From the NCBI GenBank assembly GCA_902464275.1, contig CABQIK010000002.1, positions 14 through 64,013 on the forward strand: a DNA stretch of 64,000 nucleotides, given 5' to 3'. Under the pieces are notes generated by a model that did not search any database, had not been told where the DNA came from, and was given only the letters and a program-made list of their open reading frames with translations. Position numbers and translations under genes: made by a program. This stretch comes from an uncultured Alphaproteobacteria bacterium. Lineage in GTDB: Bacteria; Pseudomonadota; Alphaproteobacteria; RF32; CAG-239. This document shows positions 1 through 64,000 of this stretch, in pieces. Within the stretch, counting starts at the first letter, position 1. Each line of letters opens with the position of its first letter.

Positions 1-45
1 AGCTAAAATCTTCTTAAATGCAACAATTTGAGGAGATTTTTTATT
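1..45 (+). promoter_or_regulatory. 3' part of the conserved pilin-family upstream element (truncated by window edge) with GAGGAG Shine-Dalgarno
   Basis: agctaaaatcttcttaaa...tttgaggagatttt matches the 3' half of the ~95-bp element found upstream of all 11 paralogs. Confidence 0.6.
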
Positions 46-711
46 ATGAAATCAGAAAACGGACGTTCAATGGTGGAGATGCTTGGCGTGCTTGCGATTA
101 TCGGGGTTTTGTCGGTCGGGGCGATTGCCGGTTACTCCAAAGCCATGTTCAAGTACAAACTCAATAAACACGCCGAAAGTTTTAACATGCTGTTAAATGA
201 GGCAATAAAACTCTATCCTGATTTACGCCGTCATTATGGTGAAGCAGAACGAGATACAACCGGTTTAAACGGCTTTTTTTATAAGACAGGCTCACTGCCC
301 GATGGCGTAATCTATAATAATACAAATAGCGAAATTACTGACGTTTTTAAAAATAAGTATTATTTACGCTATGCTACGGGAAAACGTGCAGACGGCTCTT
401 TTTATCCTTATTATTACATAGAAACATGGTTTAACCGTACCGGCAATAAAATGACTGACCGTGACCGCGAAATTTGCCGCAACTTTGCGCTTGTCGCCAA
501 AGAAAATGCCTCTGATATTCACACATTTGAGGTTCGCTCAATTTCATCTGAAGCCATGGATTACACTGACAGCACTTTATACGGCGATATTTCCGGCAAC
601 ACGACAAATCTGTTACGCAATGCTTCGGTTGTCCAAATAGATAAAATGTGCGACTCTTGCGATTCATCAATAGGTTGCGCCATGGTTCTTTATATCACCA
701 TTGAATACTAA
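46..711 (+). CDS. type IV pilin-like protein, paralog 1 (prepilin N-terminal cleavage/methylation domain)
   Basis: ATG at 46 lies 9 nt after GAGGAG; the track start at 28 is a TTG read-through of the SD. N-terminus MKSENG|RSMVEMLGVLAIIGVLSVGAIAGYSKAMFKYKLNK has Gly-1, Glu+5 and a ~20-aa hydrophobic helix. C-terminus has EICRN..AKEN and a Cys cluster. Confidence 0.8.
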   Translation: MKSENGRSMVEMLGVLAIIGVLSVGAIAGYSKAMFKYKLNKHAESFNMLLNEAIKLYPDLRRHYGEAERDTTGLNGFFYKTGSLPDGVIYNNTNSEITDVFKNKYYLRYATGKRADGSFYPYYYIETWFNRTGNKMTDRDREICRNFALVAKENASDIHTFEVRSISSEAMDYTDSTLYGDISGNTTNLLRNASVVQIDKMCDSCDSSIGCAMVLYITIEY

Positions 712-742
712 CTGATTTTGCTAAATTTACAACTTATGCAGG

Positions 743-1005
743 GTGCAAATAATTCCACTCCTGAGGAGGGGGGGCGGCGATAGCCGACAGGGTGGTTAAA
801 TATAAGGTTGGAAAGTAGGTTCAATTTACGTTTTTTATACTCTAAAACAAACATTTATCCTGTTGTGAAATAATAATATAACCACCCCGCCTTCGGCACC
901 CTTCCATAGAGGGGAATTTTAAAAGGCCGGCATATTCCATAGAGGGGAATTTTAAAAGACCGGTATGCTCCATAGAAGTGGAATTTTAAATTGCGGATTT
1001 AAATA
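743..1005. mobile_element. MITE-like non-coding element inserted upstream of pilin paralog 2. It has ~20-bp imperfect terminal inverted repeats, is flanked by direct repeats of acaacttatgca, and contains an internal 33-bp x3 tandem
   Basis: Left end aaaattccactcctgaggagg; right-end motif cc(a/t)ccatagaggggaatttt is the reverse complement. A homologous copy lies at 46095-46285. GC-rich stem segments (ggcggcg, ggggtggtt/aaccacccc) are unlike surrounding intergenic DNA. Confidence 0.5.
904..996. repeat. tandem repeat, 33-bp unit x ~2.8 (ccatagaggggaattttaaaaggccggcatatt)
   Basis: Three consecutive near-identical units read directly. Single-copy versions of the same motif occur upstream of paralogs 7, 8 and 9. 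Confidence 0.85.
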
Positions 1006-1098
1006 CAACTTATGCACAGCACAGACTCGTAAATATTGCAAAAAAAAAACGCGAGCTAAAATCTTCTCAAAACTAACTTTTTGAGGAGATTTTAGCTC
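1006..1098 (+). promoter_or_regulatory. conserved pilin-family upstream element: candidate -35 TTGCAA, A10 spacer tract, -10 TAAAAT, GAGGAG SD
   Basis: acaacttatgcacagcacagactcgtaaatattgcaaaaaaaaaacgcgagctaaaatcttc... is near-identical at all 11 loci. Confidence 0.6.
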
Positions 1099-1734
1099 AT
1101 GAATATACAATCGGGTCGGTCTATGGTGGAGATGTTAGGAGTTTTAGCGATAATAGGAGTCCTGTCCGTCGGGGCAATTGCCGGATATAGCAAGGCGATG
1201 ATGAAGTATAAACTCAATAAATATTCAGAACAAATGAACACTGTGATAAATGCCATTGCCCGCAATGCGCATAGTTTTGATAATATTTACTCGCAAAACG
1301 GCTCCTCAACTTCGTTAACGCCATATTTTGTAAAAATGGGTGAAATTCCAACCGAAATGGTAACATCTAACCCAGAATATCTTCGTGATATTTTCGGTAT
1401 GCGCTGGGTGATTGCGATGTCATCAGACAGTAAAAACATATTGCTCTCAAGCTATAATACTCCAAGTACCAAATCAGCCGACGAATTGGAAAGATGCCGC
1501 ACCTTTATTATGCTTGCCAAAGAAAATTCCGGTAATATTTCATATCTTAACACCGCTAGCGGTCATGGTACGTCATCGGCAAAATCAGCTTATCTATACG
1601 GTGATAATCTCTGCACTCCTGACCGCAAATGCTTAAAAAATGTAACTTTAGATAATATTTACGAAATTTGCACAGCGCAAGCCGGCGCAACTTCAGCCGT
1701 TGAAACTGCCATTTGGTGGCTAATCAGAGGTTAA
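1099..1734 (+). CDS. type IV pilin-like protein, paralog 2
   Basis: MNIQSG|RSMVEMLGVLAIIGVLSVGAIAGYSKAMMKYKLNK. Subfamily with QMNTVINA..KMGEIPTEMV..NILLSSY..AKEN..LYGD..C..DRKCLKN. Confidence 0.8.
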   Translation: MNIQSGRSMVEMLGVLAIIGVLSVGAIAGYSKAMMKYKLNKYSEQMNTVINAIARNAHSFDNIYSQNGSSTSLTPYFVKMGEIPTEMVTSNPEYLRDIFGMRWVIAMSSDSKNILLSSYNTPSTKSADELERCRTFIMLAKENSGNISYLNTASGHGTSSAKSAYLYGDNLCTPDRKCLKNVTLDNIYEICTAQAGATSAVETAIWWLIRG

Positions 1735-2189
1735 TCGCGGCCGTCAAAAATAGCCTGAAAAGCATAAGCGTACGGATCCGGCGCCGCATATTTTTGTTGG
1801 TCGGCATCATTAAGCGCCCGCACCCCGTCAGAGCTGCGCAGGGTTTCGGCTTTTTCGCTCATAACCGTTTGCAGATAGCGGCTAACATCGGTAAACACGC
1901 ATTTAATAACCACCAAACTTCCGTCAGGTTTTTGCGCCGGTTGATTGGTTTTTGAGTTGCGCACCACATACGGTTTAATTACTTCCGTATCGCCGCTGCC
2001 GCCAATGCCTTTGGCAAATTTACGGAATTTATGTTCATCGTCGCAAGGCGTTATTTGCTTAATTTCCGCAAGATAAAAGGCCATCGCCTGTTTTTCAAGC
2101 GCGGTAGCATTTTCATCGGCAAGACGGCTTTGGCAATGCTCTATGGCCGCACTTAATTTTTTAGCTTCATAACTCTGCCCGTTTTCCAT
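1731..2189 (-). CDS. hypothetical protein
   Basis: 152-aa ORF with no recognised motif. Its stop overlaps the stop of paralog 2 (convergent). Confidence 0.4.
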   Translation of the reverse strand: MENGQSYEAKKLSAAIEHCQSRLADENATALEKQAMAFYLAEIKQITPCDDEHKFRKFAKGIGGSGDTEVIKPYVVRNSKTNQPAQKPDGSLVVIKCVFTDVSRYLQTVMSEKAETLRSSDGVRALNDADQQKYAAPDPYAYAFQAIFDGRD

Positions 2190-2235
2190 ATTTAAGCCTC
2201 CATAAACAAAAAACCTGCATGCGCAGGTTTTAAAA

Positions 2236-2457
2236 TTAATCTTTGTGGCGGAAAGTAATGCGCCCTTTGGTTAAGTCATAAGGGGTCATTTCAATATCTA
2301 CTTTATCGCCAACCATCACGCGGATTCTGAATTTACGCATTTTGCCGGCGGTATGCGCCAAAATTTCAACTCCGTTTTCAAGTTTAACACGGAACATGGC
2401 GTTCGGCAGTTTTTCAATCACTTCACCGGTTAATTCCAAAAGTTCTTCTTTACTCAT
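2236..2457 (-). CDS. infA: translation initiation factor IF-1
   Basis: 72-aa S1-like protein: [46 protein letters not shown]. Confidence 0.9.
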
Positions 2458-2508
2458 AAAAAATCCTTTACATATAAGTTCAATTTGTTTCGGTATACCC
2501 TTTATTTT

Positions 2509-4176
2509 TTAATTTTGCAATTTTTTTCTTTTAGATTTTGGAAATTTTAGCAAAAAAGTTGTACCTTGATTAATTTCGCTGCTGACGCTGATTTCGCCTT
2601 TAAACTTTTCAACCAACGATTTGACAATGGCAAGCCCCAGCCCCGTGCCCTGATGGCGGCTGCTGCGCCCTTCGGAATAAAACGGTTCAAAAATATGCTG
2701 AAATTTATCTTTGGCAATGCCGACGCCGGTATCTTTTACCTCCACCGCCACGCTGTTTTTGTCTTTTGAGGTTTTAATACTTAAAGTGCCGCCCGAAGGC
2801 ATGGCCTTTAAGGCATTTTGCGATAAATTAAGGATAATCATCTTAAAATCTGCCTCACTGCCTAAAATATTATTTTCAGCGCTGTTAAAATCTGCTTCTA
2901 CCGTAACTCCGTTGCGTTTTGCCTCATAATCAAGCAGCGAGAGTACCTCTTCAATGCTCGGGCGAATATCAAAAACTTCTTGCTCATCAGTACTGTAATG
3001 AGCCAATTTGAGCAAACGCTCCGGAATCTCAATGCTGCTTACTATTTGGTTATAAATCATATTAAGATATTTTTTTTCTTTTGAACCTTCAGGTAAATCT
3101 TTAAATGATGTTTCCAATAAGCCCTCTAAAATCATACGCACAGAGCCTAAATTATTTTTCATTTCATGCGCGACGGAAGTTGCCAAAAAGCCGAGCGAGG
3201 CAATTTTTTGTTCATGTGAAAAACGAATATCGTCACTTAAATCGCGGATAGATTCCACAATATAAAAATCATCAGGCAACGCTGTGCTTTTAACCTTTAG
3301 GGGCGCCGCATTAATTGAAAGCGGCCTATCGCTAGCGGTTTGAATAATGCTGATGCTCTTTGAACCGGCGTGTTTAATTTCACGCAATGGGCAAGTAAAC
3401 ATACCAAGCGGACAAGGCTCGTTATATCCGCAGGCTTCATAACATTTAACATTTTCATCAGTGTTTTGAGTTTTAAACTGCTTAAAATAAGCTTTGTTAG
3501 CCAACACCACATTATAATTATGGTCTATCACCCTTATACCGTCAGGAATGGCATCAATCAATAACTGCAAAAATGTTTCAGTATTTTTAATGGCGGTAAT
3601 GTTGCTTTCAATATTATCAATCATGGTGTTAAAGGTTTTGGCGAGCGTGTCAAACTCATCAAAAAATATTTGCTTTTTGCCAAGCAGAATCCGGTGCGAA
3701 AAATCACCGCCGGAAACGAGTTTGCTGGCATCTGTCAGGCGCTTAATCGGCACAATTACCCATTTTTGCAGCAAAAAGCCCAAAATCATGATTGACAGAA
3801 ACGAGAGCAACGAGCTGACGGCAATTATTTTGGCGCCTTCAGTGAAAGCTTTGGTGCGCTCGTCATAATTTTTTTGCAAATCCTGATTAAGTTTTTGCTC
3901 GCGCGAAAGTTCTTCCTGTTTTTGCCCCAAGTCGCCGCTTACAACCGCTTCACTCTCATGGGATAGCGTAACATTGGCGCGGTTAAGCTCACGGCGCAAG
4001 GCAATATTTTCATACAACAGCTCCATAACGTACTGATTGCGCAAAAAGATAGAGTTTTTATCTTCCTGATATTTTTTGCTGTATATGTTCAAAAACATTG
4101 AAAAGAACAGCCCGGCCATAAAAATAAAAAATACAAAAAACGTATAAAAAATTTTTTTATTTAAACTGAAATACAT
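2509..4176 (-). CDS. sensor histidine kinase (TM - HAMP - Cys-rich PAS-like - HisKA - HATPase_c)
   Basis: H-box HEMKNNLGSV and G2 box GTGLGLAIVKSLVE. PAS-like region carries CYEACGYNEPCPLGMFTCP. No response regulator adjacent. Confidence 0.7.
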   Translation of the reverse strand: MYFSLNKKIFYTFFVFFIFMAGLFFSMFLNIYSKKYQEDKNSIFLRNQYVMELLYENIALRRELNRANVTLSHESEAVVSGDLGQKQEELSREQKLNQDLQKNYDERTKAFTEGAKIIAVSSLLSFLSIMILGFLLQKWVIVPIKRLTDASKLVSGGDFSHRILLGKKQIFFDEFDTLAKTFNTMIDNIESNITAIKNTETFLQLLIDAIPDGIRVIDHNYNVVLANKAYFKQFKTQNTDENVKCYEACGYNEPCPLGMFTCPLREIKHAGSKSISIIQTASDRPLSINAAPLKVKSTALPDDFYIVESIRDLSDDIRFSHEQKIASLGFLATSVAHEMKNNLGSVRMILEGLLETSFKDLPEGSKEKKYLNMIYNQIVSSIEIPERLLKLAHYSTDEQEVFDIRPSIEEVLSLLDYEAKRNGVTVEADFNSAENNILGSEADFKMIILNLSQNALKAMPSGGTLSIKTSKDKNSVAVEVKDTGVGIAKDKFQHIFEPFYSEGRSSRHQGTGLGLAIVKSLVEKFKGEISVSSEINQGTTFLLKFPKSKRKKLQN

Positions 4177-4187
4177 ACCGTTCCCTC

Positions 4188-4910
4188 TTATTTAAAAATT
4201 TGCAAAAACTGTTCTTTATCATTAATCATTAAATACGGATTGCACTGCTTTTCAAGCCCTAACGTAATCGGCTTATCGGGGGTTTTTGCAGTCAGGCGCG
4301 AATATGCCGACGCCAAATATTTTTCCAGAGCCGGAGTTTGCCCGCGCGCCATAGCCATACGCAGAGCTCCCGCCGTATATTCATGTCCGGCATAAAAGGC
4401 AACGTCATCAGGCAGAGCTTTAATTTTTTGCAGGCTGTTCCACATTTGCTCGGGAGTGCCTTCAAAAATTCCGCCGATGCACAAATTAAACAAAACATCG
4501 CCGGTAAATAAAACCTTGTCATCGGGAAAATACCACAAAATGTGTCCGAGCGTATGTCCGGGAGCGGCAATTACCCGCGCTTTGCTTTGCCCTAAAAAAA
4601 ATTCATCGCCGTCTTTAAGAGCTATATCAAGGTCAGCGATAAGTTTTTTTTCAGCCTCGGGGCCGACAATTTTTAAACCGTACCGTTTTTTAAGTTCGGC
4701 ATTGCCGCCAACGTGGTCAAAATGGTGGTGAGTGGTTAAAATGTATGACGGATTAAGCTTTAAGGCCTCGCACATAATTTTTACCGGTTCCGCCTCGGAA
4801 GCATCAACCACCGCCGTTGTTCCGGTGGCTTCATCGGTGATAATATAAGCGTAATTATCCATAACTCCGGCGCGGCACAAAACCGGCTTAATCTTTAAAC
4901 TCATATTCAT
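4188..4910 (-). CDS. gloB: hydroxyacylglutathione hydrolase (glyoxalase II, MBL fold)
   Basis: THHHFDHVGG metal-binding motif; ~240 aa. Confidence 0.75.
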   Translation of the reverse strand: MNMSLKIKPVLCRAGVMDNYAYIITDEATGTTAVVDASEAEPVKIMCEALKLNPSYILTTHHHFDHVGGNAELKKRYGLKIVGPEAEKKLIADLDIALKDGDEFFLGQSKARVIAAPGHTLGHILWYFPDDKVLFTGDVLFNLCIGGIFEGTPEQMWNSLQKIKALPDDVAFYAGHEYTAGALRMAMARGQTPALEKYLASAYSRLTAKTPDKPITLGLEKQCNPYLMINDKEQFLQIFK

Positions 4911-5817
4911 TCTCCAACGTGGCTTCGTCTAAATAAAAAAAGCGGTAGTAAGTTACAACGTAATCAAGCAAACCGGCATAATTTTGCAAATTGCTGTTTA
5001 AGATAAACGTCCAATCCATGCGCTTGCCGTAAACCACGCTGCCGCGGCGGCGCGATTCCGCCCGCGAGTTCCAAAACTGCTCAAAATTAATGTTAGAATT
5101 GGCTTTAATCGCAAAAGCGCGCATACTGCTTTCAAGCGACGGGTAAATGGTGTAACGGTACGAATTGTCATCTTCACCGATTGGAATTAAGCCCTTATCG
5201 GTATACCAATCGCGAGCTTTGTACAGGTTGTTGCCCAAAACCGCAAGGCGCGATGTTCCCCAATCGGTGGCAACGGCGGCAATGCTCACCAAAATTGAGG
5301 GCGGCACCACATCAACGCGCCGGATTAACTCGTTTAATATCAGCGTATAACGGCGAGTATCCTTAAACGGAGTGCTCACATCGTATTTTTTTGCCATTTT
5401 TTCAAGATAGTACATATCGGTTTTTTGAAAATCGCGGTCAGCCTCAAAAGCCTCCTGCAACGCCATTAAATTTTCGCGCTCTTCCAAAAATTCTTGGTTA
5501 ATTTTGAGCGCAAGCGGCATTAAAATTTGGATAAAAAGGCGGTTGCGCACGGTGGCGTCTTCCATAGAGGCAAAATCAGCCGGAATGTTTTTTACAAAAA
5601 TGCGCGGATATTCGTTTCCGGCCGGATTGATATATTCATCATACTGCAAATACGCAAACATTTTTTGCAGCTCGTCAGTAGTAAAATCAGCCATATAAAC
5701 GCCGCTTTCGGTAATGTTCATTTTGGCATCGGTATCAGCGGCGGTTTTAGGTTCAGCGGCAAAGGCAAAAGCCGAAATCAGGCAACAAATTATTAAGGTT
5801 AAAAATTGTTTTATCAT
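4888..5817 (-). CDS. secreted glucosaminidase-domain protein (Bax/FlgJ-like)
   Basis: Signal peptide MIKQFLTLIICCLISAFAFA. ATDWGTSRLAVLGNNLYKAR resembles the FlgJ-type glucosaminidase motif. Start chosen at the second ATG, which has an AAGG RBS. Confidence 0.45.
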   Translation of the reverse strand: MIKQFLTLIICCLISAFAFAAEPKTAADTDAKMNITESGVYMADFTTDELQKMFAYLQYDEYINPAGNEYPRIFVKNIPADFASMEDATVRNRLFIQILMPLALKINQEFLEERENLMALQEAFEADRDFQKTDMYYLEKMAKKYDVSTPFKDTRRYTLILNELIRRVDVVPPSILVSIAAVATDWGTSRLAVLGNNLYKARDWYTDKGLIPIGEDDNSYRYTIYPSLESSMRAFAIKANSNINFEQFWNSRAESRRRGSVVYGKRMDWTFILNSNLQNYAGLLDYVVTYYRFFYLDEATLENEYEFKD

Positions 5818-5842
5818 GTGCTTACCTTTGCGCAAATATTAA

Positions 5843-6388
5843 TCACTCATCTTCCGAAAAAGGACGAACTTCCGTAACTTCAGGAATATAATTTTTTAAG
5901 ATTTTTTCAACCCCGTCTTTAAGCGTGCGCATGGCATACGGACAACCGGCGCATTTTCCGGTCAGTTCCACATACAGCACTCCGCCCGCAAATTTTTTAA
6001 TTGCAATATCGCCGCCGTCTTTGTTTAAGGCCGGACGAATACGCGCCGCCACCAATCCTGAAATTTTTTTCATTAAATTATCGGGGCTTTCAGGCTCGGA
6101 CAAAGCCACTACCGCATCGGCGCCAGTGGCAACAAAATCTAATATCTCGGCCATAATTTGCGGAGATAAATCGTCCCAAGAAGAGGCCTCGGTTTTAACC
6201 ACTGAGACCATATCGGGAGCAATTAAAACGCTTTCAACTCCGCCTAAGTCAAAAATTGCTTCGGCCAAAGGCGACTTGCGGAGCGCTTTGGCATCGGCAA
6301 ATTCAGAATCGGAGGATACGGCAAGTTTTTGCTCGGGATAAAAATTTTTAACGTTCGGATTGTTGGTTGCTTCCGTTTTAATTATCAT
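5843..6388 (-). CDS. nfu: NifU/Nfu-family Fe-S cluster assembly protein
   Basis: C-terminal NifU domain with CAGCPYA motif and an N-terminal Nfu_N-like domain. Confidence 0.7.
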   Translation of the reverse strand: MIIKTEATNNPNVKNFYPEQKLAVSSDSEFADAKALRKSPLAEAIFDLGGVESVLIAPDMVSVVKTEASSWDDLSPQIMAEILDFVATGADAVVALSEPESPDNLMKKISGLVAARIRPALNKDGGDIAIKKFAGGVLYVELTGKCAGCPYAMRTLKDGVEKILKNYIPEVTEVRPFSEDE

Positions 6389-7394
6389 TTTTGTTTCCTA
6401 AACGAATGTTTTGCAAAGCTGAGGCGATTATGTTTAATTGATAACGTATTTTAGCCGCATAGCCGTTAAGTATCAGCAAATGATTAGGCGCAAACACGCT
6501 GTCAGGCTCACCGTTGCGAACAACGCTCGGGCTAAGCGCCAAAGCGTCTTCAAAGGTTTTGGTTAAAATTGTCCAATTTTCATACTGTTCGGCAAGTAAA
6601 ATTTGCGCTTTAAAGTCAGCGGCCATAGCTTTTAACACCACATAATAAGCGTACATCTGCCCCTGAGCATTATAAAACACATCATCGGCGGCATTATCAA
6701 ACCAATCGGTGGAGTGTTCACGCACTTCCGTTTCAAGCTTGTTCATAACGCGGCCGGTATCGCGGTTAATAACGGCAAGCAGCTTTTGCAAAAGTTCATC
6801 GGAAGACCCGAGCGGCTGCAGCTCTTGCTCATTAAAGCGCTGCAAAGCTTTGCGGGCTTTGCGATATTGCGCGCCCGAAGACGGCGCCAACGAAAGATTT
6901 TCAGTTTTAGAAAGCAACCAAACATCAGCCGGATATTTAAGCAATTCCGCCGCTTTGGCAAGCTCTGAAGAGCTGTATCCGCGCGATAAAACCATCGTGG
7001 TATTTTTTAATGATTTTATAATCCCGCGCTGAAACTGCGGCATATTGTCAAGCACGTATCCCGGAAAAATAATCGGCAAATTAGGGGTCCACAAGTGGTC
7101 ATCAACTTCACGGCTGATAAGATTGGCAACCGAATCGGCAACCGCCAAACCCTTTTCAGGCATGGCAACTTCGGCCAGCGGAGTTTTGTTAATGTTATCG
7201 GTTGCCCAACTGCCGATTATATAATAAAGCACCAAAACCGCCGGTAAAATAATGGCGATTGATTTCCACGAGCGCTTAATAAAATCCCAAAATTCCGCCA
7301 CACGCTCAGCCGTAATCGGGTTAAGCCTGCCGATAACTTCTAAAGCCTCAGCCAAGCGGAGTTTAACGGTTTTCCATTGCTGTTTGTTTGGCAT
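6378..7394 (-). CDS. hypothetical membrane-anchored protein (DUF2333-like?)
   Basis: 338 aa with a single N-terminal TM helix. No catalytic motif recognised. Confidence 0.35.
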   Translation of the reverse strand: MPNKQQWKTVKLRLAEALEVIGRLNPITAERVAEFWDFIKRSWKSIAIILPAVLVLYYIIGSWATDNINKTPLAEVAMPEKGLAVADSVANLISREVDDHLWTPNLPIIFPGYVLDNMPQFQRGIIKSLKNTTMVLSRGYSSSELAKAAELLKYPADVWLLSKTENLSLAPSSGAQYRKARKALQRFNEQELQPLGSSDELLQKLLAVINRDTGRVMNKLETEVREHSTDWFDNAADDVFYNAQGQMYAYYVVLKAMAADFKAQILLAEQYENWTILTKTFEDALALSPSVVRNGEPDSVFAPNHLLILNGYAAKIRYQLNIIASALQNIRLGNKNDN

Positions 7395-8967
7395 TATGCC
7401 CCCTTTTGTAAAAAAGTTTCAAAATTTCAGAAATATCCAGCACTTTAGTTATTTTAGCCATAATCAAAAAAGTTGCAAGCCCGAAAATGCCGAAGACGCC
7501 CAATAAGCACAATTTTAACATGGTACCGAGCCGCAACCAGTTGCCGATAATCAGGTTAACACCAAGTTCGGCGGCATAAACCATCAGCCCCATAAAAACA
7601 GAGCAAAACGCAATTTTAAGTATTTTAACGCAAAGCTCGGGCGAAAGTTGCCAAAACCCGCGCTTTTTAAGGCCGCGCAGATATTGCGCAAGCGATACAA
7701 ACGCCGCCACGGTGGTGGCAGTGGCAATACCGACATGGCCGAAAGGCCTCATCAACAGCAAGCAGGCAATTAAGTTAGTTAAAAACACTACCGCGCTGTA
7801 CTTTACCGGAGTTACCGTATCGCCGCGGGCAAAAAAGTTTGGCATTAAGGCTTTTACAAGCACATAGCACGGCAGTCCGACCGAATATGCCCGCACCGCC
7901 ATAGCGGTCATGGCGGTATCTTCTGCATTGAATTTTCCGTGTTCAAACAAAATGTTAATAACCGGAGCGGCCAAAACAATCATCATCACCGCGGCCGGAA
8001 ATGAGAGCAAGGCTCCATACTCAACCGCCTTGTTCTGCGACTGCTCGCTTCCTTTGCGGTCGCCCGCTTTTAACTGCTTGGACAGAATCGGCAACAAAGC
8101 CACGCTGATGGCGGCGCCGACCACTCCCAAAGGAAGTTGCTGCAAGCGGTTAGCATAATACAACCATGAAATGGCACCGGTGCCGACCAATGATACCAAA
8201 ATGGTATCAACCACCATGTTTATCTGGTAAATTCCGGCACCGACCACTCCCGGAGCAATGCGCTTAAACAAGGTTTTAATTTCCGAATCGCGCATTATTT
8301 TACCCATTGCCAAATACGGAGTTATGCGCACATTTTGTTTATGCAAAAAATAAGAAAGCCACAAAATTTCAAGGAAACCGGCAAAAGTAATGCCGACGGC
8401 AAAACCATGCGCCGGAGTTATACTGAAAGGAACAAACACAAAAGCCGCCGCAATCATGCCTAAATTTAAGATTATCGGCGCCGCGGCGGGAGCGGCAAAT
8501 TTTTCAAGCGAGTTTAAAATTCCGGCCTGAAACGAAACCACGGATATAAACAACAAAAACGGAAATGTTATGCGGCATAATGAAACAGCAAGTTCGGTTT
8601 TACCGGCGTCTCCGGCAAAGCCTGGAGCCAAAACATGCACCACAGCCGGCATAAAAACCTCAAACAACAGCACAAAAACAGCCAAAAAGAACACTAAAAG
8701 CGAAATGGCGCGCGAGGCAAAATACATAGATTTTTTTTGCCCGTCAGAGACAAGCTTTTGCGAAAACAGCGGCACAAACGCACTGGTAAAAGCCCCTTCC
8801 GCAAACAAACTTCTGAACAAGTTAGGTAATTTAAACGCAACAAAAAACGCGTCAGAAACCGCGCCGGCGCCAAGCATGTTAGCGAGCACCATATCACGCA
8901 AAAAGCCGGTAATTCGGCTGACAAAAGTAAAACCGCCAAAGGTGGCAACAGATTTAAATAAAGACAT
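7363..8967 (-). CDS. murJ: lipid II flippase MurJ (MviN)
   Basis: MSLFKSVATFGGFTFVSRITGFLRDMVLANMLGAG...; polytopic. Start taken at the MSLFKS Met (purine-rich RBS) rather than the track start at 9024. Confidence 0.85.
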   Translation of the reverse strand: MSLFKSVATFGGFTFVSRITGFLRDMVLANMLGAGAVSDAFFVAFKLPNLFRSLFAEGAFTSAFVPLFSQKLVSDGQKKSMYFASRAISLLVFFLAVFVLLFEVFMPAVVHVLAPGFAGDAGKTELAVSLCRITFPFLLFISVVSFQAGILNSLEKFAAPAAAPIILNLGMIAAAFVFVPFSITPAHGFAVGITFAGFLEILWLSYFLHKQNVRITPYLAMGKIMRDSEIKTLFKRIAPGVVGAGIYQINMVVDTILVSLVGTGAISWLYYANRLQQLPLGVVGAAISVALLPILSKQLKAGDRKGSEQSQNKAVEYGALLSFPAAVMMIVLAAPVINILFEHGKFNAEDTAMTAMAVRAYSVGLPCYVLVKALMPNFFARGDTVTPVKYSAVVFLTNLIACLLLMRPFGHVGIATATTVAAFVSLAQYLRGLKKRGFWQLSPELCVKILKIAFCSVFMGLMVYAAELGVNLIIGNWLRLGTMLKLCLLGVFGIFGLATFLIMAKITKVLDISEILKLFYKRGHNAKQTAMENR

Positions 8968-9074
8968 TTCCGCCCCTTTAATTATAAACACGCTTAATGT
9001 AGCTGAAAAAGTTTGCCTTTGCACTAATTTTTTACATGACCTGTGAATTTATTAAAAAACTTGTTGAAAAATAC

Positions 9075-9104
9075 TTGACAAAACCAAAAAACTATGCTTA
9101 AGAT
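9075..9104 (+). promoter_or_regulatory. sigma70-type promoter (TTGACA-N17/18-TAAGAT) upstream of a small ORF
   Basis: Consensus -35 TTGACA at 9075-9080. Confidence 0.45.
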
Positions 9105-9134
9105 AGACAAAACGTTCCACGAAAGGATAAAAAA

Positions 9135-9305
9135 ATGAGTAAAGCAACTATACAGGCAAAATTCCACGGAAAGCGCATTGCTCAGCCTTATTTTAAACAC
9201 GGCAAACCCACCAAACAACTGTTGAGGTTGAGAGCTTCGCTTGACATGGAAAAGTCTGAAAATAACAATACCGCTGTTCAGATGAAAGAGCAGCAAACTC
9301 GTTAA
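9135..9305 (+). CDS. candidate small basic protein (56 aa), unannotated in the ORF track
   Basis: MSKATIQAKFHGKRIAQPYFKHGKPTKQLLRLRASLDMEKSENNNTAVQMKEQQTR. AGGA RBS, promoter upstream and terminator hairpin downstream. Confidence 0.35.
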   Translation: MSKATIQAKFHGKRIAQPYFKHGKPTKQLLRLRASLDMEKSENNNTAVQMKEQQTR

Positions 9306-9340
9306 TCCCTAAAAAAATGTGTTTTATAATATCAGAAAAA

Positions 9341-9362
9341 CTGCCGTACAGGCAGTTTTTTT
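9341..9362. terminator. rho-independent terminator (ctgccgtacaggcag + T7), bidirectional with rlmH
   Basis: 5-bp GC stem, 5-nt loop, then a T-run. Confidence 0.5.
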
Positions 9363-9367
9363 GTGGC

Positions 9368-9808
9368 TTATTCACGGTGATAAGGATGGCCGCTGATAAT
9401 GGTTTGCATACGATATATCTGTTCGGTTAAAACCGCGCGCATTAACATGTGAGGCAAAGTCAGTTTACCGAATGAAAGCACCATATCGGCACGCTTGCGG
9501 GTTGTTTCAAGATGTCCGTCGGCGCCGCCGATTAAAAAGCAAATATCGGAACAACCAGCCGACATCCAGTTTTCAACCTTGCGGGCAAGCTCCGTGCTTT
9601 TAATATTTTCGCCGCGTTCATCTAACACCACTGCTTTAGCCCCGTGCGGAATTGAAGATGTTAAAAACTCCGCCTCATCCGCTTGGTTGGAATTGTCTTT
9701 TTCTTTAATGATAATATCCCATGAAGAGCGTTTAACGTATTCGGCAATCAGCATAGCTTCAGGCGAATTTTTTTTGCATTTTCCGATGGCTAAAATATGA
9801 ACTTTCAT
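9368..9808 (-). CDS. rlmH: 23S rRNA (pseudouridine1915-N3)-methyltransferase RlmH
   Basis: SPOUT family of ~146 aa ending in the GHPYHRE motif. Confidence 0.85.
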   Translation of the reverse strand: MKVHILAIGKCKKNSPEAMLIAEYVKRSSWDIIIKEKDNSNQADEAEFLTSSIPHGAKAVVLDERGENIKSTELARKVENWMSAGCSDICFLIGGADGHLETTRKRADMVLSFGKLTLPHMLMRAVLTEQIYRMQTIISGHPYHRE

Positions 9809-9942
9809 CTGTTTCTCCCTTAAAAACGCTTTAATGTAACATTTTTGTTTTGCTCTGACAAGCGCTTAATTCAGATATTGCAATACCGCGGGTTTTATGT
9901 TATGATAATAACAGTTGATGCAAAGTACCAAACGAGATTGCC

Positions 9943-11367
9943 ATGTCTAAAGAATCTTTGAAAAAATTTTTACGAGCCAAAAGCACATCCTTATCGGTGG
10001 TTTTGGTTATGGCAACCGCGGCCAATGCCTCTGCTCAAGTTTCAAAAGAGCAAAAGCAAGAAATAAAAAACAATATAGAATCTTTTATAAAGGGCGAAAA
10101 GAAAGAAGTTGTTATTCCGATTGATGAAAACCGGCGCTTTATGTATTTGCAAGGCGGCAAAGGCAACAACGAATGCTACGTGATTGCCGATGATAAAACG
10201 CTCGGAAGCAACGGCGTTATCTCGTATGATGAACGAAGCACCAAAGAAGCCCAAAAAGAATATAAAGATTTTCAGAAAGAAGCTTTTAAAAACGCCCCCG
10301 AAAATGAAACAAAAATCATTACTCCCCAAGATTTTATTGATGATTATAACCAAAACAACGGGCATATCACGGCGGGAGCTTATTCTGCCGACAATAAAAA
10401 CATTACCGAGATTGTTTATACCGGAACGGCGGAAGAAATTGAAAACGCCGTTAAAAATTTGAACACCAATACGGACAATTCATTATCCGCGCAACAAATT
10501 GCCGAAAAGTACCAAACCAAACTGGTTAACAAAGCCCCGCGCGAGGTTGCCGCCGTTGCGGCGCATGAAAATCAGCACCTTATAAATGACAAAAACAATA
10601 CTTATGCTCCCGGATTAAACGCCGCCGAATACGGAAAATTAAATTGTTGGGACGAATGTTCCGCTAATATGGCCAGTCTGATTTTGGCCAATCATAACTA
10701 TAAAAACGCGTTAGAATCCGGAATGCCGCAAGAAGAAGCTTTAAAAGAATTTGACGTTTGCGGCAAAAGATATGATTTTTATAAAGATGCCGTTGCCAAC
10801 GGGCTTAATCCGGACAGCAAAGAAGCTAAAAAATTGATGGCGCAAGGCACCGTTAAAATGTGGCAGGAAAATCATCAGCAGAATTATGAACAGCAAATTG
10901 CGCAACACATCAACAGCGCTAAAGATACAAATACCGCCGGTTTAATTATCGGCAATGAAAAAGATTACAGAGCACGCGTTAACAAAATGTTTGATTCTTT
11001 TGACGATAACCCCAAGTTAAAAGAGCTGGGGATTAAGGCCGGAAAATTTTCAGAGTATATTCAGGATACGGAAATTCAGCTTTCAGAAAAAAGTATGCAA
11101 ACGGCCAATGAGGTTACCAAGGCCAATACCGGATTCAGCTTGGAAGAAGGCAAACAAATCAGCGACGCGTTACCCGGCAGTCAGAAAAAAGGCCAAAAGA
11201 CAGTTGCCAAAATTTTATCTGACCCTAACAAACTGCTCTCGCTCAGCGGACGAATTGATAACGCGGCTAAAACACAGGCGCAGAGCGAAAGCGCTGATTT
11301 AACTAAAACGCAACAAGCCAATAATTTTACGGGCGGCTTATTTAAGCGGCAACAAAACAACCGATAA
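9943..11367 (+). CDS. secreted K/E/N-rich protein with an HExxH zinc-binding motif (putative metalloprotease-like, possible effector)
   Basis: Signal peptide ...VLVMATAANASAQVS. AAHENQHL gives HENQH. Low-complexity charged sequence. Confidence 0.45.
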   Translation: MSKESLKKFLRAKSTSLSVVLVMATAANASAQVSKEQKQEIKNNIESFIKGEKKEVVIPIDENRRFMYLQGGKGNNECYVIADDKTLGSNGVISYDERSTKEAQKEYKDFQKEAFKNAPENETKIITPQDFIDDYNQNNGHITAGAYSADNKNITEIVYTGTAEEIENAVKNLNTNTDNSLSAQQIAEKYQTKLVNKAPREVAAVAAHENQHLINDKNNTYAPGLNAAEYGKLNCWDECSANMASLILANHNYKNALESGMPQEEALKEFDVCGKRYDFYKDAVANGLNPDSKEAKKLMAQGTVKMWQENHQQNYEQQIAQHINSAKDTNTAGLIIGNEKDYRARVNKMFDSFDDNPKLKELGIKAGKFSEYIQDTEIQLSEKSMQTANEVTKANTGFSLEEGKQISDALPGSQKKGQKTVAKILSDPNKLLSLSGRIDNAAKTQAQSESADLTKTQQANNFTGGLFKRQQNNR

Positions 11368-11660
11368 ATTTTTCTTCAAACACTTGTTACCATGCAGCCA
11401 TGGAGTGAACACATAGGTTCATGGTATGTAATGCGGACGGGTGATGGTATGCAGGATAATTACGTCGGCTATCCTAAAAAACTAAACACCGTAAGCATAA
11501 ATGACTTTCAGTATGTATGTTCAAAGTCATGCAATGCGGATTATGACTATTGCACCATAAATTTCTGGTTTTATTTTAATAAAATTGATTAGATTAAAAA
11601 AGAAAAAAGAGGAGTTCTTTTATGAAACATCCTCTTTTTACTTTGCATCAAGCCGCCGGT

Positions 11661-12230
11661 TTATACCAAACCACAGTGGCGGCGGATAACGTTAATTCTT
11701 TCAGACCCCTTTGGCGAGAAGTAGTCGGCAAGGTCAGTGAATTTCACATTGCCCAGGTACCTCAATGGGTAATACTTCTCTTTCGGGTTGTGGAGAACTT
11801 TGCCGGTAACCTCTTCCAGATGATCAACCAGATCAATCACGAACGGTCTGTCAAGCAAGGTGCTCTCTATACCGGAAGTACGCAACTCTGAAACTTTGGC
11901 GCCGGAAGCCTGAGAGAAGTAGTCCAGAATATCGTCCGGCTGATAGTCGCCGGCGAGGTCAAACAACCACTGGCGAATCGTAGGACGCGGAAACAGCAGT
12001 CTTCTGGTTTGTTCCAACTTGTACCGACGACCGATAACATCTTTGAAATGGGCGACAAGCTCAGGATTCAGAAGCGTCAGCGGCGTGTCTAAAACCGCTA
12101 AACGGTACTGTTCAACATTGCCTTCAGAGAATAAGCGCTCATACATATCCTTAAAGGCTCCATCCTTCATCCGCAGTTTTCTGCAGATATAGCTCTCAGA
12201 GAGAACTACATTCATTTCTTGTTTATTCAT
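11661..12230 (-). CDS. hypothetical protein (compositionally slightly GC-richer than neighbours)
   Basis: 189-aa ORF with no RBS. It overlaps an 89-aa plus-strand ORF (11622-11891) that has a strong AGAGGAG RBS, so the coding strand is unresolved. Confidence 0.3.
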   Translation of the reverse strand: MNKQEMNVVLSESYICRKLRMKDGAFKDMYERLFSEGNVEQYRLAVLDTPLTLLNPELVAHFKDVIGRRYKLEQTRRLLFPRPTIRQWLFDLAGDYQPDDILDYFSQASGAKVSELRTSGIESTLLDRPFVIDLVDHLEEVTGKVLHNPKEKYYPLRYLGNVKFTDLADYFSPKGSERINVIRRHCGLV

Positions 12231-12308
12231 AATTAAAAAAAAATTTGGTTTAGGTTATTAACCTAACACAGCCGCGAGCAGTAATCAAGTTATTTTTTTG
12301 ACAAAATG

Positions 12309-13139
12309 TTATAAATTTTGCGCTATGAGCAGATATTGTTCGGGAGTGATATTTTCAGCCCGCGCGGTTAATTCCACCCCGGCAGCGCGGCAGGCATTTT
12401 CAATACCGACAACTGACTTTAAGCTTTGGCGCACCATTTTTCGGCGCTGCCCGAAAGCGGCGGCAGTCAGCGTTTCAACCTTATTTAGCAATTCAGCCGA
12501 TGGAATTGCGGCAAGCGGACGAAACAACAGCACGCTTGACCAAATTTTGGGCGCCGGAACAAAGCATTCCGGATTTAAATCAAGCAACTTGCTGATACGG
12601 CAAATAAGCTGCGCCAAAACGGAAATGCGACCATAACTTTTGGTGCCGGTATCTGCCATAATCCGCTCCGCAACTTCTTTTTGAAACATTAAAGTTAAGG
12701 CTTCATAAGCCCGCATATTTTTAAGCCATCCGGTCAATAACGGCACGGAAATATTATACGGCAAATTGCTGATAACCTGCCGCGGCGCCTGCTCCATAGC
12801 GGCAAAGTTTAAGGTTAAGGCATCGGCGTTTATAATTTCAAGCGGAACTTTAAGCGAATCGCGCAAGTCTTCCATAATTTTAATACAGCGCTCGTCCATT
12901 TCCACCACGGTTAATTTTAAGGGGTTATTGCTCAAAATTGCGCGGGTTAACCCTCCCGGGCCGGGACCGACTTCAAACACATAGCGGGAGCTAAAATCTT
13001 TTAAGCCCTGTTTTTCAAGCGAAAGGCGGATAATTTTATCGGTAATGTTGGCATTAAGCAAAAAATTTTGTCCTAATGATTTTTTAGCCATTAAGCCGTA
13101 CTGCTCAACCGTTTCCTTTAATGAAAGCGCAAATTCCAT
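12309..13139 (-). CDS. rsmA: 16S rRNA (adenine1518/1519-N6)-dimethyltransferase RsmA/KsgA
   Basis: LGQNFLLNANI and VFEVGPGPGGLTRAIL SAM-binding motifs. Confidence 0.9.
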   Translation of the reverse strand: MEFALSLKETVEQYGLMAKKSLGQNFLLNANITDKIIRLSLEKQGLKDFSSRYVFEVGPGPGGLTRAILSNNPLKLTVVEMDERCIKIMEDLRDSLKVPLEIINADALTLNFAAMEQAPRQVISNLPYNISVPLLTGWLKNMRAYEALTLMFQKEVAERIMADTGTKSYGRISVLAQLICRISKLLDLNPECFVPAPKIWSSVLLFRPLAAIPSAELLNKVETLTAAAFGQRRKMVRQSLKSVVGIENACRAAGVELTARAENITPEQYLLIAQNL

Positions 13140-13157
13140 AACCGTCTCGCTTTTAGT

Positions 13158-14303
13158 TTAATCTTTGCGGTTAATAATAGCGCGGTTGCGCAAATCACGC
13201 AGATATTTAGTGGCAACTTCATCAGTCTTTTTATTTTCAAGCATGGCTTTTACTTCTGCTTCAGTTACCTCCGGCACTTTGTCAATCCCGGGGCGATAAA
13301 CTTTTTCAAGGCGCAAGATATAATAATCTGTACCAAGTAAAATCGGGGCTGAAATATTACCCTCTTTCATTTTTAACAGCGCTTTTTCCAAGGGTTCCGC
13401 CAACTGCCCTTTGTTAACCCAACCAAGTCTGCCGCCGTTCGGAGCGCTCGGGCTTTGCGAAAACTGCATAGCATACAGCTCAAACCGCGGGTCATGGCGC
13501 AAGTTTTCAACCAAATCAGAAATATGCGCCGCCTGCTTTTGCGGAATAACAATTTCAGAGACCATAAACTTTTGGATTTTTATGTCTTTGGCAACCGCTT
13601 CCATGGCGCTGTTAATTTCAGAATGCGAAATATTAACTTCTTGCGCCGCTTTACGCTGAACCAAGCGCGTCCATGCCATTTCTGCCTTCATCTGCGAGCG
13701 GAAAACACTCTCTTTAACCTCAGCCTGAGCCAACATTGCTTTAAGTTTGGCAACTGAAACGTTGTTGGCTTTGGCAAAATTTTCCATGCCTTTATCCAAA
13801 TCGGCTTCCGTAATTTTAACGCCGTTTTTTTCCGCCTCTTGCAGTTTAATTTTTTCATCCACCGCCGACTGCAGTACTTTGCCGATTATCATATCTTTGG
13901 TTTGATTATTAACCGGAATTTGCGTGGTGGCAACAAAGGCATTTACCCTATCCTGCATATCGCGACTGGTAATAATTTCGCCATTGACTTCCGCAAAAAT
14001 TTTTAAGCCGTTGCCAAACAAATTAACCGGTCGCAAGGCTTTGCGGCGTTCTTCTTCCATTTGGCGCATTTGCTCCTCGCGGCGAGCCTCTTCCTCTTGG
14101 CGCATGTGCTCTTCATAAGCTTGTCGGCGTCTGATTTCTTCTTCACGGCGCGCCATAGCCTCTTGCGGATTTTGCGCCCTGAACATCACCGACGAGCCCT
14201 GCGCGCTGCGCGCCGCCGCGTCCATAGCCTCAATATCCGCCTGCTCTGCCATAGCGTTAAAGCTAAATAAAACCGCCGCCGAAACAATTAGCAATCGCAA
14301 CAT
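13158..14303 (-). CDS. surA: SurA-like periplasmic chaperone/peptidyl-prolyl isomerase (parvulin domain) with an E/R-rich coiled-coil insert
   Basis: Parvulin-like C-terminal half and a SurA_N-like segment. Start at MLRLLIVSAAVLFSFNAMA with a perfect AAGGAG SD. Sits in the lptD-surA-rsmA neighbourhood. Confidence 0.75.
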   Translation of the reverse strand: MLRLLIVSAAVLFSFNAMAEQADIEAMDAAARSAQGSSVMFRAQNPQEAMARREEEIRRRQAYEEHMRQEEEARREEQMRQMEEERRKALRPVNLFGNGLKIFAEVNGEIITSRDMQDRVNAFVATTQIPVNNQTKDMIIGKVLQSAVDEKIKLQEAEKNGVKITEADLDKGMENFAKANNVSVAKLKAMLAQAEVKESVFRSQMKAEMAWTRLVQRKAAQEVNISHSEINSAMEAVAKDIKIQKFMVSEIVIPQKQAAHISDLVENLRHDPRFELYAMQFSQSPSAPNGGRLGWVNKGQLAEPLEKALLKMKEGNISAPILLGTDYYILRLEKVYRPGIDKVPEVTEAEVKAMLENKKTDEVATKYLRDLRNRAIINRKD

Positions 14304-14319
14304 AAATTTTCTCCTTATA

Positions 14320-16599
14320 CTAGGCGCCCAAGCCGCCCAAAGTTTTAAGATAAAAAGTAAAATTAAATTCATAACCGTCATCTAATTCAGGGTTGTTTGA
14401 ATTAGAGCGTTTAACCGTGGTTATAAACATAAAGCACTCGTCCTCATAAATCAAGTTGCCGCCATGTTCCAACGAACCGCGGCGACTGTCAGCTAAATCT
14501 TGACGATTGTATACGCTCACCGACCAGTCACGCGTTAAAGCCGCCTTTACGGAAGTATACAGTTCTTTACGTTCTTTAAAGTACTCTGATGAATTTTGAT
14601 TTTCCTGCAGGTAAATATATGAGGCGTATAAGCTCAGCATACTGTTGCCGAGCCGCGCACCCAACTCGCTGTACTGAATTTTTAGGTCGTCTTTATCTAG
14701 GCGGAAACGATAGTCCAAGTCTAAATATTGCGACGGCGCGGCATAAATGCGTCCGACATAATCGGTAAAATGCCCCTCGTTATCAATATTGCCTGTAAAA
14801 CTGCTATGATCACTGAACTGATAGCTTTGCGCAATAAAGGCGGAGGTGCGCCCCATAATATTTCCGTACGAGCTCCAGTTAAAACCGTAACTGACGCGGC
14901 TGCCGGTATCGTTGCGGTCATAACCGGAATAACGGTCTAAACTTAAAATGTTGGTATCGTCAAGCTCAACGTCTTCACTGTCTTCATTAGGAATTTTATC
15001 GGGCATATTACCGCCATTAGGCGCCAACACACCAACAACAATCGGCTCTAAAATTTGGCGGGTGTTTTCAGTTGCCTTTACAAACGGAAGCCGCCACTCA
15101 ACCCCGACCTGCGGGAATGTGCGGATTACTTCGCCGCTATAGGCATTATCACGGCTTGCAGCCTGATATTTATCAACATAGTACAAATCTGATTTTAACG
15201 ATGCCTGAATCTTATAGCGCTCGCCGAAAGAGCTTGTCCACGGCAGCACCCACGCGTTAATCATAGATAAGCGCTGAGTTTGAGTATCTTCTTCATGATA
15301 AACTGAAGCCATGCTAAAATTATTTTTCCAGTATGCTCCCAACGAGTTTACATCACTGATATTTTCATAATCGGCAACCGGAGCCACAAACGGGCGATTA
15401 TACTTGCGGCGCTCATACTCATCATTATTGCTGCGACGCAAATCATAACTGATTAACTTGTAATAATAAGCTTCAATCGCGGCGTAATCACGATTGTTAA
15501 AATATTGCAAGCGAGCATTAGACATTAACCACGCGTCATCATCGTGCTCCAAATCAAGCTCTTTTAAATAAAGCGTATCTGACGTGTAATTCAAGTTAGT
15601 ATCGGCAACCCAATAATCATTAATTTCGTAGCGACCATAAGCAAATAGGTTGCCGCGGTTTTCAGGACGCGCATCATTATTATCGCGCAAATAACTGCCC
15701 GACATATCAACGTAACCTTTATTAAAATATTGCCGGTATTGACCGCCCCAAACCACATCTTTATCGGTGGTAAAAATCGGGGAAAACAAAACATCGGTAT
15801 GCGGATTGATGTCCCAAAAATAATTTACCTGCAAAGTTCCGCCCAAATAATTGCTACTGCCGATGTTAGGTACTAAAAAACCGGAACGCCGCTTTACCGT
15901 AGGGTCAGGATGTGAAAAGAACGGAGTGTAAAATACCGGAACGCCCTTAAACTCAAGCAACGCATCATTATAGTTAATATCTTTAGACTCGGCATCATGG
16001 GTAACTTTGCGAGCCTTAATCTGCCAAAGCGGATTTTCAGAACCCTCACAAAAATCACACGGCGTATACACGGCTTTGCGCATTACCTTATTATTATTTT
16101 CTTTTTTATGAAAGTGCTCTGCCCATAATTTACTCTCGTCTTGCAAAACGGCTTTAATTTTGTTCATTTCGGCGCGAGTCATTTTGTTGGAAAGCTCAAC
16201 ATTATCGGCATAAACCACATTGCCGTTTTGCTCTTCAAGCCGAACATTACCCACCGCTTGCAGGCTGTCGGTTGACTGCCGGTAAATAAGCTTGTCGGCA
16301 TAAAGAGTTAAGCCCTCGCGCTTGACCACCACATCGCCGATAGCCTGCACCACTTTGTTTTTGTCATCATTAATCAGTTCATCGGCGTTAAAATAAATAT
16401 TGGGCTCTTCATCAGATTTTTGCGGAGCCAAATCAGTCAAATTTAACGGTTCGGTTTTAACAAACGGTTTAACGCTTGCTTTTTTAAGAACTTCGCCTGC
16501 TACCGGCGTTTTTTCGTCATTATCGGCAACGGAAGCAGCCGCGTTAAACGCGGCGCAACATAAACAGAGCAAAAATATTTTTTTAACAGAACTTTTCAT
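14320..16599 (-). CDS. lptD: LPS-assembly outer-membrane protein LptD
   Basis: 759 aa with a signal peptide and an OstA-like N-terminus followed by a large beta-barrel. Conserved position upstream of surA. Confidence 0.85.
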   Translation of the reverse strand: MKSSVKKIFLLCLCCAAFNAAASVADNDEKTPVAGEVLKKASVKPFVKTEPLNLTDLAPQKSDEEPNIYFNADELINDDKNKVVQAIGDVVVKREGLTLYADKLIYRQSTDSLQAVGNVRLEEQNGNVVYADNVELSNKMTRAEMNKIKAVLQDESKLWAEHFHKKENNNKVMRKAVYTPCDFCEGSENPLWQIKARKVTHDAESKDINYNDALLEFKGVPVFYTPFFSHPDPTVKRRSGFLVPNIGSSNYLGGTLQVNYFWDINPHTDVLFSPIFTTDKDVVWGGQYRQYFNKGYVDMSGSYLRDNNDARPENRGNLFAYGRYEINDYWVADTNLNYTSDTLYLKELDLEHDDDAWLMSNARLQYFNNRDYAAIEAYYYKLISYDLRRSNNDEYERRKYNRPFVAPVADYENISDVNSLGAYWKNNFSMASVYHEEDTQTQRLSMINAWVLPWTSSFGERYKIQASLKSDLYYVDKYQAASRDNAYSGEVIRTFPQVGVEWRLPFVKATENTRQILEPIVVGVLAPNGGNMPDKIPNEDSEDVELDDTNILSLDRYSGYDRNDTGSRVSYGFNWSSYGNIMGRTSAFIAQSYQFSDHSSFTGNIDNEGHFTDYVGRIYAAPSQYLDLDYRFRLDKDDLKIQYSELGARLGNSMLSLYASYIYLQENQNSSEYFKERKELYTSVKAALTRDWSVSVYNRQDLADSRRGSLEHGGNLIYEDECFMFITTVKRSNSNNPELDDGYEFNFTFYLKTLGGLGA

Positions 16600-17744
16600 T
16601 AAACATCAGCCTCAAATTGTGGTTTGCGTTTACGGGCAAAAGTATACGGCGAATAAAAGAACAGCAAATATAAACACACGGCAAACGGCAACAGACAGTT
16701 AGCATACAATACCGGCACAAAATAAAGCGAGCGCCCGGCCAAGTTGGTCAAAATAAGGTCATTGCCCTGAATTAAAATCATAAACAAAACCGAAAACGAG
16801 ATAATTTTGGTTTGTCCGCGGCGGTTAAAAGCTCCGATTAAAAGCCCCGTGCAGCCAAGCAAAGCAAACAGCAGATTATACCACGGAGTAATAACGCGGC
16901 GATGCCCCTCAACAATATATTTACGCTTTAAGTCATCGGTTAACGAGGAATCTTTATCTGCCGAAAGCAGTTCTTTTAATGATTTTTCACGCACTGACGC
17001 CGATCTTAGCTTTTTGTCATCAACCGCGCCCATATCAACCGAATAGCGGTCAAACTTTAATGATGAAAATTGACTGCCGTCACGATTAACTTCTTGCCGC
17101 ATGCCCTTAATTAAAATAATGCGCGGACTGGTGGCGGTGTACACAATGCGCCCGTGCTCCGCCGACAATGTTACGCGGCTTTGCGGGTTGCTTTCATCAT
17201 TTAACAAAATGCCCGACACGGAGCCGTCCGGCTCATGTTTGGAGATAAACACCGTCATGCCGTTTTGCAGAGTGGTAAATTCGCCTTCGCGGAACATTAA
17301 GTGCGAAACGTTGTTTTTAATTTCCCATTCCAAATTACGAAACGTGTTTTCAGCCTCGGGGATGGCGCTGTTTTGCACATAAAAGCCGAACAATGAAAGC
17401 AGCAAGCCCATATAAACCGCAGCCTTGGCATTGTTCCACGGACTGATGCCGGCCGCCTGCATAATTACCAACTCACGGTCAGCCTGCATGCGGTTATAAA
17501 CAAACATTACCGCGGCAAACAAAGCTATCGGCGACAAAATGGAAAACAAGCGCGGCATTAATAAGGAAGTGAGCTCAACAAACAAATAAAGCGGCAGGCC
17601 TTTATTGGTAACCATTTCCACAAACCTTAACGACTGTGTCAGCCACAGCATGGAAAGCAATGAAAATGACACCAGCAAAAAGCCGGTTAAAATTTGCTTT
17701 AAAATGTACAGGTTCAATTTTTTCATAAACGAGAGTATAAACAC
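16599..17744 (-). CDS. lptG: LPS export ABC permease LptG (YjgP/YjgQ family)
   Basis: Six-TM permease with a periplasmic insert, immediately upstream of lptD as in alphaproteobacteria. Confidence 0.75.
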   Translation of the reverse strand: MFILSFMKKLNLYILKQILTGFLLVSFSLLSMLWLTQSLRFVEMVTNKGLPLYLFVELTSLLMPRLFSILSPIALFAAVMFVYNRMQADRELVIMQAAGISPWNNAKAAVYMGLLLSLFGFYVQNSAIPEAENTFRNLEWEIKNNVSHLMFREGEFTTLQNGMTVFISKHEPDGSVSGILLNDESNPQSRVTLSAEHGRIVYTATSPRIILIKGMRQEVNRDGSQFSSLKFDRYSVDMGAVDDKKLRSASVREKSLKELLSADKDSSLTDDLKRKYIVEGHRRVITPWYNLLFALLGCTGLLIGAFNRRGQTKIISFSVLFMILIQGNDLILTNLAGRSLYFVPVLYANCLLPFAVCLYLLFFYSPYTFARKRKPQFEADV

Positions 17745-17833
17745 ATATTTAAAATAAAAAAACTACAATTTTACGATACTTCACAAAAAAATACGGCAAA
17801 ATTGCAGTTTTTTAATGCTTGGAGTTAAAAAAA

Positions 17834-18406
17834 TTATTTTCCGCCTTTGGATACAACCACCATTGCCTCACGCAAAATACGGCCGTTGATTAAATAGCCG
17901 GTTTGCAACTCGGCAATAACGGTGCCGGCAGGTTTGTCGGCGTCTTCAACTTCTTGCACAACACGATGATAGTTAGGGTCAAAAACCGTACCCATGGCGC
18001 GCATCGGCTCAATACCGAATTTGGCAAACACGTGATTTAACTCATTTTGAGTAAGCTCAACCCCCTTTAACAGCGCCGTAAAATCAGCATTACCGTTATC
18101 TTCGGCGGCAGCTAACGCGCGTTGCAAATTATCGGCCACGCCGAGTAAATCTTTGGCAAAGGACGAAACTGCGTACTTGTTGTTTTTTTCAATTTCAGCG
18201 GCGCAGCGCTTTTTAACGTTTTCCGAATCGGCCAAAGCTCGTAAAAAATCTTCTTTCAATTTTTGATTTTCAGCTTTAACAAGAGCAAGTTCATCAGCTT
18301 CTTCAGAACATTTTTCGGCATCAGGTTCGGTTTCAGGGGCATTTTCAAGCTCTTCGGCTAAATCAGCATCTTGATTTTTATCGGTAAATCCGTGTTCTTT
18401 TTTCAT
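17834..18406 (-). CDS. grpE: nucleotide exchange factor GrpE
   Basis: Acidic N-terminus, coiled coil and C-terminal GrpE fold (...FAKFGIEPMRAMGTVFDPNYH..). Confidence 0.85.
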   Translation of the reverse strand: MKKEHGFTDKNQDADLAEELENAPETEPDAEKCSEEADELALVKAENQKLKEDFLRALADSENVKKRCAAEIEKNNKYAVSSFAKDLLGVADNLQRALAAAEDNGNADFTALLKGVELTQNELNHVFAKFGIEPMRAMGTVFDPNYHRVVQEVEDADKPAGTVIAELQTGYLINGRILREAMVVVSKGGK

Positions 18407-18558
18407 TTAATCCTCTTTGAAATAAAAGACATTATTCTTATATAATATGAACTTAGTGACTAAACATTCACAAGTCAAGAGATTAAGTATTTTTTATGTT
18501 GTTCTTTCAAATAAAATGATTATACTAACGGCTATATTATTTATATACGAGAGCGATA

Positions 18559-20586
18559 ATGAATACAACTACACAAACACACAATGACGGTTTTTTACAT
18601 GAGGGGTTTAATCGGAAAAAAGCGCTAAACGTTTTTCAGACTACCCGCGACGCTTATTTGGCCGAAGTGCAAAAAGCGGCTAAAAATCAGTGCATAGGTA
18701 AAAATAATTGGCCGCAGATTAATGAGATAAGCGCTTGGATGATGTCGGCCGAAACCGCAACTTTTATGAAGTGGGGCGGTTTGGGTATGGTTGCCTCAGA
18801 ATTACCCGAAAGCTTTAACGCCACCTTCGGTAAACACAACCATCATATTTCAATTATCACTCCGATGTATATCGGCAACACCGGCAAAAAATGCGCTTCG
18901 TTTGACGGCAAAACCTACTGCGGAGCCGAAGGCCGTTCCGTTGCCGCCGAAAAAGTTATTACCTTAAAAGTGCCGTTTATCAGCACTCGCAAAAACTTAA
19001 CCGTTTATAATGTGGCGGTTTACAAAGCCTCATTTAACAATGTTAATTATATGTTTTTGCACAATGAGCACTTTTTTTCCATTAATCCGCACAAAACCAA
19101 CCCGTCGGCACAAGACGGCTGTTATGTGTTAAATGAGCATGGGGTTAATGAAGTTGAGCGTTTTGCTTTTTTTTCAAAAGCCGTTTATATGCTGCTTAAA
19201 GAATGTGTCAGCTCGGTAAAAAGCGCTTTGCCCTGCCCCAATATTTTAATTGCCAATGACTGGCACAGCGGAGCTTTGGCCGGATTATGCAAATACAGCT
19301 CCATTATGGAAGTACGCGATAAAAGCATGACGGAAGAAGTTGCCGCGCGGATTCAGAACACGCCGATTATTCATATTGCGCACCACTTGGGCTATCAGGG
19401 ATGGGATTATCCGAACACCGCCAAAATTTTGAACTCGCTTTACGAGCACAACGCGCAGGCGGTTTTCAAAAATGCCAAAGCAATCAAAAACTCTAACCCG
19501 CGCACGCCGAATACGCTGATTGTTTATGACTGCTACAATCAGGCGTCGGGCAGTTTTCATTTGGCTGACCGCGTGGTTACCGTTTCAAAAAATTATATGG
19601 AAGAAGTTTCAAAAGAACTGGGCTTCGGGCTTGATTTTCGCGATATTTTGAAAATCAGAAAAAACCATCGCACCTTTTTCGGCATTGTCAACGGGTATGA
19701 TAAAAAACTGATTTCGCCGAACAGCAAAAAAATTGAGCACATTAACGAGTATTTCCAAAACTTTAAGTTTAAGGTTTATGATGAAAACTCAGTAAAAGAA
19801 AAATTAAGCAATAAAAAAGAGTGCATTAAGCTTCTTGCCAAAATCGCCACCGATGAGGCGTACAAGCAAAAAGTTATTCCGCTGATTGATATTTATCAGT
19901 TTGAAAATATTGCTAATTTAGCGCAAAAAGCTGAAAAGATTCCGTTTGTTTGCGCAACCAGCCGTTTGGTGGAGCAAAAAGGCTACGATATTGTCGCCAA
20001 AGCAATTATTCAGCTTGCAACCGAAAAAGCGGATACCAAGCAGGAATGGCCGATATTTGTTTTGGGCGGCGCCGGCGATTTAGAGCAATACAAAATGCTT
20101 CAAAACCTTAAAAACGCAGTTAAAAAGATTTGTCCGAAGGCTGCGGAGCGAATTTTTGTATTCCGCGGATATCGTGATGAATTTGCTTATGCGTTGCAAC
20201 TTGCGGCTGACTTTTATTTAATGCCGTCGCGTTTTGAGCCTTGCGGTTTAACCCAAATGGAAGCCATGGCTAAAGGAAGCCTGCCGATTGCAACTTCTAC
20301 CGGCGGTTTGGTTGATACCATTAATGATGGTGAAGATGGTTTCAGAACGGAAGTATTTTTTGCCGACGGAGTTAAAGTTTACGGGTCTAACTTAAAAGCG
20401 CAAAAATTCAAGAACAATGAAAACGCCTATGCAGATACCTTGCTCAAAGCGTTAAGATGCTTTTATTTTACGCCGAATGTTATGCACATGATGACTGAAA
20501 ACGCCATGAAAAAAGATTTTGGTTGGTCGGTGCCGAACGGCTCGGTTTATAAATATTACAAGCTTTTCAAAACCGGAAGTCTATAA
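18559..20586 (+). CDS. GT5-family glycogen/starch-synthase-like glycosyltransferase (divergent, 675 aa)
   Basis: N-terminal KWGGLGMV (the K-x-GGL motif) and C-terminal RFEPCGLTQMEAMAKGSLPIATSTGGLVDTI, close to GlgA PSRFEPCGLTQ...TGGLADTV. Confidence 0.6.
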   Translation: MNTTTQTHNDGFLHEGFNRKKALNVFQTTRDAYLAEVQKAAKNQCIGKNNWPQINEISAWMMSAETATFMKWGGLGMVASELPESFNATFGKHNHHISIITPMYIGNTGKKCASFDGKTYCGAEGRSVAAEKVITLKVPFISTRKNLTVYNVAVYKASFNNVNYMFLHNEHFFSINPHKTNPSAQDGCYVLNEHGVNEVERFAFFSKAVYMLLKECVSSVKSALPCPNILIANDWHSGALAGLCKYSSIMEVRDKSMTEEVAARIQNTPIIHIAHHLGYQGWDYPNTAKILNSLYEHNAQAVFKNAKAIKNSNPRTPNTLIVYDCYNQASGSFHLADRVVTVSKNYMEEVSKELGFGLDFRDILKIRKNHRTFFGIVNGYDKKLISPNSKKIEHINEYFQNFKFKVYDENSVKEKLSNKKECIKLLAKIATDEAYKQKVIPLIDIYQFENIANLAQKAEKIPFVCATSRLVEQKGYDIVAKAIIQLATEKADTKQEWPIFVLGGAGDLEQYKMLQNLKNAVKKICPKAAERIFVFRGYRDEFAYALQLAADFYLMPSRFEPCGLTQMEAMAKGSLPIATSTGGLVDTINDGEDGFRTEVFFADGVKVYGSNLKAQKFKNNENAYADTLLKALRCFYFTPNVMHMMTENAMKKDFGWSVPNGSVYKYYKLFKTGSL

Positions 20587-20615
20587 GCTTTATACATTAT
20601 TCGCATCATGACTTT

Positions 20616-20648
20616 ATGAAAATCTGCAATGCTATTGCAGATTTTCAT
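20616..20648. repeat. perfect 15-bp inverted repeat with a 3-nt loop (atgaaaatctgcaat gct attgcagattttcat)
   Basis: Read directly; no flanking T-run on either strand. Confidence 0.8.
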
Positions 20649-20686
20649 AAAATGGTGTTTGTTTTACATTGCATCGTATATTTATA

Positions 20687-20779
20687 CAACTTATACACAG
20701 CACGGACTCGTAAATATTGCAAAAAAAAAACGCGAGCTAAAATCTTCTTAAATTTAACAATTTGAGGAGATTTTAGCTC
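20687..20779 (+). promoter_or_regulatory. conserved pilin-family upstream element (TTGCAA 20717-22, A10 20721-30, TAAAAT 20738-43, GAGGAG 20764-69)
   Basis: Same element as at the other paralogs. Confidence 0.6.
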
Positions 20780-21400
20780 ATGAATACACAATCTGGACGT
20801 TCTATGGTGGAAATGCTTGGCGTTCTTGCCATTATCGGGGTTTTGTCTGTCGGGGCGATTGCCGGTTATTCTAAAGCCATGTTCAAGTACAAACTAAATC
20901 AGCACGCAGAGGCGGTTAATATGCTGATTAACAACGCTTTGCAAATTAAAGACAAATTGGCATACGAAGCAAACACACTCACGGCATACGGTGATATTTT
21001 CAAAAAATTAAACTTACTTCCCGACGGCATAGAATACATTTCCAATGATTATTTACAAGATAAATGGTTTAAAGATAATATTTATATATATCATCACAAC
21101 TCAAACCAAAACAACCATGGAGCTATACGCTTCGGTTTTCTGCCAACATCGCAAGGCGCGGAAATTTGCCGCAATATTATAATCGCGGCTAAAGAAAATG
21201 CAGCCAACTTATGGCGAACCGTAACTTATATAAATACTGATGACGGCAGTATGAACAATTCTCCGCAAGGAGATTTGTATGGCGACGCTTACTGTACAAA
21301 CGGCGTAAATTGTTTGCGAGATTTAAACTTAAACAAAATCAGCCATTTGTGCAATACCTGCAATGGAACTAACTGTATGTTATTTATAACTTATAAATAA
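20780..21400 (+). CDS. type IV pilin-like protein, paralog 3
   Basis: MNTQSG|RSMVEMLGVLAIIGVL... Subfamily B: NMLINNAL..LLPDGIEYIS..IYHH..SQGAEICRNI.IAAKENAANLW..LYGD.YC....NCLRDLNLNKI..LCN.CN. Confidence 0.8.
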   Translation: MNTQSGRSMVEMLGVLAIIGVLSVGAIAGYSKAMFKYKLNQHAEAVNMLINNALQIKDKLAYEANTLTAYGDIFKKLNLLPDGIEYISNDYLQDKWFKDNIYIYHHNSNQNNHGAIRFGFLPTSQGAEICRNIIIAAKENAANLWRTVTYINTDDGSMNNSPQGDLYGDAYCTNGVNCLRDLNLNKISHLCNTCNGTNCMLFITYK

Positions 21401-21401
21401 A

Positions 21402-22706
21402 TTATTCCACTTTGCCGCAAATAACCGGTGATAAGATTTTTTCCGCCCCGATTTTGATTAAGCGTTTAAGCTCAAAGGCGGCGCGGTTAAATTCTTCTTC
21501 CGTTTCGGCATGAATAAGCGCGAGCGGAGTTTTGGCGTCAACATAATCGCCGATTTGGCAAAACTCACTAAAGCCGGTGACGTAATCAAGCTTTTGATCC
21601 GGATGGACTCTGCCGCCTTTTAAGCCGACCAACAGCATACCGATGTCGCGAACCGACATTTGTTCAACATAACCTTCCGTATCAGCAAACACCGGACGAA
21701 TAATATCTGCCCGCGGCAAATAAGAATCCGGATTTTCGGCAAAATCAGCCGGCCCGCCAAACGCATAAACCATCTGCTCAAATTTTTCCAGAGCGCGGCC
21801 GGAAGATAAAGCTTTTGCAATTTTAACTTCGGCCTCCGGCTTGTTTTGGCATAATCCGCAAGAGGTAAGCAACTCTGAACACAAAGCTTTAGTAACCTTA
21901 TCTAAGCGAGCCTCAGGATTTTTGTTTTGCAGATATTCCACCGCCTCACGAACTTCCAAAGCATTACCGACCGTACGCCCCAAAACCTGATTCATATCGG
22001 TGATAACCGCCGTGGTTTTGGTACCGGCGCCATTTGCCACTTCAACAATAGAGCGCGCCAAATTTTCAGCGTCTTGCAGAGTTTCCATAAACGCGCCGCT
22101 GCCGCATTTTAAGTCCATTACCAAAAACTGCAAACCGGCGGCAAGTTTTTTAGATAAAATTGAAGCGGTAATCAGCGGAATTGATTCCACCGTGCCGCAC
22201 ACATCGCGAATGGCGTAAATCTTTTTATCGGCCGGAGCCAAATTGCCGGTTTGCCCGATAATGGCGCAACCGATTTCAGACACGGTTTTAACAAACACGT
22301 CTTCAGAGGCGGACGTATTATAACCGGGGATAGAATCCAACTTGTCTAAGGTTCCGCCGGTATGCCCCAAGCCGCGGCCGGCAATCATCGGCACATAACC
22401 GCCGCAAGCCGCCAAAATCGGCGCCAACATCAGGCTGACTTTATCGCCGACACCACCGGTTGAGTGCTTGTCAATCACCGGCCCGTCAACATGCCAATGC
22501 AAAACATCGCCCGAATCACGCATGGCAAGCGTTAAGGCAACGGTTTCTTCTTTATCAAGCCCGTTTAAAAACATTGCCATACTTAAAGACGCCATTTGGC
22601 TGTCGGCAATTTCGCCTTTTACCAAACCGTCAACAAAAAACTTAATTTCCTCTGCCGTAAGTTTTTGCTTATTGCGTTTTTTGCGAATAATTTCTTGCGG
22701 AAACAT
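21402..22706 (-). CDS. deoA: thymidine/pyrimidine-nucleoside phosphorylase
   Basis: 434 aa with a glycosyltransferase family 3 fold and STGGVGDKVS motif. Confidence 0.85.
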   Translation of the reverse strand: MFPQEIIRKKRNKQKLTAEEIKFFVDGLVKGEIADSQMASLSMAMFLNGLDKEETVALTLAMRDSGDVLHWHVDGPVIDKHSTGGVGDKVSLMLAPILAACGGYVPMIAGRGLGHTGGTLDKLDSIPGYNTSASEDVFVKTVSEIGCAIIGQTGNLAPADKKIYAIRDVCGTVESIPLITASILSKKLAAGLQFLVMDLKCGSGAFMETLQDAENLARSIVEVANGAGTKTTAVITDMNQVLGRTVGNALEVREAVEYLQNKNPEARLDKVTKALCSELLTSCGLCQNKPEAEVKIAKALSSGRALEKFEQMVYAFGGPADFAENPDSYLPRADIIRPVFADTEGYVEQMSVRDIGMLLVGLKGGRVHPDQKLDYVTGFSEFCQIGDYVDAKTPLALIHAETEEEFNRAAFELKRLIKIGAEKILSPVICGKVE

Positions 22707-22707
22707 G

Positions 22708-23511
22708 CTATTTTTCCTCCATGTATGATTGTAATAAACGAGCTAATTTTTTTGAGGCTTCATCGGCTTGCGCCAAAGTTTCGGCATGGCTTTGAACCGT
22801 TGCCTGCAAGCCGGTTCCCAAATTGGTAATAACCGAAATACCGACCACTTTAATTCCGGCATAAACGGCGGCAATAACTTCAGGCACGGTAGACATACCC
22901 ACCGCATCGGCGCCCAAAATACCAAACGCTTTTACCTCGGCCGGAGTTTCAAAATTGGGTCCTAAAACCATTAAATAAACTCCTTCATGGAGCTTTATGT
23001 CCTCACGCGCGGCAACGGCTTTAATTTTAGCTGATTGAGCTTTGTTATAAGCCTCGCTCATATCCGGAAAACGCGGGCCGATACTGTCATCATTGGCGCC
23101 GACCAACGGATTGCGGCCACTGAAATTGATATGGTCGGTTATCAGCATTAAGCTTCCGGCCGGCATATCGGGGCGCAATGAGCCGGCGGCATTGGTCACA
23201 ATTAAGTTTTTAATGCCGACGGCGGCAAAAGCTGCCATCACATTTTTAATCAGCACCGGCTCATAGCCTTCATACAAATGAAAACGCCCCTGCATGCAGG
23301 CAATAGTTTTACCGGCAATTTCGCCGACTACAAGTTTGCCGGCATGACCTTTAACCGCGCTTGCCGGAAACCCGAGTTCTTTATAAGCAATTTCGGTTTT
23401 ATTTTGCAAAGAATCGGCTAAACCGCCAAGACCTGAGCCTAAAATAAGCAAAGTTTCAGGCTTTTTTTCAGCCAAACAGCGACGTAAATTTTTAACATAA
23501 TCAGCCATCAT
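22708..23511 (-). CDS. purine nucleoside phosphorylase (trimeric PNP/MTAP family)
   Basis: ILGSGLGGLAD ... GHAGKLVVGEI ... RFHLYEGY. Confidence 0.8.
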   Translation of the reverse strand: MMADYVKNLRRCLAEKKPETLLILGSGLGGLADSLQNKTEIAYKELGFPASAVKGHAGKLVVGEIAGKTIACMQGRFHLYEGYEPVLIKNVMAAFAAVGIKNLIVTNAAGSLRPDMPAGSLMLITDHINFSGRNPLVGANDDSIGPRFPDMSEAYNKAQSAKIKAVAAREDIKLHEGVYLMVLGPNFETPAEVKAFGILGADAVGMSTVPEVIAAVYAGIKVVGISVITNLGTGLQATVQSHAETLAQADEASKKLARLLQSYMEEK

Positions 23512-23928
23512 TTATTTCAAGCTCCCCTCGTTAAATGAAACCGGCAGTAACTCAGCAATTTTGAGCGACTTTTTAATACCGGTTAAATCTGCCAAATGGA
23601 CGGTGGTTTCAGCATTGCCGAACTCAAAAATACGCTGCAGACACGCGCCGCACGGCGAAACCAACGAATCGCCGCCCGCAACCACCACAATATCTTTAAT
23701 TAAGCGTCCGCCGTCGGCGTTCATGGCGGCAATCGCGCCGGCCTCGGCGCAAGTTCCGCACGGGTATGAAATGTTTTCAACGTTGCAGCCGGCATAGGTT
23801 TTGCCGTTAGCGCATAAAATTGCCGCGCCGACCGCAAAATGCGAATAATGAGCATAAGCATTTTTACGAGCGTTTAATGCTTGAGAAAAAAGCAAAGATA
23901 ATTGTGACATTTTAAATTCCTTAATCAA
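23512..23928 (-). CDS. cdd: cytidine deaminase
   Basis: Zinc motifs CAEAGAI and SPCGACLQ. Confidence 0.85.
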   Translation of the reverse strand: MIKEFKMSQLSLLFSQALNARKNAYAHYSHFAVGAAILCANGKTYAGCNVENISYPCGTCAEAGAIAAMNADGGRLIKDIVVVAGGDSLVSPCGACLQRIFEFGNAETTVHLADLTGIKKSLKIAELLPVSFNEGSLK

Positions 23929-24014
23929 AAATTAGTTGATTTATGATACGGATATTATACATTATTCCTATATTTGGCAAAGACTTTTTATGTTTGTTAC
24001 AGGAGATTTGTAAA

Positions 24015-27000
24015 GTGCTGAAAAAATTGTTTATCGGATTGATAGTGGTTATCGCTTTGATTATCGGCGGAATCTCGGCCTATATATCAACTATTGACTG
24101 GAATCAACATAAAGAAAAAATTGCCTCCCGATTTGAAAATATTACCGGTAAAAAAATTGTTTTTGCCGGCGATGTATCGCTTTCATTATTTCCGTCACCG
24201 TATTTAAGCGCCAAGGACATAAAAATTTATAACTCGGCAACCGATACCGCTCATCCTTTGGCCGTGATTCAAGAAATGATTACCGATTTAAGTTTGGTAC
24301 CGTTGTTGCAAGGCAAGTTTGTGGTTGACAATATGTCGCTCCGCAACCCGAACATTTTAATGGAGTTTGATGAAAACGGCAAATTTAACTGGGAATCGGA
24401 AATTAATGACCCTGACAGCGCCTCATTTGACAATGTTGACATTGCTTTTAACAGCGTTGTGCTGAAAGATGCTTCCGTGCAAATTATTAACCCCGGACTT
24501 AACCTTGATATGACATTGCAAAACTTAAACGCCGATATTACCGCCCAAAGTTTGCGCGGCCCGTATCGTGTGGACGGTAATTTTGTAAAAAACAATAATC
24601 CGGCCGGTTTTGCTTTAACCTTCGGCACTTTGTCGGAAAGTTTTGCCACCTCATTAAATTTGGTATTAACCCACCCTTCAAGCGAAAGTTATGCCCGATT
24701 TGACGGCTCTATGCTGCCGAGCAACAACGAAATTAAGGGTAATTTTATTGTTGAAGCCAAAAAACCTTCTGATTTTATTAATGAACTCAGCGGACAAAAC
24801 ATTTTACCGTCTGATTTTAATTATCCGCTTGCTTTTTCAATAGAAGTCAGCACCAACAAGCAACAAATTGACCTTTCAAGCTTTATTTTGAAATACGGCG
24901 ACAATACCGCCGGCGCCGGTAATGTTTTAATTCCGCTTGCCCCGCAAGACGGAAACGACAAACCCAAAATTGAACTCGGTTTTGAAATGACCGACCTTGA
25001 CTTGGAACCGATTGTTGCCGTTATTAAAGGTCAACTTAAAAAATATCAGAATATGCAAAACAAATTTGCACCGGCATTTGACTTTGATTTAATTGCCGAT
25101 GTTAAGGCTGTGCGGTGTCTTTATAACAATCAGTTTGCGCAAGACTTTAATTTACAGGCAGACTTAATCAATAACTCATTAACAATTAAAAACCTGTCGG
25201 CAATTTTGCCCGGCAATACCGATTTCAGAACCGAAGGCTCCGTTTTTGAAAACGAAAAAAATCTTTCATACGATTTTAAGGTAAAAACCATGAGCCAAGA
25301 CTTTTTAAAATTGTTAAACTGGCTTAAAATTGAGATTAAACCTTATTCAGACATGGCTTATCGCAATGCTTTGATTGACTTTGGCTTATCGGGTAACTTA
25401 AAGCAAATTAAAGTTTCGCCTCTGATGGTAAATTTGGATAAAATAAGCGCGGAAGGCGTTGTGGGTATTATTAATGATTCACGCACCAAGCTTTTTGTGA
25501 TTGCGGAAAGCGAATCGGCTGATTTAGACAATTATTTACCGCCGATTTCAGATGATGAAAAACAACTCGCTGTTGACGATAAAATTAAACTTATGCTCAA
25601 TAAGTTAAAATTTTTGAATGATTATGACGTGCATTTTGAAGGCAAATTCGGATGGCTGATTTATAACAAACTTAAATTTGAAAACGTAGAGCTTAATCTT
25701 GATTCCGAAAACAGCATTGTTAAAATTAATAATTTGAATATCGGTCAGGCGGCGGCATCTGACTTAAATTTAAGCGGTCAACTTTCAGGCTTAGGCGTCA
25801 GCCCCACCTTTAACAACATTAAATACACTTTTAATTCATCTGATTTTGCCGAGTTCCGAAAAGTTTTCGGCGTGCCGGTACCGCAGATGCCATTAATTAC
25901 GCAAGCTAAAAAAATTAAGTCAAAAGGTATTTTTACCGGCAACATGAACGACATTAACATTAAAACCGTTACTAATCTTGACCGCTTTAACTCGGTTTAT
26001 GCCGGAAAAATTTTCAGCTATCAGAACAAACCTAATTTTAAGGGTAAACTTAAATTCAAAACATCGGATTTTACACGTTTTGTGCAACAGACCGGTTTTA
26101 ATTATAACCCTAAAAACATGCCGGCAAACATTTTTACGTTTTTGGGCGATGTTCAGGGCTCGGCCGATAACTGGAAAGCAACCGGCATTGACGCATTTGT
26201 CGGCACCGATAATTTTAAAGGCGATATTGCGGTTAACTCAGCAGCGGAACGCAGCGTTATAACCGCTGACATCACCGCCAACAAATTTGAATTTGATCGC
26301 TTTTTTTACAATCCGACCGGCACAGGTTCTAAAATCAGCAAACCGATTATTGCCGCCAACAACAGCTCATTTTTTGCCAAACCAGAGCTTGAAACGGCCG
26401 AAATTAATTACGGTTGGCTGAAAGGCTTTGACTTAAACGGCAAATTTAAAATCGGCACTTTAAGCTACAACACGCAATCGGTTAAAAATTTTGACACCGC
26501 GTTAAGTTTGCATAACGGCAATATAAAAGCGGAAAGATTCAGCTTTAACCAAAACGGCGGCGAAATCAGCGGCGCTTTTGAAATTGACACTTCCAAAACT
26601 CCGGTAATTAAAGGTTCGGCTGATTTCAAAAACTTTAGCATTACCAATGCGGGCGGCAGCAAATATGCCTTTATCGGCGGCGATTTACGCGCTAAGGCTG
26701 AGTTTGAAGCTCCGGCAACTTCAGTGGCGGAAGCGTTTAATCAGCTTAATGCCAAAATATCGGTTGATGTTGACAACGCCGTATTTAAGGGTTGGGACAT
26801 GGAATTTATTGAAGATGATTTAAGCACCCGCACCCGCTCCGACAAACTTTTTGACATGCTGTTTTCTAATTTGCAAAAAGGCGAATCGCGGTTTGAAGTT
26901 GTCGGCGCCGAAATTAATATTGTAAACGGGAACTACTCGTTTAAAGACGCGCTGATGGCTTCAGGCTTGGTTACCATTGATGTTAACGGGCAAGGAAACT

Positions 27001-28301
27001 TAAAAAGTTGGAACACCAACACCACATTTAAGGCCACTTTTGAGCGTCTGCGCGATAAAATTGTGCCGATTGAATTTAAGTGGTCCGGGCAAATTGACAA
27101 TCCGCGTTTGGTGGTTGACGGCTCATCGCTTATTAACAAATATAACGCCTATTGGGAACAAGTTGCCAAACAAAAACGCAAAGAGGAAGAGGCGCGCATT
27201 AAAGCTCTTAACACTAAAATGGCAACAACGCAAAAACGTGTTTCAGAAGTTAAGACGCTGATTGATAATGAGATTTTGCCGCGTATTGAAAAATACAAGC
27301 CTTTAAGCAGCAACTCAGATATTAAAAACCAATACAACAGTCATCAAATGCTGGTGGTTGACATAAACAATCAGCTTGAAATGATGCAGGAAAAGCAGCG
27401 CAAAACCTTTACCGATGATGATATTATGCAAATGGACGCCAGGTTAGAATCGTTTATGCCGCAACTTGAAAAAATGCCGCAACAACTTGATGAAACTTTT
27501 GCGTACGATCTTAAAATTCATTCGGGAGCCGAATATAATAACGTTATTAACATTTATGATAACGCCCAAACCAAAGCGGTTAATTATCAGCAAGCCCTTA
27601 ACTCGTATGTGTTGCGCTTGTTGCAGCTTAATTCATTGATTGTTTTGGACCGCGACCCGCATGTTACCGACCATAAGTCGCATATTGAAGACTCTTTGCG
27701 CAAGTTGGAAGATTTGCACAAAGAGGCTAATGATTTGCGCCAACAGATTGAAAAAGCCGAAGAGCTTAACGAGCTTGATAAGCTTTACAGAGCAATGAAA
27801 GTAATTTCGGAAAAAAGCAACGCAGAATTAAATGTTTTAAATACCAACATGGAAGAGCTGTTTGACTATGCACAAAAACTGGTGCGCGCGGAAGAAGGCG
27901 CAAATTCTGCCCATGAAGACGAGCAAAACTCCGCAGAATCTGAAGAAGAAAACATTGATGATATTGAGGCAAATATTGAAGAAACAGACGCGGATACGCC
28001 GCTTGTTGAAACCAAACCGGAACCCGCGGCCGAACCGCAAAAGCCTTTATTAAGAGAAATTATTGAAAACCAAACGGAAGAAAACAGCGAAAATCAGGTT
28101 AGCGAATCGGCTAATATTCAAAACAAACCGATTGTTTCATATCGTTCAAAGTTGGCGCCGTCCGGTGTTATTACCCGCGGAAAACAAGTGATGGAAGTTA
28201 AACAAAACAAACTCGGCGAGCAAAACTCTTCGGCTCCGCTTTTAAAACCGCTGACCGAAGACAAACCTCTCAGCGGAGGCACTATAAAAACCAAATATTA
28301 A
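24015..28301 (+). CDS. AsmA-family giant protein (N-terminal TM anchor, AsmA/TamB-like beta-rich body, C-terminal coiled-coil and acidic tail)
   Basis: GTG start at 24015 lies 8 nt after AGGAGA; the track start at 23943 is probably spurious. Repetitive DLNGKFK-type beta segments typical of AsmA/TamB. C-terminal EDEQNSAESEEENIDDIEANIEE. Confidence 0.6.
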   Translation: MLKKLFIGLIVVIALIIGGISAYISTIDWNQHKEKIASRFENITGKKIVFAGDVSLSLFPSPYLSAKDIKIYNSATDTAHPLAVIQEMITDLSLVPLLQGKFVVDNMSLRNPNILMEFDENGKFNWESEINDPDSASFDNVDIAFNSVVLKDASVQIINPGLNLDMTLQNLNADITAQSLRGPYRVDGNFVKNNNPAGFALTFGTLSESFATSLNLVLTHPSSESYARFDGSMLPSNNEIKGNFIVEAKKPSDFINELSGQNILPSDFNYPLAFSIEVSTNKQQIDLSSFILKYGDNTAGAGNVLIPLAPQDGNDKPKIELGFEMTDLDLEPIVAVIKGQLKKYQNMQNKFAPAFDFDLIADVKAVRCLYNNQFAQDFNLQADLINNSLTIKNLSAILPGNTDFRTEGSVFENEKNLSYDFKVKTMSQDFLKLLNWLKIEIKPYSDMAYRNALIDFGLSGNLKQIKVSPLMVNLDKISAEGVVGIINDSRTKLFVIAESESADLDNYLPPISDDEKQLAVDDKIKLMLNKLKFLNDYDVHFEGKFGWLIYNKLKFENVELNLDSENSIVKINNLNIGQAAASDLNLSGQLSGLGVSPTFNNIKYTFNSSDFAEFRKVFGVPVPQMPLITQAKKIKSKGIFTGNMNDINIKTVTNLDRFNSVYAGKIFSYQNKPNFKGKLKFKTSDFTRFVQQTGFNYNPKNMPANIFTFLGDVQGSADNWKATGIDAFVGTDNFKGDIAVNSAAERSVITADITANKFEFDRFFYNPTGTGSKISKPIIAANNSSFFAKPELETAEINYGWLKGFDLNGKFKIGTLSYNTQSVKNFDTALSLHNGNIKAERFSFNQNGGEISGAFEIDTSKTPVIKGSADFKNFSITNAGGSKYAFIGGDLRAKAEFEAPATSVAEAFNQLNAKISVDVDNAVFKGWDMEFIEDDLSTRTRSDKLFDMLFSNLQKGESRFEVVGAEINIVNGNYSFKDALMASGLVTIDVNGQGNLKSWNTNTTFKATFERLRDKIVPIEFKWSGQIDNPRLVVDGSSLINKYNAYWEQVAKQKRKEEEARIKALNTKMATTQKRVSEVKTLIDNEILPRIEKYKPLSSNSDIKNQYNSHQMLVVDINNQLEMMQEKQRKTFTDDDIMQMDARLESFMPQLEKMPQQLDETFAYDLKIHSGAEYNNVINIYDNAQTKAVNYQQALNSYVLRLLQLNSLIVLDRDPHVTDHKSHIEDSLRKLEDLHKEANDLRQQIEKAEELNELDKLYRAMKVISEKSNAELNVLNTNMEELFDYAQKLVRAEEGANSAHEDEQNSAESEEENIDDIEANIEETDADTPLVETKPEPAAEPQKPLLREIIENQTEENSENQVSESANIQNKPIVSYRSKLAPSGVITRGKQVMEVKQNKLGEQNSSAPLLKPLTEDKPLSGGTIKTKY

Positions 28302-28310
28302 AATTAAAAT

Positions 28311-28337
28311 ACCGGATTTACTTCCGGTATTTTTTTT
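28311..28337 (+). terminator. rho-independent terminator after the AsmA-family gene
   Basis: accggatttacttccggt hairpin followed by a T8 run. Confidence 0.6.
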
Positions 28338-28428
28338 GAGTTGATATTTTGCAAAATGGCGGTTGCTTTATAAAAAATATATGATATATTTTAGTACATA
28401 ATATTAACCTAATTATTCGGAGTATGAA

Positions 28429-29319
28429 ATGTTTTGCAAACCTGAAGTTTGTATTCTTCCAGTTGCAGGTTTATCAACCCGCAACCTTCCCGCAACCAAA
28501 GTTTTACACAAAGGTTTTTTAACCTTAAATAACCTGCCGATTATTCAATACGCGGTTGAATGTTGTCGTGAAATCGGCGTTAAAGAGATTATTTTTATTT
28601 ACAGTGACCAATCTTGCAAATATCTGTTTGAAAAATATTTTGCCCCCTACCCCTGGCTTGAAGAGCATTTGGCTAAAAAGGGCAAAACGGATTTACTTAA
28701 AGCCATGCAAGACATTATTCCGGAAGGAATGAAGTTTTCATTTGCCGAGCAAAAAGAACCTTTAGGCAACGGACACGCTATTTTAATGGCCAAAGAGTTA
28801 GTCGGCAAACGCGACTTTATTGTTATGTGGCCTGATGATATTTACATCAACTTCCACGGTGAAGGAATTTTAAAACAACTCTGCGACATTTATGAAAAAA
28901 CCGGCGGCGTGGTTGAAAACATTATGGAATTTCCGCGTGAAGAAATGACCAGATACGGCGCTTTGGTCGGCGCGGTGCGCGAAGGCAGAACCGTTCATGC
29001 CCGCGGCTTGGTTGAAAAACCGAAACTTGAAGAAGTTCCGTCTAACTATGCCAGCATGGGGCCATACATTTTGCCGAATGTGGTAATGGATATTTTACCG
29101 GAAGTTAAAAACGGCTCCAACGGCGAAATTAATTTGACCGATGCCATTAATTTGGCGGTTGAACGCGGCGAACCGCTGACCGGCGTTTTGTGCAGCGGCT
29201 TGCGTTTTGACTGCGGCACCAATGACGAGTTGGCAAAATCTAACTTAAAACTTTCATTGATGTGCAACCCCAAATTGCGCGCTTACGCCAAAGAGCTGCT
29301 TGATACTATTTTGGTTTAA
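28429..29319 (+). CDS. galU: UTP--glucose-1-phosphate uridylyltransferase
   Basis: LPVAGLSTRNLPATKVLHKGFL..PIIQYAVEC... matches the GalU N-terminal nucleotide-binding region. Confidence 0.75.
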   Translation: MFCKPEVCILPVAGLSTRNLPATKVLHKGFLTLNNLPIIQYAVECCREIGVKEIIFIYSDQSCKYLFEKYFAPYPWLEEHLAKKGKTDLLKAMQDIIPEGMKFSFAEQKEPLGNGHAILMAKELVGKRDFIVMWPDDIYINFHGEGILKQLCDIYEKTGGVVENIMEFPREEMTRYGALVGAVREGRTVHARGLVEKPKLEEVPSNYASMGPYILPNVVMDILPEVKNGSNGEINLTDAINLAVERGEPLTGVLCSGLRFDCGTNDELAKSNLKLSLMCNPKLRAYAKELLDTILV

Positions 29320-29344
29320 TTTAAGGCGTTTGACTTAAATTCAG

Positions 29345-29376
29345 CCCGCCGATTTTATACCGGCGGGTTTTATTTT
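29345..29376 (+). terminator. rho-independent terminator after galU
   Basis: cccgccg-attttatac-cggcggg followed by a T-rich run. Confidence 0.6.
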
Positions 29377-29379
29377 GCG

Positions 29380-29470
29380 CAACTTATGCACAGCGCGGAC
29401 TCGTAAATATTGCAAAAAAAAAACGCGAGCTAAAATCTTCTCAAAATTAACTTTTGAGGAGATTTTAGCT
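29380..29470 (+). promoter_or_regulatory. conserved pilin-family upstream element
   Basis: caacttatgcacagcgcggactcgtaaatattgcaAAAAAAAAAAcgcgagctaaaatcttc...gaggag. Confidence 0.6.
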
Positions 29471-30112
29471 ATGAAATCAGAAAATGGTCGTTCTATGGTG
29501 GAAATGCTCGGCGTATTAGCAATTATCGGCGTTCTGTCCGTTGGGGCGATTGCCGGTTATTCTAAAGCCATGTTCAAGTACAAGCTTAACAAACATGCGG
29601 AACAGATGAATACGCTGATTAATGCCGTGGCGCGCAATGTGCACAACTTTAATAATATCGGCGGTAGCACAACCATAGTGCCGTATCTTGTCAAAATGGG
29701 TGAAATTCCGACTGAAATGGTAAAAACAAACGTCAATAATTTTGTATATGATATTTTCGGGCAAGCTTGGCTGATTTTCATCGCCAGTGATGCTCAAAAC
29801 ATTTTGCTTTCATCATATTCAACTAAAGGCGCATCATCACTTACCGCCAAATCAGCCGACAATTTGGAAATTTGCAAAAACATATTGCTCGCCGCCAAAG
29901 AAAATCATGACAGTATTGTAAGAGTTTATTCAGTCAGCAACCATAATACCAGTGATGAAAAACAAAAAACACTATACGGTGATACTCTTTGTAATACAGA
30001 TCGCACTTGCTTAAAAGATGTGAGTTTAAATGACATTTATGATTTTTGCACTAAACATTACGGCATAAACTCCGCATCAGGCACAGAACTTGCCATAACT
30101 TGGCAACGGTAA
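29471..30112 (+). CDS. type IV pilin-like protein, paralog 4
   Basis: MKSENG|RSMVEM...; subfamily A (QMNTLINAVARNVH..KMGEIPTEMVKTNVNNFVYDIFGQ..). The track N-terminal extension is rejected. Confidence 0.8.
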   Translation: MKSENGRSMVEMLGVLAIIGVLSVGAIAGYSKAMFKYKLNKHAEQMNTLINAVARNVHNFNNIGGSTTIVPYLVKMGEIPTEMVKTNVNNFVYDIFGQAWLIFIASDAQNILLSSYSTKGASSLTAKSADNLEICKNILLAAKENHDSIVRVYSVSNHNTSDEKQKTLYGDTLCNTDRTCLKDVSLNDIYDFCTKHYGINSASGTELAITWQR

Positions 30113-30121
30113 TTAACCGGA

Positions 30122-30415
30122 TTATAATTTAACTAAATCAGGCTTTATACGTTCATAAAAACTCGGCTCTGTTTGGTGATAATCGGTAAAATTAACAATA
30201 TACGGCAAACGGCTTTCATCAAACTTATATTTAAGTTCTTGCAGTTGTTCAGGTTTAACGGCGTGATTCCCCTTAATTAAAATATCTAAATCTGAAACCG
30301 CGCTATAATTGCCTTTAACACGCGAGCCGTAAGCAAAAAAATTATATTCCGGTTTATAGGCGCTTAAAATATCTGCAATAATTTTTGCTTCTGCCGGTAA
30401 AACTCCCGCTATCAT
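30122..30415 (-). CDS. minimal nucleotidyltransferase (MNT / HI0073-like) antitoxin
   Basis: YGSRVKGNYSAVSDLDILI is the GS...DxD pol-beta NTase motif; 97 aa. Confidence 0.7.
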   Translation of the reverse strand: MIAGVLPAEAKIIADILSAYKPEYNFFAYGSRVKGNYSAVSDLDILIKGNHAVKPEQLQELKYKFDESRLPYIVNFTDYHQTEPSFYERIKPDLVKL

Positions 30416-30831
30416 TACACTAAAACCTTATCAAACGAGTTTATTAAAAAATTAACATCAGCAATGAATGCCGGCAAAACAGGCAATAAATCGCGCGCCT
30501 TTTCAATGTTGTATTCATGCGAGGTATTATTGCGTTGAGCATAGTAATTTTTCCAGTTTTCCCAATCAGGAATCATGGCATAGCCCTGCATAAGCCGGAA
30601 AATATTATTAACGGTTAATTCTTTATCTTCTTTGGCATACTCAAGTTTTAAATAACGCCGCATAAGCTTTAATGACGTTTCAAGCGTATACTCAAAGCGT
30701 TTTACACACGAATCGGCAACAATACCGGCCATTAAAGCATCAGACTGTTCGCGAGTGTATACCTGCCAACTTTCTTGCAATGTGGCTATGGCATTTCGTA
30801 AAATATTAATATCAAATTCGGACTTATTCAT
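30415..30831 (-). CDS. HEPN-domain protein (HI0074-like NTase substrate-binding; HepT-like toxin)
   Basis: RNNTSHEY is an R-x4-H-x-Y HEPN motif. 138 aa, overlaps the MNT gene by 1 nt. Confidence 0.7.
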   Translation of the reverse strand: MNKSEFDINILRNAIATLQESWQVYTREQSDALMAGIVADSCVKRFEYTLETSLKLMRRYLKLEYAKEDKELTVNNIFRLMQGYAMIPDWENWKNYYAQRNNTSHEYNIEKARDLLPVLPAFIADVNFLINSFDKVLV

Positions 30832-30897
30832 TAAACACCTCTGTTAAATCAGAGTTTACAAAATATATTTTACAGTTGCAAGCAAAAATCCCGAATA

Positions 30898-30989
30898 CAA
30901 CTTATGCACAGCGAAGACTCGTAAATATTGCAAAAAAAAAACGGGAGATAATATTATTTTAAAAGTAACATTTTGAGGAGATTTTTATC
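30898..30989 (+). promoter_or_regulatory. conserved pilin-family upstream element (variant with cgggagataatatt after the A10 tract)
   Basis: caacttatgcacagcgaagactcgtaaatattgcaAAAAAAAAAAcgggag...gaggag. Confidence 0.55.
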
Positions 30990-31649
30990 ATGAAATCAGA
31001 AAATGGCAGAAGTATGGTGGAAATGCTTGGCGTTCTTGCTATCATCGGGGTGCTGAGCGTTGGGGCGATTGCCGGTTACAGCAAAGCCATGTTCAAATAC
31101 AAACTTAACAAACACGCTGAGCAAATGAACACGCTGATTAATGCGGTTGCGCGCAACGTGCATAGCTTTGATAATCTGCACAGTAACGGCTCGCCAAACG
31201 TTCTAACCCCTATTTTTATAAAAATGGGTGAAATTCCAACTGAAATGGTGAAAACAAATGTCAATAATTTTGTGTATGACATTTTCGGACAGCAATGGCA
31301 GATATTTATATCTTCAACCGATACAACCATGTTTTTAACCTCGTGGCTTGAAAACGGTTCGTCATTTTTATCTTCGTCTTCACCTGACGGCTTAGCAATC
31401 TGCCAGAATATTTTGATTGCCGCTAAAGAAAATTCAGATAGCATAAATAGAATCGCGGCAACTTCAGCTAACTCAGATTCCGATATTCAAAACGATGATG
31501 CAACCTCTCATTATTTATACGGAGATAACTATTGTTCTGCTAATAGAAGATGCCTTAAAAACTTAACATTAGATGATATTTACACAACTTGTTCAGATCA
31601 TGTAAAAGGCGGTAAAGCGGCGTTTCAACTTATGTGGAGACGCAATTAA
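30990..31649 (+). CDS. type IV pilin-like protein, paralog 5
   Basis: MKSENG|RSMVEM...; subfamily A. The first 90 aa are nearly identical to paralog 4, then diverge. Confidence 0.8.
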   Translation: MKSENGRSMVEMLGVLAIIGVLSVGAIAGYSKAMFKYKLNKHAEQMNTLINAVARNVHSFDNLHSNGSPNVLTPIFIKMGEIPTEMVKTNVNNFVYDIFGQQWQIFISSTDTTMFLTSWLENGSSFLSSSSPDGLAICQNILIAAKENSDSINRIAATSANSDSDIQNDDATSHYLYGDNYCSANRRCLKNLTLDDIYTTCSDHVKGGKAAFQLMWRRN

Positions 31650-31663
31650 CCGCAGACAAAAAC

Positions 31664-31696
31664 CCCTGAAACGATTAAGTTTCAGGGGTTTTATTT
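31664..31696. terminator. bidirectional rho-independent terminator
   Basis: cccctgaaac-gattaa-gtttcagggg followed by TTTTATTT; A-rich on the other side. Confidence 0.6.
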
Positions 31697-31707
31697 GCAT
31701 TAAAAAA

Positions 31708-32469
31708 TTACAAAATTACATATTCAATACGGTTGTAACCGGCTGAAATTACGTTAATTTTGAATCCGTTAATTTCAATATTCTGCGAATCAAACGGGAA
31801 AGTGTATTCTTCCGCAATCGGCTCTTCGCCGAAGGTGGTGAAGGTAAACTTCATAACACCATCGTCAATGCCGTTGTAGCGCAATTCATAACCTGATAAA
31901 ACTTCAGTATTTTCAGCGCGGGTATTTACCACCGGCGTAAAGACAACATCTTCCGGTTCAACAAAGAACTGAATATCTAAGATTGCCAAACGACCGTCAA
32001 CGATGCGTCCGATGTGATTATAAACACTGCCATCGCCGTCAATTAACAAAATGTCACCGGCTTTGTTTTGACGAACCAACAAATACGGTTCACCTTTTAA
32101 GTAAACTTCGCCAAATGCCTCATAATTGCTCTTCTTTTTAATAAAGAGCGGAGTGTAACTTGAGCTTAAAACCGCATCTTTGTTTACGGTTAAAACTTCA
32201 GAGGCGTAAAAATCAGTGCGGCGGGTTTTGCTAAAGAGCATAACATCGTTTAATTTGGTAACCAAAACCTGATTACGCTCAATTTTATCTTCAGTAACGG
32301 TTTTGCTTTCAGTTAAATATTCTTCGCCTTGTTTAGAATCGTAATAAAAAATCTTTTCAGTCTGCCATACCTGAAAATATTTATTACGTCCGCTGAAAAT
32401 ATCCATATCTCCGGCGTAAACACAAGCCGCGAGCATAGAAACCGATAACATAGCTAAAATTTTTTTCAT
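31708..32469 (-). CDS. hypothetical lipoprotein
   Basis: Start at MKKILAMLSVSMLAACVYAG (lipobox LAAC); the track start further upstream is rejected. Confidence 0.5.
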   Translation of the reverse strand: MKKILAMLSVSMLAACVYAGDMDIFSGRNKYFQVWQTEKIFYYDSKQGEEYLTESKTVTEDKIERNQVLVTKLNDVMLFSKTRRTDFYASEVLTVNKDAVLSSSYTPLFIKKKSNYEAFGEVYLKGEPYLLVRQNKAGDILLIDGDGSVYNHIGRIVDGRLAILDIQFFVEPEDVVFTPVVNTRAENTEVLSGYELRYNGIDDGVMKFTFTTFGEEPIAEEYTFPFDSQNIEINGFKINVISAGYNRIEYVIL

Positions 32470-32558
32470 AGGAATAATCTCTTTTTTAGTGTTTAAACAT
32501 CTGCATAAATGTAATATAACTTGATTTAGTAAATAAAATGATAACAAACGGAGAAAAT

Positions 32559-33440
32559 ATGAATAACAAATTTTCAAGCTGTGTTTTGGTTAAATTTGCG
32601 CCGCAAAGCACCACTCCGCCTGAACTTGCCGACTTTTTAGACGAATATTTCGGGGTGACCGCCTGCAACTATGCCGATGACGGCACGGAAGAATATGTGG
32701 GCTACGCCGACACCTCTTTTTCAGCTGATGATTTAATTTCAGCAGCTCATGCGCAAAATATCAGCTTGCCGCCTTTTACCACTGAAAAGCTTGAAAATAA
32801 AAACTGGCTGACCGCCAATGTAATTAAATTCGCTCCGTTTGAAGCGGCGGATTTTTGCATTTACGGCGTGCATGAGCCGCAAGCGCCTGCAACCGACAAA
32901 CTTCCCATTAAAATTTACGCTGCCACCGCGTTTGGCTCCTCACACCAAACCACCCGCTGTTGCCTGCAGGCTATCAGCGACTTAAATGCCCTGCACGCGC
33001 CGCATCAAAAAATTTTAGACATCGGCACCGGTTCCGGTATTTTATCACTTGCCTGCGCCAAGCTTTGGGCTAAAGACAATCCGCAAATTGTGGCCGGGGA
33101 TATTGATATTGAAGCCGTTAATGTTACCGCGCAAAACGCCTTTGACAACAATTTGGAACAATTTTTACAAGTTACGCAAAGCGATGGTTATCAGGCGGAG
33201 CTGATTACGCAAAACGCTCCGTACGATATTATCATGGCTAACATTTTAGCCCGTCCCTTAATTGAAATGGCGCCCGATTTAGCTGAAAACTTAAAGCAAG
33301 GCGGCTATTGCATTTTATCCGGATTTGTGGAAGACCAAACCGACTGGGTGGTATCCGCTCATCAAAAAGAAGGACTATCACTCGTCAAAACCTACCAAAT
33401 TGACAACTGGCGCGCCGTTATTATGGAGAAACAAGCATGA
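32559..33440 (+). CDS. prmA: ribosomal protein L11 methyltransferase
   Basis: ILDIGTGSGILSLACAKL SAM motif and PrmA-like overall layout. GGAG RBS 5 nt before the ATG at 32559. Confidence 0.7.
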   Translation: MNNKFSSCVLVKFAPQSTTPPELADFLDEYFGVTACNYADDGTEEYVGYADTSFSADDLISAAHAQNISLPPFTTEKLENKNWLTANVIKFAPFEAADFCIYGVHEPQAPATDKLPIKIYAATAFGSSHQTTRCCLQAISDLNALHAPHQKILDIGTGSGILSLACAKLWAKDNPQIVAGDIDIEAVNVTAQNAFDNNLEQFLQVTQSDGYQAELITQNAPYDIIMANILARPLIEMAPDLAENLKQGGYCILSGFVEDQTDWVVSAHQKEGLSLVKTYQIDNWRAVIMEKQA

Positions 33441-35116
33441 AATTATCTGACTTGCAACAACAATTAAAGCAAAACAAAATACCGGCTTATTTACTCACCC
33501 GCAATAATATGTTTTGGGGCGAAGATGTTTTGCCGTCTGAAAATAAGATTATGGAATTAAGCGGTTTTACCGGTTCTGCCGCCATTATGCTGATAACGCC
33601 TGAAAACGCATGGTTGTTAGTTGACAGCAGATATTCCATTCAGGCGCGGAAAGAGACGGACGCCTCGCAAATCACGGTGGTTGACAGCACCGACGGGCTT
33701 AATGACGTGCTCAATTTGTGTAAACAAAACAATATTGACAAGCTCGCGTATAATCCGTGGTGTCTGCCGGTTTCCGCAGTTAATTTTATTAAACGGGCTT
33801 CCTTACTTACATTAATTGCCGAGCCTGATTTAATCTGCGGAATTTTAAGCGATGAACCGGTAAACGTATTTATTCATGATGTTAAATATTGCGGAAAAAC
33901 AGCTGAAGAAAAATGCCATGAGGTTGCCAACGCTTTTAGCGATTCTGCCGACGCTATGCTGATTTGCAATCCGGCGCAAGTTTCATGGCTGCTTAACTTA
34001 CGCTCGCACACTCTGCCCGACACGCCGATTTTGCGCGCTTTTGCGCTTTTGCACCGTGACGGCAGCGCGTTTGCTTACGCTGATAACTGCACTTTTAGCG
34101 GCATTAAACCAGTTGCGGAATTATTTACTGATTTACAGCAACTTGCCGGTAAAAAAGTTGCCGTTGACCTTCATACCACTCCGCAATATGTTTTTGATAA
34201 GCTGCATAATATTAAAACTGTTCAGCTGCAATCCAATCCGTTGCTTGAATTGAAACTTAACAAAAACCCCACTGAATTGGAAGGTTTTCGCAATGCGCAT
34301 ATTCGTGACGGAATTGCCGTAACCAAATTTTTATATTGGCTTGAACAAAATCGGCACGGGCTGCACGAACTTGACGTTGTGGAAAAATTAAAACAATTCC
34401 GGCAAAAGCAAAACTTATTTTTTTCCGACAGTTTCGGCACTATTGCCGCAAGCGCTGCCAATGCCGCGATTGTGCATTATCAACCGAACGGCACACACAA
34501 CGCTCAGTTAAACAACAATTCTGTTTTGTTGCTTGACAGCGGCGCCCAATATTTTGACGGCACTACCGACGTTACTCGCACCATTGCGCTCGGCACCCCG
34601 CCGGAAGAAATTAAAACAGCCTTCACCGAAGTTCTGAAAGCTCACATTGCTTTGGCAAGCGCTGTTTTTCCCGCAAACACGCCGGCTTCGGCGCTTGACG
34701 CCGTTTGCCGTTTGCCGCTGTGGAAATCCGGCAAAGATTATCGTCACGGCACCGGACACAGCGTCGGACACTTTTCTGATGTGCACGAGTCACCGTTCGG
34801 GCTTAGCCCGCGCTGCCATATGCCGATAAAAGAAAATTATATTACATCAATTGAACCGGGGGTTTATTTTGAGGGCAAATTCGGTATCCGAATTGAAAAC
34901 TTAGCCTATGCCGCAAAAGCGGAATACGAAGGATTTTTACAATTCAAAAACCTAACCTTAATACCTATTGATAAACGCCTGATTAATCCATATATGTTAA
35001 GCGTAGGGGAACAGAGCTGGCTTAATAGTTACCACCGACAAGTGCTTAGCTGTTTGGCTCCTTATATGAATGCTGCTGAAAAAGAGTGGCTTTGCAAAGC
35101 TTGTTCCCCTCTTTGA
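33437..35116 (+). CDS. Xaa-Pro aminopeptidase (M24B, three-domain aminopeptidase P type)
   Basis: HGTGHSVGHFSDVHE, GVYFEGKFGIRIEN and the creatinase-like N-terminal domains. Confidence 0.75.
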   Translation: MKLSDLQQQLKQNKIPAYLLTRNNMFWGEDVLPSENKIMELSGFTGSAAIMLITPENAWLLVDSRYSIQARKETDASQITVVDSTDGLNDVLNLCKQNNIDKLAYNPWCLPVSAVNFIKRASLLTLIAEPDLICGILSDEPVNVFIHDVKYCGKTAEEKCHEVANAFSDSADAMLICNPAQVSWLLNLRSHTLPDTPILRAFALLHRDGSAFAYADNCTFSGIKPVAELFTDLQQLAGKKVAVDLHTTPQYVFDKLHNIKTVQLQSNPLLELKLNKNPTELEGFRNAHIRDGIAVTKFLYWLEQNRHGLHELDVVEKLKQFRQKQNLFFSDSFGTIAASAANAAIVHYQPNGTHNAQLNNNSVLLLDSGAQYFDGTTDVTRTIALGTPPEEIKTAFTEVLKAHIALASAVFPANTPASALDAVCRLPLWKSGKDYRHGTGHSVGHFSDVHESPFGLSPRCHMPIKENYITSIEPGVYFEGKFGIRIENLAYAAKAEYEGFLQFKNLTLIPIDKRLINPYMLSVGEQSWLNSYHRQVLSCLAPYMNAAEKEWLCKACSPL

Positions 35117-35146
35117 TTTATAATCAAATCAGTTAAGGAGGCAAAA

Positions 35147-35602
35147 TTGAAAACGTTTTTAACTTTTATTTTTTGCCTCCTTACTTTTTGCGTTCATGCG
35201 CAACCCGCCTTTGAGGGTAATTACCCCGCCAGTCAGCCTCTGGCGGAATATTTTAACGCCGAAACCGGCAACCGCAACAAATCGCTCATTTATATATTTT
35301 ACAACAACGAGGGAATTTGCGACAAATGCGCGCAAACAATTGAGCTTACGGAACAAATTTTTAATCAGTTTTACAACGGCATCTACAATTTATTTGTAAT
35401 AAACTATGCGGAAGACAATGAATACAATTTTGCCACCGCATACCAACTGTATGAGCCGTTAGCGATTGTGTTGGTTAAAATAAATGACGGTGAGCAAATA
35501 GGGTATGAAAAAATAGCCAATCCGCAACAAATGCTGATAATCGGCTATGATTACACTGATTTTTTAACCAAAAAAATCAACAATTTTTTAGGCGAAGATT
35601 AA
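35147..35602 (+). CDS. hypothetical secreted protein (possible thioredoxin-like CxxC: CDKC)
   Basis: Signal peptide MKTFLTFIFCLLTFCVHA; 151 aa. Confidence 0.4.
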   Translation: MKTFLTFIFCLLTFCVHAQPAFEGNYPASQPLAEYFNAETGNRNKSLIYIFYNNEGICDKCAQTIELTEQIFNQFYNGIYNLFVINYAEDNEYNFATAYQLYEPLAIVLVKINDGEQIGYEKIANPQQMLIIGYDYTDFLTKKINNFLGED

Positions 35603-36330
35603 ATTTTTTGCCATTTGATACGCAAACGGGCAAGCTCGCGCCCATCGGTTAATGCTGATACACTGTGGAGCGAAACATTGCCGTCTGTTTGGGTCTTAAC
35701 TTCAACTTCTTCACCTAAGCGGCACTCTTTTTTGAAAGCAATTTCAATCTCCTGCGGGAAATGCTCATCTCTGAATACATGGTCAACCGCTTCGCTTGCC
35801 CACAGAGGATAAACCGCGTTATTAACATGCTTATTAATGTCTATATCATCAAAGCGCACGGCAAAACGGCGAACACAGTCTGCATTTTCAGGTTCCGGCA
35901 ATTTCGGAAAATCAGTTACTAAAGTGCGCTCATTAATAACGGTATATTGAGGCAAATGCTCTTTTAATGAAACCGGACGTTTGCGGGCAAAATCAATCAA
36001 AATCCATTGACTGGAAGCGGCAATAATCATATCGCCCTGCTCGTCATAAACGGCAAAATCGCGCACGGCGCCGATTTTCTTTTCAGCCGAAGGCCAGGTT
36101 ACTATTTTAATATTTTCATGCAAAGTCGGCAGGCGCTTAATTTGCAAATGATAATTTGAACCCACCCACGCCAAACCGTTTTGTAAGCAAAATTCAAGTC
36201 CCAACTGCAAATCGGAAGCGTGCGAGTCGGCCATATCCTGTAAAATATTCATCAAAGTCAAAATTCGCAAATTGCGGTTTTTATCGCATTCATAAGTGCG
36301 AATATTGTATTCTTTGACAAACTTTTCCAT
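35599..36330 (-). CDS. acyl-ACP thioesterase family protein
   Basis: Double hotdog layout with FatA/B-like motifs (YNIRTYECD...). Confidence 0.6.
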   Translation of the reverse strand: MEKFVKEYNIRTYECDKNRNLRILTLMNILQDMADSHASDLQLGLEFCLQNGLAWVGSNYHLQIKRLPTLHENIKIVTWPSAEKKIGAVRDFAVYDEQGDMIIAASSQWILIDFARKRPVSLKEHLPQYTVINERTLVTDFPKLPEPENADCVRRFAVRFDDIDINKHVNNAVYPLWASEAVDHVFRDEHFPQEIEIAFKKECRLGEEVEVKTQTDGNVSLHSVSALTDGRELARLRIKWQKI

Positions 36331-36341
36331 ATTTTACCACC

Positions 36342-36956
36342 TTAAAACAAAGAGATATTTTGTTCTTCCGCATTAACCAACGCAAGCTTAATTTGCTCAA
36401 AGCGCGAGAGCAATTTATTTTTGTAACGCAAGCCGCGAGCCGGAACTTTGGAATGATAAGCCATGGCCGCTTTTTGCCAAGTACCGCGTTTTTGGTACAG
36501 CTTGGTTAAAAATTTGGCGCCGTATTCCATATTTTTATCGGGATTAAAGGCGTCATCAAGGCTTGCAAACGCCTTTTTATGATATTTTAAATTAACCTGC
36601 ATACAGCCGACGTCAATGCTTTCAATGCCTTCAGACTGTAATTGTTTAACTTTGGCAATAGCCGCTTCTTTGGTTTTAAACCGATACCCTTTGCCGTTTA
36701 CGTTAATGGTCCACGGCCATGAAACAAAGCGACCTTCATCATAACTCCAGTTGCCGGTTTCAACACTTGAAATTGTCTGCAACAAATGATCTTTAATATC
36801 GTATTTTTCTTCCATACGCGCAGCCGAAAGCGAACACAACTCCGAAACATCTGTCTCAATCGGCATAGATGCGTCTGTTTTATATTCTTTTTGAGCTTTA
36901 AGAGGGTGCACGATAACTAAAGAAATAACCAATAAAAAAAGTATTCTTCTCAGCAC
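36342..36956 (-). CDS. lytic transglycosylase (SLT domain), secreted
   Basis: Signal peptide; ...IDVGCMQVNLKYH.. SLT catalytic region. Confidence 0.7.
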   Translation of the reverse strand: MLRRILFLLVISLVIVHPLKAQKEYKTDASMPIETDVSELCSLSAARMEEKYDIKDHLLQTISSVETGNWSYDEGRFVSWPWTINVNGKGYRFKTKEAAIAKVKQLQSEGIESIDVGCMQVNLKYHKKAFASLDDAFNPDKNMEYGAKFLTKLYQKRGTWQKAAMAYHSKVPARGLRYKNKLLSRFEQIKLALVNAEEQNISLF

Positions 36957-37142
36957 GATAAAAAGTTATCCTATATTTCCCTTTATAAGCAAAAAGCTTC
37001 CCTCCTTTAAAGATTTCCGCTTTACAAACTGCCTAAACAAACGGCAGAAGACTTATAACAGGGCGTTAACCAAAACATTAACTTTGCGTTAAATAAAGTT
37101 TAACGAAAAATTAAATTTTGTTGTTAGATAACACATCTGTTT

Positions 37143-38024
37143 TTAAAAATCCAGTATTTTTTTTGCAAGTGCACAGACGCAAGCGGTTACATCGGCGCTA
37201 ACGCGTTGAAAATCAGCATTTTTAGTCAGCGTTTTTTCATCGGCATAAAGCCCGCGATTAAGCTCTAATTGCAAAGTATAGATTTTTTTGCGCGGCTGAC
37301 AATAATTAAAAGTTGTGAACGCGCCGGAGTATGGAATATTTACGGTCCCCATATAACCTTTTTCTTTAAGTTGCCGCTGTAAAAATTCGGTATACTGCGG
37401 CGGGCAGCTTTGCGAGAATAAATCTCCGAGGCAAAAGTCGGTTTGCGGACTGTCAGGGATGATATTGCAGATTTTTGACGGCATGGAATGATAATCTAAA
37501 AGCAGGCAAAAACCAAATTTTTTAACGCATTTATTTATTAAGTATTGCAGGCGCTTGTGATAAACATCATATACATTTTTTATCCGCTCTTGCACTTCCT
37601 GATATGAGAGTAACCCTTCATAAATAGGGTTACCGGAAGCGTCTATACGGTGAATAAGCCCCAAGCCAAAGCGGCAGCGATTGTTTTCAATGGCGATTTT
37701 ATCGGCGGGATAATCATAAAACATTTTGGCGTCAAGCTCAATTTTATCGCGGTTGGCATCAATAAACGCGCGGGCAATTTGCATGCTTAATACCGGAATA
37801 CCAAGCGTAGCCAACGGAGCTGCCAATTCATCGGCAAATAAATCTTCATTAGTGCGGAGCTCGGCAACTGACAAAGGCGTATGCGCCAAAAATTCCGGCG
37901 GAAAAAGCGTGCCGGCATGCGGCACGGATACCACCATCGGATATTGAATATTTTCAACTCCGAGTTCATTGTAAATTTTTAATTTTTTATAATCAACGCT
38001 AAATTCGCAATATTTTTCAGGCAC
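37143..38024 (-). CDS. N-formylglutamate amidohydrolase family protein
   Basis: FGase-like ~290 aa with a metal-binding His/Asp pattern. Confidence 0.5.
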   Translation of the reverse strand: MPEKYCEFSVDYKKLKIYNELGVENIQYPMVVSVPHAGTLFPPEFLAHTPLSVAELRTNEDLFADELAAPLATLGIPVLSMQIARAFIDANRDKIELDAKMFYDYPADKIAIENNRCRFGLGLIHRIDASGNPIYEGLLSYQEVQERIKNVYDVYHKRLQYLINKCVKKFGFCLLLDYHSMPSKICNIIPDSPQTDFCLGDLFSQSCPPQYTEFLQRQLKEKGYMGTVNIPYSGAFTTFNYCQPRKKIYTLQLELNRGLYADEKTLTKNADFQRVSADVTACVCALAKKILDF

Positions 38025-38126
38025 GACAAATTCCTTTCATGGAAGGATTTTATCATACAAACCTTAAATTTTTATAAAAAATATCTTGCCAAAGGTAATA
38101 TGATATGCTAGTTAAAATATGTTTTC

Positions 38127-38203
38127 GGGTGTGTAGCTCAGGTGGTTAGAGCGTTACGTTGACATCGTAGAGGTCGCAGGTTCGAGTCCTGCCACTCCCA
38201 CCA
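38127..38203 (+). tRNA. tRNA-Val (anticodon GAC)
   Basis: Cloverleaf folded by hand: acceptor GGGTGTG/CACTCCC, D-arm GCTC-AGGTGGTTA-GAGC, anticodon arm TTACG-TTGACAT-CGTAG, T-arm GCAGG-TTCGAGT-CCTGC, then A-CCA. Confidence 0.9.
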
Positions 38204-38550
38204 ATAAATAAGTCCCCTTCACGGGGATTTTTTATTGGTGAAAACAGAAAGAACCTGCGACCTCGTTAGAGGCTTGAGGATAAAAACAGCCGAAGTAACG
38301 GCTGTTTTTACCGCAAAAGGCGTAGTTTTGTTTGCGAGCCAGGAAAGCGGCAGCGACCGCAGCGAGCCAACAAAACAAGTGACCGACGCGCAGTTAGTGA
38401 AAGCTTTTACAAAAATAAGCTTGCGGAGAATGCGGCTAATGTGCAGCAAGTTTTTTTCTGCGGTATACTAAACCGCTACATAAAGAAAAAACTTGCTAGC
38501 AGGAGCCCATTATACGCAGGCGTAAAAGCTTGAACTTACTAAGCTAGACA
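38204..38550. mobile_element. small non-coding tRNA-associated element bounded by 81/82-nt direct repeats (38178-38258 and 38551-38632) that comprise the tRNA-Val 3' end plus its downstream hairpin
   Basis: The second copy of aggttcgagtcctgccactcccaccaataaataagtcccct(t)tacggggatttttt(t)attggtgaaaacagaaagaacctgc is read directly. The internal segment gaggataaaaa-hairpin-ttttt...gaccgcagcgag... is ~70% similar to the tRNA-Thr-linked 275-bp unit. Confidence 0.55.
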
Positions 38551-38652
38551 AGGTTCGAGTCCTGCCACTCCCACCAATAAATAAGTCCCCTTTACGGGGA
38601 TTTTTTTATTGGTGAAAACAGAAAGAACCTGCAATACCGTGGCTTTTGTAAA

Positions 38653-39690
38653 CTAAGGCTGTAAAACCTCCCAATAGCCGCCTTTGTCCGGACCTATGCG
38701 GCGAATTTTTTCTTCTTTTTTCAATTTTTCTAAATTCCATTTAACACCGTCAGGCGTAAGTCCGACAAGATTGGCTAGCTCTTTGCGGGTAGCTTTAGGA
38801 TTATTTGCCAGTATTTGTAAAATTTTCTGGGTAGTTCCAATAATGTTTTTCTGGGTAGTTTTCTGGGGAGTACCATCTGTTATCTGCATTGTTCGGTTAT
38901 CAAGCCGTGTATTTTCACCCAACAACAAATTTCCAAAAAAATTATTTAAGTATTCAAAGGTATAAAAAATATCTTTATTTAAATTTTGATAGTTAGCACG
39001 CACAAGAGCATTGCGGAAATATTTGGCATGAGCTTCAAACATATCATTATTGGTTGCAAAACCCAGTGTATATAAATATTTTATAATAAATACTGCCGTG
39101 GTACGGGTGTTACCTTCGCCAAACGGATGAATTTGCCATATCCCGGAAGTAAATTTTGCAAGGTGCTCCACTTTTTCACGCTTTGACAATCCTTTATAAT
39201 TAAACTTTTTTTCTTGTGCAAAATCATAATCAAGAGTTTCCATAATACTGTCAGCGCGGCCGTAAATAACGGTATCGCCATTTAATATCGGTTCTTTTTT
39301 GGTAATGTCGTATGTTCTGATTTTGCCGGCAATTTCTTTAGCAAAAATGCCTGTAAACAGCACTTTGTGAATAGATATTAATTCAGCCGGACTAAATGAA
39401 AAAGTATGCGTGCTTAAAAGTTTGGCAATACGCGCCGAAACCTCATCAGCCTCTTTTTCATTATGTTCTTGTACTGTTTTTGCCGGATTTTCTTGATAAT
39501 ATCTGCTGACTTGTTTTCCGGCTTCATCAATAGAAATTTTTCCCTCAATATTATCTTTGGCAATTTTTATCAGATATTGAGAAGGTATCAAATTGTCAAC
39601 CTGTTGCAAACCGATTGCAATACTCCAATTTTCGGCTTTTTTATATTTTTCCGGCTCGCCTTGTTTTTTGTATTCTTCAAAATGTTCCAT
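38653..39690 (-). CDS. fic: Fic/DOC family protein with a C-terminal winged HTH
   Basis: HPFGEGNTRTTAVFI matches the Fic core HPFx(D/E)GNGR motif. C-terminal ...TRKELANLVGLTPDGVKWNLEKLKKEEKIRR. Confidence 0.8.
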   Translation of the reverse strand: MEHFEEYKKQGEPEKYKKAENWSIAIGLQQVDNLIPSQYLIKIAKDNIEGKISIDEAGKQVSRYYQENPAKTVQEHNEKEADEVSARIAKLLSTHTFSFSPAELISIHKVLFTGIFAKEIAGKIRTYDITKKEPILNGDTVIYGRADSIMETLDYDFAQEKKFNYKGLSKREKVEHLAKFTSGIWQIHPFGEGNTRTTAVFIIKYLYTLGFATNNDMFEAHAKYFRNALVRANYQNLNKDIFYTFEYLNNFFGNLLLGENTRLDNRTMQITDGTPQKTTQKNIIGTTQKILQILANNPKATRKELANLVGLTPDGVKWNLEKLKKEEKIRRIGPDKGGYWEVLQP

Positions 39691-39787
39691 AATGCCTCCG
39701 ACAAAGATGTATAAAGTATAGCAAATATATGATAAAAATCAAGCGACAAACGATGCGGGCAGTTGTTAAATAATTTCAGACCAAATA

Positions 39788-39880
39788 CAACTTATGCACA
39801 GTGCAGACTCGTAAATATTGCAAAAAAAAAACGCGAGCTAAAATCTTCTCAAAACTAACAATTTGAGGAGATTTTTTATT
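39788..39880 (+). promoter_or_regulatory. conserved pilin-family upstream element
   Basis: caacttatgcacagtgcagactcgtaaatattgcaAAAAAAAAAAcgcgagctaaaatcttc...gaggag. Confidence 0.6.
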
Positions 39881-40507
39881 ATGAAATCAGAAAATGGTCG
39901 GTCTATGGTGGAAATGCTCGGAGTTCTGGCTATTATCGGGGTGTTGTCGGTCGGCGCTATTGCCGGTTACTCCAAGGCAATGTTTAAGTATAAATTAAAT
40001 AAGCAAGCGGAAGGGTTTAACCTGCTGTTAAATAACGCTTTGCAACTTGAAGGAAGCTTGAATTTTACCCCCGATGCCGTAACTTATTACGGTGATTTAT
40101 TTAAAAAGCTTAACCTGATACCGGACGGTTTTAAGTATGAATCAAATTTTAGATTAAAAGACATGTTCAATAATGATATTTGGATTTATCATCATGACAA
40201 TTTAAATGGTAACGATTTACATTTCAGCGCTATCGGATATAAATTTCAACCCTCCTCGCAAGGCGCCGAGCTCTGCCGCAACATTGTGATAACCGCTAAA
40301 GAAAACGCAGCCGATTTATACGCGCTGACCACCACAAAATATAATAATGACGGAAGCTATAATCCGTCACAGGGAACTTTATACGGCGATAAGTTTTGCG
40401 ATGCCTCCGACAAACCCTGCATGCGCAATTTGACTTTAGATAAAATAGCCGGACTTTGCCATATATGTAACGAACAAACTTGCGACTTATATATAGAATG
40501 GCAATAA
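39881..40507 (+). CDS. type IV pilin-like protein, paralog 6
   Basis: MKSENG|RSMVEM...; subfamily B (..LIPDGFKY..IYHH..SSQGAELCRNIVITAKENAADLY..LYGDKFC....PCMRNLTLDKI..LCHICN). Confidence 0.8.
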   Translation: MKSENGRSMVEMLGVLAIIGVLSVGAIAGYSKAMFKYKLNKQAEGFNLLLNNALQLEGSLNFTPDAVTYYGDLFKKLNLIPDGFKYESNFRLKDMFNNDIWIYHHDNLNGNDLHFSAIGYKFQPSSQGAELCRNIVITAKENAADLYALTTTKYNNDGSYNPSQGTLYGDKFCDASDKPCMRNLTLDKIAGLCHICNEQTCDLYIEWQ

Positions 40508-40542
40508 ACTTATTTTAACTTTTCAGGCTTATAATTAAGCTT

Positions 40543-41484
40543 ATGAAAAGTGAAATTATATATAATACCGACTCCGAACTGCACACCACCATTGTAAATT
40601 GGCTTTTGTGGCTTAAAAACGAGCGCCGCTATTCTGAGCATACCATAGACGCTTATGCCCGCGATATGGCGTGTTTTGTTAATTTTTTTGCAAGCGAAAA
40701 TGCGGTAAATATTGACTTTTTGCGCAATATGCAGGTGCATGACTTCAGGCGCTTTATCGGCTTCAGAGCCACTCATTACATTGAAAAATCATCACAATCA
40801 CGCGAGCTTTCCGCGGTTAAAAACTTTTTTAAGTGGCTGGATAAAAACCATATCTTGAAAAATTCCGCCATCAGCGTAATCAGCAATCCGCGTCTGCCAA
40901 AGGTTTTACCCAAAGCGCTTGATGTTACTGACGCGCAAGACTTGCTACAACAGGTAAAATCTTTTGCCAAAGACGATTGGCAAGGTTTGCGCGACCAAGC
41001 CATTTTGATTTTGCTATACGGCTGCGGATTGCGTATTTCAGAGGCGTTATCCTTAAACGTTGGCGACATAAACGCCAACAGTGAATTTTTGCGCATAAAA
41101 GGAAAAGGCAACAAAGAAAGACTTGTTCCTTTGTTGCCCATAATCACTGAAGCCGTAAACGCCTATACCACTGCCGCGCCATATAATTTTAAGCACGGCG
41201 AGGCTTTGTTTGTCGGCGCTCGCGGTGAACGTTTAAGTCCGCGGATTATTCAACGACAGTTGCAAAAGATTCGGGCGTATATGGGCCTTCCTGATACTGT
41301 GACGCCCCATGCTCTGCGACATTCTTATGCAACTCATTTATTAGCTGAGGGAACCGACCTGCGCTCCATTCAGGAGTTATTGGGTCATGCGTCCCTAACC
41401 ACAACCCAACGCTATACCGATGTTCAGACCGAAACCTTAAAACGTGAATACGATAAGGCGTATAGTCCTGAAACAGATAAATAA
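40543..41484 (+). CDS. tyrosine site-specific recombinase (XerC/XerD family)
   Basis: C-terminal catalytic region HALRHSYATHLLAEGTDLRSIQELLGHASLTTTQRYTDV with the R..HxxR..Y pattern. Confidence 0.8.
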   Translation: MKSEIIYNTDSELHTTIVNWLLWLKNERRYSEHTIDAYARDMACFVNFFASENAVNIDFLRNMQVHDFRRFIGFRATHYIEKSSQSRELSAVKNFFKWLDKNHILKNSAISVISNPRLPKVLPKALDVTDAQDLLQQVKSFAKDDWQGLRDQAILILLYGCGLRISEALSLNVGDINANSEFLRIKGKGNKERLVPLLPIITEAVNAYTTAAPYNFKHGEALFVGARGERLSPRIIQRQLQKIRAYMGLPDTVTPHALRHSYATHLLAEGTDLRSIQELLGHASLTTTQRYTDVQTETLKREYDKAYSPETDK

Positions 41485-41535
41485 AAAAGAGGCACAACAT
41501 CCGCGTACCTCTTTTTAAACTTTTATCTGAAAAGA

Positions 41536-41703
41536 TTACTTCAACTTCTTTTCTACGAACTCTTCGTGTTTTTTAGACTTTTTATCATATTTTTTCAAGA
41601 CTAATTTTTCCGGATGAGTTCTCGGATTCTTTTCAGCAAGATAAAATGTACCGGTACCGGCACTGCTTTCTAATTTTACTTTTACTTTTACTGCTTTTGC
41701 CAT
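41536..41703 (-). CDS. rpmG: 50S ribosomal protein L33 (55 aa; missed by the 60-aa ORF cut-off)
   Basis: Translated by hand: MAKAVKVKVKLESSAGTGTFYLAEKNPRTHPEKLVLKKYDKKSKKHEEFVEKKLK, matching the L33 pattern ...STAGTG.FY...KN.R..PEKL.L.KYD. Confidence 0.8.
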   Translation of the reverse strand: MAKAVKVKVKLESSAGTGTFYLAEKNPRTHPEKLVLKKYDKKSKKHEEFVEKKLK

Positions 41704-41788
41704 TTTTTTACTCTTAATTTAAGGTTATAAATCAAAACATTTAGGCGTAATATACATTTTTTGCCGCCGTTGTCAACAATAATTTTTA

Positions 41789-42859
41789 TCACATTTCATT
41801 TTTTATGTAATCAGCGGCAATAATAACATCAGATTCCTGATTAAATCGGTCTTCTTTTTGGCAAGTTGCATCGTTCAAGCTCAGCGCTCGTTTTAAACCG
41901 CCTGTACAAACCGCCGGATTTAAGCCGACCTCATTAATTTGCCCGCCGGACGGAGTAAAAAAGTATGATTTAGTTAAAGCCATGGCGCGCCCCTCGCCCA
42001 TTTTTACCACATTTTGCACCGTTCCTTTGCCATACGTTTGAGTGCCGATTAACATCGCGCGGTTTTGCTCGCTTAATGCCGCCGCCAAAACTTCCGCCGC
42101 GGAAGCGGTAAAGCCATCAACCAACACCGCCAACGGTTTATTGTGCCAAACATCGCCGGCGGTTGCGGTGTAATACTGCGGATTCTGTCCGTTTTCAGCG
42201 GCGGTATACGTTACAATGCCTTCATCTAACAGCATGTCGGCAATTTTTAACGCTTCATTCAGCACGCCGCCGTGATTGCCGCGTAAATCCAAAATAAGCC
42301 CTTGGCAATTATCGCAATCGGCCAAAGCTTTGGCAACCTCATCGCTGACACCGTTTTGAAACGATACAATTTTAATGAGCAAAATATTGTTGCCGACTTT
42401 GCGGACGGCAAAATTGCGCTTTACCGCAAGCTGTTTTTCATCATCAAAGCCGCCAAAATAGTGCGAGTAGCCGTCAAGCCCCGCAAATACTTCTTGCGCA
42501 AAGCGGTCAGGCATTTCATAATCATAAAGTTCAACATCAGGCGAAAGCTTTATGGCCATATTAATAATTTTGCGGCTTAAATCCGCCCATTGCGCCGCGG
42601 CCGCATCTGCGGGCGGAAGCGCAAAAACGCCTTTGCGCTGTTGATTATAATATAAATAAAGTGTTTCATCCGTGGCTTTAAGCGCAAAGCCGGCATCGGT
42701 TTTGTTTAAGGCTTTGAGCCCCTTAAAAGTAATATTGCGGTTACTGATATTGTTAATGTAATCAGCCTGCAAAGTGTCATAAACCTTGCCGATAACATCG
42801 GCTTTGGCAGGCAGATTCAGCAACAGCAAAACAAACAGCAAGCAAACAATTTTGTACAT
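41789..42859 (-). CDS. ctpA: carboxy-terminal processing protease (S41)
   Basis: LILDLRGNHGG ... TASAAEVLA. Signal peptide from MYKIVCLLFVLLLLNLPAKA; the track N-terminal extension is rejected. Confidence 0.75.
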   Translation of the reverse strand: MYKIVCLLFVLLLLNLPAKADVIGKVYDTLQADYINNISNRNITFKGLKALNKTDAGFALKATDETLYLYYNQQRKGVFALPPADAAAAQWADLSRKIINMAIKLSPDVELYDYEMPDRFAQEVFAGLDGYSHYFGGFDDEKQLAVKRNFAVRKVGNNILLIKIVSFQNGVSDEVAKALADCDNCQGLILDLRGNHGGVLNEALKIADMLLDEGIVTYTAAENGQNPQYYTATAGDVWHNKPLAVLVDGFTASAAEVLAAALSEQNRAMLIGTQTYGKGTVQNVVKMGEGRAMALTKSYFFTPSGGQINEVGLNPAVCTGGLKRALSLNDATCQKEDRFNQESDVIIAADYIKNEM

Positions 42860-42869
42860 AAGCGCGCCT

Positions 42870-43664
42870 TTACAAATCAAGTTCCGTAACAAGCGGAGTG
42901 TGGTCCGAAGGCTTTTCAGCCATGCGCAGGCTTTTATCAACGTTTACGCTTTTAAGCTTATCAGCCAAACCAGGCGATAAAAACTGATAGTCTATGCGCA
43001 TACCTAAATCCTGCTCATACGATTTGGCTCCGTAATCCCAAAAAGTGTAGCCGTTTTGCAACGGATACAGCGTGCGGAACGCATCATAAAAGCCTAAATA
43101 TTTTAAGGCGGTTAAGCGTTTGCGAACTTCAGGACGATACAGAGCATTGTTAACAAAAAGTTCCGGATTATAAACATCATCAGGGGTTAAAATCACATTA
43201 AAATCGCCACCCAAAACCACATTTTGATGCCGTTTAAGCAAGTTGGCGGCATGACGATACAGCGAATCCATAAATTTAAGTTTATATTCAAAGCGGCTGT
43301 TGTCATCGGGGGCGTTATACGGCGGATTGCCGTTAGGCAAATATATGCTTGCCGCTCTGATTTCAGCGTTTTGCGACTTAACCGTAACTTCTAAATAACG
43401 GGCGGCATCATCGGCAAAATCCGGCAGCCCTTCTTGCACGGTTTGAATTTTATGTTTGCTTAACACGGCCACGCCGTTATAACTTTTTTGCCCCAAAACT
43501 TTGGCATTGTAGCCCACGGCATTAATTTCAAAAAACGGAAAAGCGTTATATTCGCACTTAATTTCTTGCAGCATAACAATGTCAGGCGCCTTTGTTTGCA
43601 GCCATTTTATAAATTGCGGCAAACGGGCATTGATTGAATTGATATTAAAGGTGGCAATACGCAT
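42870..43664 (-). CDS. xthA: exodeoxyribonuclease III
   Basis: MRIATFNINSI..., EEP fold, ~264 aa. Confidence 0.85.
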   Translation of the reverse strand: MRIATFNINSINARLPQFIKWLQTKAPDIVMLQEIKCEYNAFPFFEINAVGYNAKVLGQKSYNGVAVLSKHKIQTVQEGLPDFADDAARYLEVTVKSQNAEIRAASIYLPNGNPPYNAPDDNSRFEYKLKFMDSLYRHAANLLKRHQNVVLGGDFNVILTPDDVYNPELFVNNALYRPEVRKRLTALKYLGFYDAFRTLYPLQNGYTFWDYGAKSYEQDLGMRIDYQFLSPGLADKLKSVNVDKSLRMAEKPSDHTPLVTELDL

Positions 43665-43810
43665 AATTTGTTCCGGTTAAAGGTTATTGATAAGCTGATT
43701 TTAGCTAAAAATAACATTAATGCAAGCCCGATGTTAAAGGATTATAAAGTTTTTAATTTTATGATTGGGCTAAAGTTTTTGATTACCGCAAAATTATAAA
43801 AGGTGTAAAA

Positions 43811-44752
43811 ATGTTTAAGGAATTTTCCAATAACGAAAAAGAAGACGATTATTTAAGCGAATTTCGGCAAAAAGTTGCCACTCAGCAGCAAGAAGACATT
43901 GCCGAAAGACAATCGGAACTGCAGCGTTCGCGCAACGGATTTATCGGCACATTGGCCGGAATTGTTTTAGCGGGTGTGGTCAGTTGGGTTTTGCTTTTAC
44001 CGCGCTTTGCCGACAATAACCCATCTGAAATTCCGGTTATACGCCGTCCGATTACGCCGGTAAAAATTCAGCCTAACGAGCCGGGTGGAATGGAAATTTT
44101 AGATCAAGACAAATCGGTTTATAATCTGGTTGAAAAGAAAGAAATTGCGCCGGAAAAAATTGAGAGCATTTTACCCGAGCCGGAAGCTCCCAAAATGCCG
44201 ACCATTGTGCCGGAGCCCGAGAAACCGGCGGTTGCGGAAGAAGCTAAACCGGTAGTGGTTGATATGCCGGAAGAAAAAACCGATACTCTGCCGATTAAAC
44301 CGCTTAATGAGCATATTGAAGCGGCAAGCTCAACTTCAGGCAAAAAAATAAACATTCCCGAAAAGCTGCCGGAAATTAAAGTTGAAATTAAAAAAGCCGA
44401 ACCCGCGGCAGAAGTTAAAGCTGATGTTAAGCCTGCGGCAAAAGCGGAATCTAAGCCGGAAGAAAAGGCCGCTGCCAAGCCTGAGGCAGCAAAAGCCGTA
44501 ACAAGCGGAGCATGGCAAGTGCAACTGATTGCCTCCGCAAGCCAAAAAGCGGCGGAGGATACATGGAAAATTTTATCCGCAAAATATGATGTGCTTAAAA
44601 ATCTGCCGCATGAGATTGACGCCTCCCGCAACGATGCCAGAGCCATGTTATACCGCCTGCGCGTCGGAGCGTTTGCCGATAAAGCAGGAGCCGAAAAGGT
44701 TTGCAATGAAATTAAACAAGCCGGCGGCAGCTGTTTGGTAAAACAAAAGTAG
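43811..44752 (+). CDS. SPOR-domain protein with a TM anchor and a Pro/Glu/Lys-rich linker
   Basis: C-terminal SGAWQVQLIASASQKAAEDTWKIL...YRLRVGAFADKAGAEKVCNEIK is a SPOR fold signature. Confidence 0.7.
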   Translation: MFKEFSNNEKEDDYLSEFRQKVATQQQEDIAERQSELQRSRNGFIGTLAGIVLAGVVSWVLLLPRFADNNPSEIPVIRRPITPVKIQPNEPGGMEILDQDKSVYNLVEKKEIAPEKIESILPEPEAPKMPTIVPEPEKPAVAEEAKPVVVDMPEEKTDTLPIKPLNEHIEAASSTSGKKINIPEKLPEIKVEIKKAEPAAEVKADVKPAAKAESKPEEKAAAKPEAAKAVTSGAWQVQLIASASQKAAEDTWKILSAKYDVLKNLPHEIDASRNDARAMLYRLRVGAFADKAGAEKVCNEIKQAGGSCLVKQK

Positions 44753-44759
44753 GCGCATT

Positions 44760-45821
44760 ATGGAAAAACCGATTCTTGCCGCCATTTTGTCGGTCAGCGG
44801 CACCAAATTAACCGATGATGAAAAGTTTTTGCTTGAAAAAGCAAACCCGCTCGGGGTGTCATTGTTCGGGCGCAACATTGCAAGCAAAGAGCAACTTATA
44901 AGCCTTAATAACGAAATTAAATCAGTTATCGGGCGCGGCGATGCGCTGATTGCGCTTGATGAAGAAGGCGGCCGGGTTAACCGCTTAAAATCTTTGGGGT
45001 ATGATTACGCATGGGCTAAAAGTTTGGGCGATTCCGGCTCAGAGCAAATTGCCAAATTGCACTGCAAAATTATTGCTGAAGATATGCTTATGCTCGGCGC
45101 TAACTTAAACTTTGCGCCGGTGTTAGATGTGGAGTATGAGCAGACAACCATTGCCCTTAAAGGACGCTGTTTAAGCTCTGACGAGCACAAGGTGGCCAAA
45201 CTGGGGCGGGTTATGTGGCAAACTTATGCCGAATCGGGAGTTTGTCCTTGTCTGAAACATCTTCCGGGGCACGGACGCGCCGCCAACGACCCGCATTTGC
45301 AACTGCCGGCCATCACCTGCTCTTTGACTGAAATGGAAAAAGATTTTTATCCGTTTATTAAAAATAATGACTGCCCGATGGCTATGACGGCGCATATTTT
45401 GGTAACCGAATTTGATGAGCGCGCTCCGATAACTTTTTCAAAGCGCGGAATTAATGAAATTATACGCTCGCGAATCGGATTTAACGGATTTTTACTTTCA
45501 GACGCACTTGAAATGAAGGCGCTTAAAGGTAATATTACAGAACGCGCCGTTAGCGCGTGGAATGCCGGTTGCGATGCTGTATGCTATTGTAACGGCGATA
45601 TTAATTCTTTGCAAGAAATATGCCAAAACGGCCGATTTTTAAGCGACATTGCGCTTGAGAGGTTTAATAATGTAAAAAATGTTTTGCAAAAAGCAAAAAA
45701 ATCAATACAATTAACTCAAGAGCGTGAAAGTTACGGTGAGTTTTTGCGCTTGCACAACGCTGAAGAAATTAATTATGATGCAACCGAAATACTGCATCAG
45801 ATGCAACAAGGAGAAAAATAA
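44760..45821 (+). CDS. nagZ: beta-N-acetylhexosaminidase (GH3)
   Basis: KHLPGHGRA catalytic region; ~350 aa; follows the SPOR gene as in many alphaproteobacteria. Confidence 0.8.
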   Translation: MEKPILAAILSVSGTKLTDDEKFLLEKANPLGVSLFGRNIASKEQLISLNNEIKSVIGRGDALIALDEEGGRVNRLKSLGYDYAWAKSLGDSGSEQIAKLHCKIIAEDMLMLGANLNFAPVLDVEYEQTTIALKGRCLSSDEHKVAKLGRVMWQTYAESGVCPCLKHLPGHGRAANDPHLQLPAITCSLTEMEKDFYPFIKNNDCPMAMTAHILVTEFDERAPITFSKRGINEIIRSRIGFNGFLLSDALEMKALKGNITERAVSAWNAGCDAVCYCNGDINSLQEICQNGRFLSDIALERFNNVKNVLQKAKKSIQLTQERESYGEFLRLHNAEEINYDATEILHQMQQGEK

Positions 45822-46012
45822 TGTTTTTTGGTTTTTGGAGTTGGGTTTTGGTGTTTATTGCAGTGGCTGCAATTTTTTCAGCTGACAGACTGCCTGAATT
45901 AAAAGAGTTTTTTAAAGAATTTACCGAGACCGTTAAAACCGGCACTAAAAACGGTGTGCAAAAGGTTAAAGAAAAAGCCGAAAAGGCTAAAAAGAACAAA
46001 GAAAATAAATAA
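45821..46012 (+). CDS. tatA: TatA/E-like small membrane protein (Sec-independent translocase subunit), tentative
   Basis: 63 aa: N-terminal TM helix, then an amphipathic lysine-rich tail (..IFSADRLPELKEFFKEF..). Position after nagZ fits the conserved nagZ-(scpAB)-tatA neighbourhood. Confidence 0.4.
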   Translation: MFFGFWSWVLVFIAVAAIFSADRLPELKEFFKEFTETVKTGTKNGVQKVKEKAEKAKKNKENK

Positions 46013-46035
46013 TTTGTTTGTTTTATAAAAATTTG

Positions 46036-46070
46036 CCCCGCATGGTATTATTCACGCGGGGTTTTATTTT
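46036..46070 (+). terminator. rho-independent terminator
   Basis: ccccgcatggtattattcacgcgggg followed by TTTTATTTT. Confidence 0.55.
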
Positions 46071-46094
46071 ACACAATTTATGTACATCTGTAAA

Positions 46095-46285
46095 AATTCC
46101 ACTCCTGAGGAGGGGGGCGGCGCTAGCCGACGGGGTGGTGAAAATATAAGGTTAAAAATTATACTTAATTTACGGTTTTTTGTAATATAAAACAAATATT
46201 TAATACGCTGTTAAACAGTGCAATAACCACCCCGCCTTCGGCACCCCTCCATAGAGGGGAATTTTTTATAGTGCCAATTTACATA
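46095..46285. mobile_element. second copy of the MITE-like element (aattccactcctgaggagg ... ccatagaggggaattttttatagtgccaatttacat) immediately upstream of the paralog 7 promoter
   Basis: ~75-80% identical to 751-1005. Flanked by a degenerate acaatttatgtaca (46069-46083) and an exact acaacttatacaca (46286-). Confidence 0.5.
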
Positions 46286-46378
46286 CAACTTATACACACC
46301 CCAGACTCGTAAATATTGCAAAAAAAAAACGCGAGCTAAAATCTTCTTAAATTTAACTTTTTGAGGAGATTTCAGCTC
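46286..46378 (+). promoter_or_regulatory. conserved pilin-family upstream element
   Basis: caacttatacacaccccagactcgtaaatattgcaAAAAAAAAAAcgcgagctaaaatcttc...gaggag. Confidence 0.6.
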
Positions 46379-46990
46379 ATGTATACACAATCTGGACGGT
46401 CTATGGTGGAGATGATCGGCGTTTTAGCTATTATCGGGGTGCTGTCGGTCGGGGCTATCAGCGGATATAGCAAAGCCATGATGAAGTATAAAATGAATCA
46501 AGCCGTTGACGGATATAACCATTTAATCGCCACGGTTATTGAAAAAATAGCGCAGGATAACAGCACGTTTGAAGCAGATTCAAATAACACCCTTTGGTAT
46601 ACGTCCATTTTTGCCAAAGCCGGTTGGCTGCCGGATTATTTTAAACCACTAAACGATACTCCTCAATATGCGCTTGATAAATCCCGCAATCTGGTCTGGA
46701 TTTTTAAAAATAAAAAGAAAGAACTAGGAATCGGAGTTGAAATCAGCCACCAAAAAGAACTCTGCACAACTTTATTTAACTTAGCCAAAGAATGGAAAGG
46801 CGACTTAGCCCGCTGCGGGAGTGAAAACAACAACGGCAGCGTTATATATGGGCAATTTTTTGGTGATAAAAACTGCACTGATGAGGTTAAATGTTTGGCA
46901 AACATTACCGTTAATGATATTAACACCGCTTGCTCGCCATGTGAAACGCAAGATTGCCGATTTTACTTTATTACCAACGCCATGCAATAA
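46379..46990 (+). CDS. type IV pilin-like protein, paralog 7 (divergent, 7 Cys)
   Basis: MYTQSG|RSMVEMIGVLAIIGVLSVGAISGYSKAMMKYKMNQ. The C-terminal C..C..C scaffold is retained. Confidence 0.75.
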   Translation: MYTQSGRSMVEMIGVLAIIGVLSVGAISGYSKAMMKYKMNQAVDGYNHLIATVIEKIAQDNSTFEADSNNTLWYTSIFAKAGWLPDYFKPLNDTPQYALDKSRNLVWIFKNKKKELGIGVEISHQKELCTTLFNLAKEWKGDLARCGSENNNGSVIYGQFFGDKNCTDEVKCLANITVNDINTACSPCETQDCRFYFITNAMQ

Positions 46991-46994
46991 ATTA

Positions 46995-47030
46995 AAAGCG
47001 GAGAATTTGCTCTCCGCTTTTGTTTTTATT
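46995..47030. terminator. bidirectional terminator hairpin (aaagcggagaatttgctctccgcttt + TGTTTTTATT) overlapping the rsfS stop
   Basis: 10-bp stem, 6-nt loop and a T-run. Confidence 0.6.
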
Positions 47031-47367
47031 TGCGCTTGTTAGCGGCTGACTGCCACATTTTTTCAAGACTGTAAAAATCGCGCACTTCCGGCTTAAAGAT
47101 ATGCACAATCACGTCAAAGGCATCAATCAAAACCCAATCGGCTTTGTCCTCACCTTCCATTGAAGAGGTAAAACCGGCTTTCTTTAAGTTTTCATGCACT
47201 TTTTCAGCCAATGAGGCAACATGGCGCTGCGAGGTGCCGCTTGCTATTACCATGTATTCGGCGATTGAGGTTTTGCCTTTTAAATCAAGCACTACCACAT
47301 CTTCAGCCTTATTGTCATATAAGGTTGTTTTAACAATTTCTAAAATTTTATCTTCTTGTTTTTCCAC
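47026..47367 (-). CDS. rsfS: ribosomal silencing factor RsfS (Iojap)
   Basis: DVVVLDLKGKTSIAEYMVIASGTSQRHV. Confidence 0.85.
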   Translation of the reverse strand: MEKQEDKILEIVKTTLYDNKAEDVVVLDLKGKTSIAEYMVIASGTSQRHVASLAEKVHENLKKAGFTSSMEGEDKADWVLIDAFDVIVHIFKPEVRDFYSLEKMWQSAANKRK

Positions 47368-47383
47368 GATATTAACTCCAATT

Positions 47384-48436
<1,053 letters not shown>

Positions 48437-48525
48437 CTAAAAGCCTGTTTACAATTTAATCAAACCGTTTAACCGTAAAACAAAGGGGGTGAACTTTCAC
48501 CCCCTCCGCCTGAATTGTGTTCATC

Positions 48526-48777
48526 TTATTCGTTAACAACAGAAACGAACACTTTATCTTCTTTTTTCTTGAACTCAACTTTACCTTCAGCTACGGCAAA
48601 AATGGTGTGGTCTTTACCCATATCAACATTTGAGCCTGCATGATACTTAGTTCCGCGCTGACGGATAATGATGTTTCCAGGAATAACAGCTTCGCCGCCA
48701 AACTTTTTAACGCCTAAACGACGTCCAATAGAATCGCGTCCGTTTGATGAGCTACCGCCTGACTTCTTATGTGCCAT
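48526..48777 (-). CDS. rpmA: 50S ribosomal protein L27
   Basis: [26 protein letters not shown]. Confidence 0.9.
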
Positions 48778-48798
48778 CTTATATCTCCTTAACTCTTA

Positions 48799-49101
48799 TT
48801 ATTTACCGCAAATATCGGTAATTTTAACCAATGTAACAAACTGTCTGTGACCGTTTTTACGGCGATAGTTGTGTCTTCTTTTCTTTTTAAAGATAATAAC
48901 TTTAGCGTCTTTAGCCTGTTTAACAACCAAAGCTTTAACGCTTGCGCCTGAAACCAACGGAGTGCCGACAGTTTCATCTAAAGCTAAAACTTCGTTAAAA
49001 ATTACTTCTTTACCTTCTTCACCGGCGATTTTTTCAATTTTTACAACATCACCTGTTGCAACTTTGTATTGTTTTCCGCCTGTTTTAATTACTGCGTACA
49101 T
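48799..49101 (-). CDS. rplU: 50S ribosomal protein L21
   Basis: MYAVIKTGGKQYKV... Confidence 0.9.
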   Translation of the reverse strand: MYAVIKTGGKQYKVATGDVVKIEKIAGEEGKEVIFNEVLALDETVGTPLVSGASVKALVVKQAKDAKVIIFKKKRRHNYRRKNGHRQFVTLVKITDICGK

Positions 49102-49206
49102 TTTTATTCACCTAATTTTGTTTGATTTAAACATAAAACGTTGTCTTGCAATATACATAACTTTTTGTCGGTGTCAATAATAATTTCTGATATTTTTAAA
49201 TAAAGT

Positions 49207-49686
49207 TTAGCTTTTTGTTAATCTTTTAAGCATTCGGTGGAGTTCCGGACGCATAAATTTACCCTGCCAAACCCCTCTTTTTGCTTTTTTAGCCTCAGAT
49301 TCTTCAGTTTTGAACATCTCATGCCGATAAGTTACCGCCCATCCTGATTTTACCATTTCGGCGTTTAAGTTCAACTTGCCTAAATAACAAACGCTTAATG
49401 TGCGGTTATAGCGGTCGGTCCCGTGGCTTTTACATTTTATCTTTTGATGTTGCTTTTTGCCTGTTGCTATCATCTTTTTCATGTATTCAGAGGCTTTTTC
49501 ACCGCATTTATACTTTTTGCCGGAAGCTTTTTTGCACCACTGGTCATATTCGGGCGAATCAATCCCGACCAAACGAATTTTTACGCCGTCAACTATCAGA
49601 CTGTCACCGTCAACCGCCTTATAATCCGCCCTTGCCGGCAAATTAAGCGCGCATAAAAAAGCCGCAAGCAAACCTATAAATTTCAT
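49207..49686 (-). CDS. secreted thermonuclease (SNase-like)
   Basis: Signal peptide; VDGDSLIVDG..IRLVGIDSPE.. is the SNase core. Confidence 0.7.
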   Translation of the reverse strand: MKFIGLLAAFLCALNLPARADYKAVDGDSLIVDGVKIRLVGIDSPEYDQWCKKASGKKYKCGEKASEYMKKMIATGKKQHQKIKCKSHGTDRYNRTLSVCYLGKLNLNAEMVKSGWAVTYRHEMFKTEESEAKKAKRGVWQGKFMRPELHRMLKRLTKS

Positions 49687-49817
49687 ATTTCACCTCTTGA
49701 GACCAAGAGTATAGATATTTATAATTTTTTCGCAAGCTTAAATTTTATTTACGATTCTTTCATATTATTAGGTTATTTTAACAAATAAAATAGGTTAATT
49801 GTTTAAGGAATTGTACC

Positions 49818-51107
49818 GTGTTTAAGAAAATAACTTTGAGTATGCCCACCATTGCATCGCTGTTTGCCGTTGCCGCCTGCAACAGCCCATACAGCGGAGT
49901 TCAAAGAGCCGAAGTTTGGCAACCGCATATCAATATGCCGAGTTCAGTAGTTGTTTGCCGCTCCAAGCAATGCGCTCCGGCTAAAATTTCAATGTCAAAA
50001 GAATACATTTACAACTCGTTAATGCACCTTTTGGATAATAACGCGCAAAACAAAGCATTAATTTGCACGGCCGACCCGTCAAGCCACGTTTGCACCGAAA
50101 ATTATATCACGTTGCCGATTACGGTCGGCGTTACTCCGGCTAACATGTACATTGACGATGTTAAAATTACCGATGTTTCGGCATCGCTTGGCAATAAATC
50201 ATTAAATTTGGTGCTTAATTATAATGTTACTTACAACGGACAGCACCCGACCTGCAAACCTGCCGAAACTTTGGTGTATGTTAAAAATTCCAGCAATATC
50301 ATTTTAGAAGACGCCGGATATTCATGCAAAATGACCACCATCGGCAACACCACGATTAAAACCTTATTCGCCATTGATTATATTGACTTAGATTACGGTT
50401 ATATCGGCGGTTATTATTCAGTCGGCTTATCAGGCCCCGCATACGGCGGCGGTTCCGGCTATATGCTGCTGCGCCTGCCGAAAGACGCTTATCCTTTAGC
50501 TCCGATTTTGGCCGGTGGAAATGCCGCGGCTCCGGAAACAGCTGCAAAGCCTGCGGCAAAAGAGCCAAGCGCTGATAAAAAGCCTGAAGCACAAGCTCCG
50601 GTTTCTAAAACGCAAGTTCCGGTTACCAAAACACAAACCTCCACAACCACGGCACAAGTTCCGGGCAAAAAATGGGCTCCTGCCGACACATATCAAGACC
50701 CGGTTACGGGTGAAGTGGTGTTTGAACCGGTACGCGACCCGATGCGCATTAACCCGAAGGCCGTTCAACCCATAGACGAACCGGAAAAAACAGAAATGTT
50801 CAGCGGGGTTAAAGTGTTCCCGATTATAAAGAAAAAAGCTCCGGAAGTTATTGAGGTGGAAGCTCAGCCCAAAGATGAAAATGCCAAAGCTGAAAACGCC
50901 AAAGGCGGAACCTTAAAAGATTCCATGAAAAAAGCCGAAGCTGCCGCAACGGATAAAACCGCGGCAAAAGCCCAAACCGTCAAGAACGATAAGCCGGTTA
51001 ATAACACTAAGCCGGCTAAAACAAATACCACAATTAAGGACGCTACACCCGCCAAAGCGGATACAGGTGCCAAGGCTGAAGCAACAACAAAAGCTGATAA
51101 AAAATAA
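49818..51107 (+). CDS. hypothetical lipoprotein with a C-terminal Pro/Ala/Lys/Thr-rich disordered tail
   Basis: Lipobox LFAVAAC. The last ~180 aa are low-complexity PAK/T repeats. Confidence 0.5.
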   Translation: MFKKITLSMPTIASLFAVAACNSPYSGVQRAEVWQPHINMPSSVVVCRSKQCAPAKISMSKEYIYNSLMHLLDNNAQNKALICTADPSSHVCTENYITLPITVGVTPANMYIDDVKITDVSASLGNKSLNLVLNYNVTYNGQHPTCKPAETLVYVKNSSNIILEDAGYSCKMTTIGNTTIKTLFAIDYIDLDYGYIGGYYSVGLSGPAYGGGSGYMLLRLPKDAYPLAPILAGGNAAAPETAAKPAAKEPSADKKPEAQAPVSKTQVPVTKTQTSTTTAQVPGKKWAPADTYQDPVTGEVVFEPVRDPMRINPKAVQPIDEPEKTEMFSGVKVFPIIKKKAPEVIEVEAQPKDENAKAENAKGGTLKDSMKKAEAAATDKTAAKAQTVKNDKPVNNTKPAKTNTTIKDATPAKADTGAKAEATTKADKK

Positions 51108-51127
51108 TAACATTAACAGCACTTTTA

Positions 51128-51156
51128 AGCTCACCGCCAAACGGTGAGCTTTTTTA
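51128..51156 (+). terminator. rho-independent terminator
   Basis: agctcaccg-ccaaa-cggtgagct followed by a T6 run. Confidence 0.65.
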
Positions 51157-51402
51157 TACTTATATTAAAAATGAGAAATTCATATCTCAAAAACAGCTTA
51201 TTTTTCTATTTTTGAGAAACGCATATCTCAAAAATGGTTGACTTTTGTAAAATGAGCATGTGCTTTAGAGCCAAATACTGTTTATGTTTCGGTTCCTGCA
51301 AATAAAAACAAACTATTAATGTGTTGCAAAACAGTGCAATAACCACCCCGCCTTCAGCACCCCTCCTCGGGATGGGAATTTTTTATAGTGCCAATTTACA
51401 TA

Positions 51403-51493
51403 CAACTTATACACACCCCGGACTCGTAAATATTGCAAAAAAAAAACGCGAGCTAAAATCTTCTTAAAAGTAACTTTTGAGGAGATTTTAGCT
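51403..51493 (+). promoter_or_regulatory. conserved pilin-family upstream element, preceded at 51305-51402 by the right half of the MITE-like element
   Basis: ...accaccccgccttcagcacccctcctcgggatgggaattttttatagtgccaatttacat | acaacttatacacaccccggactcgtaaatattgcaA10... Confidence 0.6.
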
Positions 51494-52147
51494 ATGAAAT
51501 CAGAAAATGGTCGTTCTATGGTGGAAATGCTCGGGGTATTGGCGATAATCGGAGTGCTGAGTGTCGGGGCGATTAGCGGATATAGCAAAGCCATGTTTAA
51601 GTACAAACTCAATAAACATACGGAACAAATGAACACAGTGATAAACGCAGTTGCCCGCCATGCGCACAGCTTTGATAATATCCAACACAGAGATTCTTTA
51701 ATTCCATATTTTATTAAAATGGGCGAAATTCCAACTGAAATGGTGAGCACAAACGATGGTTACTACATCTTTGACGTTTTCAGACAGGCATGGTATATAC
51801 GTATTGAAGGCGGCGCTATAGTTTTAGCCTCAATGTATGATGTCGGTTCATCATTTTTATCCTCATTTTTATCCTCAAACTCTCCTGAAAATCTGGCAAT
51901 ATGTCAAAATACGTTAAACATCGCCAAAGAAAACGCGGATAACATAGATACTATTGTGATATACACGGCTAACTCCGGTTCCGCTAATAATAAATTTGAG
52001 TATATATTGGGTGATAAACTTTGTACCGCTGAATATATGCAATACGACAAATGTTTGAAAAACTTAACCTTAAATGATGTTCATACTCTCTGCACCGAAC
52101 AGTTAAAAAACGGCTATGGGTTATTCCAGTTATCATGGGAACAATAG
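51494..52147 (+). CDS. type IV pilin-like protein, paralog 8
   Basis: MKSENG|RSMVEM...AISGY; subfamily A. Confidence 0.8.
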   Translation: MKSENGRSMVEMLGVLAIIGVLSVGAISGYSKAMFKYKLNKHTEQMNTVINAVARHAHSFDNIQHRDSLIPYFIKMGEIPTEMVSTNDGYYIFDVFRQAWYIRIEGGAIVLASMYDVGSSFLSSFLSSNSPENLAICQNTLNIAKENADNIDTIVIYTANSGSANNKFEYILGDKLCTAEYMQYDKCLKNLTLNDVHTLCTEQLKNGYGLFQLSWEQ

Positions 52148-52277
52148 TAATAACATTTGAGCGCTATTATTTTTCAACAAAAACAAACAATTAATGCGCT
52201 GATAGATAGTAATGAGACCACCCCGCCTTCGGCACCCCTCCTCGGGATGGGAATTTTTTATAGTGCCAATTTACATA

Positions 52278-52368
52278 CAACTTATACACACCCCAGACTC
52301 GTAAATATTGCAAAAAAAAACGCGAGCTAAAATCTTCTTAAATTAACAATTTTAGGAGATTTTTTATT
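52278..52368 (+). promoter_or_regulatory. conserved pilin-family upstream element, the only copy with an A9 instead of an A10 tract (52312-52320). Preceded at 52181-52277 by the right half of the MITE-like element
   Basis: The A-run was counted directly in all 11 copies: ten are A10, this one is A9. Confidence 0.6.
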
Positions 52369-53019
52369 ATGAAATCAGAAAATGGACGTTCAATGGTAGA
52401 AATGCTTGGCGTGCTCGCGATAATCGGCGTTCTGTCGGTCGGGGCGATTGCGGGGTACAGCAAGGCGATGTTCAAATATAAACTCAACAAACAAGCAGAA
52501 AGTTTCAATATGCTATTGAACACTGCCATACAAATACAACCTGATTTAGACCGCACGCATAATACCGGAGCACTTGGCGGCAACCGTTTGCTTTATCAAG
52601 CAGGGCTTATCCCTGACGGCATGAGTTATAAAAATGGTATAATTTATGATATATTTAATCACGAAATTATCAGTAATTATGTAACCAGCATGGTGCCTGG
52701 TGAAAATCATTATACCGAATATAAATTAATATATGACATTGGATACGGCTCTGAACAAAGCATAGAAATCTGCCGCAATATGCTTAATGTTGCTAAAGAA
52801 AATGCCGCTGATTTACCGTTCATAAAATTACGTTACGCCAAAACTTCCACGGACTCTGACGTTAGTGAAAACCGCATTTACGGTGATAAAGGGTGCACAG
52901 GCGACAATATTTGTTTGCGCAATATGGGAGTAAAACAAGCTGACGACTTTTGTTCCCCTTGCACTTCTGAAAATTACTGCGCTATTCTGTTTTCTATATA
53001 CTTTAAGGACTTGCTTTAA
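52369..53019 (+). CDS. type IV pilin-like protein, paralog 9
   Basis: MKSENG|RSMVEM.... Its variable region starts AESFNMLLN like paralog 1, then diverges. 6 Cys. Confidence 0.8.
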   Translation: MKSENGRSMVEMLGVLAIIGVLSVGAIAGYSKAMFKYKLNKQAESFNMLLNTAIQIQPDLDRTHNTGALGGNRLLYQAGLIPDGMSYKNGIIYDIFNHEIISNYVTSMVPGENHYTEYKLIYDIGYGSEQSIEICRNMLNVAKENAADLPFIKLRYAKTSTDSDVSENRIYGDKGCTGDNICLRNMGVKQADDFCSPCTSENYCAILFSIYFKDLL

Positions 53020-53034
53020 TGAGTGACGTGAAGC

Positions 53035-53143
53035 AAAACCCTGCGGATAGCGAGGCAGATGCACAGTAACATTTTTTTGCCGTGTACGAATAGTTACATA
53101 AGAAAAAAAGTTACAAGCAGATGCCCGCTAGACGCAGGGTTTT
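53035..53143. repeat. ~109-bp nested palindromic intergenic element (RPE-like): outer IR aaaaccctgcg / cgcagggtttt, inner IR cagtaac / gttac
   Basis: Read directly. Shares cctgcgga.a..g.g.cagatgc and a terminal acgcagg with the in-frame leader insertion of paralog 11. Confidence 0.6.
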
Positions 53144-53145
53144 AT

Positions 53146-53649
53146 TTAGTCTTCAAATTTTTCAGCCCGCAACACCACTCCTCCGTCAACACCGGTGATT
53201 TTTACTTTATCGCCTTTTTTAAGAGGTTCGTTGATTTCAACAAGCCAAACGGTGTCGCCGACTTTGGCTTTGGAGCGGCCATCGGTAACATCTTCGGTTA
53301 AGTTGTAAACCTTGCCGATGTAATTACCCGCCATATCGTTAAGATATTTATATTTTTCAGGCACTTTGGTTTTGTTGATAATTTTGGCGTAAACAAACCA
53401 ACCGATACCGGCAAAAACGGCGGAAATAAGCGCAAACCAAACTAAGGTTTCGGTTGCGGTAAGCGTGCAAAAAGTTACCACCGCTCCCATAACAAAAGCG
53501 GCAAAGCCAAACCAGATTAAATAAGTTCCGGGAACGAAAAACTCTAACAAAACAAATATTAAGCCGAGTGTAAACCAGCCCAAATACGTCATTTTGGCAA
53601 TATATTCAAAAAGTTCCATTTTGTTTTCCTTGCTATATGATATGTTCAC
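53146..53649 (-). CDS. NfeD-family membrane protein (OB-fold C-terminus)
   Basis: Three TM helices followed by a GDKVKITGVDGGVVLRAEK beta-domain. Partner of the upstream SPFH gene. Confidence 0.7.
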   Translation of the reverse strand: MNISYSKENKMELFEYIAKMTYLGWFTLGLIFVLLEFFVPGTYLIWFGFAAFVMGAVVTFCTLTATETLVWFALISAVFAGIGWFVYAKIINKTKVPEKYKYLNDMAGNYIGKVYNLTEDVTDGRSKAKVGDTVWLVEINEPLKKGDKVKITGVDGGVVLRAEKFED

Positions 53650-53683
53650 GACCGCGCAAAAACGCGGCCGTGAATTTTACGGA

Positions 53684-54595
53684 TTATTTTTTCTTGTTAA
53701 CAACAACTTCTTTGGCAATTTCAGCAATGCCGGCAAGCGATGAGGCCACATTGGTAACATCGGTCGGCAACATCAAAAGCTTTTGGTTAGGTGAAGTTAC
53801 AATGCCTTGCAAAGCCTCAATGTATTTTTGACCCAAAAAGTAATTCAGGGCTTGCGGATTGCCGTCATGAATGGCTTTTGAAACCATTTCAGTAGCGTTA
53901 GCTTCAGCCTGAGCCAAGCGCTCGCGAGCTTCCGCCTCGCGAAAAGCGGCTTCTTTTTGCGCCTCAGCGGCTAAAATAACGGCTTGTTTTTCACCTTCGG
54001 CTTTTAAGATTTCAGACTGGCGGATACCCTCAGCCTCAAGCACACTGGCGCGTTTGTCACGCTCGGCCTTCATTTGGCGAGCCATAGAATCAATTAAGTC
54101 TGCCGGAGGCTGAATGTCTTTAATTTCAACACGGGTAACTTTAACGCCCCACGGAACAGTGGCTTCATCAACAACGGAAAGCAGTTGGTGATTAATGGTA
54201 TCGCGTTGCGAAAGCAGCTCATCCATTTCCATGCTGCCCATTACCGTACGGATATTGGTCATAATCAAATTTAAAATCGCGGCGTCCAAATTTTTAACCT
54301 GATAAGCGGCATTAACCGCGTTTTGAATTTGGAAAAAGAGCACGCCGTCAACTCTGACCATAGCGTTATCTTTAGTAATTACATCTTGCGACGGAACATC
54401 TAAAACCTGCTCCATGCGGTTTACTTTAGCCCCGATTTTTTCTACAATCGGCAACATTAAATGAAAACCAGGCTCCATAGTACGGGTAAAGCGTCCGAAG
54501 CTTTCAACCGTGTACTCATAACCTTGGCGAACAATAACCACCGATGAAATTAAAACCAACAGCACAACAACTAATAAAACTATCGCTAATTCCAT
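53684..54595 (-). CDS. SPFH/band-7 (stomatin-like) protein
   Basis: N-terminal TM helix, SPFH core (..[11 protein letters not shown]..) and a coiled-coil C-terminus. Confidence 0.8.
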
Positions 54596-54738
54596 AGCAC
54601 AAACTCCTTGTTTAACAAATTAAAACTAAAGATATTTTGACAGCGAATATCCGTTTTAGCAAGACGATTTAAGCAGTTATTTACAGCTATTTACGCAAAA
54701 CCCTGTTAACAATTATGATATTTTTTGCGCATAGAATC

Positions 54739-54766
54739 TTGACAAAAAAATCAAATTGCATATAAT
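54739..54766 (+). promoter_or_regulatory. near-consensus sigma70 promoter TTGACA-N16-TATAAT
   Basis: cTTGACAaaaaaatcaaattgcaTATAATagcg, ~35 nt upstream of the ATG at 54802. Confidence 0.6.
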
Positions 54767-54801
54767 AGCGCTGTCGTTGAACATTTACAAAGGAGTTCTA
54801 A

Positions 54802-55107
54802 ATGAATGAAAACGATGTAAATGCCTCTACTTTCAAAAGAGTGTCAGAAAAGCTGCACGCAAAAAATTCGCAAAATACAAGCTCCAATGACACTTTCGCT
54901 ACGGCTATCAAATGGTATTCGGAAAATTTGATTAACCAAGGTGTAGAAAAAGGCATTATGCCGGCTGCAAGGAAAGACGAGCTGATAGAAGCTACAATCA
55001 ACAGCTTTAAAGTTATTTGCAGCGGCACAAACAATGCTGCCAAAGAGCACATTCAAAATGATTACAGTGCTTATTTACAAAAAATGAAAAACGGCAGAGT
55101 CGCATAA
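54802..55107 (+). CDS. hypothetical small protein (101 aa)
   Basis: AGGAG RBS (caaaggagttctaaATG). Followed by the hairpin terminator at 55129-55155. Confidence 0.5.
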   Translation: MNENDVNASTFKRVSEKLHAKNSQNTSSNDTFATAIKWYSENLINQGVEKGIMPAARKDELIEATINSFKVICSGTNNAAKEHIQNDYSAYLQKMKNGRVA

Positions 55108-55128
55108 AATGCGTATTTCCGATAGAAA

Positions 55129-55155
55129 GGCACCCGTGCACGGATGCCTTTTTTA
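55129..55155 (+). terminator. rho-independent terminator (ggcacccgtg/cacggatgcc + T7)
   Basis: Hairpin followed by a T-run. Overlaps the track's upstream start of the next ORF, which supports the 55201 start. Confidence 0.55.
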
Positions 55156-55200
55156 TATAAAGGCAAAAATGTTTTCGGCACACATATTTACGGAGATAAA

Positions 55201-56565
55201 ATGATGGATATTAAAATTAACGCCTGCTTAAATAAAGGCGAAGTTGTAAGCCCTAACAAAGAAGGCGTTTTGGTAGTTGATACAGGCGCGCTGCCTATCT
55301 CTGCTTTTGAAGGAATGACCAATCAGGATGAAATTGTTAAAAAATCAATTTCATTGGGGCATGTTGACCACCATACCATTGATATGTTGCCGGCAATGGC
55401 CAAACAGCCTAAAAAATGCGCCACTCGGATGGTTGTTGATTACTTTGACGATATTTTAAAATATTGTCGGGAGCACAATGTTAAAGAAATTCAAATTCAT
55501 AAAGATTCCGACATGGACGCCATAACCGCCGCGTACCTTTTGCAAAAAGGATTACAAAACGGCAAGCTGCCTAAATGCGCCGAACAAATGGCCACTATTG
55601 TTAACAAGGTTGATTATGCCGAATATAACCTGCCGATTGATAAATATATCAGCAGTTTTCCGGGGTGCATAACGGCAATTTACGGAGCAAGCGGCGCTGA
55701 AAAAGCCGCGGACATAAAGTCAAGGCAAGCTTGGGGAGAATTTGCGCAATTAGATAACAATATATTGCCTGAAGTTTTTAAGGTTTATGATATTTTAGCC
55801 GAAAGGATGGAAAAGAATATTCCGTTTGATTTGAACAAACTGGATATTAAAGCTTTTATTGAAAATCATCCCGAGACTGATGAAGCAACCAAAAAGCATT
55901 TAAATGACGGGCTTGAACAAACCAAACAGTCACAATTACAATTTGAAAAAGATATTGAAACCGCGAAAATCGTTAAATTTAACTTTCATAATCCGGAAAC
56001 GCAGCGCACAGAGGAAGGGCAAATTGTGATTGTGGAAAGCAAAGCGCCGCTCACCACCACCAATTTGGGATACGCGCGTTTCGGTAAAAATACGGTTATG
56101 GCGGTTTTTGCCGGCGAGCCCCGCAAAAACGGCGACTTTTTTGACATCGGCATTGCGCCCGAATCGGCTGATATTATGGGCGGGGTTATGAAAGACATTG
56201 CTTTTGAAATAAATAAGTCAGAAGCAGCGGAAAGGTTAAAAGCTCAAAAAGAATTGCAGACTTTGGAGCAACTGCCCACGCTGAATGATGAGCAGAAAAG
56301 TTTATTGGAAAAACATCAAAAGATGTTTGCGGAATTAAAAGCCCTGAAAGATGAAGGCAAAGAAAGACCGGGGCATCCGGGAGGCGATTTGCCGGGGATT
56401 GATAATATTGACCCGACTCCGGTTGTGGCGCGCAACACGTTGGTTCCGGCCTCACACCACACGCTTATGACCGCTGAAAAATTCAAAAAAGCAATGACAA
56501 ATTACGCCGCTAAAACTAAAATGAATATAGCTGCCCTATCTAATAATGCGGGACGTGACGAATAA
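55201..56565 (+). CDS. hypothetical protein (455 aa) with a coiled-coil C-terminus; possible effector
   Basis: GGAG RBS 5 nt before the ATG at 55201. His/Asp clusters (GHVDHH, HKDSDMDA) are present but in the wrong order for a canonical DHH phosphoesterase. Confidence 0.45.
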   Translation: MMDIKINACLNKGEVVSPNKEGVLVVDTGALPISAFEGMTNQDEIVKKSISLGHVDHHTIDMLPAMAKQPKKCATRMVVDYFDDILKYCREHNVKEIQIHKDSDMDAITAAYLLQKGLQNGKLPKCAEQMATIVNKVDYAEYNLPIDKYISSFPGCITAIYGASGAEKAADIKSRQAWGEFAQLDNNILPEVFKVYDILAERMEKNIPFDLNKLDIKAFIENHPETDEATKKHLNDGLEQTKQSQLQFEKDIETAKIVKFNFHNPETQRTEEGQIVIVESKAPLTTTNLGYARFGKNTVMAVFAGEPRKNGDFFDIGIAPESADIMGGVMKDIAFEINKSEAAERLKAQKELQTLEQLPTLNDEQKSLLEKHQKMFAELKALKDEGKERPGHPGGDLPGIDNIDPTPVVARNTLVPASHHTLMTAEKFKKAMTNYAAKTKMNIAALSNNAGRDE

Positions 56566-56592
56566 TCGGCATGTTATTTTGCAGGGGCGCGT

Positions 56593-57399
56593 ATGGTCAA
56601 TGTATCAGTCATAATTCCGGTTTACAACTGCCAAAAGTTTTTGAAGCACTCTGTTCAATCGGTTTTGAACCAAACATACAAAAATTGGGAGCTCATAATT
56701 GTTGATGACGCCTCAACCGACGGTTCATTGTCTGAGGCTCGGCGCTTGGCTGAAGACAATCCGAAAATAAAGGTTTTTGCGCTGCCTGAAAATAAAGGAG
56801 TCAGCGCTTGCCGCAATTTTGCCATAAGTAAAGCGCAAGGACGTTATTTGGCATTTTTGGATTCTGACGACTTGTGGGCAAAAAACAAGTTAGCCGCGCA
56901 ATTAATGTTTATGCAGCAAAAAAAGGCGGCGCTGTCACATACGGCTTATTCATTTATTGATGAAAAAGGCCGCGTTATGGAAGCCGGCAAGGTTGAAGTT
57001 GATGAATGTATCAATTTGCCGACCTACATGAAAACCACTCAAATCGGGATGTCTACGGTAATGATTGACCGCCAAAAAATCGGCGCGGTGCATTTTCCGA
57101 ATGACCGCGAATTGTGTGAAGACGCGCGCACATGGATGCACTTTTTACGAAAAGGCCAACAATTTTACGGCTTAAACATTGTTTCAACATTATACAGAGT
57201 GCGAAAAAATCAGCTGAGCAAAAACAAAGCCAAAATGGCGCAATGCACGCTGAAAAGATATTGGAACGAGCGCAATCTGCCTGCGTATAAAAGGCTGTAC
57301 TATTTTGTAAATTACGCGTGCAACGGATTTTTAAAACGCATGCGGCCGACTAAAATCAGCCCTGAAATTATTGCGCAATTTAACTGCAATCAACGATAA
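56593..57399 (+). CDS. family 2 glycosyltransferase
   Basis: VSVIIPVYNCQKFLKHSVQSVLNQTYKNWELIIVDDASTDGS (GT-A DxD region). Confidence 0.8.
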   Translation: MVNVSVIIPVYNCQKFLKHSVQSVLNQTYKNWELIIVDDASTDGSLSEARRLAEDNPKIKVFALPENKGVSACRNFAISKAQGRYLAFLDSDDLWAKNKLAAQLMFMQQKKAALSHTAYSFIDEKGRVMEAGKVEVDECINLPTYMKTTQIGMSTVMIDRQKIGAVHFPNDRELCEDARTWMHFLRKGQQFYGLNIVSTLYRVRKNQLSKNKAKMAQCTLKRYWNERNLPAYKRLYYFVNYACNGFLKRMRPTKISPEIIAQFNCNQR

Positions 57400-57418
57400 A
57401 GAGCTTAAAGATATTTGC

Positions 57419-58186
57419 TTAAACAAGCAAAACCATGCCGTCATACGCCAAACGCCAGTTTTCAGGCACAAGCGCGGATAGCGTATTATAGTCAACCCTT
57501 GCCGATAAATGGGTTAACACCACCTGCTCCGGTTTTAAGATATTAACATAGTGTTTTATTTTAGCAATATTGCTGTGACCGTTGTTAAGCTCATATTCGC
57601 CGTTATTGCACTCGGCCAACAACATTTTAAGCCCTTGCATACGTTCTAAAGCTTTTGGGGGCAAACTTTCCCAATCGGTAACATACGCAACATCGCCAAA
57701 CCTGAAAGCGGAACTGTGTAAATTATGATGCGGCACGCAAAAAGTTTCAAATTCAACCCCGCCGATATTAACTTTTCCGAAATCAGGCAATATATTCCAC
57801 TGAAGGCGCACGCTATCAGGCTCCGCGCCGCTGAACAAATAAGCATAACTTTTTTGCAGTTCGCTCATGGTTTCAGCGCTTGCAAAAACCGGCAAGACAT
57901 GGTTTAAGATTTTACAGGCTCGCGGCAATTCAGGCACGCCGCCGATATGGTCATAATGGCAGTGAGTTAACAAAACCGCGTCAATATTTTGCACATTGTT
58001 ACGATTGATTTGCAATCTGAAATCAGGTCCGACATCAATTAAAAAATTTTTACCTTGAAACTCAAATAAAACGCAAGCGCGGGTACGCTCATTTTTAGGA
58101 TTATGCGGGTCAGCCAAATTCCACTGATTAAAACACATCGGGCAACCATAAGCCGAACCGGAACCGAGGATAGTAATTTTCATCAT
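57419..58186 (-). CDS. MBL-fold metallo-hydrolase (PhnP/RNase Z-like)
   Basis: THCHYDHIGG motif. Start at MMKITILGSGSAYGCP; the track's upstream extension is rejected. Confidence 0.65.
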   Translation of the reverse strand: MMKITILGSGSAYGCPMCFNQWNLADPHNPKNERTRACVLFEFQGKNFLIDVGPDFRLQINRNNVQNIDAVLLTHCHYDHIGGVPELPRACKILNHVLPVFASAETMSELQKSYAYLFSGAEPDSVRLQWNILPDFGKVNIGGVEFETFCVPHHNLHSSAFRFGDVAYVTDWESLPPKALERMQGLKMLLAECNNGEYELNNGHSNIAKIKHYVNILKPEQVVLTHLSARVDYNTLSALVPENWRLAYDGMVLLV

Positions 58187-58309
58187 AAGCACTCCATTTT
58201 TCAGACGCCGTATCAGGATATAGCATGACAGTATGCTTCTGTCCAGATAAAAAATTGTAGTCATTGTTGTTATAAACGGCACAAACAAATTTGACTCTTG
58301 CCGGAAAAT

Positions 58310-58324
58310 GTTCTATGTTTGTTC
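58310..58324 (+). promoter_or_regulatory. alphaproteobacterial-type LexA box GTTC-N7-GTTC, abutting the polymerase start codon
   Basis: gttctatgtttgttc at 58310-58324; the ATG is at 58326. Confidence 0.55.
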
Positions 58325-58325
58325 T

Positions 58326-59507
58326 ATGAAGAGAATAATAGCGTTAATTGACTGCGATTGCTTTTTTGTTTCATGCGAACGGGTGGACAATCCTGATTTG
58401 CAAAACAAACCGGTGTGCGTTATGACCGGCGGCGACCGAGGCATTATTGTTTCGCGTTCCATTGAGGCCAAAGCTTTAGGCATTAAAATGGGCGCGCCGT
58501 ATTTTAAGGTTAAAGTTGAGCAGCCGGAGGCAATATGTCTGCCCGCCCGTCACTATCTTTATCGCCAGATTTCCGAAAAAGTGATGAACGTTATCCGCTC
58601 TTTTACTCCTGATGTGGAAGTTGTATCGGTTGATGAGGCTTTTACCGACCTTACCGGACTTAATAAAGTGCACCGCTCCACCTACACACAGCTGATTACG
58701 GATATCCGCACCGCTGTATTAAAACAAACCGGAATTCCGGTTTCAATCGGGCTTTGCTCATCAAAAACTTTGGCTAAACTTGCGAGCGATAAAGCTAAAA
58801 AATGCGGCGGAATTTATGTAATAAGGCCGGAAACAGAGGCTATTTTACAAAAAGTCGGTAATGATTTTATTGATACGGTAAGCGGCATCGGGCGTGAAAA
58901 CACCAAACATCTGCGCTTGAATAACATCGTGACCATTAAAGATTTTGTCAGCAAAGACGATGCCTGGCTGCGCAAAGCTTTCGGCATTAACGGCGTTAGC
59001 TTAAAGCATGAGCTTTTAGGAGAAACGGTTTCTGCTGTAAATTCTAAACCGGAACCGCCGCAATCAATTCAAGACACCAAAGCATTTGCGGATTTTTCAT
59101 GCAACTTAGAGTTTTTACATTCCACCTTAGCGGCGCATATTCATAACTCTTCAAAAAAACTGCGAATGTGGAACGGATATTGCGCTCATATTTCCGTTAT
59201 GCTGCGCACTAAAGATTTTGCGGTTTTTGAAGCCGATGAAAAATTGCAAAAGCCTACCAATTCAGAAAAAACCTTGCGCGACGCCGCCCACCGCATTTTA
59301 GACCGACTTTTCAGGCGCGGCGTTATTTATCGAGCAAGCGGAGTTACTTTAGGTGATTTAAGCTTTGGCAAAAAACAACAATTTTCATTGTTTGACAATT
59401 TAGAGCCGGAAGACGATAAACTGTCGCATATTATAGATTCGTTAGAAGAAAAATTCGGCTCCGGAATAATTAAAATCGGCGCACCTGACAAAAAAGCAGA
59501 AAAATAA
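58326..59507 (+). CDS. Y-family DNA polymerase (UmuC-like)
   Basis: MKRIIALIDCDCFFVSCERVDNPDLQNKPVCVMTGGDRGIIVSRSIEAKALGIKMGAPYFK, compare UmuC ...GCVIARNAEAKALGVKMGDPWFK. Start at the ATG following the LexA box. Confidence 0.75.
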   Translation: MKRIIALIDCDCFFVSCERVDNPDLQNKPVCVMTGGDRGIIVSRSIEAKALGIKMGAPYFKVKVEQPEAICLPARHYLYRQISEKVMNVIRSFTPDVEVVSVDEAFTDLTGLNKVHRSTYTQLITDIRTAVLKQTGIPVSIGLCSSKTLAKLASDKAKKCGGIYVIRPETEAILQKVGNDFIDTVSGIGRENTKHLRLNNIVTIKDFVSKDDAWLRKAFGINGVSLKHELLGETVSAVNSKPEPPQSIQDTKAFADFSCNLEFLHSTLAAHIHNSSKKLRMWNGYCAHISVMLRTKDFAVFEADEKLQKPTNSEKTLRDAAHRILDRLFRRGVIYRASGVTLGDLSFGKKQQFSLFDNLEPEDDKLSHIIDSLEEKFGSGIIKIGAPDKKAEK

Positions 59508-59534
59508 TTATATATTCTTTTAAGGAGATATATA

Positions 59535-60032
59535 ATGCCGGTTTTCGTTAATGATAAAATGCAAAATAACTATGTATATGAGCGGGTTTCACCAGAAGGC
59601 AAAAATTTTGCCCCTGATTTTAAGCCTGAACTTTCACCGATACAAATGCTTGCTATGGGGGTGTTTGAAGGGCATTACTTAAATGATTGCCTATATGAAT
59701 TTCCTGAAAATTGGTTTACAGGTGCGCGATTGTCATTAAATAAACCGGATATAAATTGCAACTGTTTTCAAATAAAATCACGTCTTTCCTTGCAGGAATG
59801 GCGGCGCAAAGGTTGGATATTATATCCTGATCCGCGCGGTTGGTTTCAGTGGTATTGCCGATATTATAGCGGCAGACGTATTCCTGAAATTGATATTGTG
59901 CAAATAAATCGCTGGAAGGCGTTTCGGCGGCATTTGGCACAAATTGAGCATAATTGCGCGCAATTTGACTTTGAATGTCGCCCCAAACAACGCCAGGCTT
60001 TATTGCAGTGGGCATACAATCCGCTGTTTTAA
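59535..60032 (+). CDS. hypothetical Trp/Cys-rich protein, probably co-transcribed with the Y-family polymerase
   Basis: AAGGAG RBS 7 nt before the ATG; 165 aa; no recognised motif. Confidence 0.45.
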   Translation: MPVFVNDKMQNNYVYERVSPEGKNFAPDFKPELSPIQMLAMGVFEGHYLNDCLYEFPENWFTGARLSLNKPDINCNCFQIKSRLSLQEWRRKGWILYPDPRGWFQWYCRYYSGRRIPEIDIVQINRWKAFRRHLAQIEHNCAQFDFECRPKQRQALLQWAYNPLF

Positions 60033-60038
60033 TCAATA

Positions 60039-60130
60039 CAACTTATGCACAGCACGGACTCGTAAATATTGCAAAAAAAAAACGCGGAGTAAAATCTTCT
60101 TAAATTAACTGTTTTGAGGAGATTTTTAAT
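60039..60130 (+). promoter_or_regulatory. conserved pilin-family upstream element (variant: cgcggagtaaaatc)
   Basis: caacttatgcacagcacggactcgtaaatattgcaA10cgcggagtaaaatcttc...gaggag. Confidence 0.55.
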
Positions 60131-60886
60131 ATGAAATCACATTTTAGCCGCTTTTTACACATCACATCGTCATATTCGGGCTTGACCCGAATATCCAGGT
60201 GGAAAAAATTTGCTACTTGGTTTGACCTGGACACTCCGGTCAAGCCCGATAATGACAGCTTGTGTGCTGGTCGGTCTATGGTGGAAATGCTTGGCGTTCT
60301 GGCAATTATCGGAGTCTTATCCGTCGGGGCGATTGCCGGATACAGTAAAGCGATGTTTAAGTACAAATTAAATCAGCATGCACAAGCGGTTAATATGTTG
60401 ATAAATAATGCGCTTTCAATTAAAGATCAATTACAACATAAACTTAACGCGACCACATATTACGGAACCCTGTTGCACAAAATGAATCTGTTACCCGACG
60501 GTATAGAATATATTTCTGATACCACATTAAAAGAAAAGTATTTCAATAGCAATATTATGGTTTATTATATGCATAAGGAAGGTTTTGAAGACTTTGGCGG
60601 AATAGAGTTTAGCTTCAATCCCACAGCACAAGGTGCGGAAGTTTGCCGCAACATTGCATTTGCCGCCAAAGAAAATGCCGCTAATTTATGGGAGCTTGAA
60701 ACATATAAATATTTTAATGACACAACTTCAGGTGACGGTAAATTCATCGGGCATATATACGGTGATTCCTATTGTACAGAAGAAAAAAGCTGCCTGCGTG
60801 ATTTGGACTTAAACAAAATAGAAAAATTGTGCAACGATTGCAATGAAAAACGTTGCATGTTGTATGTTTTGTGGGAAAACCGCTAA
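60131..60886 (+). CDS. type IV pilin-like protein, paralog 10, with a ~123-bp in-frame palindromic insertion in the leader (leader 47 aa instead of 6)
   Basis: MKS[HFSRFLHITSSYSGLTRISRWKKFATWFDLDTPVKPDNDSLCA]G|RSMVEM.... Insertion bounded by the 11-bp IR cgggcttgacc (60177-87) / ggtcaagcccg (60238-48), with an inner IR tccaggt / acctgga. The mature part is subfamily B. Confidence 0.65.
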   Translation: MKSHFSRFLHITSSYSGLTRISRWKKFATWFDLDTPVKPDNDSLCAGRSMVEMLGVLAIIGVLSVGAIAGYSKAMFKYKLNQHAQAVNMLINNALSIKDQLQHKLNATTYYGTLLHKMNLLPDGIEYISDTTLKEKYFNSNIMVYYMHKEGFEDFGGIEFSFNPTAQGAEVCRNIAFAAKENAANLWELETYKYFNDTTSGDGKFIGHIYGDSYCTEEKSCLRDLDLNKIEKLCNDCNEKRCMLYVLWENR

Positions 60887-60889
60887 ATA

Positions 60890-60979
60890 CAACTTATGCA
60901 CAGCACGGACTCGTAAATATTGCAAAAAAAAAACGCGGAGTAAAATCTTCTCAAAACTAACTTTTTGAGGAGATTTTTT
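60890..60979 (+). promoter_or_regulatory. conserved pilin-family upstream element, starting 3 nt after the stop of paralog 10
   Basis: caacttatgcacagcacggactcgtaaatattgcaA10cgcggagtaaaatcttc...gaggag. Confidence 0.55.
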
Positions 60980-61687
60980 ATGTTTATTCTAAAAAATAAT
61001 CCAAGCCTGCGGAGAATGAGTCAGATGCGACGGAATTTTGGAGCGACTTGTACACAAAAAGGTACACGAGCGAGAAAATCCCTAGTAGATGACCATTATA
61101 CGCAGGCCCTAGGGCGGTCTATGGTGGAAATGCTGGGAGTTCTTGCCATTATCGGGGTACTGTCGGTTGGGGCGATTGCCGGATATAGTAAGGCGATGAT
61201 GAAGTATAAATTAAATAAGCAATCAGAGCAATTAACTCAAATTCTGTTTTCATTAGAACATTACCGCGAAATGCTTGGCCGCGACCGCAACAATATTGCA
61301 ACAAACACTTCTATAATCACTTTGCTCACCAAACTGAACGCCATTCCGCTTGAAATGATTAGACCGAATGATAATTTACAAATTTACGATGTTTTTGGTA
61401 ATCGTGTCAGTATTAGCTATTACGGAAACGGTTATTCTTATAACCTTGCGGTTTATTATCAACCCGACCAATATGATGTTTGCAATAATGTGTTTGAGCT
61501 GATTAAAGCCAATAGCGAAAAACTTTACTCTGTGGGTGTTAAACTAGATCAAACCGGTGATTTTGCTTCTCCGGCGTTATATGGAAAAACTATAAACAAT
61601 ATCAACAAAAGCGATATTTATGATTACTGCGCTTTATGCAAAAGCGGTCCTCGCTGCCGTGTTTCCGCCAATTTCAAATTTGAGTAA
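60980..61687 (+). CDS. type IV pilin-like protein, paralog 11 (divergent), with a ~117-bp in-frame palindromic insertion in the leader
   Basis: M[FILKNNPSLRRMSQMRRNFGATCTQKGTRARKSLVDDHYTQAL]G|RSMVEMLGVLAIIGVL...AGYSKAMMKYKLNK. Insertion has terminal IR gcctgcg (61004-10) / cgcaggc (61101-07). The track N-terminal extension is rejected. Confidence 0.6.
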   Translation: MFILKNNPSLRRMSQMRRNFGATCTQKGTRARKSLVDDHYTQALGRSMVEMLGVLAIIGVLSVGAIAGYSKAMMKYKLNKQSEQLTQILFSLEHYREMLGRDRNNIATNTSIITLLTKLNAIPLEMIRPNDNLQIYDVFGNRVSISYYGNGYSYNLAVYYQPDQYDVCNNVFELIKANSEKLYSVGVKLDQTGDFASPALYGKTINNINKSDIYDYCALCKSGPRCRVSANFKFE

Positions 61688-61757
61688 AAAACAAAACAGA
61701 ACATATTAAATTATCGTAACAATACACAAAGAGCCTTGATTTTTCAAGGCTTTAAAA

Positions 61758-62307
61758 TGGTGCCGGTTATGTGACTTGAACACACGACCCACGCTATTTA
61801 GAATGCGGCGAGGATAAAAATTGCTCCGGTGGAGCAATTTTTGACGCAGCGGGATAGTTTGTCGCCAAGGCGGCAAGCGACAGCGCAGGAGCCGCGGCGT
61901 TACAAACAGACTGACCGCAGCGAGTTAGCGATTGACCGCAGGGCAGAGCTTACGAGCCAGAGCTAGCAACGCAAAAATCCCCGTTGCTTTAGCGGCGGGG
62001 ATTTTTACTTAAAAGGTATCTCTTAAAAAAACTGGTGCCGGTTATGTGACTTGAACACACGACCCACGCCATTTAGAATGCGGCGAGGATAAAAATTGCT
62101 CCGGTGGAGCAATTTTTGACGCAGCGGGATAGTTTGTCGCCAAGGCGGCAAGCGACAGCGCAGGAGCCGCGGCGTTACAAACAGACTGACCGCAGCGAGT
62201 TAGCGATTGACCGCAGGGCAGAGCTTACGAGCCAGAGCTAGCAACGCAAAAATCCCCGTTGCTTTAGCGGCGGGGATTTTTACTTAAAAGGTATCTCTTA
62301 AAAAAAC
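61758..62307. repeat. tandem direct repeat, 275-bp unit x2 (61758-62032, 62033-62307). Each unit begins with a 38-nt exact copy, plus ~15 nt degenerate, of the 3' half of the adjacent tRNA-Thr
   Basis: Period measured from tggtgccgg at 61758, 62033 and 62308. Units differ by only a few substitutions. The non-coding body carries two hairpin+T-run structures (ttgctccggtggagcaa+ttttt; aaaatccccg...cggggatttt). Confidence 0.85.
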
Positions 62308-62383
<76 letters not shown>

Positions 62384-62521
62384 GCTGTTCTTAAATTACA
62401 TAAACCGACCTAAAAATCAAGTATTATTTTTGTACAAAAATTTTATCTTTTGTACAAAGTTCTTTACTTCAGGCATAAACAGCGGTATAGTATGCCCAAT
62501 AACAAACAAATTTTGTAAATT

Positions 62522-63148
62522 ATGAAAAAAATAAAAGTATTCTCCTCCGCTTTGGAGATACGCCCTGCCAGTACCATTTTCGGTACGGAATTTCAGGCTG
62601 TAAAGCTCAGTTTTGAGCAGGCAATGGCTTTCAACTCGGGATTTCACTCATTTGAGCACATGTTGGGAACCTATGGAAAATCAAAGGTTTTAAGGCTTGG
62701 CGAACAATATGACGGTTATGTGGCCGTATATTACAACAAATGGCAACAAGACGTAATAAGGTTGCGCGGCGCAGTTGTGCATTTTTCAGAATCTGAGATT
62801 CTCAACATGATGCCTTCAGCCTTGCGTGATGCCGCACTCAAAAATGCCGCCTACAAAGTTGTTTACAACACTGCCGGCGGAGAGCAAGTTCAGGGAGCTG
62901 CGCTATATGTGTGGACATTCAGCGGCTGTAACTTTGCCAGGCATATTCACGCCCTGCAAACGGAAAGAAAGATGTCGCTTTCTATCTGTCCTGACGTCTT
63001 AGACGCGAGCATCAAGAACAAAATTTTCCAGTCACTGACCGCCGATGAGGCCGTCAGCATTACGGAAGATGAAGATGATGTTTTGCTAAGCTATCTCGGT
63101 AAACCTTTTTACATGAAGTTCATTGTTGAAGTTCCCGATGAGGAATAA
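62522..63148 (+). CDS. hypothetical protein (208 aa, acidic C-terminus)
   Basis: Long ORF followed by the terminator at 63169-63204; no recognised domain. Confidence 0.45.
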   Translation: MKKIKVFSSALEIRPASTIFGTEFQAVKLSFEQAMAFNSGFHSFEHMLGTYGKSKVLRLGEQYDGYVAVYYNKWQQDVIRLRGAVVHFSESEILNMMPSALRDAALKNAAYKVVYNTAGGEQVQGAALYVWTFSGCNFARHIHALQTERKMSLSICPDVLDASIKNKIFQSLTADEAVSITEDEDDVLLSYLGKPFYMKFIVEVPDEE

Positions 63149-63168
63149 AGCAAAACCGCCTTGATGCA

Positions 63169-63204
63169 AAACCCCGCTAACATATTATTTAGCGGGGTTT
63201 TTAC
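63169..63204. terminator. bidirectional rho-independent terminator (aaaccccgct...agcggggttt + T-run)
   Basis: 10-bp stem hairpin between convergent genes. Confidence 0.6.
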
Positions 63205-63222
63205 TGTAAGCCGTATAAATTA

Positions 63223-63924
63223 TCAGCGCGAATGATTATTTTTTAATGACAATGCCAAAGCGCCGGTTTGGTACTGATTAATCAGAGTTTGTAATTTTTT
63301 AGCTCCAAATTTTTCAGCATAACTGTATACCCTGTCCGTAAAATATGATTTAGGCTGATTTTCAATACCAAAAATTTTACTTTCTAAAATTTGCTGCGCT
63401 CGTTGCACATCTTCTGAAGGCACACGCTTTTCCGTTTGCGCATAAAGCTTGGCAAAAGCTTGCGCAAAATTGTTAATTGACGGCAACACCGGTAAAAATT
63501 TGCGCTCTGCAAAAACATCTGCCGCCGCTGACAACATTTTATCATCGGCTTTAGCATAATTTACGTTTTGCAAATTGATGTTTTTATCGCTGAACATAGC
63601 AAACAATTCAGGGCTTTTAAGTGCCAAAGCTTTGCTGCTCCATGTGCTTTCTGCGCGGTTTAAGGCTTCGCTTTGATTTTTGTTAAAAGGCCATTTTTCC
63701 CACTTGCCAATACTTTCAGGGTCATCCGGTTTGCGGATAGGCATGCCATGCTGCATTGCTGAAAATATATCTTTAACCAGTTGTTCATTATTTTGTGCAA
63801 GCGCATAATCCAACAAAAAATTATTGTGCTTATCAACGGCAAACAACACATTTTGCGGAACTTTGGCGGCATCAAAATCGCCGGATTCAATTTGCTTGCA
63901 ACAATCGGCAAAAGCGGTTTGCAT
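63223..63924 (-). CDS. hypothetical protein (233 aa)
   Basis: Long ORF with no recognised domain. Confidence 0.4.
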   Translation of the reverse strand: MQTAFADCCKQIESGDFDAAKVPQNVLFAVDKHNNFLLDYALAQNNEQLVKDIFSAMQHGMPIRKPDDPESIGKWEKWPFNKNQSEALNRAESTWSSKALALKSPELFAMFSDKNINLQNVNYAKADDKMLSAAADVFAERKFLPVLPSINNFAQAFAKLYAQTEKRVPSEDVQRAQQILESKIFGIENQPKSYFTDRVYSYAEKFGAKKLQTLINQYQTGALALSLKNNHSR

Positions 63925-64000
63925 ATCGTTTATATAATTTTGATATTTGTTGGCATATACTGCGCCGGCATTGGTAACCTGCGTGGCAAGCTCTTGTTTT

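Follow-up and report, generated by a model that had tools for sequence, protein, structure and literature searches.

Pilin-like genes with a shared promoter lie predominantly on the predicted lagging strand in uncultured gut Alphaproteobacteria

A stretch of 64,000 nucleotides from an uncultured Alphaproteobacteria bacterium, here referred to as the window, carries 11 paralogous genes on its plus strand, each opening abruptly at ATACAACTTAT and flanked on either side by housekeeping genes, which raises the question of why so dispersed a family should face one way. The number and strand of the genes, given in the original prediction, were borne out when all six frames of the window were searched with an HMM, which recovered the same 11 and no minus-strand family match at E<=1; all 11 encode the near-invariant N terminus GRSMVEMLGVLAIIGVLSVGAIAGYSKAM(F/M)KYKLN. 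The chance of about 1 in 1,000 quoted for this arrangement holds for a two-sided coin flip (2 x 0.5^11, ~1e-3), but the window's 54 other genes include only 17 on the plus strand, which lowers the probability to roughly 0.31^11 (~3e-6). A discrete promoter-plus-gene unit is supported, and its fixed orientation is far from chance.

The family genes are monocistronic and autonomous, each with a predicted promoter of its own, in which a DnaA box of the form TTAT(G/A)CACA is followed after 5 nt by GACTC, after a further 7 nt by TTGC, and then by a tract of 9 to 12 A residues and a -10-like GCTAAAAT. In the flagged copy, unit 7 (46283 to 46990, plus strand; gene at 46379 to 46990), the DnaA box is located at 46290 to 46298, GACTC at 46304 to 46308, TTGC at 46316 to 46319, and an A10 tract at 46320 to 46329, with an inferred -10 element, TAAAAT, at 46337 to 46342 and the SD sequence GAGGAG at about 46365. 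This copy had been placed between nagZ-tatA and rsfS. Pfam supports nagZ (Glyco_hydro_3) on one side and RsfS-Obg-L27-L21 on the other but not tatA, since the 63-amino-acid ORF at that position has no Pfam match at E<=1e-5. A bidirectional intrinsic-terminator-like hairpin (46993 to 47022, no strand assigned) lies between unit 7 and the convergent rsfS gene.

The remaining plus-strand units include three tandem pairs, two of which had been predicted and were confirmed (51494/52369 and 60131/60980). The third (46/1099) consists of unit 1 (1 to 711; gene at 46 to 711), whose promoter is truncated by the window edge to the -10 region and 5' UTR, and unit 2 (1003 to 1734; promoter at 1003 to 1062, with its DnaA box at 1010 to 1018, GACTC at 1024, and A10 at 1040 to 1049; gene at 1099 to 1734). 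Unit 8 (51400 to 52147; promoter at 51400 to 51459, gene at 51494 to 52147) is paired with unit 9 (52275 to 53019; promoter at 52275 to 52333, with A9 instead of A10; gene at 52369 to 53019), and unit 10 (60036 to 60886; promoter at 60036 to 60095, gene at 60131 to 60886) is paired with unit 11 (60887 to 61687; promoter at 60887 to 60946, gene at 60980 to 61687). The leader of unit 10 has ~41 additional in-frame residues from a palindromic insertion at ~60140 to 60268, and that of unit 11 has an in-frame insertion of a second type at ~60983 to 61111. The other neighborhoods named in the original prediction agree with the Pfam matches. Unit 3 (20684 to 21400; promoter at 20684 to 20743, gene at 20780 to 21400) follows GrpE and Glyco_transf_5 and precedes the deoA operon (PYNP-PNP-cytidine deaminase). 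Unit 4 (29377 to 30112; promoter at 29377 to 29436, starting GCGCAACTTAT; gene at 29471 to 30112) follows a GalU-like NTP_transferase gene and is itself followed by the supposed TA pair, an NTP_transf_2 nucleotidyltransferase with an NTase_sub_bind substrate-binding partner, beyond which lies unit 5 (30895 to 31649; promoter at 30895 to 30954, gene at 30990 to 31649). An IMS/UmuC-like gene, as predicted, and a 165-amino-acid ORF precede two copies. Unit 6 (39785 to 40507; promoter at 39785 to 39844, gene at 39881 to 40507) is followed by xerC (40543 to 41484), and strain L098 lacks window positions 38205 to 40087 and with them the 5' half of this unit. A possible 3' relic of a twelfth copy (11390 to 11592, plus strand) has weak similarity to family C termini (E ~0.4); the syntenic slot in CAAFZY (L075, 6243 to 7016) holds an intact copy.

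The encoded proteins are type-IV-pilin-like: a class-III-type signal and a long N-terminal helix precede a variable globular domain rich in Cys. The prepilin-type signal comprises Gly at -1, Glu at +5, and a hydrophobic helix of ~20 residues, and (S/N)G followed directly by RSMVEMLGVLAIIGVLSVGAIAG is invariant in all 11 window copies and in 116 of 120 homologues. Leaders range from 5 to ~130 residues, and position +1 is Arg in essentially all members, not the usual Phe, Met, or other hydrophobic residue. No Pfam domain matches the family at threshold: N_methyl (PF07963) scores 12.6 to 16.7 bits, below its gathering cutoff of 21.2, with one copy having no match, and the only NCBIfam match is PRK10506 at 16.6 bits. 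C129, C166, C172, and C185, C-terminal cysteines of the disulfide type, are invariant in an alignment of 46 sequences. An AlphaFold2 model (pLDDT of 83) predicts a helix at residues 7 to 57, then beta strands and three more helices. Foldseek comparison of the globular domain with the PDB returned nothing at E<=0.001, the top matches being unrelated, and the best PDB sequence match, a weak one, is TcpA. In a related MAG (locus L090), T2SSE, T2SSF, and a bundlin/PilS-like protein adjoin a family copy, and a second, shorter T2SSE-family ATPase, which we read as PilT-like, is encoded on the opposite strand; this machinery cluster is type IVb-pilus-like. A motif-based scan of the sampled DNA yielded no prepilin peptidase. 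The family is very large and confined to uncultured gut Alphaproteobacteria, with 5,426 database homologues, which come from Alphaproteobacteria MAGs wherever a source is named, and 111 or more copies in the retrieved DNA.

A perfect DnaA box, TTATNCACA, occurs at a fixed position in 112 of 124 family promoters, which hold 74% of all perfect DnaA boxes in the 620 kb sampled, and its single variable base (G/A) falls at the consensus N position. All 11 perfect boxes in the window are on the plus strand, 10 of them inside family promoters (shuffles give 2.5). One identical 25-mer recurs in at least 96 stretches from four GTDB species. In divergent lineages other positions change, but (A/T)TATCCACA, GACTC, the 7-nt gap, TTGC, and the A-tract are retained, and the distance between TTGC and -10 stays constant at 17 nt. 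The invariant GACTC, 7 nt upstream of TTGC, is a CcrM-type GANTC site that reads on the antisense strand as CGAGTCT, a perfect YGAKTCK match, in 5 of 10 window promoters and as CGAGTCC in the other 5. YGAKTCK is the binding motif preferred by GcrA (PMC4647560), the binding of GcrA to hemimethylated sites is strand specific, with sister-specific regulation having been proposed (PMC3667746), and DnaA is a transcription factor in Alphaproteobacteria (PMC6393856). GcrA (PF07750, 136 bits) is encoded in a related MAG, and the sampled DNA, which represents ~7 to 10% of each genome, yielded neither a CcrM gene nor a CcrM-like DPPY methyltransferase. GANTC depletion (0.48) is no stronger than that of other palindromes and hence not specific. 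A standard sigma70 scan does not call the family promoter, and TTGCAA as a -35 element gives an atypical 15-nt spacer. From these motifs, we infer that DnaA and GcrA/CcrM may act at this putative promoter.

The copies had been suggested to be possibly co-oriented with replication. A tie to replication stands, but its sense is reversed, as the family lies opposite KOPS, the G/T excess, and most genes. KOPS (GGGNAGGG) occurs 0 times on the family strand and 25 times on the opposite strand (724 kb, at least five species), and across 19 of 19 contigs 40 copies point against KOPS and 1 with it. The window has two KOPS-type octamers on its minus strand, both within plus-strand genes: GGGCAGGG (19231 to 19238), which identifies the minus strand as leading, and GGGTAGGG (28645 to 28652). 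When the family units are masked, the strongest strand skew is that of G/T-rich oligomers on the opposite strand, and for the family strand the replication component of GC3 skew takes a negative value at 31 of 34 loci and in the window. GC3/AT3 skew, the gene-strand majority, and ribosomal-protein genes concur with KOPS: 60 to 69% of other genes lie opposite the family strand, as do the rplU/rpmA/rpmG, infB, secA, recA, and lon genes. Family orientation is uniform in 19 of 22 multi-copy contigs. Since the family strand is opposite KOPS and the G/T excess, these markers place ~97% of the copies (at least five species) on the predicted lagging strand, head-on to replication; rare leading-strand copies are found at L081 (78 to 884) and L003 (4989 to 5774). 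The sampled DNA contains neither an origin nor a terminus, and the polarity is thus based on KOPS, skew, and gene bias. Genes for tRNAs, which are usually found on the leading strand, here lie on the family strand (13/13 in the GTDB loci, 1/2 in the window), a proxy at odds with the lagging-strand call; the L052 atpAD operon likewise runs in the direction of the family.

The best explanation of the data as a whole, and in our view a probable one, is a family of pilin-like genes selected for head-on orientation and carrying cell-cycle-gated promoters. Expression would be gated by the cell cycle and replication, with DnaA as the activator, the methylation state of GANTC being read by GcrA/sigma70 once the fork has passed, and A-tract slippage in the promoter spacer tuning single copies. 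Promoter read-out may depend on which strand stays parental, and methylated, after fork passage. In addition, more than 100 dispersed repeats may be tolerable only if co-oriented within each replichore, because ectopic recombination would then give ori/ter-symmetric and not intra-replichore inversions. On this reading, orientation would be kept by selection and not by insertion chemistry.

The present evidence fits an oriented insertion process as well as selection on orientation. The promoter and gene could form a mobile cassette spread by orientation-specific insertion, for example, site-specific or single-stranded-DNA-based integration at the replication fork, the strand thereby being fixed. 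The 5' boundary is as abrupt as predicted, with information content rising from ~0 to near-maximal at (A)TACAACTTAT in a 94-copy profile from five genomes. The flanks had been described as unrelated, but four copies have in common a MITE-like element directly upstream. Abutting unit 7, it spans 46095 to 46263 (no strand assigned), with imperfect terminal inverted repeats of ~40 bp and a right arm ending in a terminator-like hairpin (46244 to 46259) plus a T run; related copies occur at ~745 to 1000, and right halves at ~51300 to 51390 and ~52190 to 52270. The recurrent position of this element right against the 5' motif, and the degenerate copy of that motif on its opposite side, would suit a cassette, as would a solo promoter half cut exactly after A10 (a promoter relic), the possible 3' relic, and the family promoters lying 200 to 1,100 bp downstream of 7 of 13 tRNAs in the same orientation. 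The same can be said of the glmM-adjacent slot, which holds different paralogs in L105 and L096, of the closest relative of window copy 46379, which is in a different genomic context, and of relatives with 80% or less RsfS identity, which have no copy beside rsfS. The slot with different paralogs, the relics, and the lack of a copy beside rsfS favor some copy turnover at deeper divergence.

However, only the 5' boundary of the units is conserved, their 3' ends being gene-specific terminators, and no target-site duplication (the insertion trace proposed originally), second-end site, transposase, integrase, or dedicated recombinase was found at the family copies. The sole match in a dif-like scan is the reverse complement of the family promoter motif. 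The only recombinase in the window, XerC (TIGR02224, 317 bits), adjoins one copy and occupies the same place in relatives; it is a housekeeping protein. Known fork-coupled single-stranded-DNA transposons (IS200/IS605) have the reverse polarity to the family, their sense strand ending up on the leading strand. The copies are also old. Variable C-terminal domains of the window paralogs are 22 to 54% identical, and 54% of fourfold third positions in the invariant N terminus differ, versus 8% of positions in the 62-nt promoter. As synonymous sites are near saturation and the promoter is conserved, selection on the promoter is indicated and not recent copying; purifying selection has kept the promoter constant as the genes diverged. 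In the synteny comparison called for by the original prediction, most copies with sampled flanks occupy the same slots in four related species. Repeated insertion as a recent event is thus not borne out, and we regard a mobile cassette as unlikely.

Similarly unlikely is a frozen accident, in which the founder was lagging by chance and spread by local duplication and strand-preserving rearrangements, such as ori/ter-symmetric inversions, with no selection on orientation. Bacterial genes seldom switch replication strand, recombination between copies on opposite replichores would automatically keep orientation, and the three window tandem pairs have many counterparts in relatives, ~0.8 to 1.2 kb apart. 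Against this, tandem neighbors are not mutual closest relatives but belong to different subfamilies (23 to 28% identity), and to reach more than 100 separate housekeeping contexts copies would have to translocate many times, at a 50% chance of flipping each time, yet ~97% of copies agree. The tRNA genes on the same strand also hint at a wider rule.

It is improbable that head-on placement was selected for evolvability, with replication-transcription conflicts raising indel and mutation rates and thereby making the A-tract switch phase and the variable domain diversify faster. There are reports of head-on mutagenesis at promoters, the copies are head-on, their C-terminal domains are hypervariable, and family orthologues are ~82% identical, versus ~91% for neighboring housekeeping proteins. 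The A-tract, which begins within or right behind TTGC(AA) and stops 7 nt short of TAAAAT, the candidate -10, differs in length in five comparisons of near-identical strains or orthologues. Unit 9 has A9 in the window and A10 in L097, encoding a 100% identical protein in a 20.6-kb aligned region of ~99% identity; L107 and L108 have A11/A12 and A9/A11, with DNA ~98.8% identical over the main aligned block; and orthologues with A9 and A11 were also found. Such differences could be assembly errors in a homopolymer. Most comparisons give A10 in both, and among 110 copies A10 dominates (n = 89; A9, n = 15; A11, n = 5; A12, n = 1), which argues for stabilizing selection over free phase variation. Surface proteins would be expected to evolve faster on either strand, second-order selection for mutability is contested, and conservation of the DnaA box and GANTC is left unexplained.

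Lastly, the polarity itself might be reversed, with the family and tRNAs leading in a lineage of atypical skew and KOPS-like bias, as 14 of 15 tRNAs and atpAD would suggest, together with the very high expression usual for major pilins. This is very improbable, as it would simultaneously need a C- and A-rich leading strand, only 31 to 40% of genes leading, lagging ribosomal-protein, infB, secA, recA, and lon genes, and GGGNAGGG directed away from the terminus (PMC3384302).

Parts of the proposed selected head-on system have parallels elsewhere. The family shares with type IVb pilins (TcpA, bundlin, and the R64 PilS/PilV shufflon) the Gly -1/Glu +5 prepilin-type N terminus and long hydrophobic helix, conserved C-terminal cysteines, a conserved N terminus with a variable C terminus, nearby machinery with a bundlin/PilS-like protein, and the weak best PDB match, TcpA. 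It differs in having Arg and not Phe, Met, or Leu at +1, a globular domain without a significant PDB fold match, leaders of 5 to ~130 residues, and more than 100 dispersed, separately promoted genes in place of one locus or shufflon. Massive pilin-like expansions, with tens to hundreds of paralogs, prepilin-type N termini, and divergent C-terminal domains, also occur in Planctomycetota/Lentisphaerota (DUF1559) and Elusimicrobiota; the present family lacks a Pfam domain match, and we know of no report of a shared promoter, DnaA box, or replication-strand rule in those expansions. As in phase-variable promoters with homopolymer spacers (Mycoplasma hyorhinis vlp poly-A, Bordetella fim poly-C, and Neisseria porA/opc), a multigene surface-protein family has a near-identical 5' region with a homopolymer between -35-like and -10-like elements, here predicted, and one-nucleotide length differences between closely related strains. 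The family's length distribution is narrow (~80% A10), its switching is a candidate property, and its copies are chromosome wide with an added DnaA box and GANTC site.

The cell-cycle promoters of Caulobacter under DnaA and CcrM/GcrA control (ctrA P1, mipZ, and ftsZ) resemble the putative family promoter in the GANTC directly upstream of -35, as in ctrA P1 (the family's -35 being predicted), the antisense YGAKTCK match, and the GcrA of a relative. The family instead repeats one design more than 100 times in a single orientation relative to the fork, with GANTC around -42/-44 relative to the inferred start. DnaA-titrating box clusters (E. coli datA and B. subtilis DBCs) likewise provide many consensus DnaA boxes outside oriC, at a few clustered loci, whereas the family has single promoter boxes roughly every 5 to 6 kb in one orientation. 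The replication-transcription conflict literature on Bacillus and pathogens likewise describes accessory, surface-exposed, fast-evolving genes that lie head-on, on the lagging strand, but their enrichment is statistical and spans heterogeneous genes, whereas here a single family is ~97% head-on across species, with tRNA genes on its strand.

A far more speculative extension, to which we give little credence, is that the family forms a chromosome-wide, fork-oriented epigenetic array, in which every promoter would combine a DnaA box with a GANTC site read strand specifically by GcrA. With every copy head-on, the sister duplex made by leading-strand synthesis would always keep the methylated sense strand, and before CcrM remethylation each daughter chromosome would have one replichore's repertoire permissive (hemimethylated) and the other's nonpermissive. 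If so, sibling cells would deterministically show complementary pilin-like surface repertoires, the distance of each copy from the origin would set the order of firing, and more than 100 consensus DnaA boxes would form a replication-counted DnaA sink. The combination of near-identical promoters and an approximately uniform, predicted head-on orientation represents an unusual and testable genome architecture.

The 11 paralogs of the original prediction were all borne out: a six-frame motif scan for the N-terminus GRSMVEMLGVLAIIGVLSVGAIAGYSKAM(F/M)KYKLN gave 11 ORFs on the plus strand, and when the window was searched in six frames with an HMM built from family members, these 11 came back, with no minus-strand match at an E value of ≤1. 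The chance of such uniformity, put at 1e-3, is correct for a coin flip; since the plus strand carries only 17 of the window's 54 other genes, it falls to about 3e-6 under the actual gene background. Pfam confirmed most of the named neighborhoods; the 63-amino-acid ORF called tatA had no Pfam match at an E value of ≤1e-5. The two head-to-tail pairs (51494/52369 and 60131/60980) are real, and a third (46/1099) is also present. Conservation does start abruptly, as described: in a profile of 94 copies from five genomes, the information content rises from about 0 to near maximal at (A)TACAACTTAT. No second paralogous family was found among the unannotated plus-strand ORFs, and Rfam returned two tRNAs and nothing else for the whole window. 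We also observed a nucleotidyltransferase (NTP_transf_2) and its substrate-binding partner (NTase_sub_bind), a toxin-antitoxin-like pair, at positions 30122 to 30831 between two family copies; this sandwich is kept in the related genome CAAFZY (L010, 248 to 954).

The orientation bias extends to related genomes, for which strand ascertainment is unbiased because the GTDB loci were retrieved through a search of both strands. Orientation was uniform in 19 of the 22 contigs with at least two copies, one spanning >100 kb; the exceptions are one member each of the pairs in loci L081 and L065 and the copy at 4989 to 5774 in L003. Divergent genes and a local skew minimum are found in L081, a possible origin. 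Contig CAAFZY003 was considered as an ori/ter contig and rejected, as its skew does not flip and its minus-strand copy is an exception that is co-oriented with suf/sucC genes. Partitioning third-codon skew into coding-strand and strand components showed the family strand to be C rich and A rich (r_GC = -0.05 and r_AT = +0.05 in the window), with r_GC values of -0.07 to -0.20 in four genomes (negative in 31 of 34 loci) and negative values in four of five further lineages. Between 60 and 69% of the other genes lie opposite the family strand, as do rplU, rpmA, rpmG, grpE, obgE, and the genes for IF2, SecA, RecA, and Lon. The FtsK-orienting octamer (KOPS) GGGNAGGG marks leading strands and is an architecture-imparting sequence in most Proteobacteria (PMC3384302). 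In the 724 kb that we oriented by the family, the family strand has none of these octamers and the other strand has 25 (strand z score of about 5; the maximum among 14,471 octamer families was 6.9, in a ranking restricted to motifs with a nonzero count on the family strand). Contig by contig, agreement is 19 of 19, 40 copies lying opposite KOPS and a single one on the KOPS strand. Both KOPS of the window lie on the minus strand within genes on the plus strand, which means that gene orientation alone does not dictate where KOPS fall. After masking of the family units, the strongest strand skew belongs to oligomers that are G/T rich on the strand opposite the family. From the uniformity, skew, gene bias, KOPS, and oligomer control, we infer that the family probably lies on the lagging strand, head-on to replication, in about 97% of copies. 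The suspicion that orientation is tied to replication is thus upheld, as KOPS, skew, and gene bias all track the family strand, but its direction is the reverse of the proposed co-orientation: KOPS, the G/T excess, most genes, and the ribosomal protein genes are all opposite the family.

The shared promoter has the consensus ATACAAC-TTAT(G/A)CACA-GCACG-GACTC-GTAAATA-TTGC-A(9-12)-CGCGAGC-TAAAAT, followed by a 5' untranslated region of about 45 nt with GAGGAG. Within it, TTATNCACA is the DnaA-box consensus, the sole variable base falling at N. The window contains 11 perfect DnaA boxes, all on the plus strand, compared with 2.5 in shuffled sequences; 10 of these are in family promoters, and the eleventh family promoter lies beyond the left edge. 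The lone box outside family promoters (20480 to 20488, plus strand) is at the 3' end of a Glyco_transf_5 gene, 211 bp upstream of the unit 3 box. Across 620 kb, 112 of 124 family promoters carry a DnaA box, and these account for 74% of all perfect boxes. The promoter GACTC is a CcrM-type GANTC site, and its antisense, CGAGTC(T/C), matches YGAKTCK, the element preferred by GcrA (PMC4647560). A relative encodes GcrA; depletion of GANTC, considered as evidence for CcrM, was not specific. Three more divergent lineages retain (A/T)TATCCACA, GACTC, a 7-nt gap, TTGC, and the A tract while other positions change, and in these the distance from TTGC to the -10 element is constant at 17 nt. The A tract is mostly A10 (n = 89), with A9 (n = 15), A11 (n = 5), and A12 (n = 1) also present, and near-identical strains can differ in it: A9 in window copy 52369 corresponds to A10 in L097, with identical proteins, and both copies in L107/L108 differ in tract length. 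We tentatively assign TTGCAA and TAAAAT, separated by 15 nt, as the -35 and -10 elements, an arrangement that also fits the Caulobacter pattern TTGACGS-N10-14-GCTANAWC. Because of this 15-nt spacing, the promoter is missed by a standard sigma70 scan. Inspection of the consensus led us to reject sigma54 (wrong GG/GC spacing) and sigma28 (wrong spacing), as well as CtrA, since TTAA-N7-TTAA is absent. In one divergent lineage (L103, about 9700 to 9900), tandem REP-like hairpin repeats, GACTCCGG...CCGGAGTGACAGTTAGGAGG, precede the family promoter, and each contains GANTC sites.

The variable domains of the paralogs are 22 to 54% identical, and tandem neighbors belong to different subfamilies with 23 to 28% identity. 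Even in the invariant N-terminal 36 codons, paralogs disagree at 54% of fourfold-degenerate third positions, as against only 8% of positions in the 62-nt promoter. An exact promoter 25-mer is present in at least 96 stretches from four GTDB species representatives, whose housekeeping proteins are 81 to 100% identical to those of the window and whose family orthologs are 72 to 89% identical and in the same slots where flanks were sampled. Repeated insertion in the sense of recent copy-and-paste is not supported, as it predicts similar genes, and diverged genes are seen. Concerted evolution was rejected as the cause of promoter constancy because adjacent coding DNA should be homogenized too, which is not seen. 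These sequence comparisons indicate that the copies are old and that the promoter is held by selection. One of the representatives, CAVBCV01 (e.g., L019, L032, and L039), is labeled "Lachnospiraceae bacterium H07603-L1_cleanbin_000017"; given its 81 to 100% amino acid identity and synteny with the window, this label looks wrong.

There is evidence of slot turnover at deeper divergence. The closest relative of copy 46379 in another species (P0016; L105, 10001 to 10792; 75% identity) follows glmM and is not between tatA and rsfS, and the syntenic glmM-adjacent slot in the related genome JAJWCP (L096, about 500 to 1340) holds a different paralog, 36% identical to P0016. Beside rlmH in CAAFZY (L075, 4062 to 4110), there is a solo promoter 5' half with DnaA box, GACTC, TTGC, and A10, cut exactly after A10. 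A weak candidate 3' relic of a family gene lies in the window at 11390 to 11592, where CAAFZY has an intact copy. A strain of the same species (L098; flanks 94 to 97% identical) lacks window positions 38205 to 40087, which hold a Fic/HTH gene together with the family promoter and 5' half of copy 39881, and this deletion or insertion begins exactly at the 3' end of tRNA-Val. Relatives whose RsfS is ≤80% identical contributed 76 rsfS loci: the rplU-rpmA-obgE-rsfS operon is kept in most of those that are sufficiently long, no family gene or promoter is present within 4 kb, and tatA/nagZ are not adjacent. The proposed synteny comparison yielded no clean empty site among 80 rsfS loci. From these slot, relic, and rsfS-locus comparisons, the units are best described as marking junctions where synteny breaks at depth. 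A dif/Xer scan was dismissed, as its sole match was the reverse complement of the promoter's own ACAACTTATGCAC, and an adjacent recombinase/integrase considered as a mobility factor is an ordinary XerC. Separately, we noted an element of about 170 bp that resembles a MITE, its terminal inverted repeats being imperfect and about 40 bp long (window 745 to 1000, 46095 to 46263, about 51300 to 51390, and about 52190 to 52270). Of the 22 right arms in 724 kb, 13 precede by 51 to 118 nt a family promoter that shares their orientation. The right arm finishes with a terminator-like hairpin (CCCCTC-CATA-GAGGGG) and a T run, and on the far side there is a degenerate ACAACTTAT..CA motif (729 to 740 and 46070 to 46088). 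Neither a target-site duplication nor a dedicated recombinase was found for the units, and we consider it improbable that a mechanism inserting them in a set orientation produced the bias; that the bias is a frozen accident seems no more probable.

We favor selection over insertion chemistry, acting through two mechanisms, both of which may apply. One is regulatory. GcrA binds hemimethylated GANTC strand specifically, and the possibility of sister-specific regulation has been raised (PMC3667746). A promoter with GANTC and a DnaA box could act differently according to which strand stays parental after the fork, and because its behavior would depend on the parental strand, orientation relative to the fork would become a functional parameter. 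The other is recombination safety. The identical promoter core of about 45 nt and the similar N-terminal coding sequence would amount to >100 dispersed repeats; if these are co-oriented per replichore, recombination between replichores would give tolerated inversions symmetric about ori/ter, and inversions within a replichore would be avoided. That head-on mutagenesis was selected for evolvability appears to us rather less probable than either an oriented insertion or an accident.

tRNA genes show the same strand preference as the family. Fourteen of 15 are on the family strand, namely, all 13 in the GTDB loci (L002 to L095) and the window tRNA-Val (38127 to 38203, plus strand), and tRNA-Thr (62308 to 62383, minus strand) is the sole tRNA on the KOPS strand. 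A family promoter lies 200 to 1,100 bp downstream of 7 of the 13 tRNAs in the loci, and atpAD in L052 is co-oriented with the family. Taken alone, the tRNAs argue for the opposite polarity, with the family and tRNAs on the leading strand, but this would require skew, KOPS, gene bias, and ribosomal protein genes all to be inverted, and we regard it as very improbable. It is more likely that the tRNAs of this lineage share the lagging strand with the family, which, should closed genomes bear it out, would be unexpected in its own right. Both window tRNA genes have small 3'-end insertions in which the tRNA 3' half is duplicated (38204 to 38630 and 61758 to 62307). A single unit of about 350 bp follows tRNA-Val, and tRNA-Thr adjoins two units of about 275 bp in tandem; these look like small integrated elements or their remnants.

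The family N-terminus is a prepilin-type (class III) signal, with G at -1 and E at +5, followed by a hydrophobic helix; the Arg at +1 is unusual. Pfam N_methyl scores of 12.6 to 16.7 bits are below the cutoff of 21.2. A database search returned 5,426 homologs, none of which has a Pfam domain. Those with a named source belong to uncultured "Alphaproteobacteria bacterium" MAGs, and gut metagenomes, human or other, are the source of many contigs bearing family genes or rsfS relatives. An AlphaFold2 model (pLDDT of 83) has a 50-residue N-terminal helix and a confident alpha/beta domain, for which Foldseek found no pilin or other significant PDB neighbor, and a profile search against PDB sequences gave weak N-terminal matches alone (TcpA at an E value of 0.07). 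Four cysteines are invariant. In a related MAG (L090, 137 to 7073), a family copy that has its own promoter adjoins a type IVb-pilus-like cluster: a 522-amino-acid Pro/coiled-coil protein, the ATPase T2SSE, the platform protein T2SSF, and a type IVb (bundlin/PilS-like) protein come before it, and another, shorter ATPase of the T2SSE family, encoded on the opposite strand, comes after; L080 has a homologous ATPase. Motif and context thus suggest that the family proteins are pilin-like substrates of a type IVb-like system, of which their formal membership is incomplete. In two window copies, the start codon and the prepilin cleavage site are separated by in-frame insertions of about 40 residues (60140 to 60268 and 60983 to 61111), the first being a palindromic repeat with arms at 60169 to 60200 and 60225 to 60256. 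Leaders of 20 to 130 residues assembled from the same translated modules (FSRFLHHT, GLTRISRWNKFA, and LDxRVKPDxD; homologs P0004 to P0070) are present in about 60% of the top 120 homologs, and members of one cluster at ≥90% identity span 233 to 276 amino acids. Rickettsia palindromic elements are alike in inserting in frame; the insertions of the family fall within a leader predicted to be removed by cleavage.

Large pilin-like expansions, homopolymer-tract promoters, and DnaA/GcrA/CcrM promoters are already known. A literature search found nothing relevant on this family or on head-on gene families, and we know of no report either of a DnaA/GANTC/homopolymer promoter and a pilin-like expansion combined in one repeated unit or of near-absolute head-on placement conserved across species. 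If true, a family of >100 members that is about 97% head-on across species would mean that replication direction constrains a nonessential gene class, and to our knowledge there is no cleaner natural case. This bears directly on a matter still in dispute, namely, whether cells exploit head-on orientation, for regulation or evolvability, or simply tolerate it. The shared promoter would tie surface-protein expression to the replication initiator and to cell cycle methylation, and the work flags an uncharacterized pilin-like surface system to which common but uncultured human-gut Alphaproteobacteria devote several percent of their coding capacity.

Follow-up and report, generated by a model that had tools for sequence, protein, structure and literature searches.

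Among the 11 pilin-like paralogs encoded in the window (the whole 64,000-nucleotide stretch that was analysed, from an uncultured gut alphaproteobacterium), all on the + strand, nine have five residues ahead of a conserved Gly, whereas the adjacent paralogs 10 and 11 have 46 and 44 (47 and 45 versus 6 when the Gly is counted). How did two neighbouring genes come to hold such long leaders, and what are those leaders made of? A sequence-only reading of the locus had proposed in-frame insertions of palindromic elements resembling those of Rickettsia (RPEs), and its leader lengths were borne out by the ORFs and by the positions of the Gly codons (60269 and 61112). The answer favoured here, which we regard as probable though well short of assured, is that in-frame palindromic elements lie in the cleaved leaders of live pilin-like genes and were spread mainly by recombination of a shared module.

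The paralogs have in common a Gly followed by RSMVEMLGVLAIIGVLSVGAI (11/11) and all show the pattern of class III signal peptides, with Gly -1, Glu +5 and a hydrophobic N-terminal helix of ~20 residues. By analogy with class III signal peptides, the leader would be removed by a prepilin peptidase after Gly-1; no prepilin peptidase or pilus machinery gene was found among the window ORFs scanned. Pilin profiles matched below their cut-offs (PF07963, E 0.0086; TIGR02532, E 0.05), and some of the 7380 homologs of paralog 10 are named type II secretion protein or pseudopilin PulG in their sources. A near-identical promoter/5'UTR block precedes 11/11 paralogs, in which TTGCAA-15 nt-TAAAAT is a guess at a candidate promoter, uncalled by a scan demanding a spacer of 16–18 nt. 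The two long-leader genes and their parts are as follows.

60036..60130, + strand: promoter/5'UTR block of paralog 10, with an SD-pairing hairpin at 60091-60126, an inverted repeat
60131..60886, + strand: pilin-like paralog 10, an ORF of 251 aa with its ATG at 60131 and a 46-residue leader before Gly-1
60140..60268, + strand: family A element ins10, with prefix (60140-60168), L unit (60169-60200), spacer (60201-60224), R unit (60225-60256) and suffix (60257-60268)
60269..60271, + strand: Gly(-1) codon of paralog 10, at the putative cleavage site G/RSMVE with Glu +5, a motif in all paralogs
60887..60979, + strand: promoter/5'UTR block of paralog 11, with an SD-pairing hairpin at 60942-60977, an inverted repeat
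60980..61687, + strand: pilin-like paralog 11, 235 aa from the ATG at 60980, with a 44-residue leader and the Gly-1 codon at 61112
61004..61108, + strand: family B/C/D element ins11, a hairpin of ~105 nt in which the internal loops are conserved and the central stem reads GTGTAC..GTACAC (covariance-model match, 100.1 bits)

The extra DNA amounts to 123 bp in paralog 10 and 117 bp in paralog 11, in each case a multiple of three, and ins10 and ins11 have no sequence in common, all as first described; both stretches are stop-free. The inverted repeats that had been noticed are real and longer than was stated: the arms of ins10 (60169-60200 / 60225-60256) span 32 nt with 84% complementarity and those of ins11 (61005-61018 / 61094-61107) span 14 nt with 86%. 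Predicted sense-strand folds reach -49.9 kcal/mol for ins10 (z -5.7; 129 nt) and -39.8 kcal/mol for ins11 (z -5.3; 128 nt), with 0/200 shuffles as good for either. The further claim of one identical insertion place holds for ins10, which keeps M-K-S, and needs amending for ins11, which starts almost at the ATG (MFILKNN...), so that its left boundary lies 1–3 codons upstream.

The architecture of ins10 is that of two REP-like hairpin units inverted around a spacer of ~25 nt, each unit consisting of GTCA, a covarying 9-bp stem, a CTTGA loop and TCCAGG. The L unit forms a perfect local 9-bp hairpin (60172-60180 / 60186-60194, together 60172-60194), and the R unit is chimeric, joining two unit types (cactccgg-TCAAG-cccgataatg); the unchimeric form occurs in strain L115. 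Relatives carry further 39-nt units in family A, at most two at the left end and four at the right; the same 33-mers serve as left units and, in reverse complement, as right ones, and the spacer is found in either orientation. The 'ttatcggg..cccgataa' unit type is present only on the right side, and left placement would read TAA. An internal start that would give ins10 a short leader was rejected, the sole in-frame TTG being three codons before the Gly, without an SD and within the hairpin. BLAST of ins10 against the window returned chance 10–15-mers only, and matches to plasmids were weak (E 0.03–0.4) and informative solely because the whole unit architecture recurs. Units with the family A consensus are repeated in Sinorhizobium, Ensifer, Shinella and Rhizobium replicons, and the composite is found outside genes, with stops in all frames, in other gut Alphaproteobacteria.

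With its two ~32-nt units inverted around a spacer, ins10 is REPIN-like, a REPIN being defined as a REP doublet of inverted imperfect-palindrome units around a short spacer, the whole forming a long hairpin (PMC3337134, PMC3116915); ins11 falls outside this comparison. REPINs are extragenic, number tens to hundreds and go with a RAYT gene; family A, in contrast, is in genes, in frame and, in this lineage, in pilin leaders only, and its additional 39-nt units and spacer flipping are absent from the REPIN description.

Family B/C/D has two further copies in the window.

38418..38522, + strand: second copy, intergenic, adjoining tRNA-Val (94.1 bits)
53038..53140, + strand: third copy, D type, 19 nt past the stop codon of paralog 9 and between convergent genes (101.9 bits)

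The copy beside tRNA-Val has the length and terminal arms of ins11, and its interior differs by compensatory changes. A tmRNA at 38260-38575 was rejected there because ARAGORN and Rfam give tRNA-Val only, the apparent 'CCA end' being a duplicated tRNA 3' end. The covariance model recovered 38 copies of the family, every one co-oriented with the pilin genes: ~24 are in leaders, nine, some of them arrayed in tandem, come directly after pilin stop codons, and three are elsewhere, intergenic. Rfam yielded no match at the gathering score; relaxing the threshold to E 10 brought up generic microRNA-hairpin models and nothing else, and ins11 had no BLAST match among plasmids. In lying 3' of genes, in its strand bias and in its conserved structure, the family is like attC sites; assignment to integron attC was rejected, the ends reading GCYTGCGG...CGCAGGC without RYYYAAC / GTTRRRY core sites and no integron integrase being seen. 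The copy between convergent genes is also like SPRITE, a repeat of ~105 nt near the 3' ends of such genes (PMC10969869, PMC3184786), one of the MITE-type repeats (Correia, ERIC, BOX, SPRITE), which may lengthen ORFs at the 5' or the 3' end, be inverted (Correia) or undergo RNase III cleavage (PMC10969869, PMC3184786). In the leader elements no clear signature of terminal repeats plus target duplication was found, they have no known parent IS, and their strict tie to one gene family and a leader peptide is undescribed for MITE-type repeats.

Long leaders are common beyond the window, with 62 found among ~123 pilin N-termini in related genomes (about half) at lengths of 16–96 aa. All 37 that could be tested can be read through in frame, without a stop, from the first ATG downstream of the SD, at 16 distinct lengths, which makes pseudogene status of long-leader genes unlikely. 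The sequence-only reading had allowed that paralogs 10 and 11 might be pseudogenes inactivated by insertion, and the leaders are indeed far longer than any described prepilin leader (under 10 aa for type IVa and about 15–30 aa for type IVb; PMC3927602), while in the strain L115 allele a truncated remnant of a pilin follows the family A leader. Nevertheless, the mature domains of both genes are intact, as had been noted, and the exact long-leader protein of paralog 10 is present on 16 metagenome contigs; together with the open frames, this leaves inactivation extremely improbable. The shortness of the described type IV leaders also weighs on the favoured explanation, in which we assume that leaders of 45–96 residues are tolerated. 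The type IVb pilins are a comparable case, since they too combine Gly-1, Glu+5 and a hydrophobic helix with a leader exceeding that of type IVa in length. However, type IVb leaders are not palindromic DNA and are shorter than the 45–47 aa of the window and the maximum of 96 aa in relatives, and here identical mature N-termini recur in sister paralogs whose leaders have 5 aa.

That the extensions are an ancestral functional peptide, a very long type-IVb-like leader in which palindromy is secondary, would fit their spread over many MAGs (related leaders are found in most of the best 120 of the 7380 homologs) and the frame that is always kept. It would also fit the family A prefix FSRFLH, which is nearly invariant; since its variation is mostly synonymous (5 synonymous versus 2 non-synonymous variable sites, binomial p ~0.013), some constraint on the peptide itself is suggested, and FSRFLH may conceivably do something independently of the palindromes. 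The remainder of the elements behaves differently. In the alignment of family A units, which includes Sinorhizobium, Ensifer and metagenome copies, 94% of cells are paired and 5/9 pairs show compensatory changes, and these stem changes alter the residues encoded (SYSGLTRIS, SHSGLTGVS, SLSDLIGES, SPSGLTRWS). The family B/C/D alignment is 93% paired, with compensatory changes in 20/28 pairs, far above both controls (a separate count gave 17/28), and the left halves of types C and D are translated in different frames. Family B copies outside ORFs, the stop-containing family A composites outside genes, orthologs with 5-residue leaders and the range of leader lengths likewise make an ancestral peptide very unlikely. 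Conservation of amino acids over nucleotides, which had been named as the sign of an ancestral leader, was thus found in FSRFLH only; judging from the alignments, both elements are otherwise conserved as nucleic-acid structure and not as peptide.

Whether the elements arrived singly or with their surroundings could be followed between strains. Mature domains 81–98% identical between orthologs carry short, A or B/D leaders, and for another window paralog there is a clean filled/empty pair (MKS-EN-G versus MKS-[57 aa]-ENVG). The first 90 nt past the Gly codon are 73–83% identical compared to 93–100% further downstream, a divergence that points to recombination of a module comprising the leader and the N-terminus. 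Strain-to-strain homology (98%) stops exactly at 60130, the end of the paralog 10 promoter block, and the orf165-orf208 locus has at least five structural alleles between flanks that are 98% identical. The comparison with empty sites that had been proposed succeeded for orthologs of other window paralogs and not for paralogs 10 and 11, where strains with 98%-identical flanks hold other pilin cassettes and not the same genes minus the element.

The same loci bear on a reading in which the leaders are mobile repeats (of RPE, REPIN or MITE type) that depend on an autonomous transposase, each long leader being an independent insertion at a preferred pilin 5' target. The leader site is shared by unrelated element families (two as a minimum, probably four or more), elements are nested or in tandem inside the leaders of P0082, L054 and L051, tandem arrays lie 3' of pilin genes and relatives of the units occur outside genes elsewhere, all of which transposition could produce. 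However, the clean filled/empty pair shows no unambiguous target-site duplication. Terminal repeats are present in ins10 and ins11, and in distant MAGs Gly-Arg(-Ser) codons stand on both sides of the element, with differing nucleotides. The swapped blocks do not stop at the element but take in a further ~90 nt of the conserved region that encodes the N-terminus, a Pfam scan of 20 window ORFs found no transposase of Y1_Tnp/RAYT type, and no copies were found in frame in other ORFs, the search for which had been recommended, in ~1 Mb of related genomes, a sample of pilin-centred loci on which absence elsewhere rests. Repeated transposition is accordingly improbable as the main route, and recombination of leader plus N-terminus between paralogs would better explain the spread. 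Recombination alone leaves the first arrival of each unrelated family unexplained.

In the same ~1 Mb, family A was found in pilin leaders only (78 hairpin units against 2 chance matches), and family B/C/D only in pilin leaders, in pilin 3' flanks and at a few intergenic sites. Against regarding the elements as passengers stand this confinement, the single orientation and the reach into about half of the paralogs, a pattern that hints at function or targeting. The palindromes could be domesticated, pilin-specific cis elements, acting at the RNA level (a gate on translation or stability, an RNase III site or a protein-binding hairpin) or at the DNA level (a recombination or inversion signal deciding which pilin paralog is expressed or exchanged), a possibility that we hold to be doubtful. 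The exclusivity of family A and the co-orientation of 38/38 family B/C/D copies at 5' coding or 3' ends speak for it, as do the spacer flipping, the hypervariable cassette locus and the precedent of RNase III cutting of Correia-containing transcripts (PMC10969869). Sense-strand G-U pairs also outnumber A-C in family B/C/D (72 to 26), although a single column contributes part of the excess and a sense-strand model had been used to fit the alignment. On the other side, the SD is predicted to be fully paired in the 5'UTR hairpin with or without a leader element, no flipped-unit allele creating a stop codon was found among the 37–62 leaders, and in other taxa homologous units are found outside genes. 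On the strength of the same predicted folds, release of the SD by the element was rejected. A more specific form, in which REP/REPIN-derived hairpin modules, in frame in the cleaved leader and also at the 3' ends of these genes, are a pilin-dedicated system setting which of dozens of phase-variable paralogs are made or exchanged, is likewise tentative and given a small chance.

The resemblance to RPEs can be stated more narrowly. RPEs are palindromes of ~105–150 bp that form long hairpins and lie in frame inside genes without destroying them, and also in non-coding DNA (PMC10969869, PMC3184786), and ins10 and ins11 are similarly hairpin-forming (129 and 128 nt), in frame and non-disruptive. 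What stands of the RPE-like label is therefore that these are palindromic repeat families read in frame. In contrast to RPEs, which are scattered over many unrelated genes, the leader elements keep to a single gene family and a single site, with no insertion into unrelated ORFs in the ~1 Mb covered; the host is an uncultured gut alphaproteobacterium and not Rickettsia, and the spread looks recombinational. The RPE1 model (TIGR01045) had no match among eight long-leader proteins at E up to 10; to our knowledge, RPE1 is the only RPE family represented in NCBIfam. A literature search on palindromes in pilin leaders found nothing relevant.

Under the favoured explanation, the long leaders would be palindromic repeats lodged in a permissive cytoplasmic leader that is cut off after Gly-1, by analogy with known prepilins. 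Selection would hold the reading frame open, and the genes are on that account probably live. Elements would reach new pilin genes mainly through homologous recombination or gene conversion of the 5'UTR, the leader and the first ~30 codons, the exchanged module being bounded by the promoter block and the coding region of the N-terminal helix, both common to all paralogs. Exchange within shared boundaries would place unrelated elements at the same position in adjacent paralogs, and about half of the gene family would have elements in its leaders apparently because recombination swaps leaders between paralogs.

In-frame palindromic repeats are known mainly from Rickettsia, scattered over many genes. 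What differs here is the concentration of two or more unrelated families in one kind of site, the leaders of a greatly expanded pilin-like family, in uncultured Alphaproteobacteria of the human and animal gut that are nearly uncharacterised as organisms. On the practical side, such leader repeats break metagenome assemblies and mislead the calling of start codons. With leaders of up to 96 residues, the family provides a natural experiment on the length and arbitrariness that a prepilin leader may have and still be processed, and a probable case of a repeat spreading through a gene family by way of a recombined shared 5' module and not by transposition. The elements also mark a surface-protein system that is hypervariable: its paralogs are many, its cassettes are strain-specific, and it has an A-tract in the promoter and an SD that is predicted to be paired.

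Two adjacent pilin-like genes of the window, paralogs 10 and 11, are live genes that carry in-frame palindromic repeats in their leaders, and leader elements of this kind are widespread in an entire lineage. In the window (41.9% G+C) there are 11 pilin-like paralogs, all on the + strand, with a common N-terminus, G-RSMVEMLGVLAIIGVLSVGAI(A/S)GYSKAM, and a nearly identical block of ~95 nt upstream of each. The N-terminal motif (Gly-1, the residue before the inferred prepilin peptidase cut; Glu+5; and a hydrophobic helix) fits a putative class III (prepilin) signal, and some homologs are labelled type II secretion protein or pseudopilin PulG by public sources; profile matches are weak (PF07963, E = 0.0086; TIGR02532, E = 0.05). 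The surrounding genes are a Gram-negative housekeeping set (LptD, LptF/G, SurA, MurJ, GrpE, DinB), and relatives are found in MAGs of uncultured gut Alphaproteobacteria, from both humans and animals.

Nine paralogs have 5 residues before Gly-1, compared to 46 in paralog 10 (ATG at 60131) and 44 in paralog 11 (ATG at 60980). As the sequence-only reading had described, the extra 123 bp (ins10) and 117 bp (ins11) are multiples of three, in frame, unrelated to each other in sequence, and bounded by inverted repeats. Neither contains a stop, and the repeat arms are 60169-60200 and 60225-60256 in ins10 (32 nt, 84% complementary) and 61005-61018 and 61094-61107 in ins11 (14 nt, 86%). A shared insertion point after codon ~3 holds for ins10, but ins11 starts essentially at the start codon. 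Both fold into long hairpins, far past shuffled controls (z = -5.7 and -5.3, respectively). Long leaders resembling that of paralog 10 (family A) occur in a large share of the homologs found by search, with lengths in 13-residue steps (46, 59, 72, 85, or 52, 65, 78). Type IVb pilins have leaders of 15-30 residues (PMC3927602), shorter than those here.

Starts were assigned by locating the conserved 5'UTR motif regardless of frame and taking the next ATG downstream. With starts so placed, each of the 37 long leaders shares the frame of its Gly codon and lacks stops, at 16 distinct lengths; in one further gene (locus L014 of a related genome) the ATG is lost. The exact paralog 10 protein recurs on 16 contigs. 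Together, the open leaders and the recurring protein argue strongly for selection on read-through of the elements and against pseudogenes, as once suggested for both genes.

The modular build of family A was read from the DNA of 62 long leaders in related MAGs. A prefix encoding xFSRFLHH comes first, then up to two outer 39-nt units. The core left unit (GTCA, 9-bp stem, CTTGA, stem, TCCAGGT) and the core right unit, a left-type unit in reverse complement, lie on either side of a ~25-nt spacer; after them come up to four outer units and a short suffix. Every unit is a hairpin of its own with covarying stems (94% of cells paired, compensatory changes in 5/9 pairs). The same 33-mers serve as left units and, once inverted, as right units; spacers of either orientation are seen, and one unit type, which in the left position would introduce TAA, is confined to the right. 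The right unit of ins10 is chimeric, combining two unit types; the unchimeric form is present in a strain allele (L115). REPINs are REP doublets with an intervening spacer (PMC3337134); family A agrees with them in build but not in location. Within ~0.95 Mb of focal-lineage sequence, 78 hairpin units lie in pilin leaders and four lie beyond the leaders detected by motif scan, two in a missed family A leader (L014, at a contig start) and two that look like chance. Farther afield, units with this consensus, some as inverted pairs with spacer, occur in Sinorhizobium, Ensifer, Shinella, and Rhizobium replicons and on high-GC metagenome contigs, and other gut Alphaproteobacteria have an extragenic full composite in which every frame contains stops. 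Variation in the FSRFLH prefix is mostly synonymous (p about 0.013), modest evidence that the peptide itself may be under some constraint.

The element class of ins11 (family B/C/D) has two further copies in the window:

38418-38522, beside tRNA-Val, same termini and length as ins11, interior compensated
53038-53140, 19 nt past the paralog 9 stop codon

A covariance model recovered 38 copies in 0.97 Mb, all co-oriented with pilin genes, of which ~24 were in pilin leaders, nine immediately past the 3' ends of pilin genes, where some form tandem arrays, and three elsewhere. The consensus hairpin has compensatory changes in 17/28 pairs (18-sequence alignment); in the alignment of covariance-model copies, which is fitted to the model and thus biased towards structure, 93% of cells pair and 20/28 pairs covary, far over both controls. 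The sense-strand excess of G-U over A-C pairs (72 vs 26) is suggestive only. The left halves of types C and D read in different frames, so the nucleic acid is conserved rather than the peptide. When 3' of genes the family is similar to SPRITE (terminator-like repeats); unlike integron attC it has no core sites, and an Rfam search gave no match for it. A second copy of the last 26 nt of the tRNA-Val gene (38127-38203) plus ~55 nt of downstream sequence lies 373 nt farther along (38178-38258 vs 38551-38632), with a family B element between the copies (region 38127-38632); the arrangement resembles an att duplication left by a small element, integrated or decayed. More distant BRZ MAGs hold other leader elements (L035, L039, L045, L054, L057, L074, L082), e.g., MNLFKFFSFSFHAHNERRQADAALC, among them a ~126-nt type to which the family B model gives a weak score, and at some of these loci Gly-Arg(-Ser) codons flank the element on both sides.

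Across genomes, C-terminal variable domains are 81-98% identical while the leaders differ, as in these pairs of genes:

paralog 5 (short) and L056 (family A)
paralog 2 (short) and L063 (family A)
paralog 11 (type B) and L081 (family A)
L038 (half-A) and L059 (type D)

The first of these is a clean empty and filled pair (MKS-EN-G vs MKS, 57 residues, ENVG). In the swap pairs, the first ~90 nt past the Gly codon, normally the most conserved stretch family-wide, are 73-83% identical vs 93-100% in the remaining gene, the apparent footprint of a block replacement that took in the 5'UTR, the leader, and ~30 codons, with sequences common to all paralogs at either end. Between orf165 (59535-60032) and orf208 (62522-63148), pilin cassettes vary from strain to strain, with at least five arrangements inside flanks that are 98% identical (window 60131-61753 vs L085-L092 and L115); one (L115) has a family A leader and then a truncated pilin remnant. 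Strain homology stops exactly at the start codon (60130/60131). Based on the leader swaps, the diverged ~90 nt, and the cassette arrangements, the favoured main route of element spread is exchange among paralogs and among strains by recombination or gene conversion. New copies do also arise in pilin leaders, as nested and tandem elements are present in those of P0082, L054, and L051.

The block upstream of the pilin genes and its associated features are as follows:

60036-60130, conserved upstream block of paralog 10
60887-60979, conserved upstream block of paralog 11; near-identical ~95 nt before each of the other paralogs
60091-60126 and 60942-60977, predicted 14-16 bp Shine-Dalgarno (SD)-pairing hairpin, also at other paralogs
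882-901, 46227-46246, 51343-51362, and 52218-52237, repeat CCACCCCGCCTTCGGCACCC with adjoining terminator-like hairpin

The block contains promoter-like boxes (TTGCAA-15 nt-TAAAAT) that were not called by a promoter scan demanding a 16-18 nt spacer. Slippage in an A10 tract of the spacer (A9 before paralog 9) would make phase variation possible. In the hairpin, which a T run follows, the SD GAGGAG pairs with AAAATCTTCT. Folding predictions leave the SD fully paired in 10 of the 11 paralogs, paralog 5 being without the 5' arm, which suggests that pilin translation may be off by default or attenuated. The CCACCCCGCCTTCGGCACCC repeat (four copies in the window vs 0 expected) always lies a short distance upstream of a pilin promoter block, and its reverse complement is also in L038. 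The shared promoter and N-terminus are an assembly-breaking repeat in related MAGs, whose contigs (loci L007-L084) very often start or stop at the conserved pilin 5' end. A XerC/XerD-type tyrosine recombinase ORF (40543-41484; Phage_integrase, E = 4e-41), 36 nt past the paralog 6 stop, may simply be a housekeeping Xer protein. MAG CAVBCV01 is labelled Lachnospiraceae, yet its content agrees with the alphaproteobacterial clade of the window.

Like Rickettsia palindromic elements (RPEs; PMC10969869, PMC3184786), the leader elements are palindromes translated in frame, and the comparison is right in kind; however, RPEs are dispersed over unrelated genes, whereas the leader elements are tied to one gene family, and eight long-leader proteins gave no hit to the RPE1 domain model (TIGR01045). 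Co-option as regulatory or recombination devices seems rather unlikely. The elements are probably tolerated passengers of the pilin genes, and the favoured reading is that they would be carried along when a recombining 5' module is exchanged.
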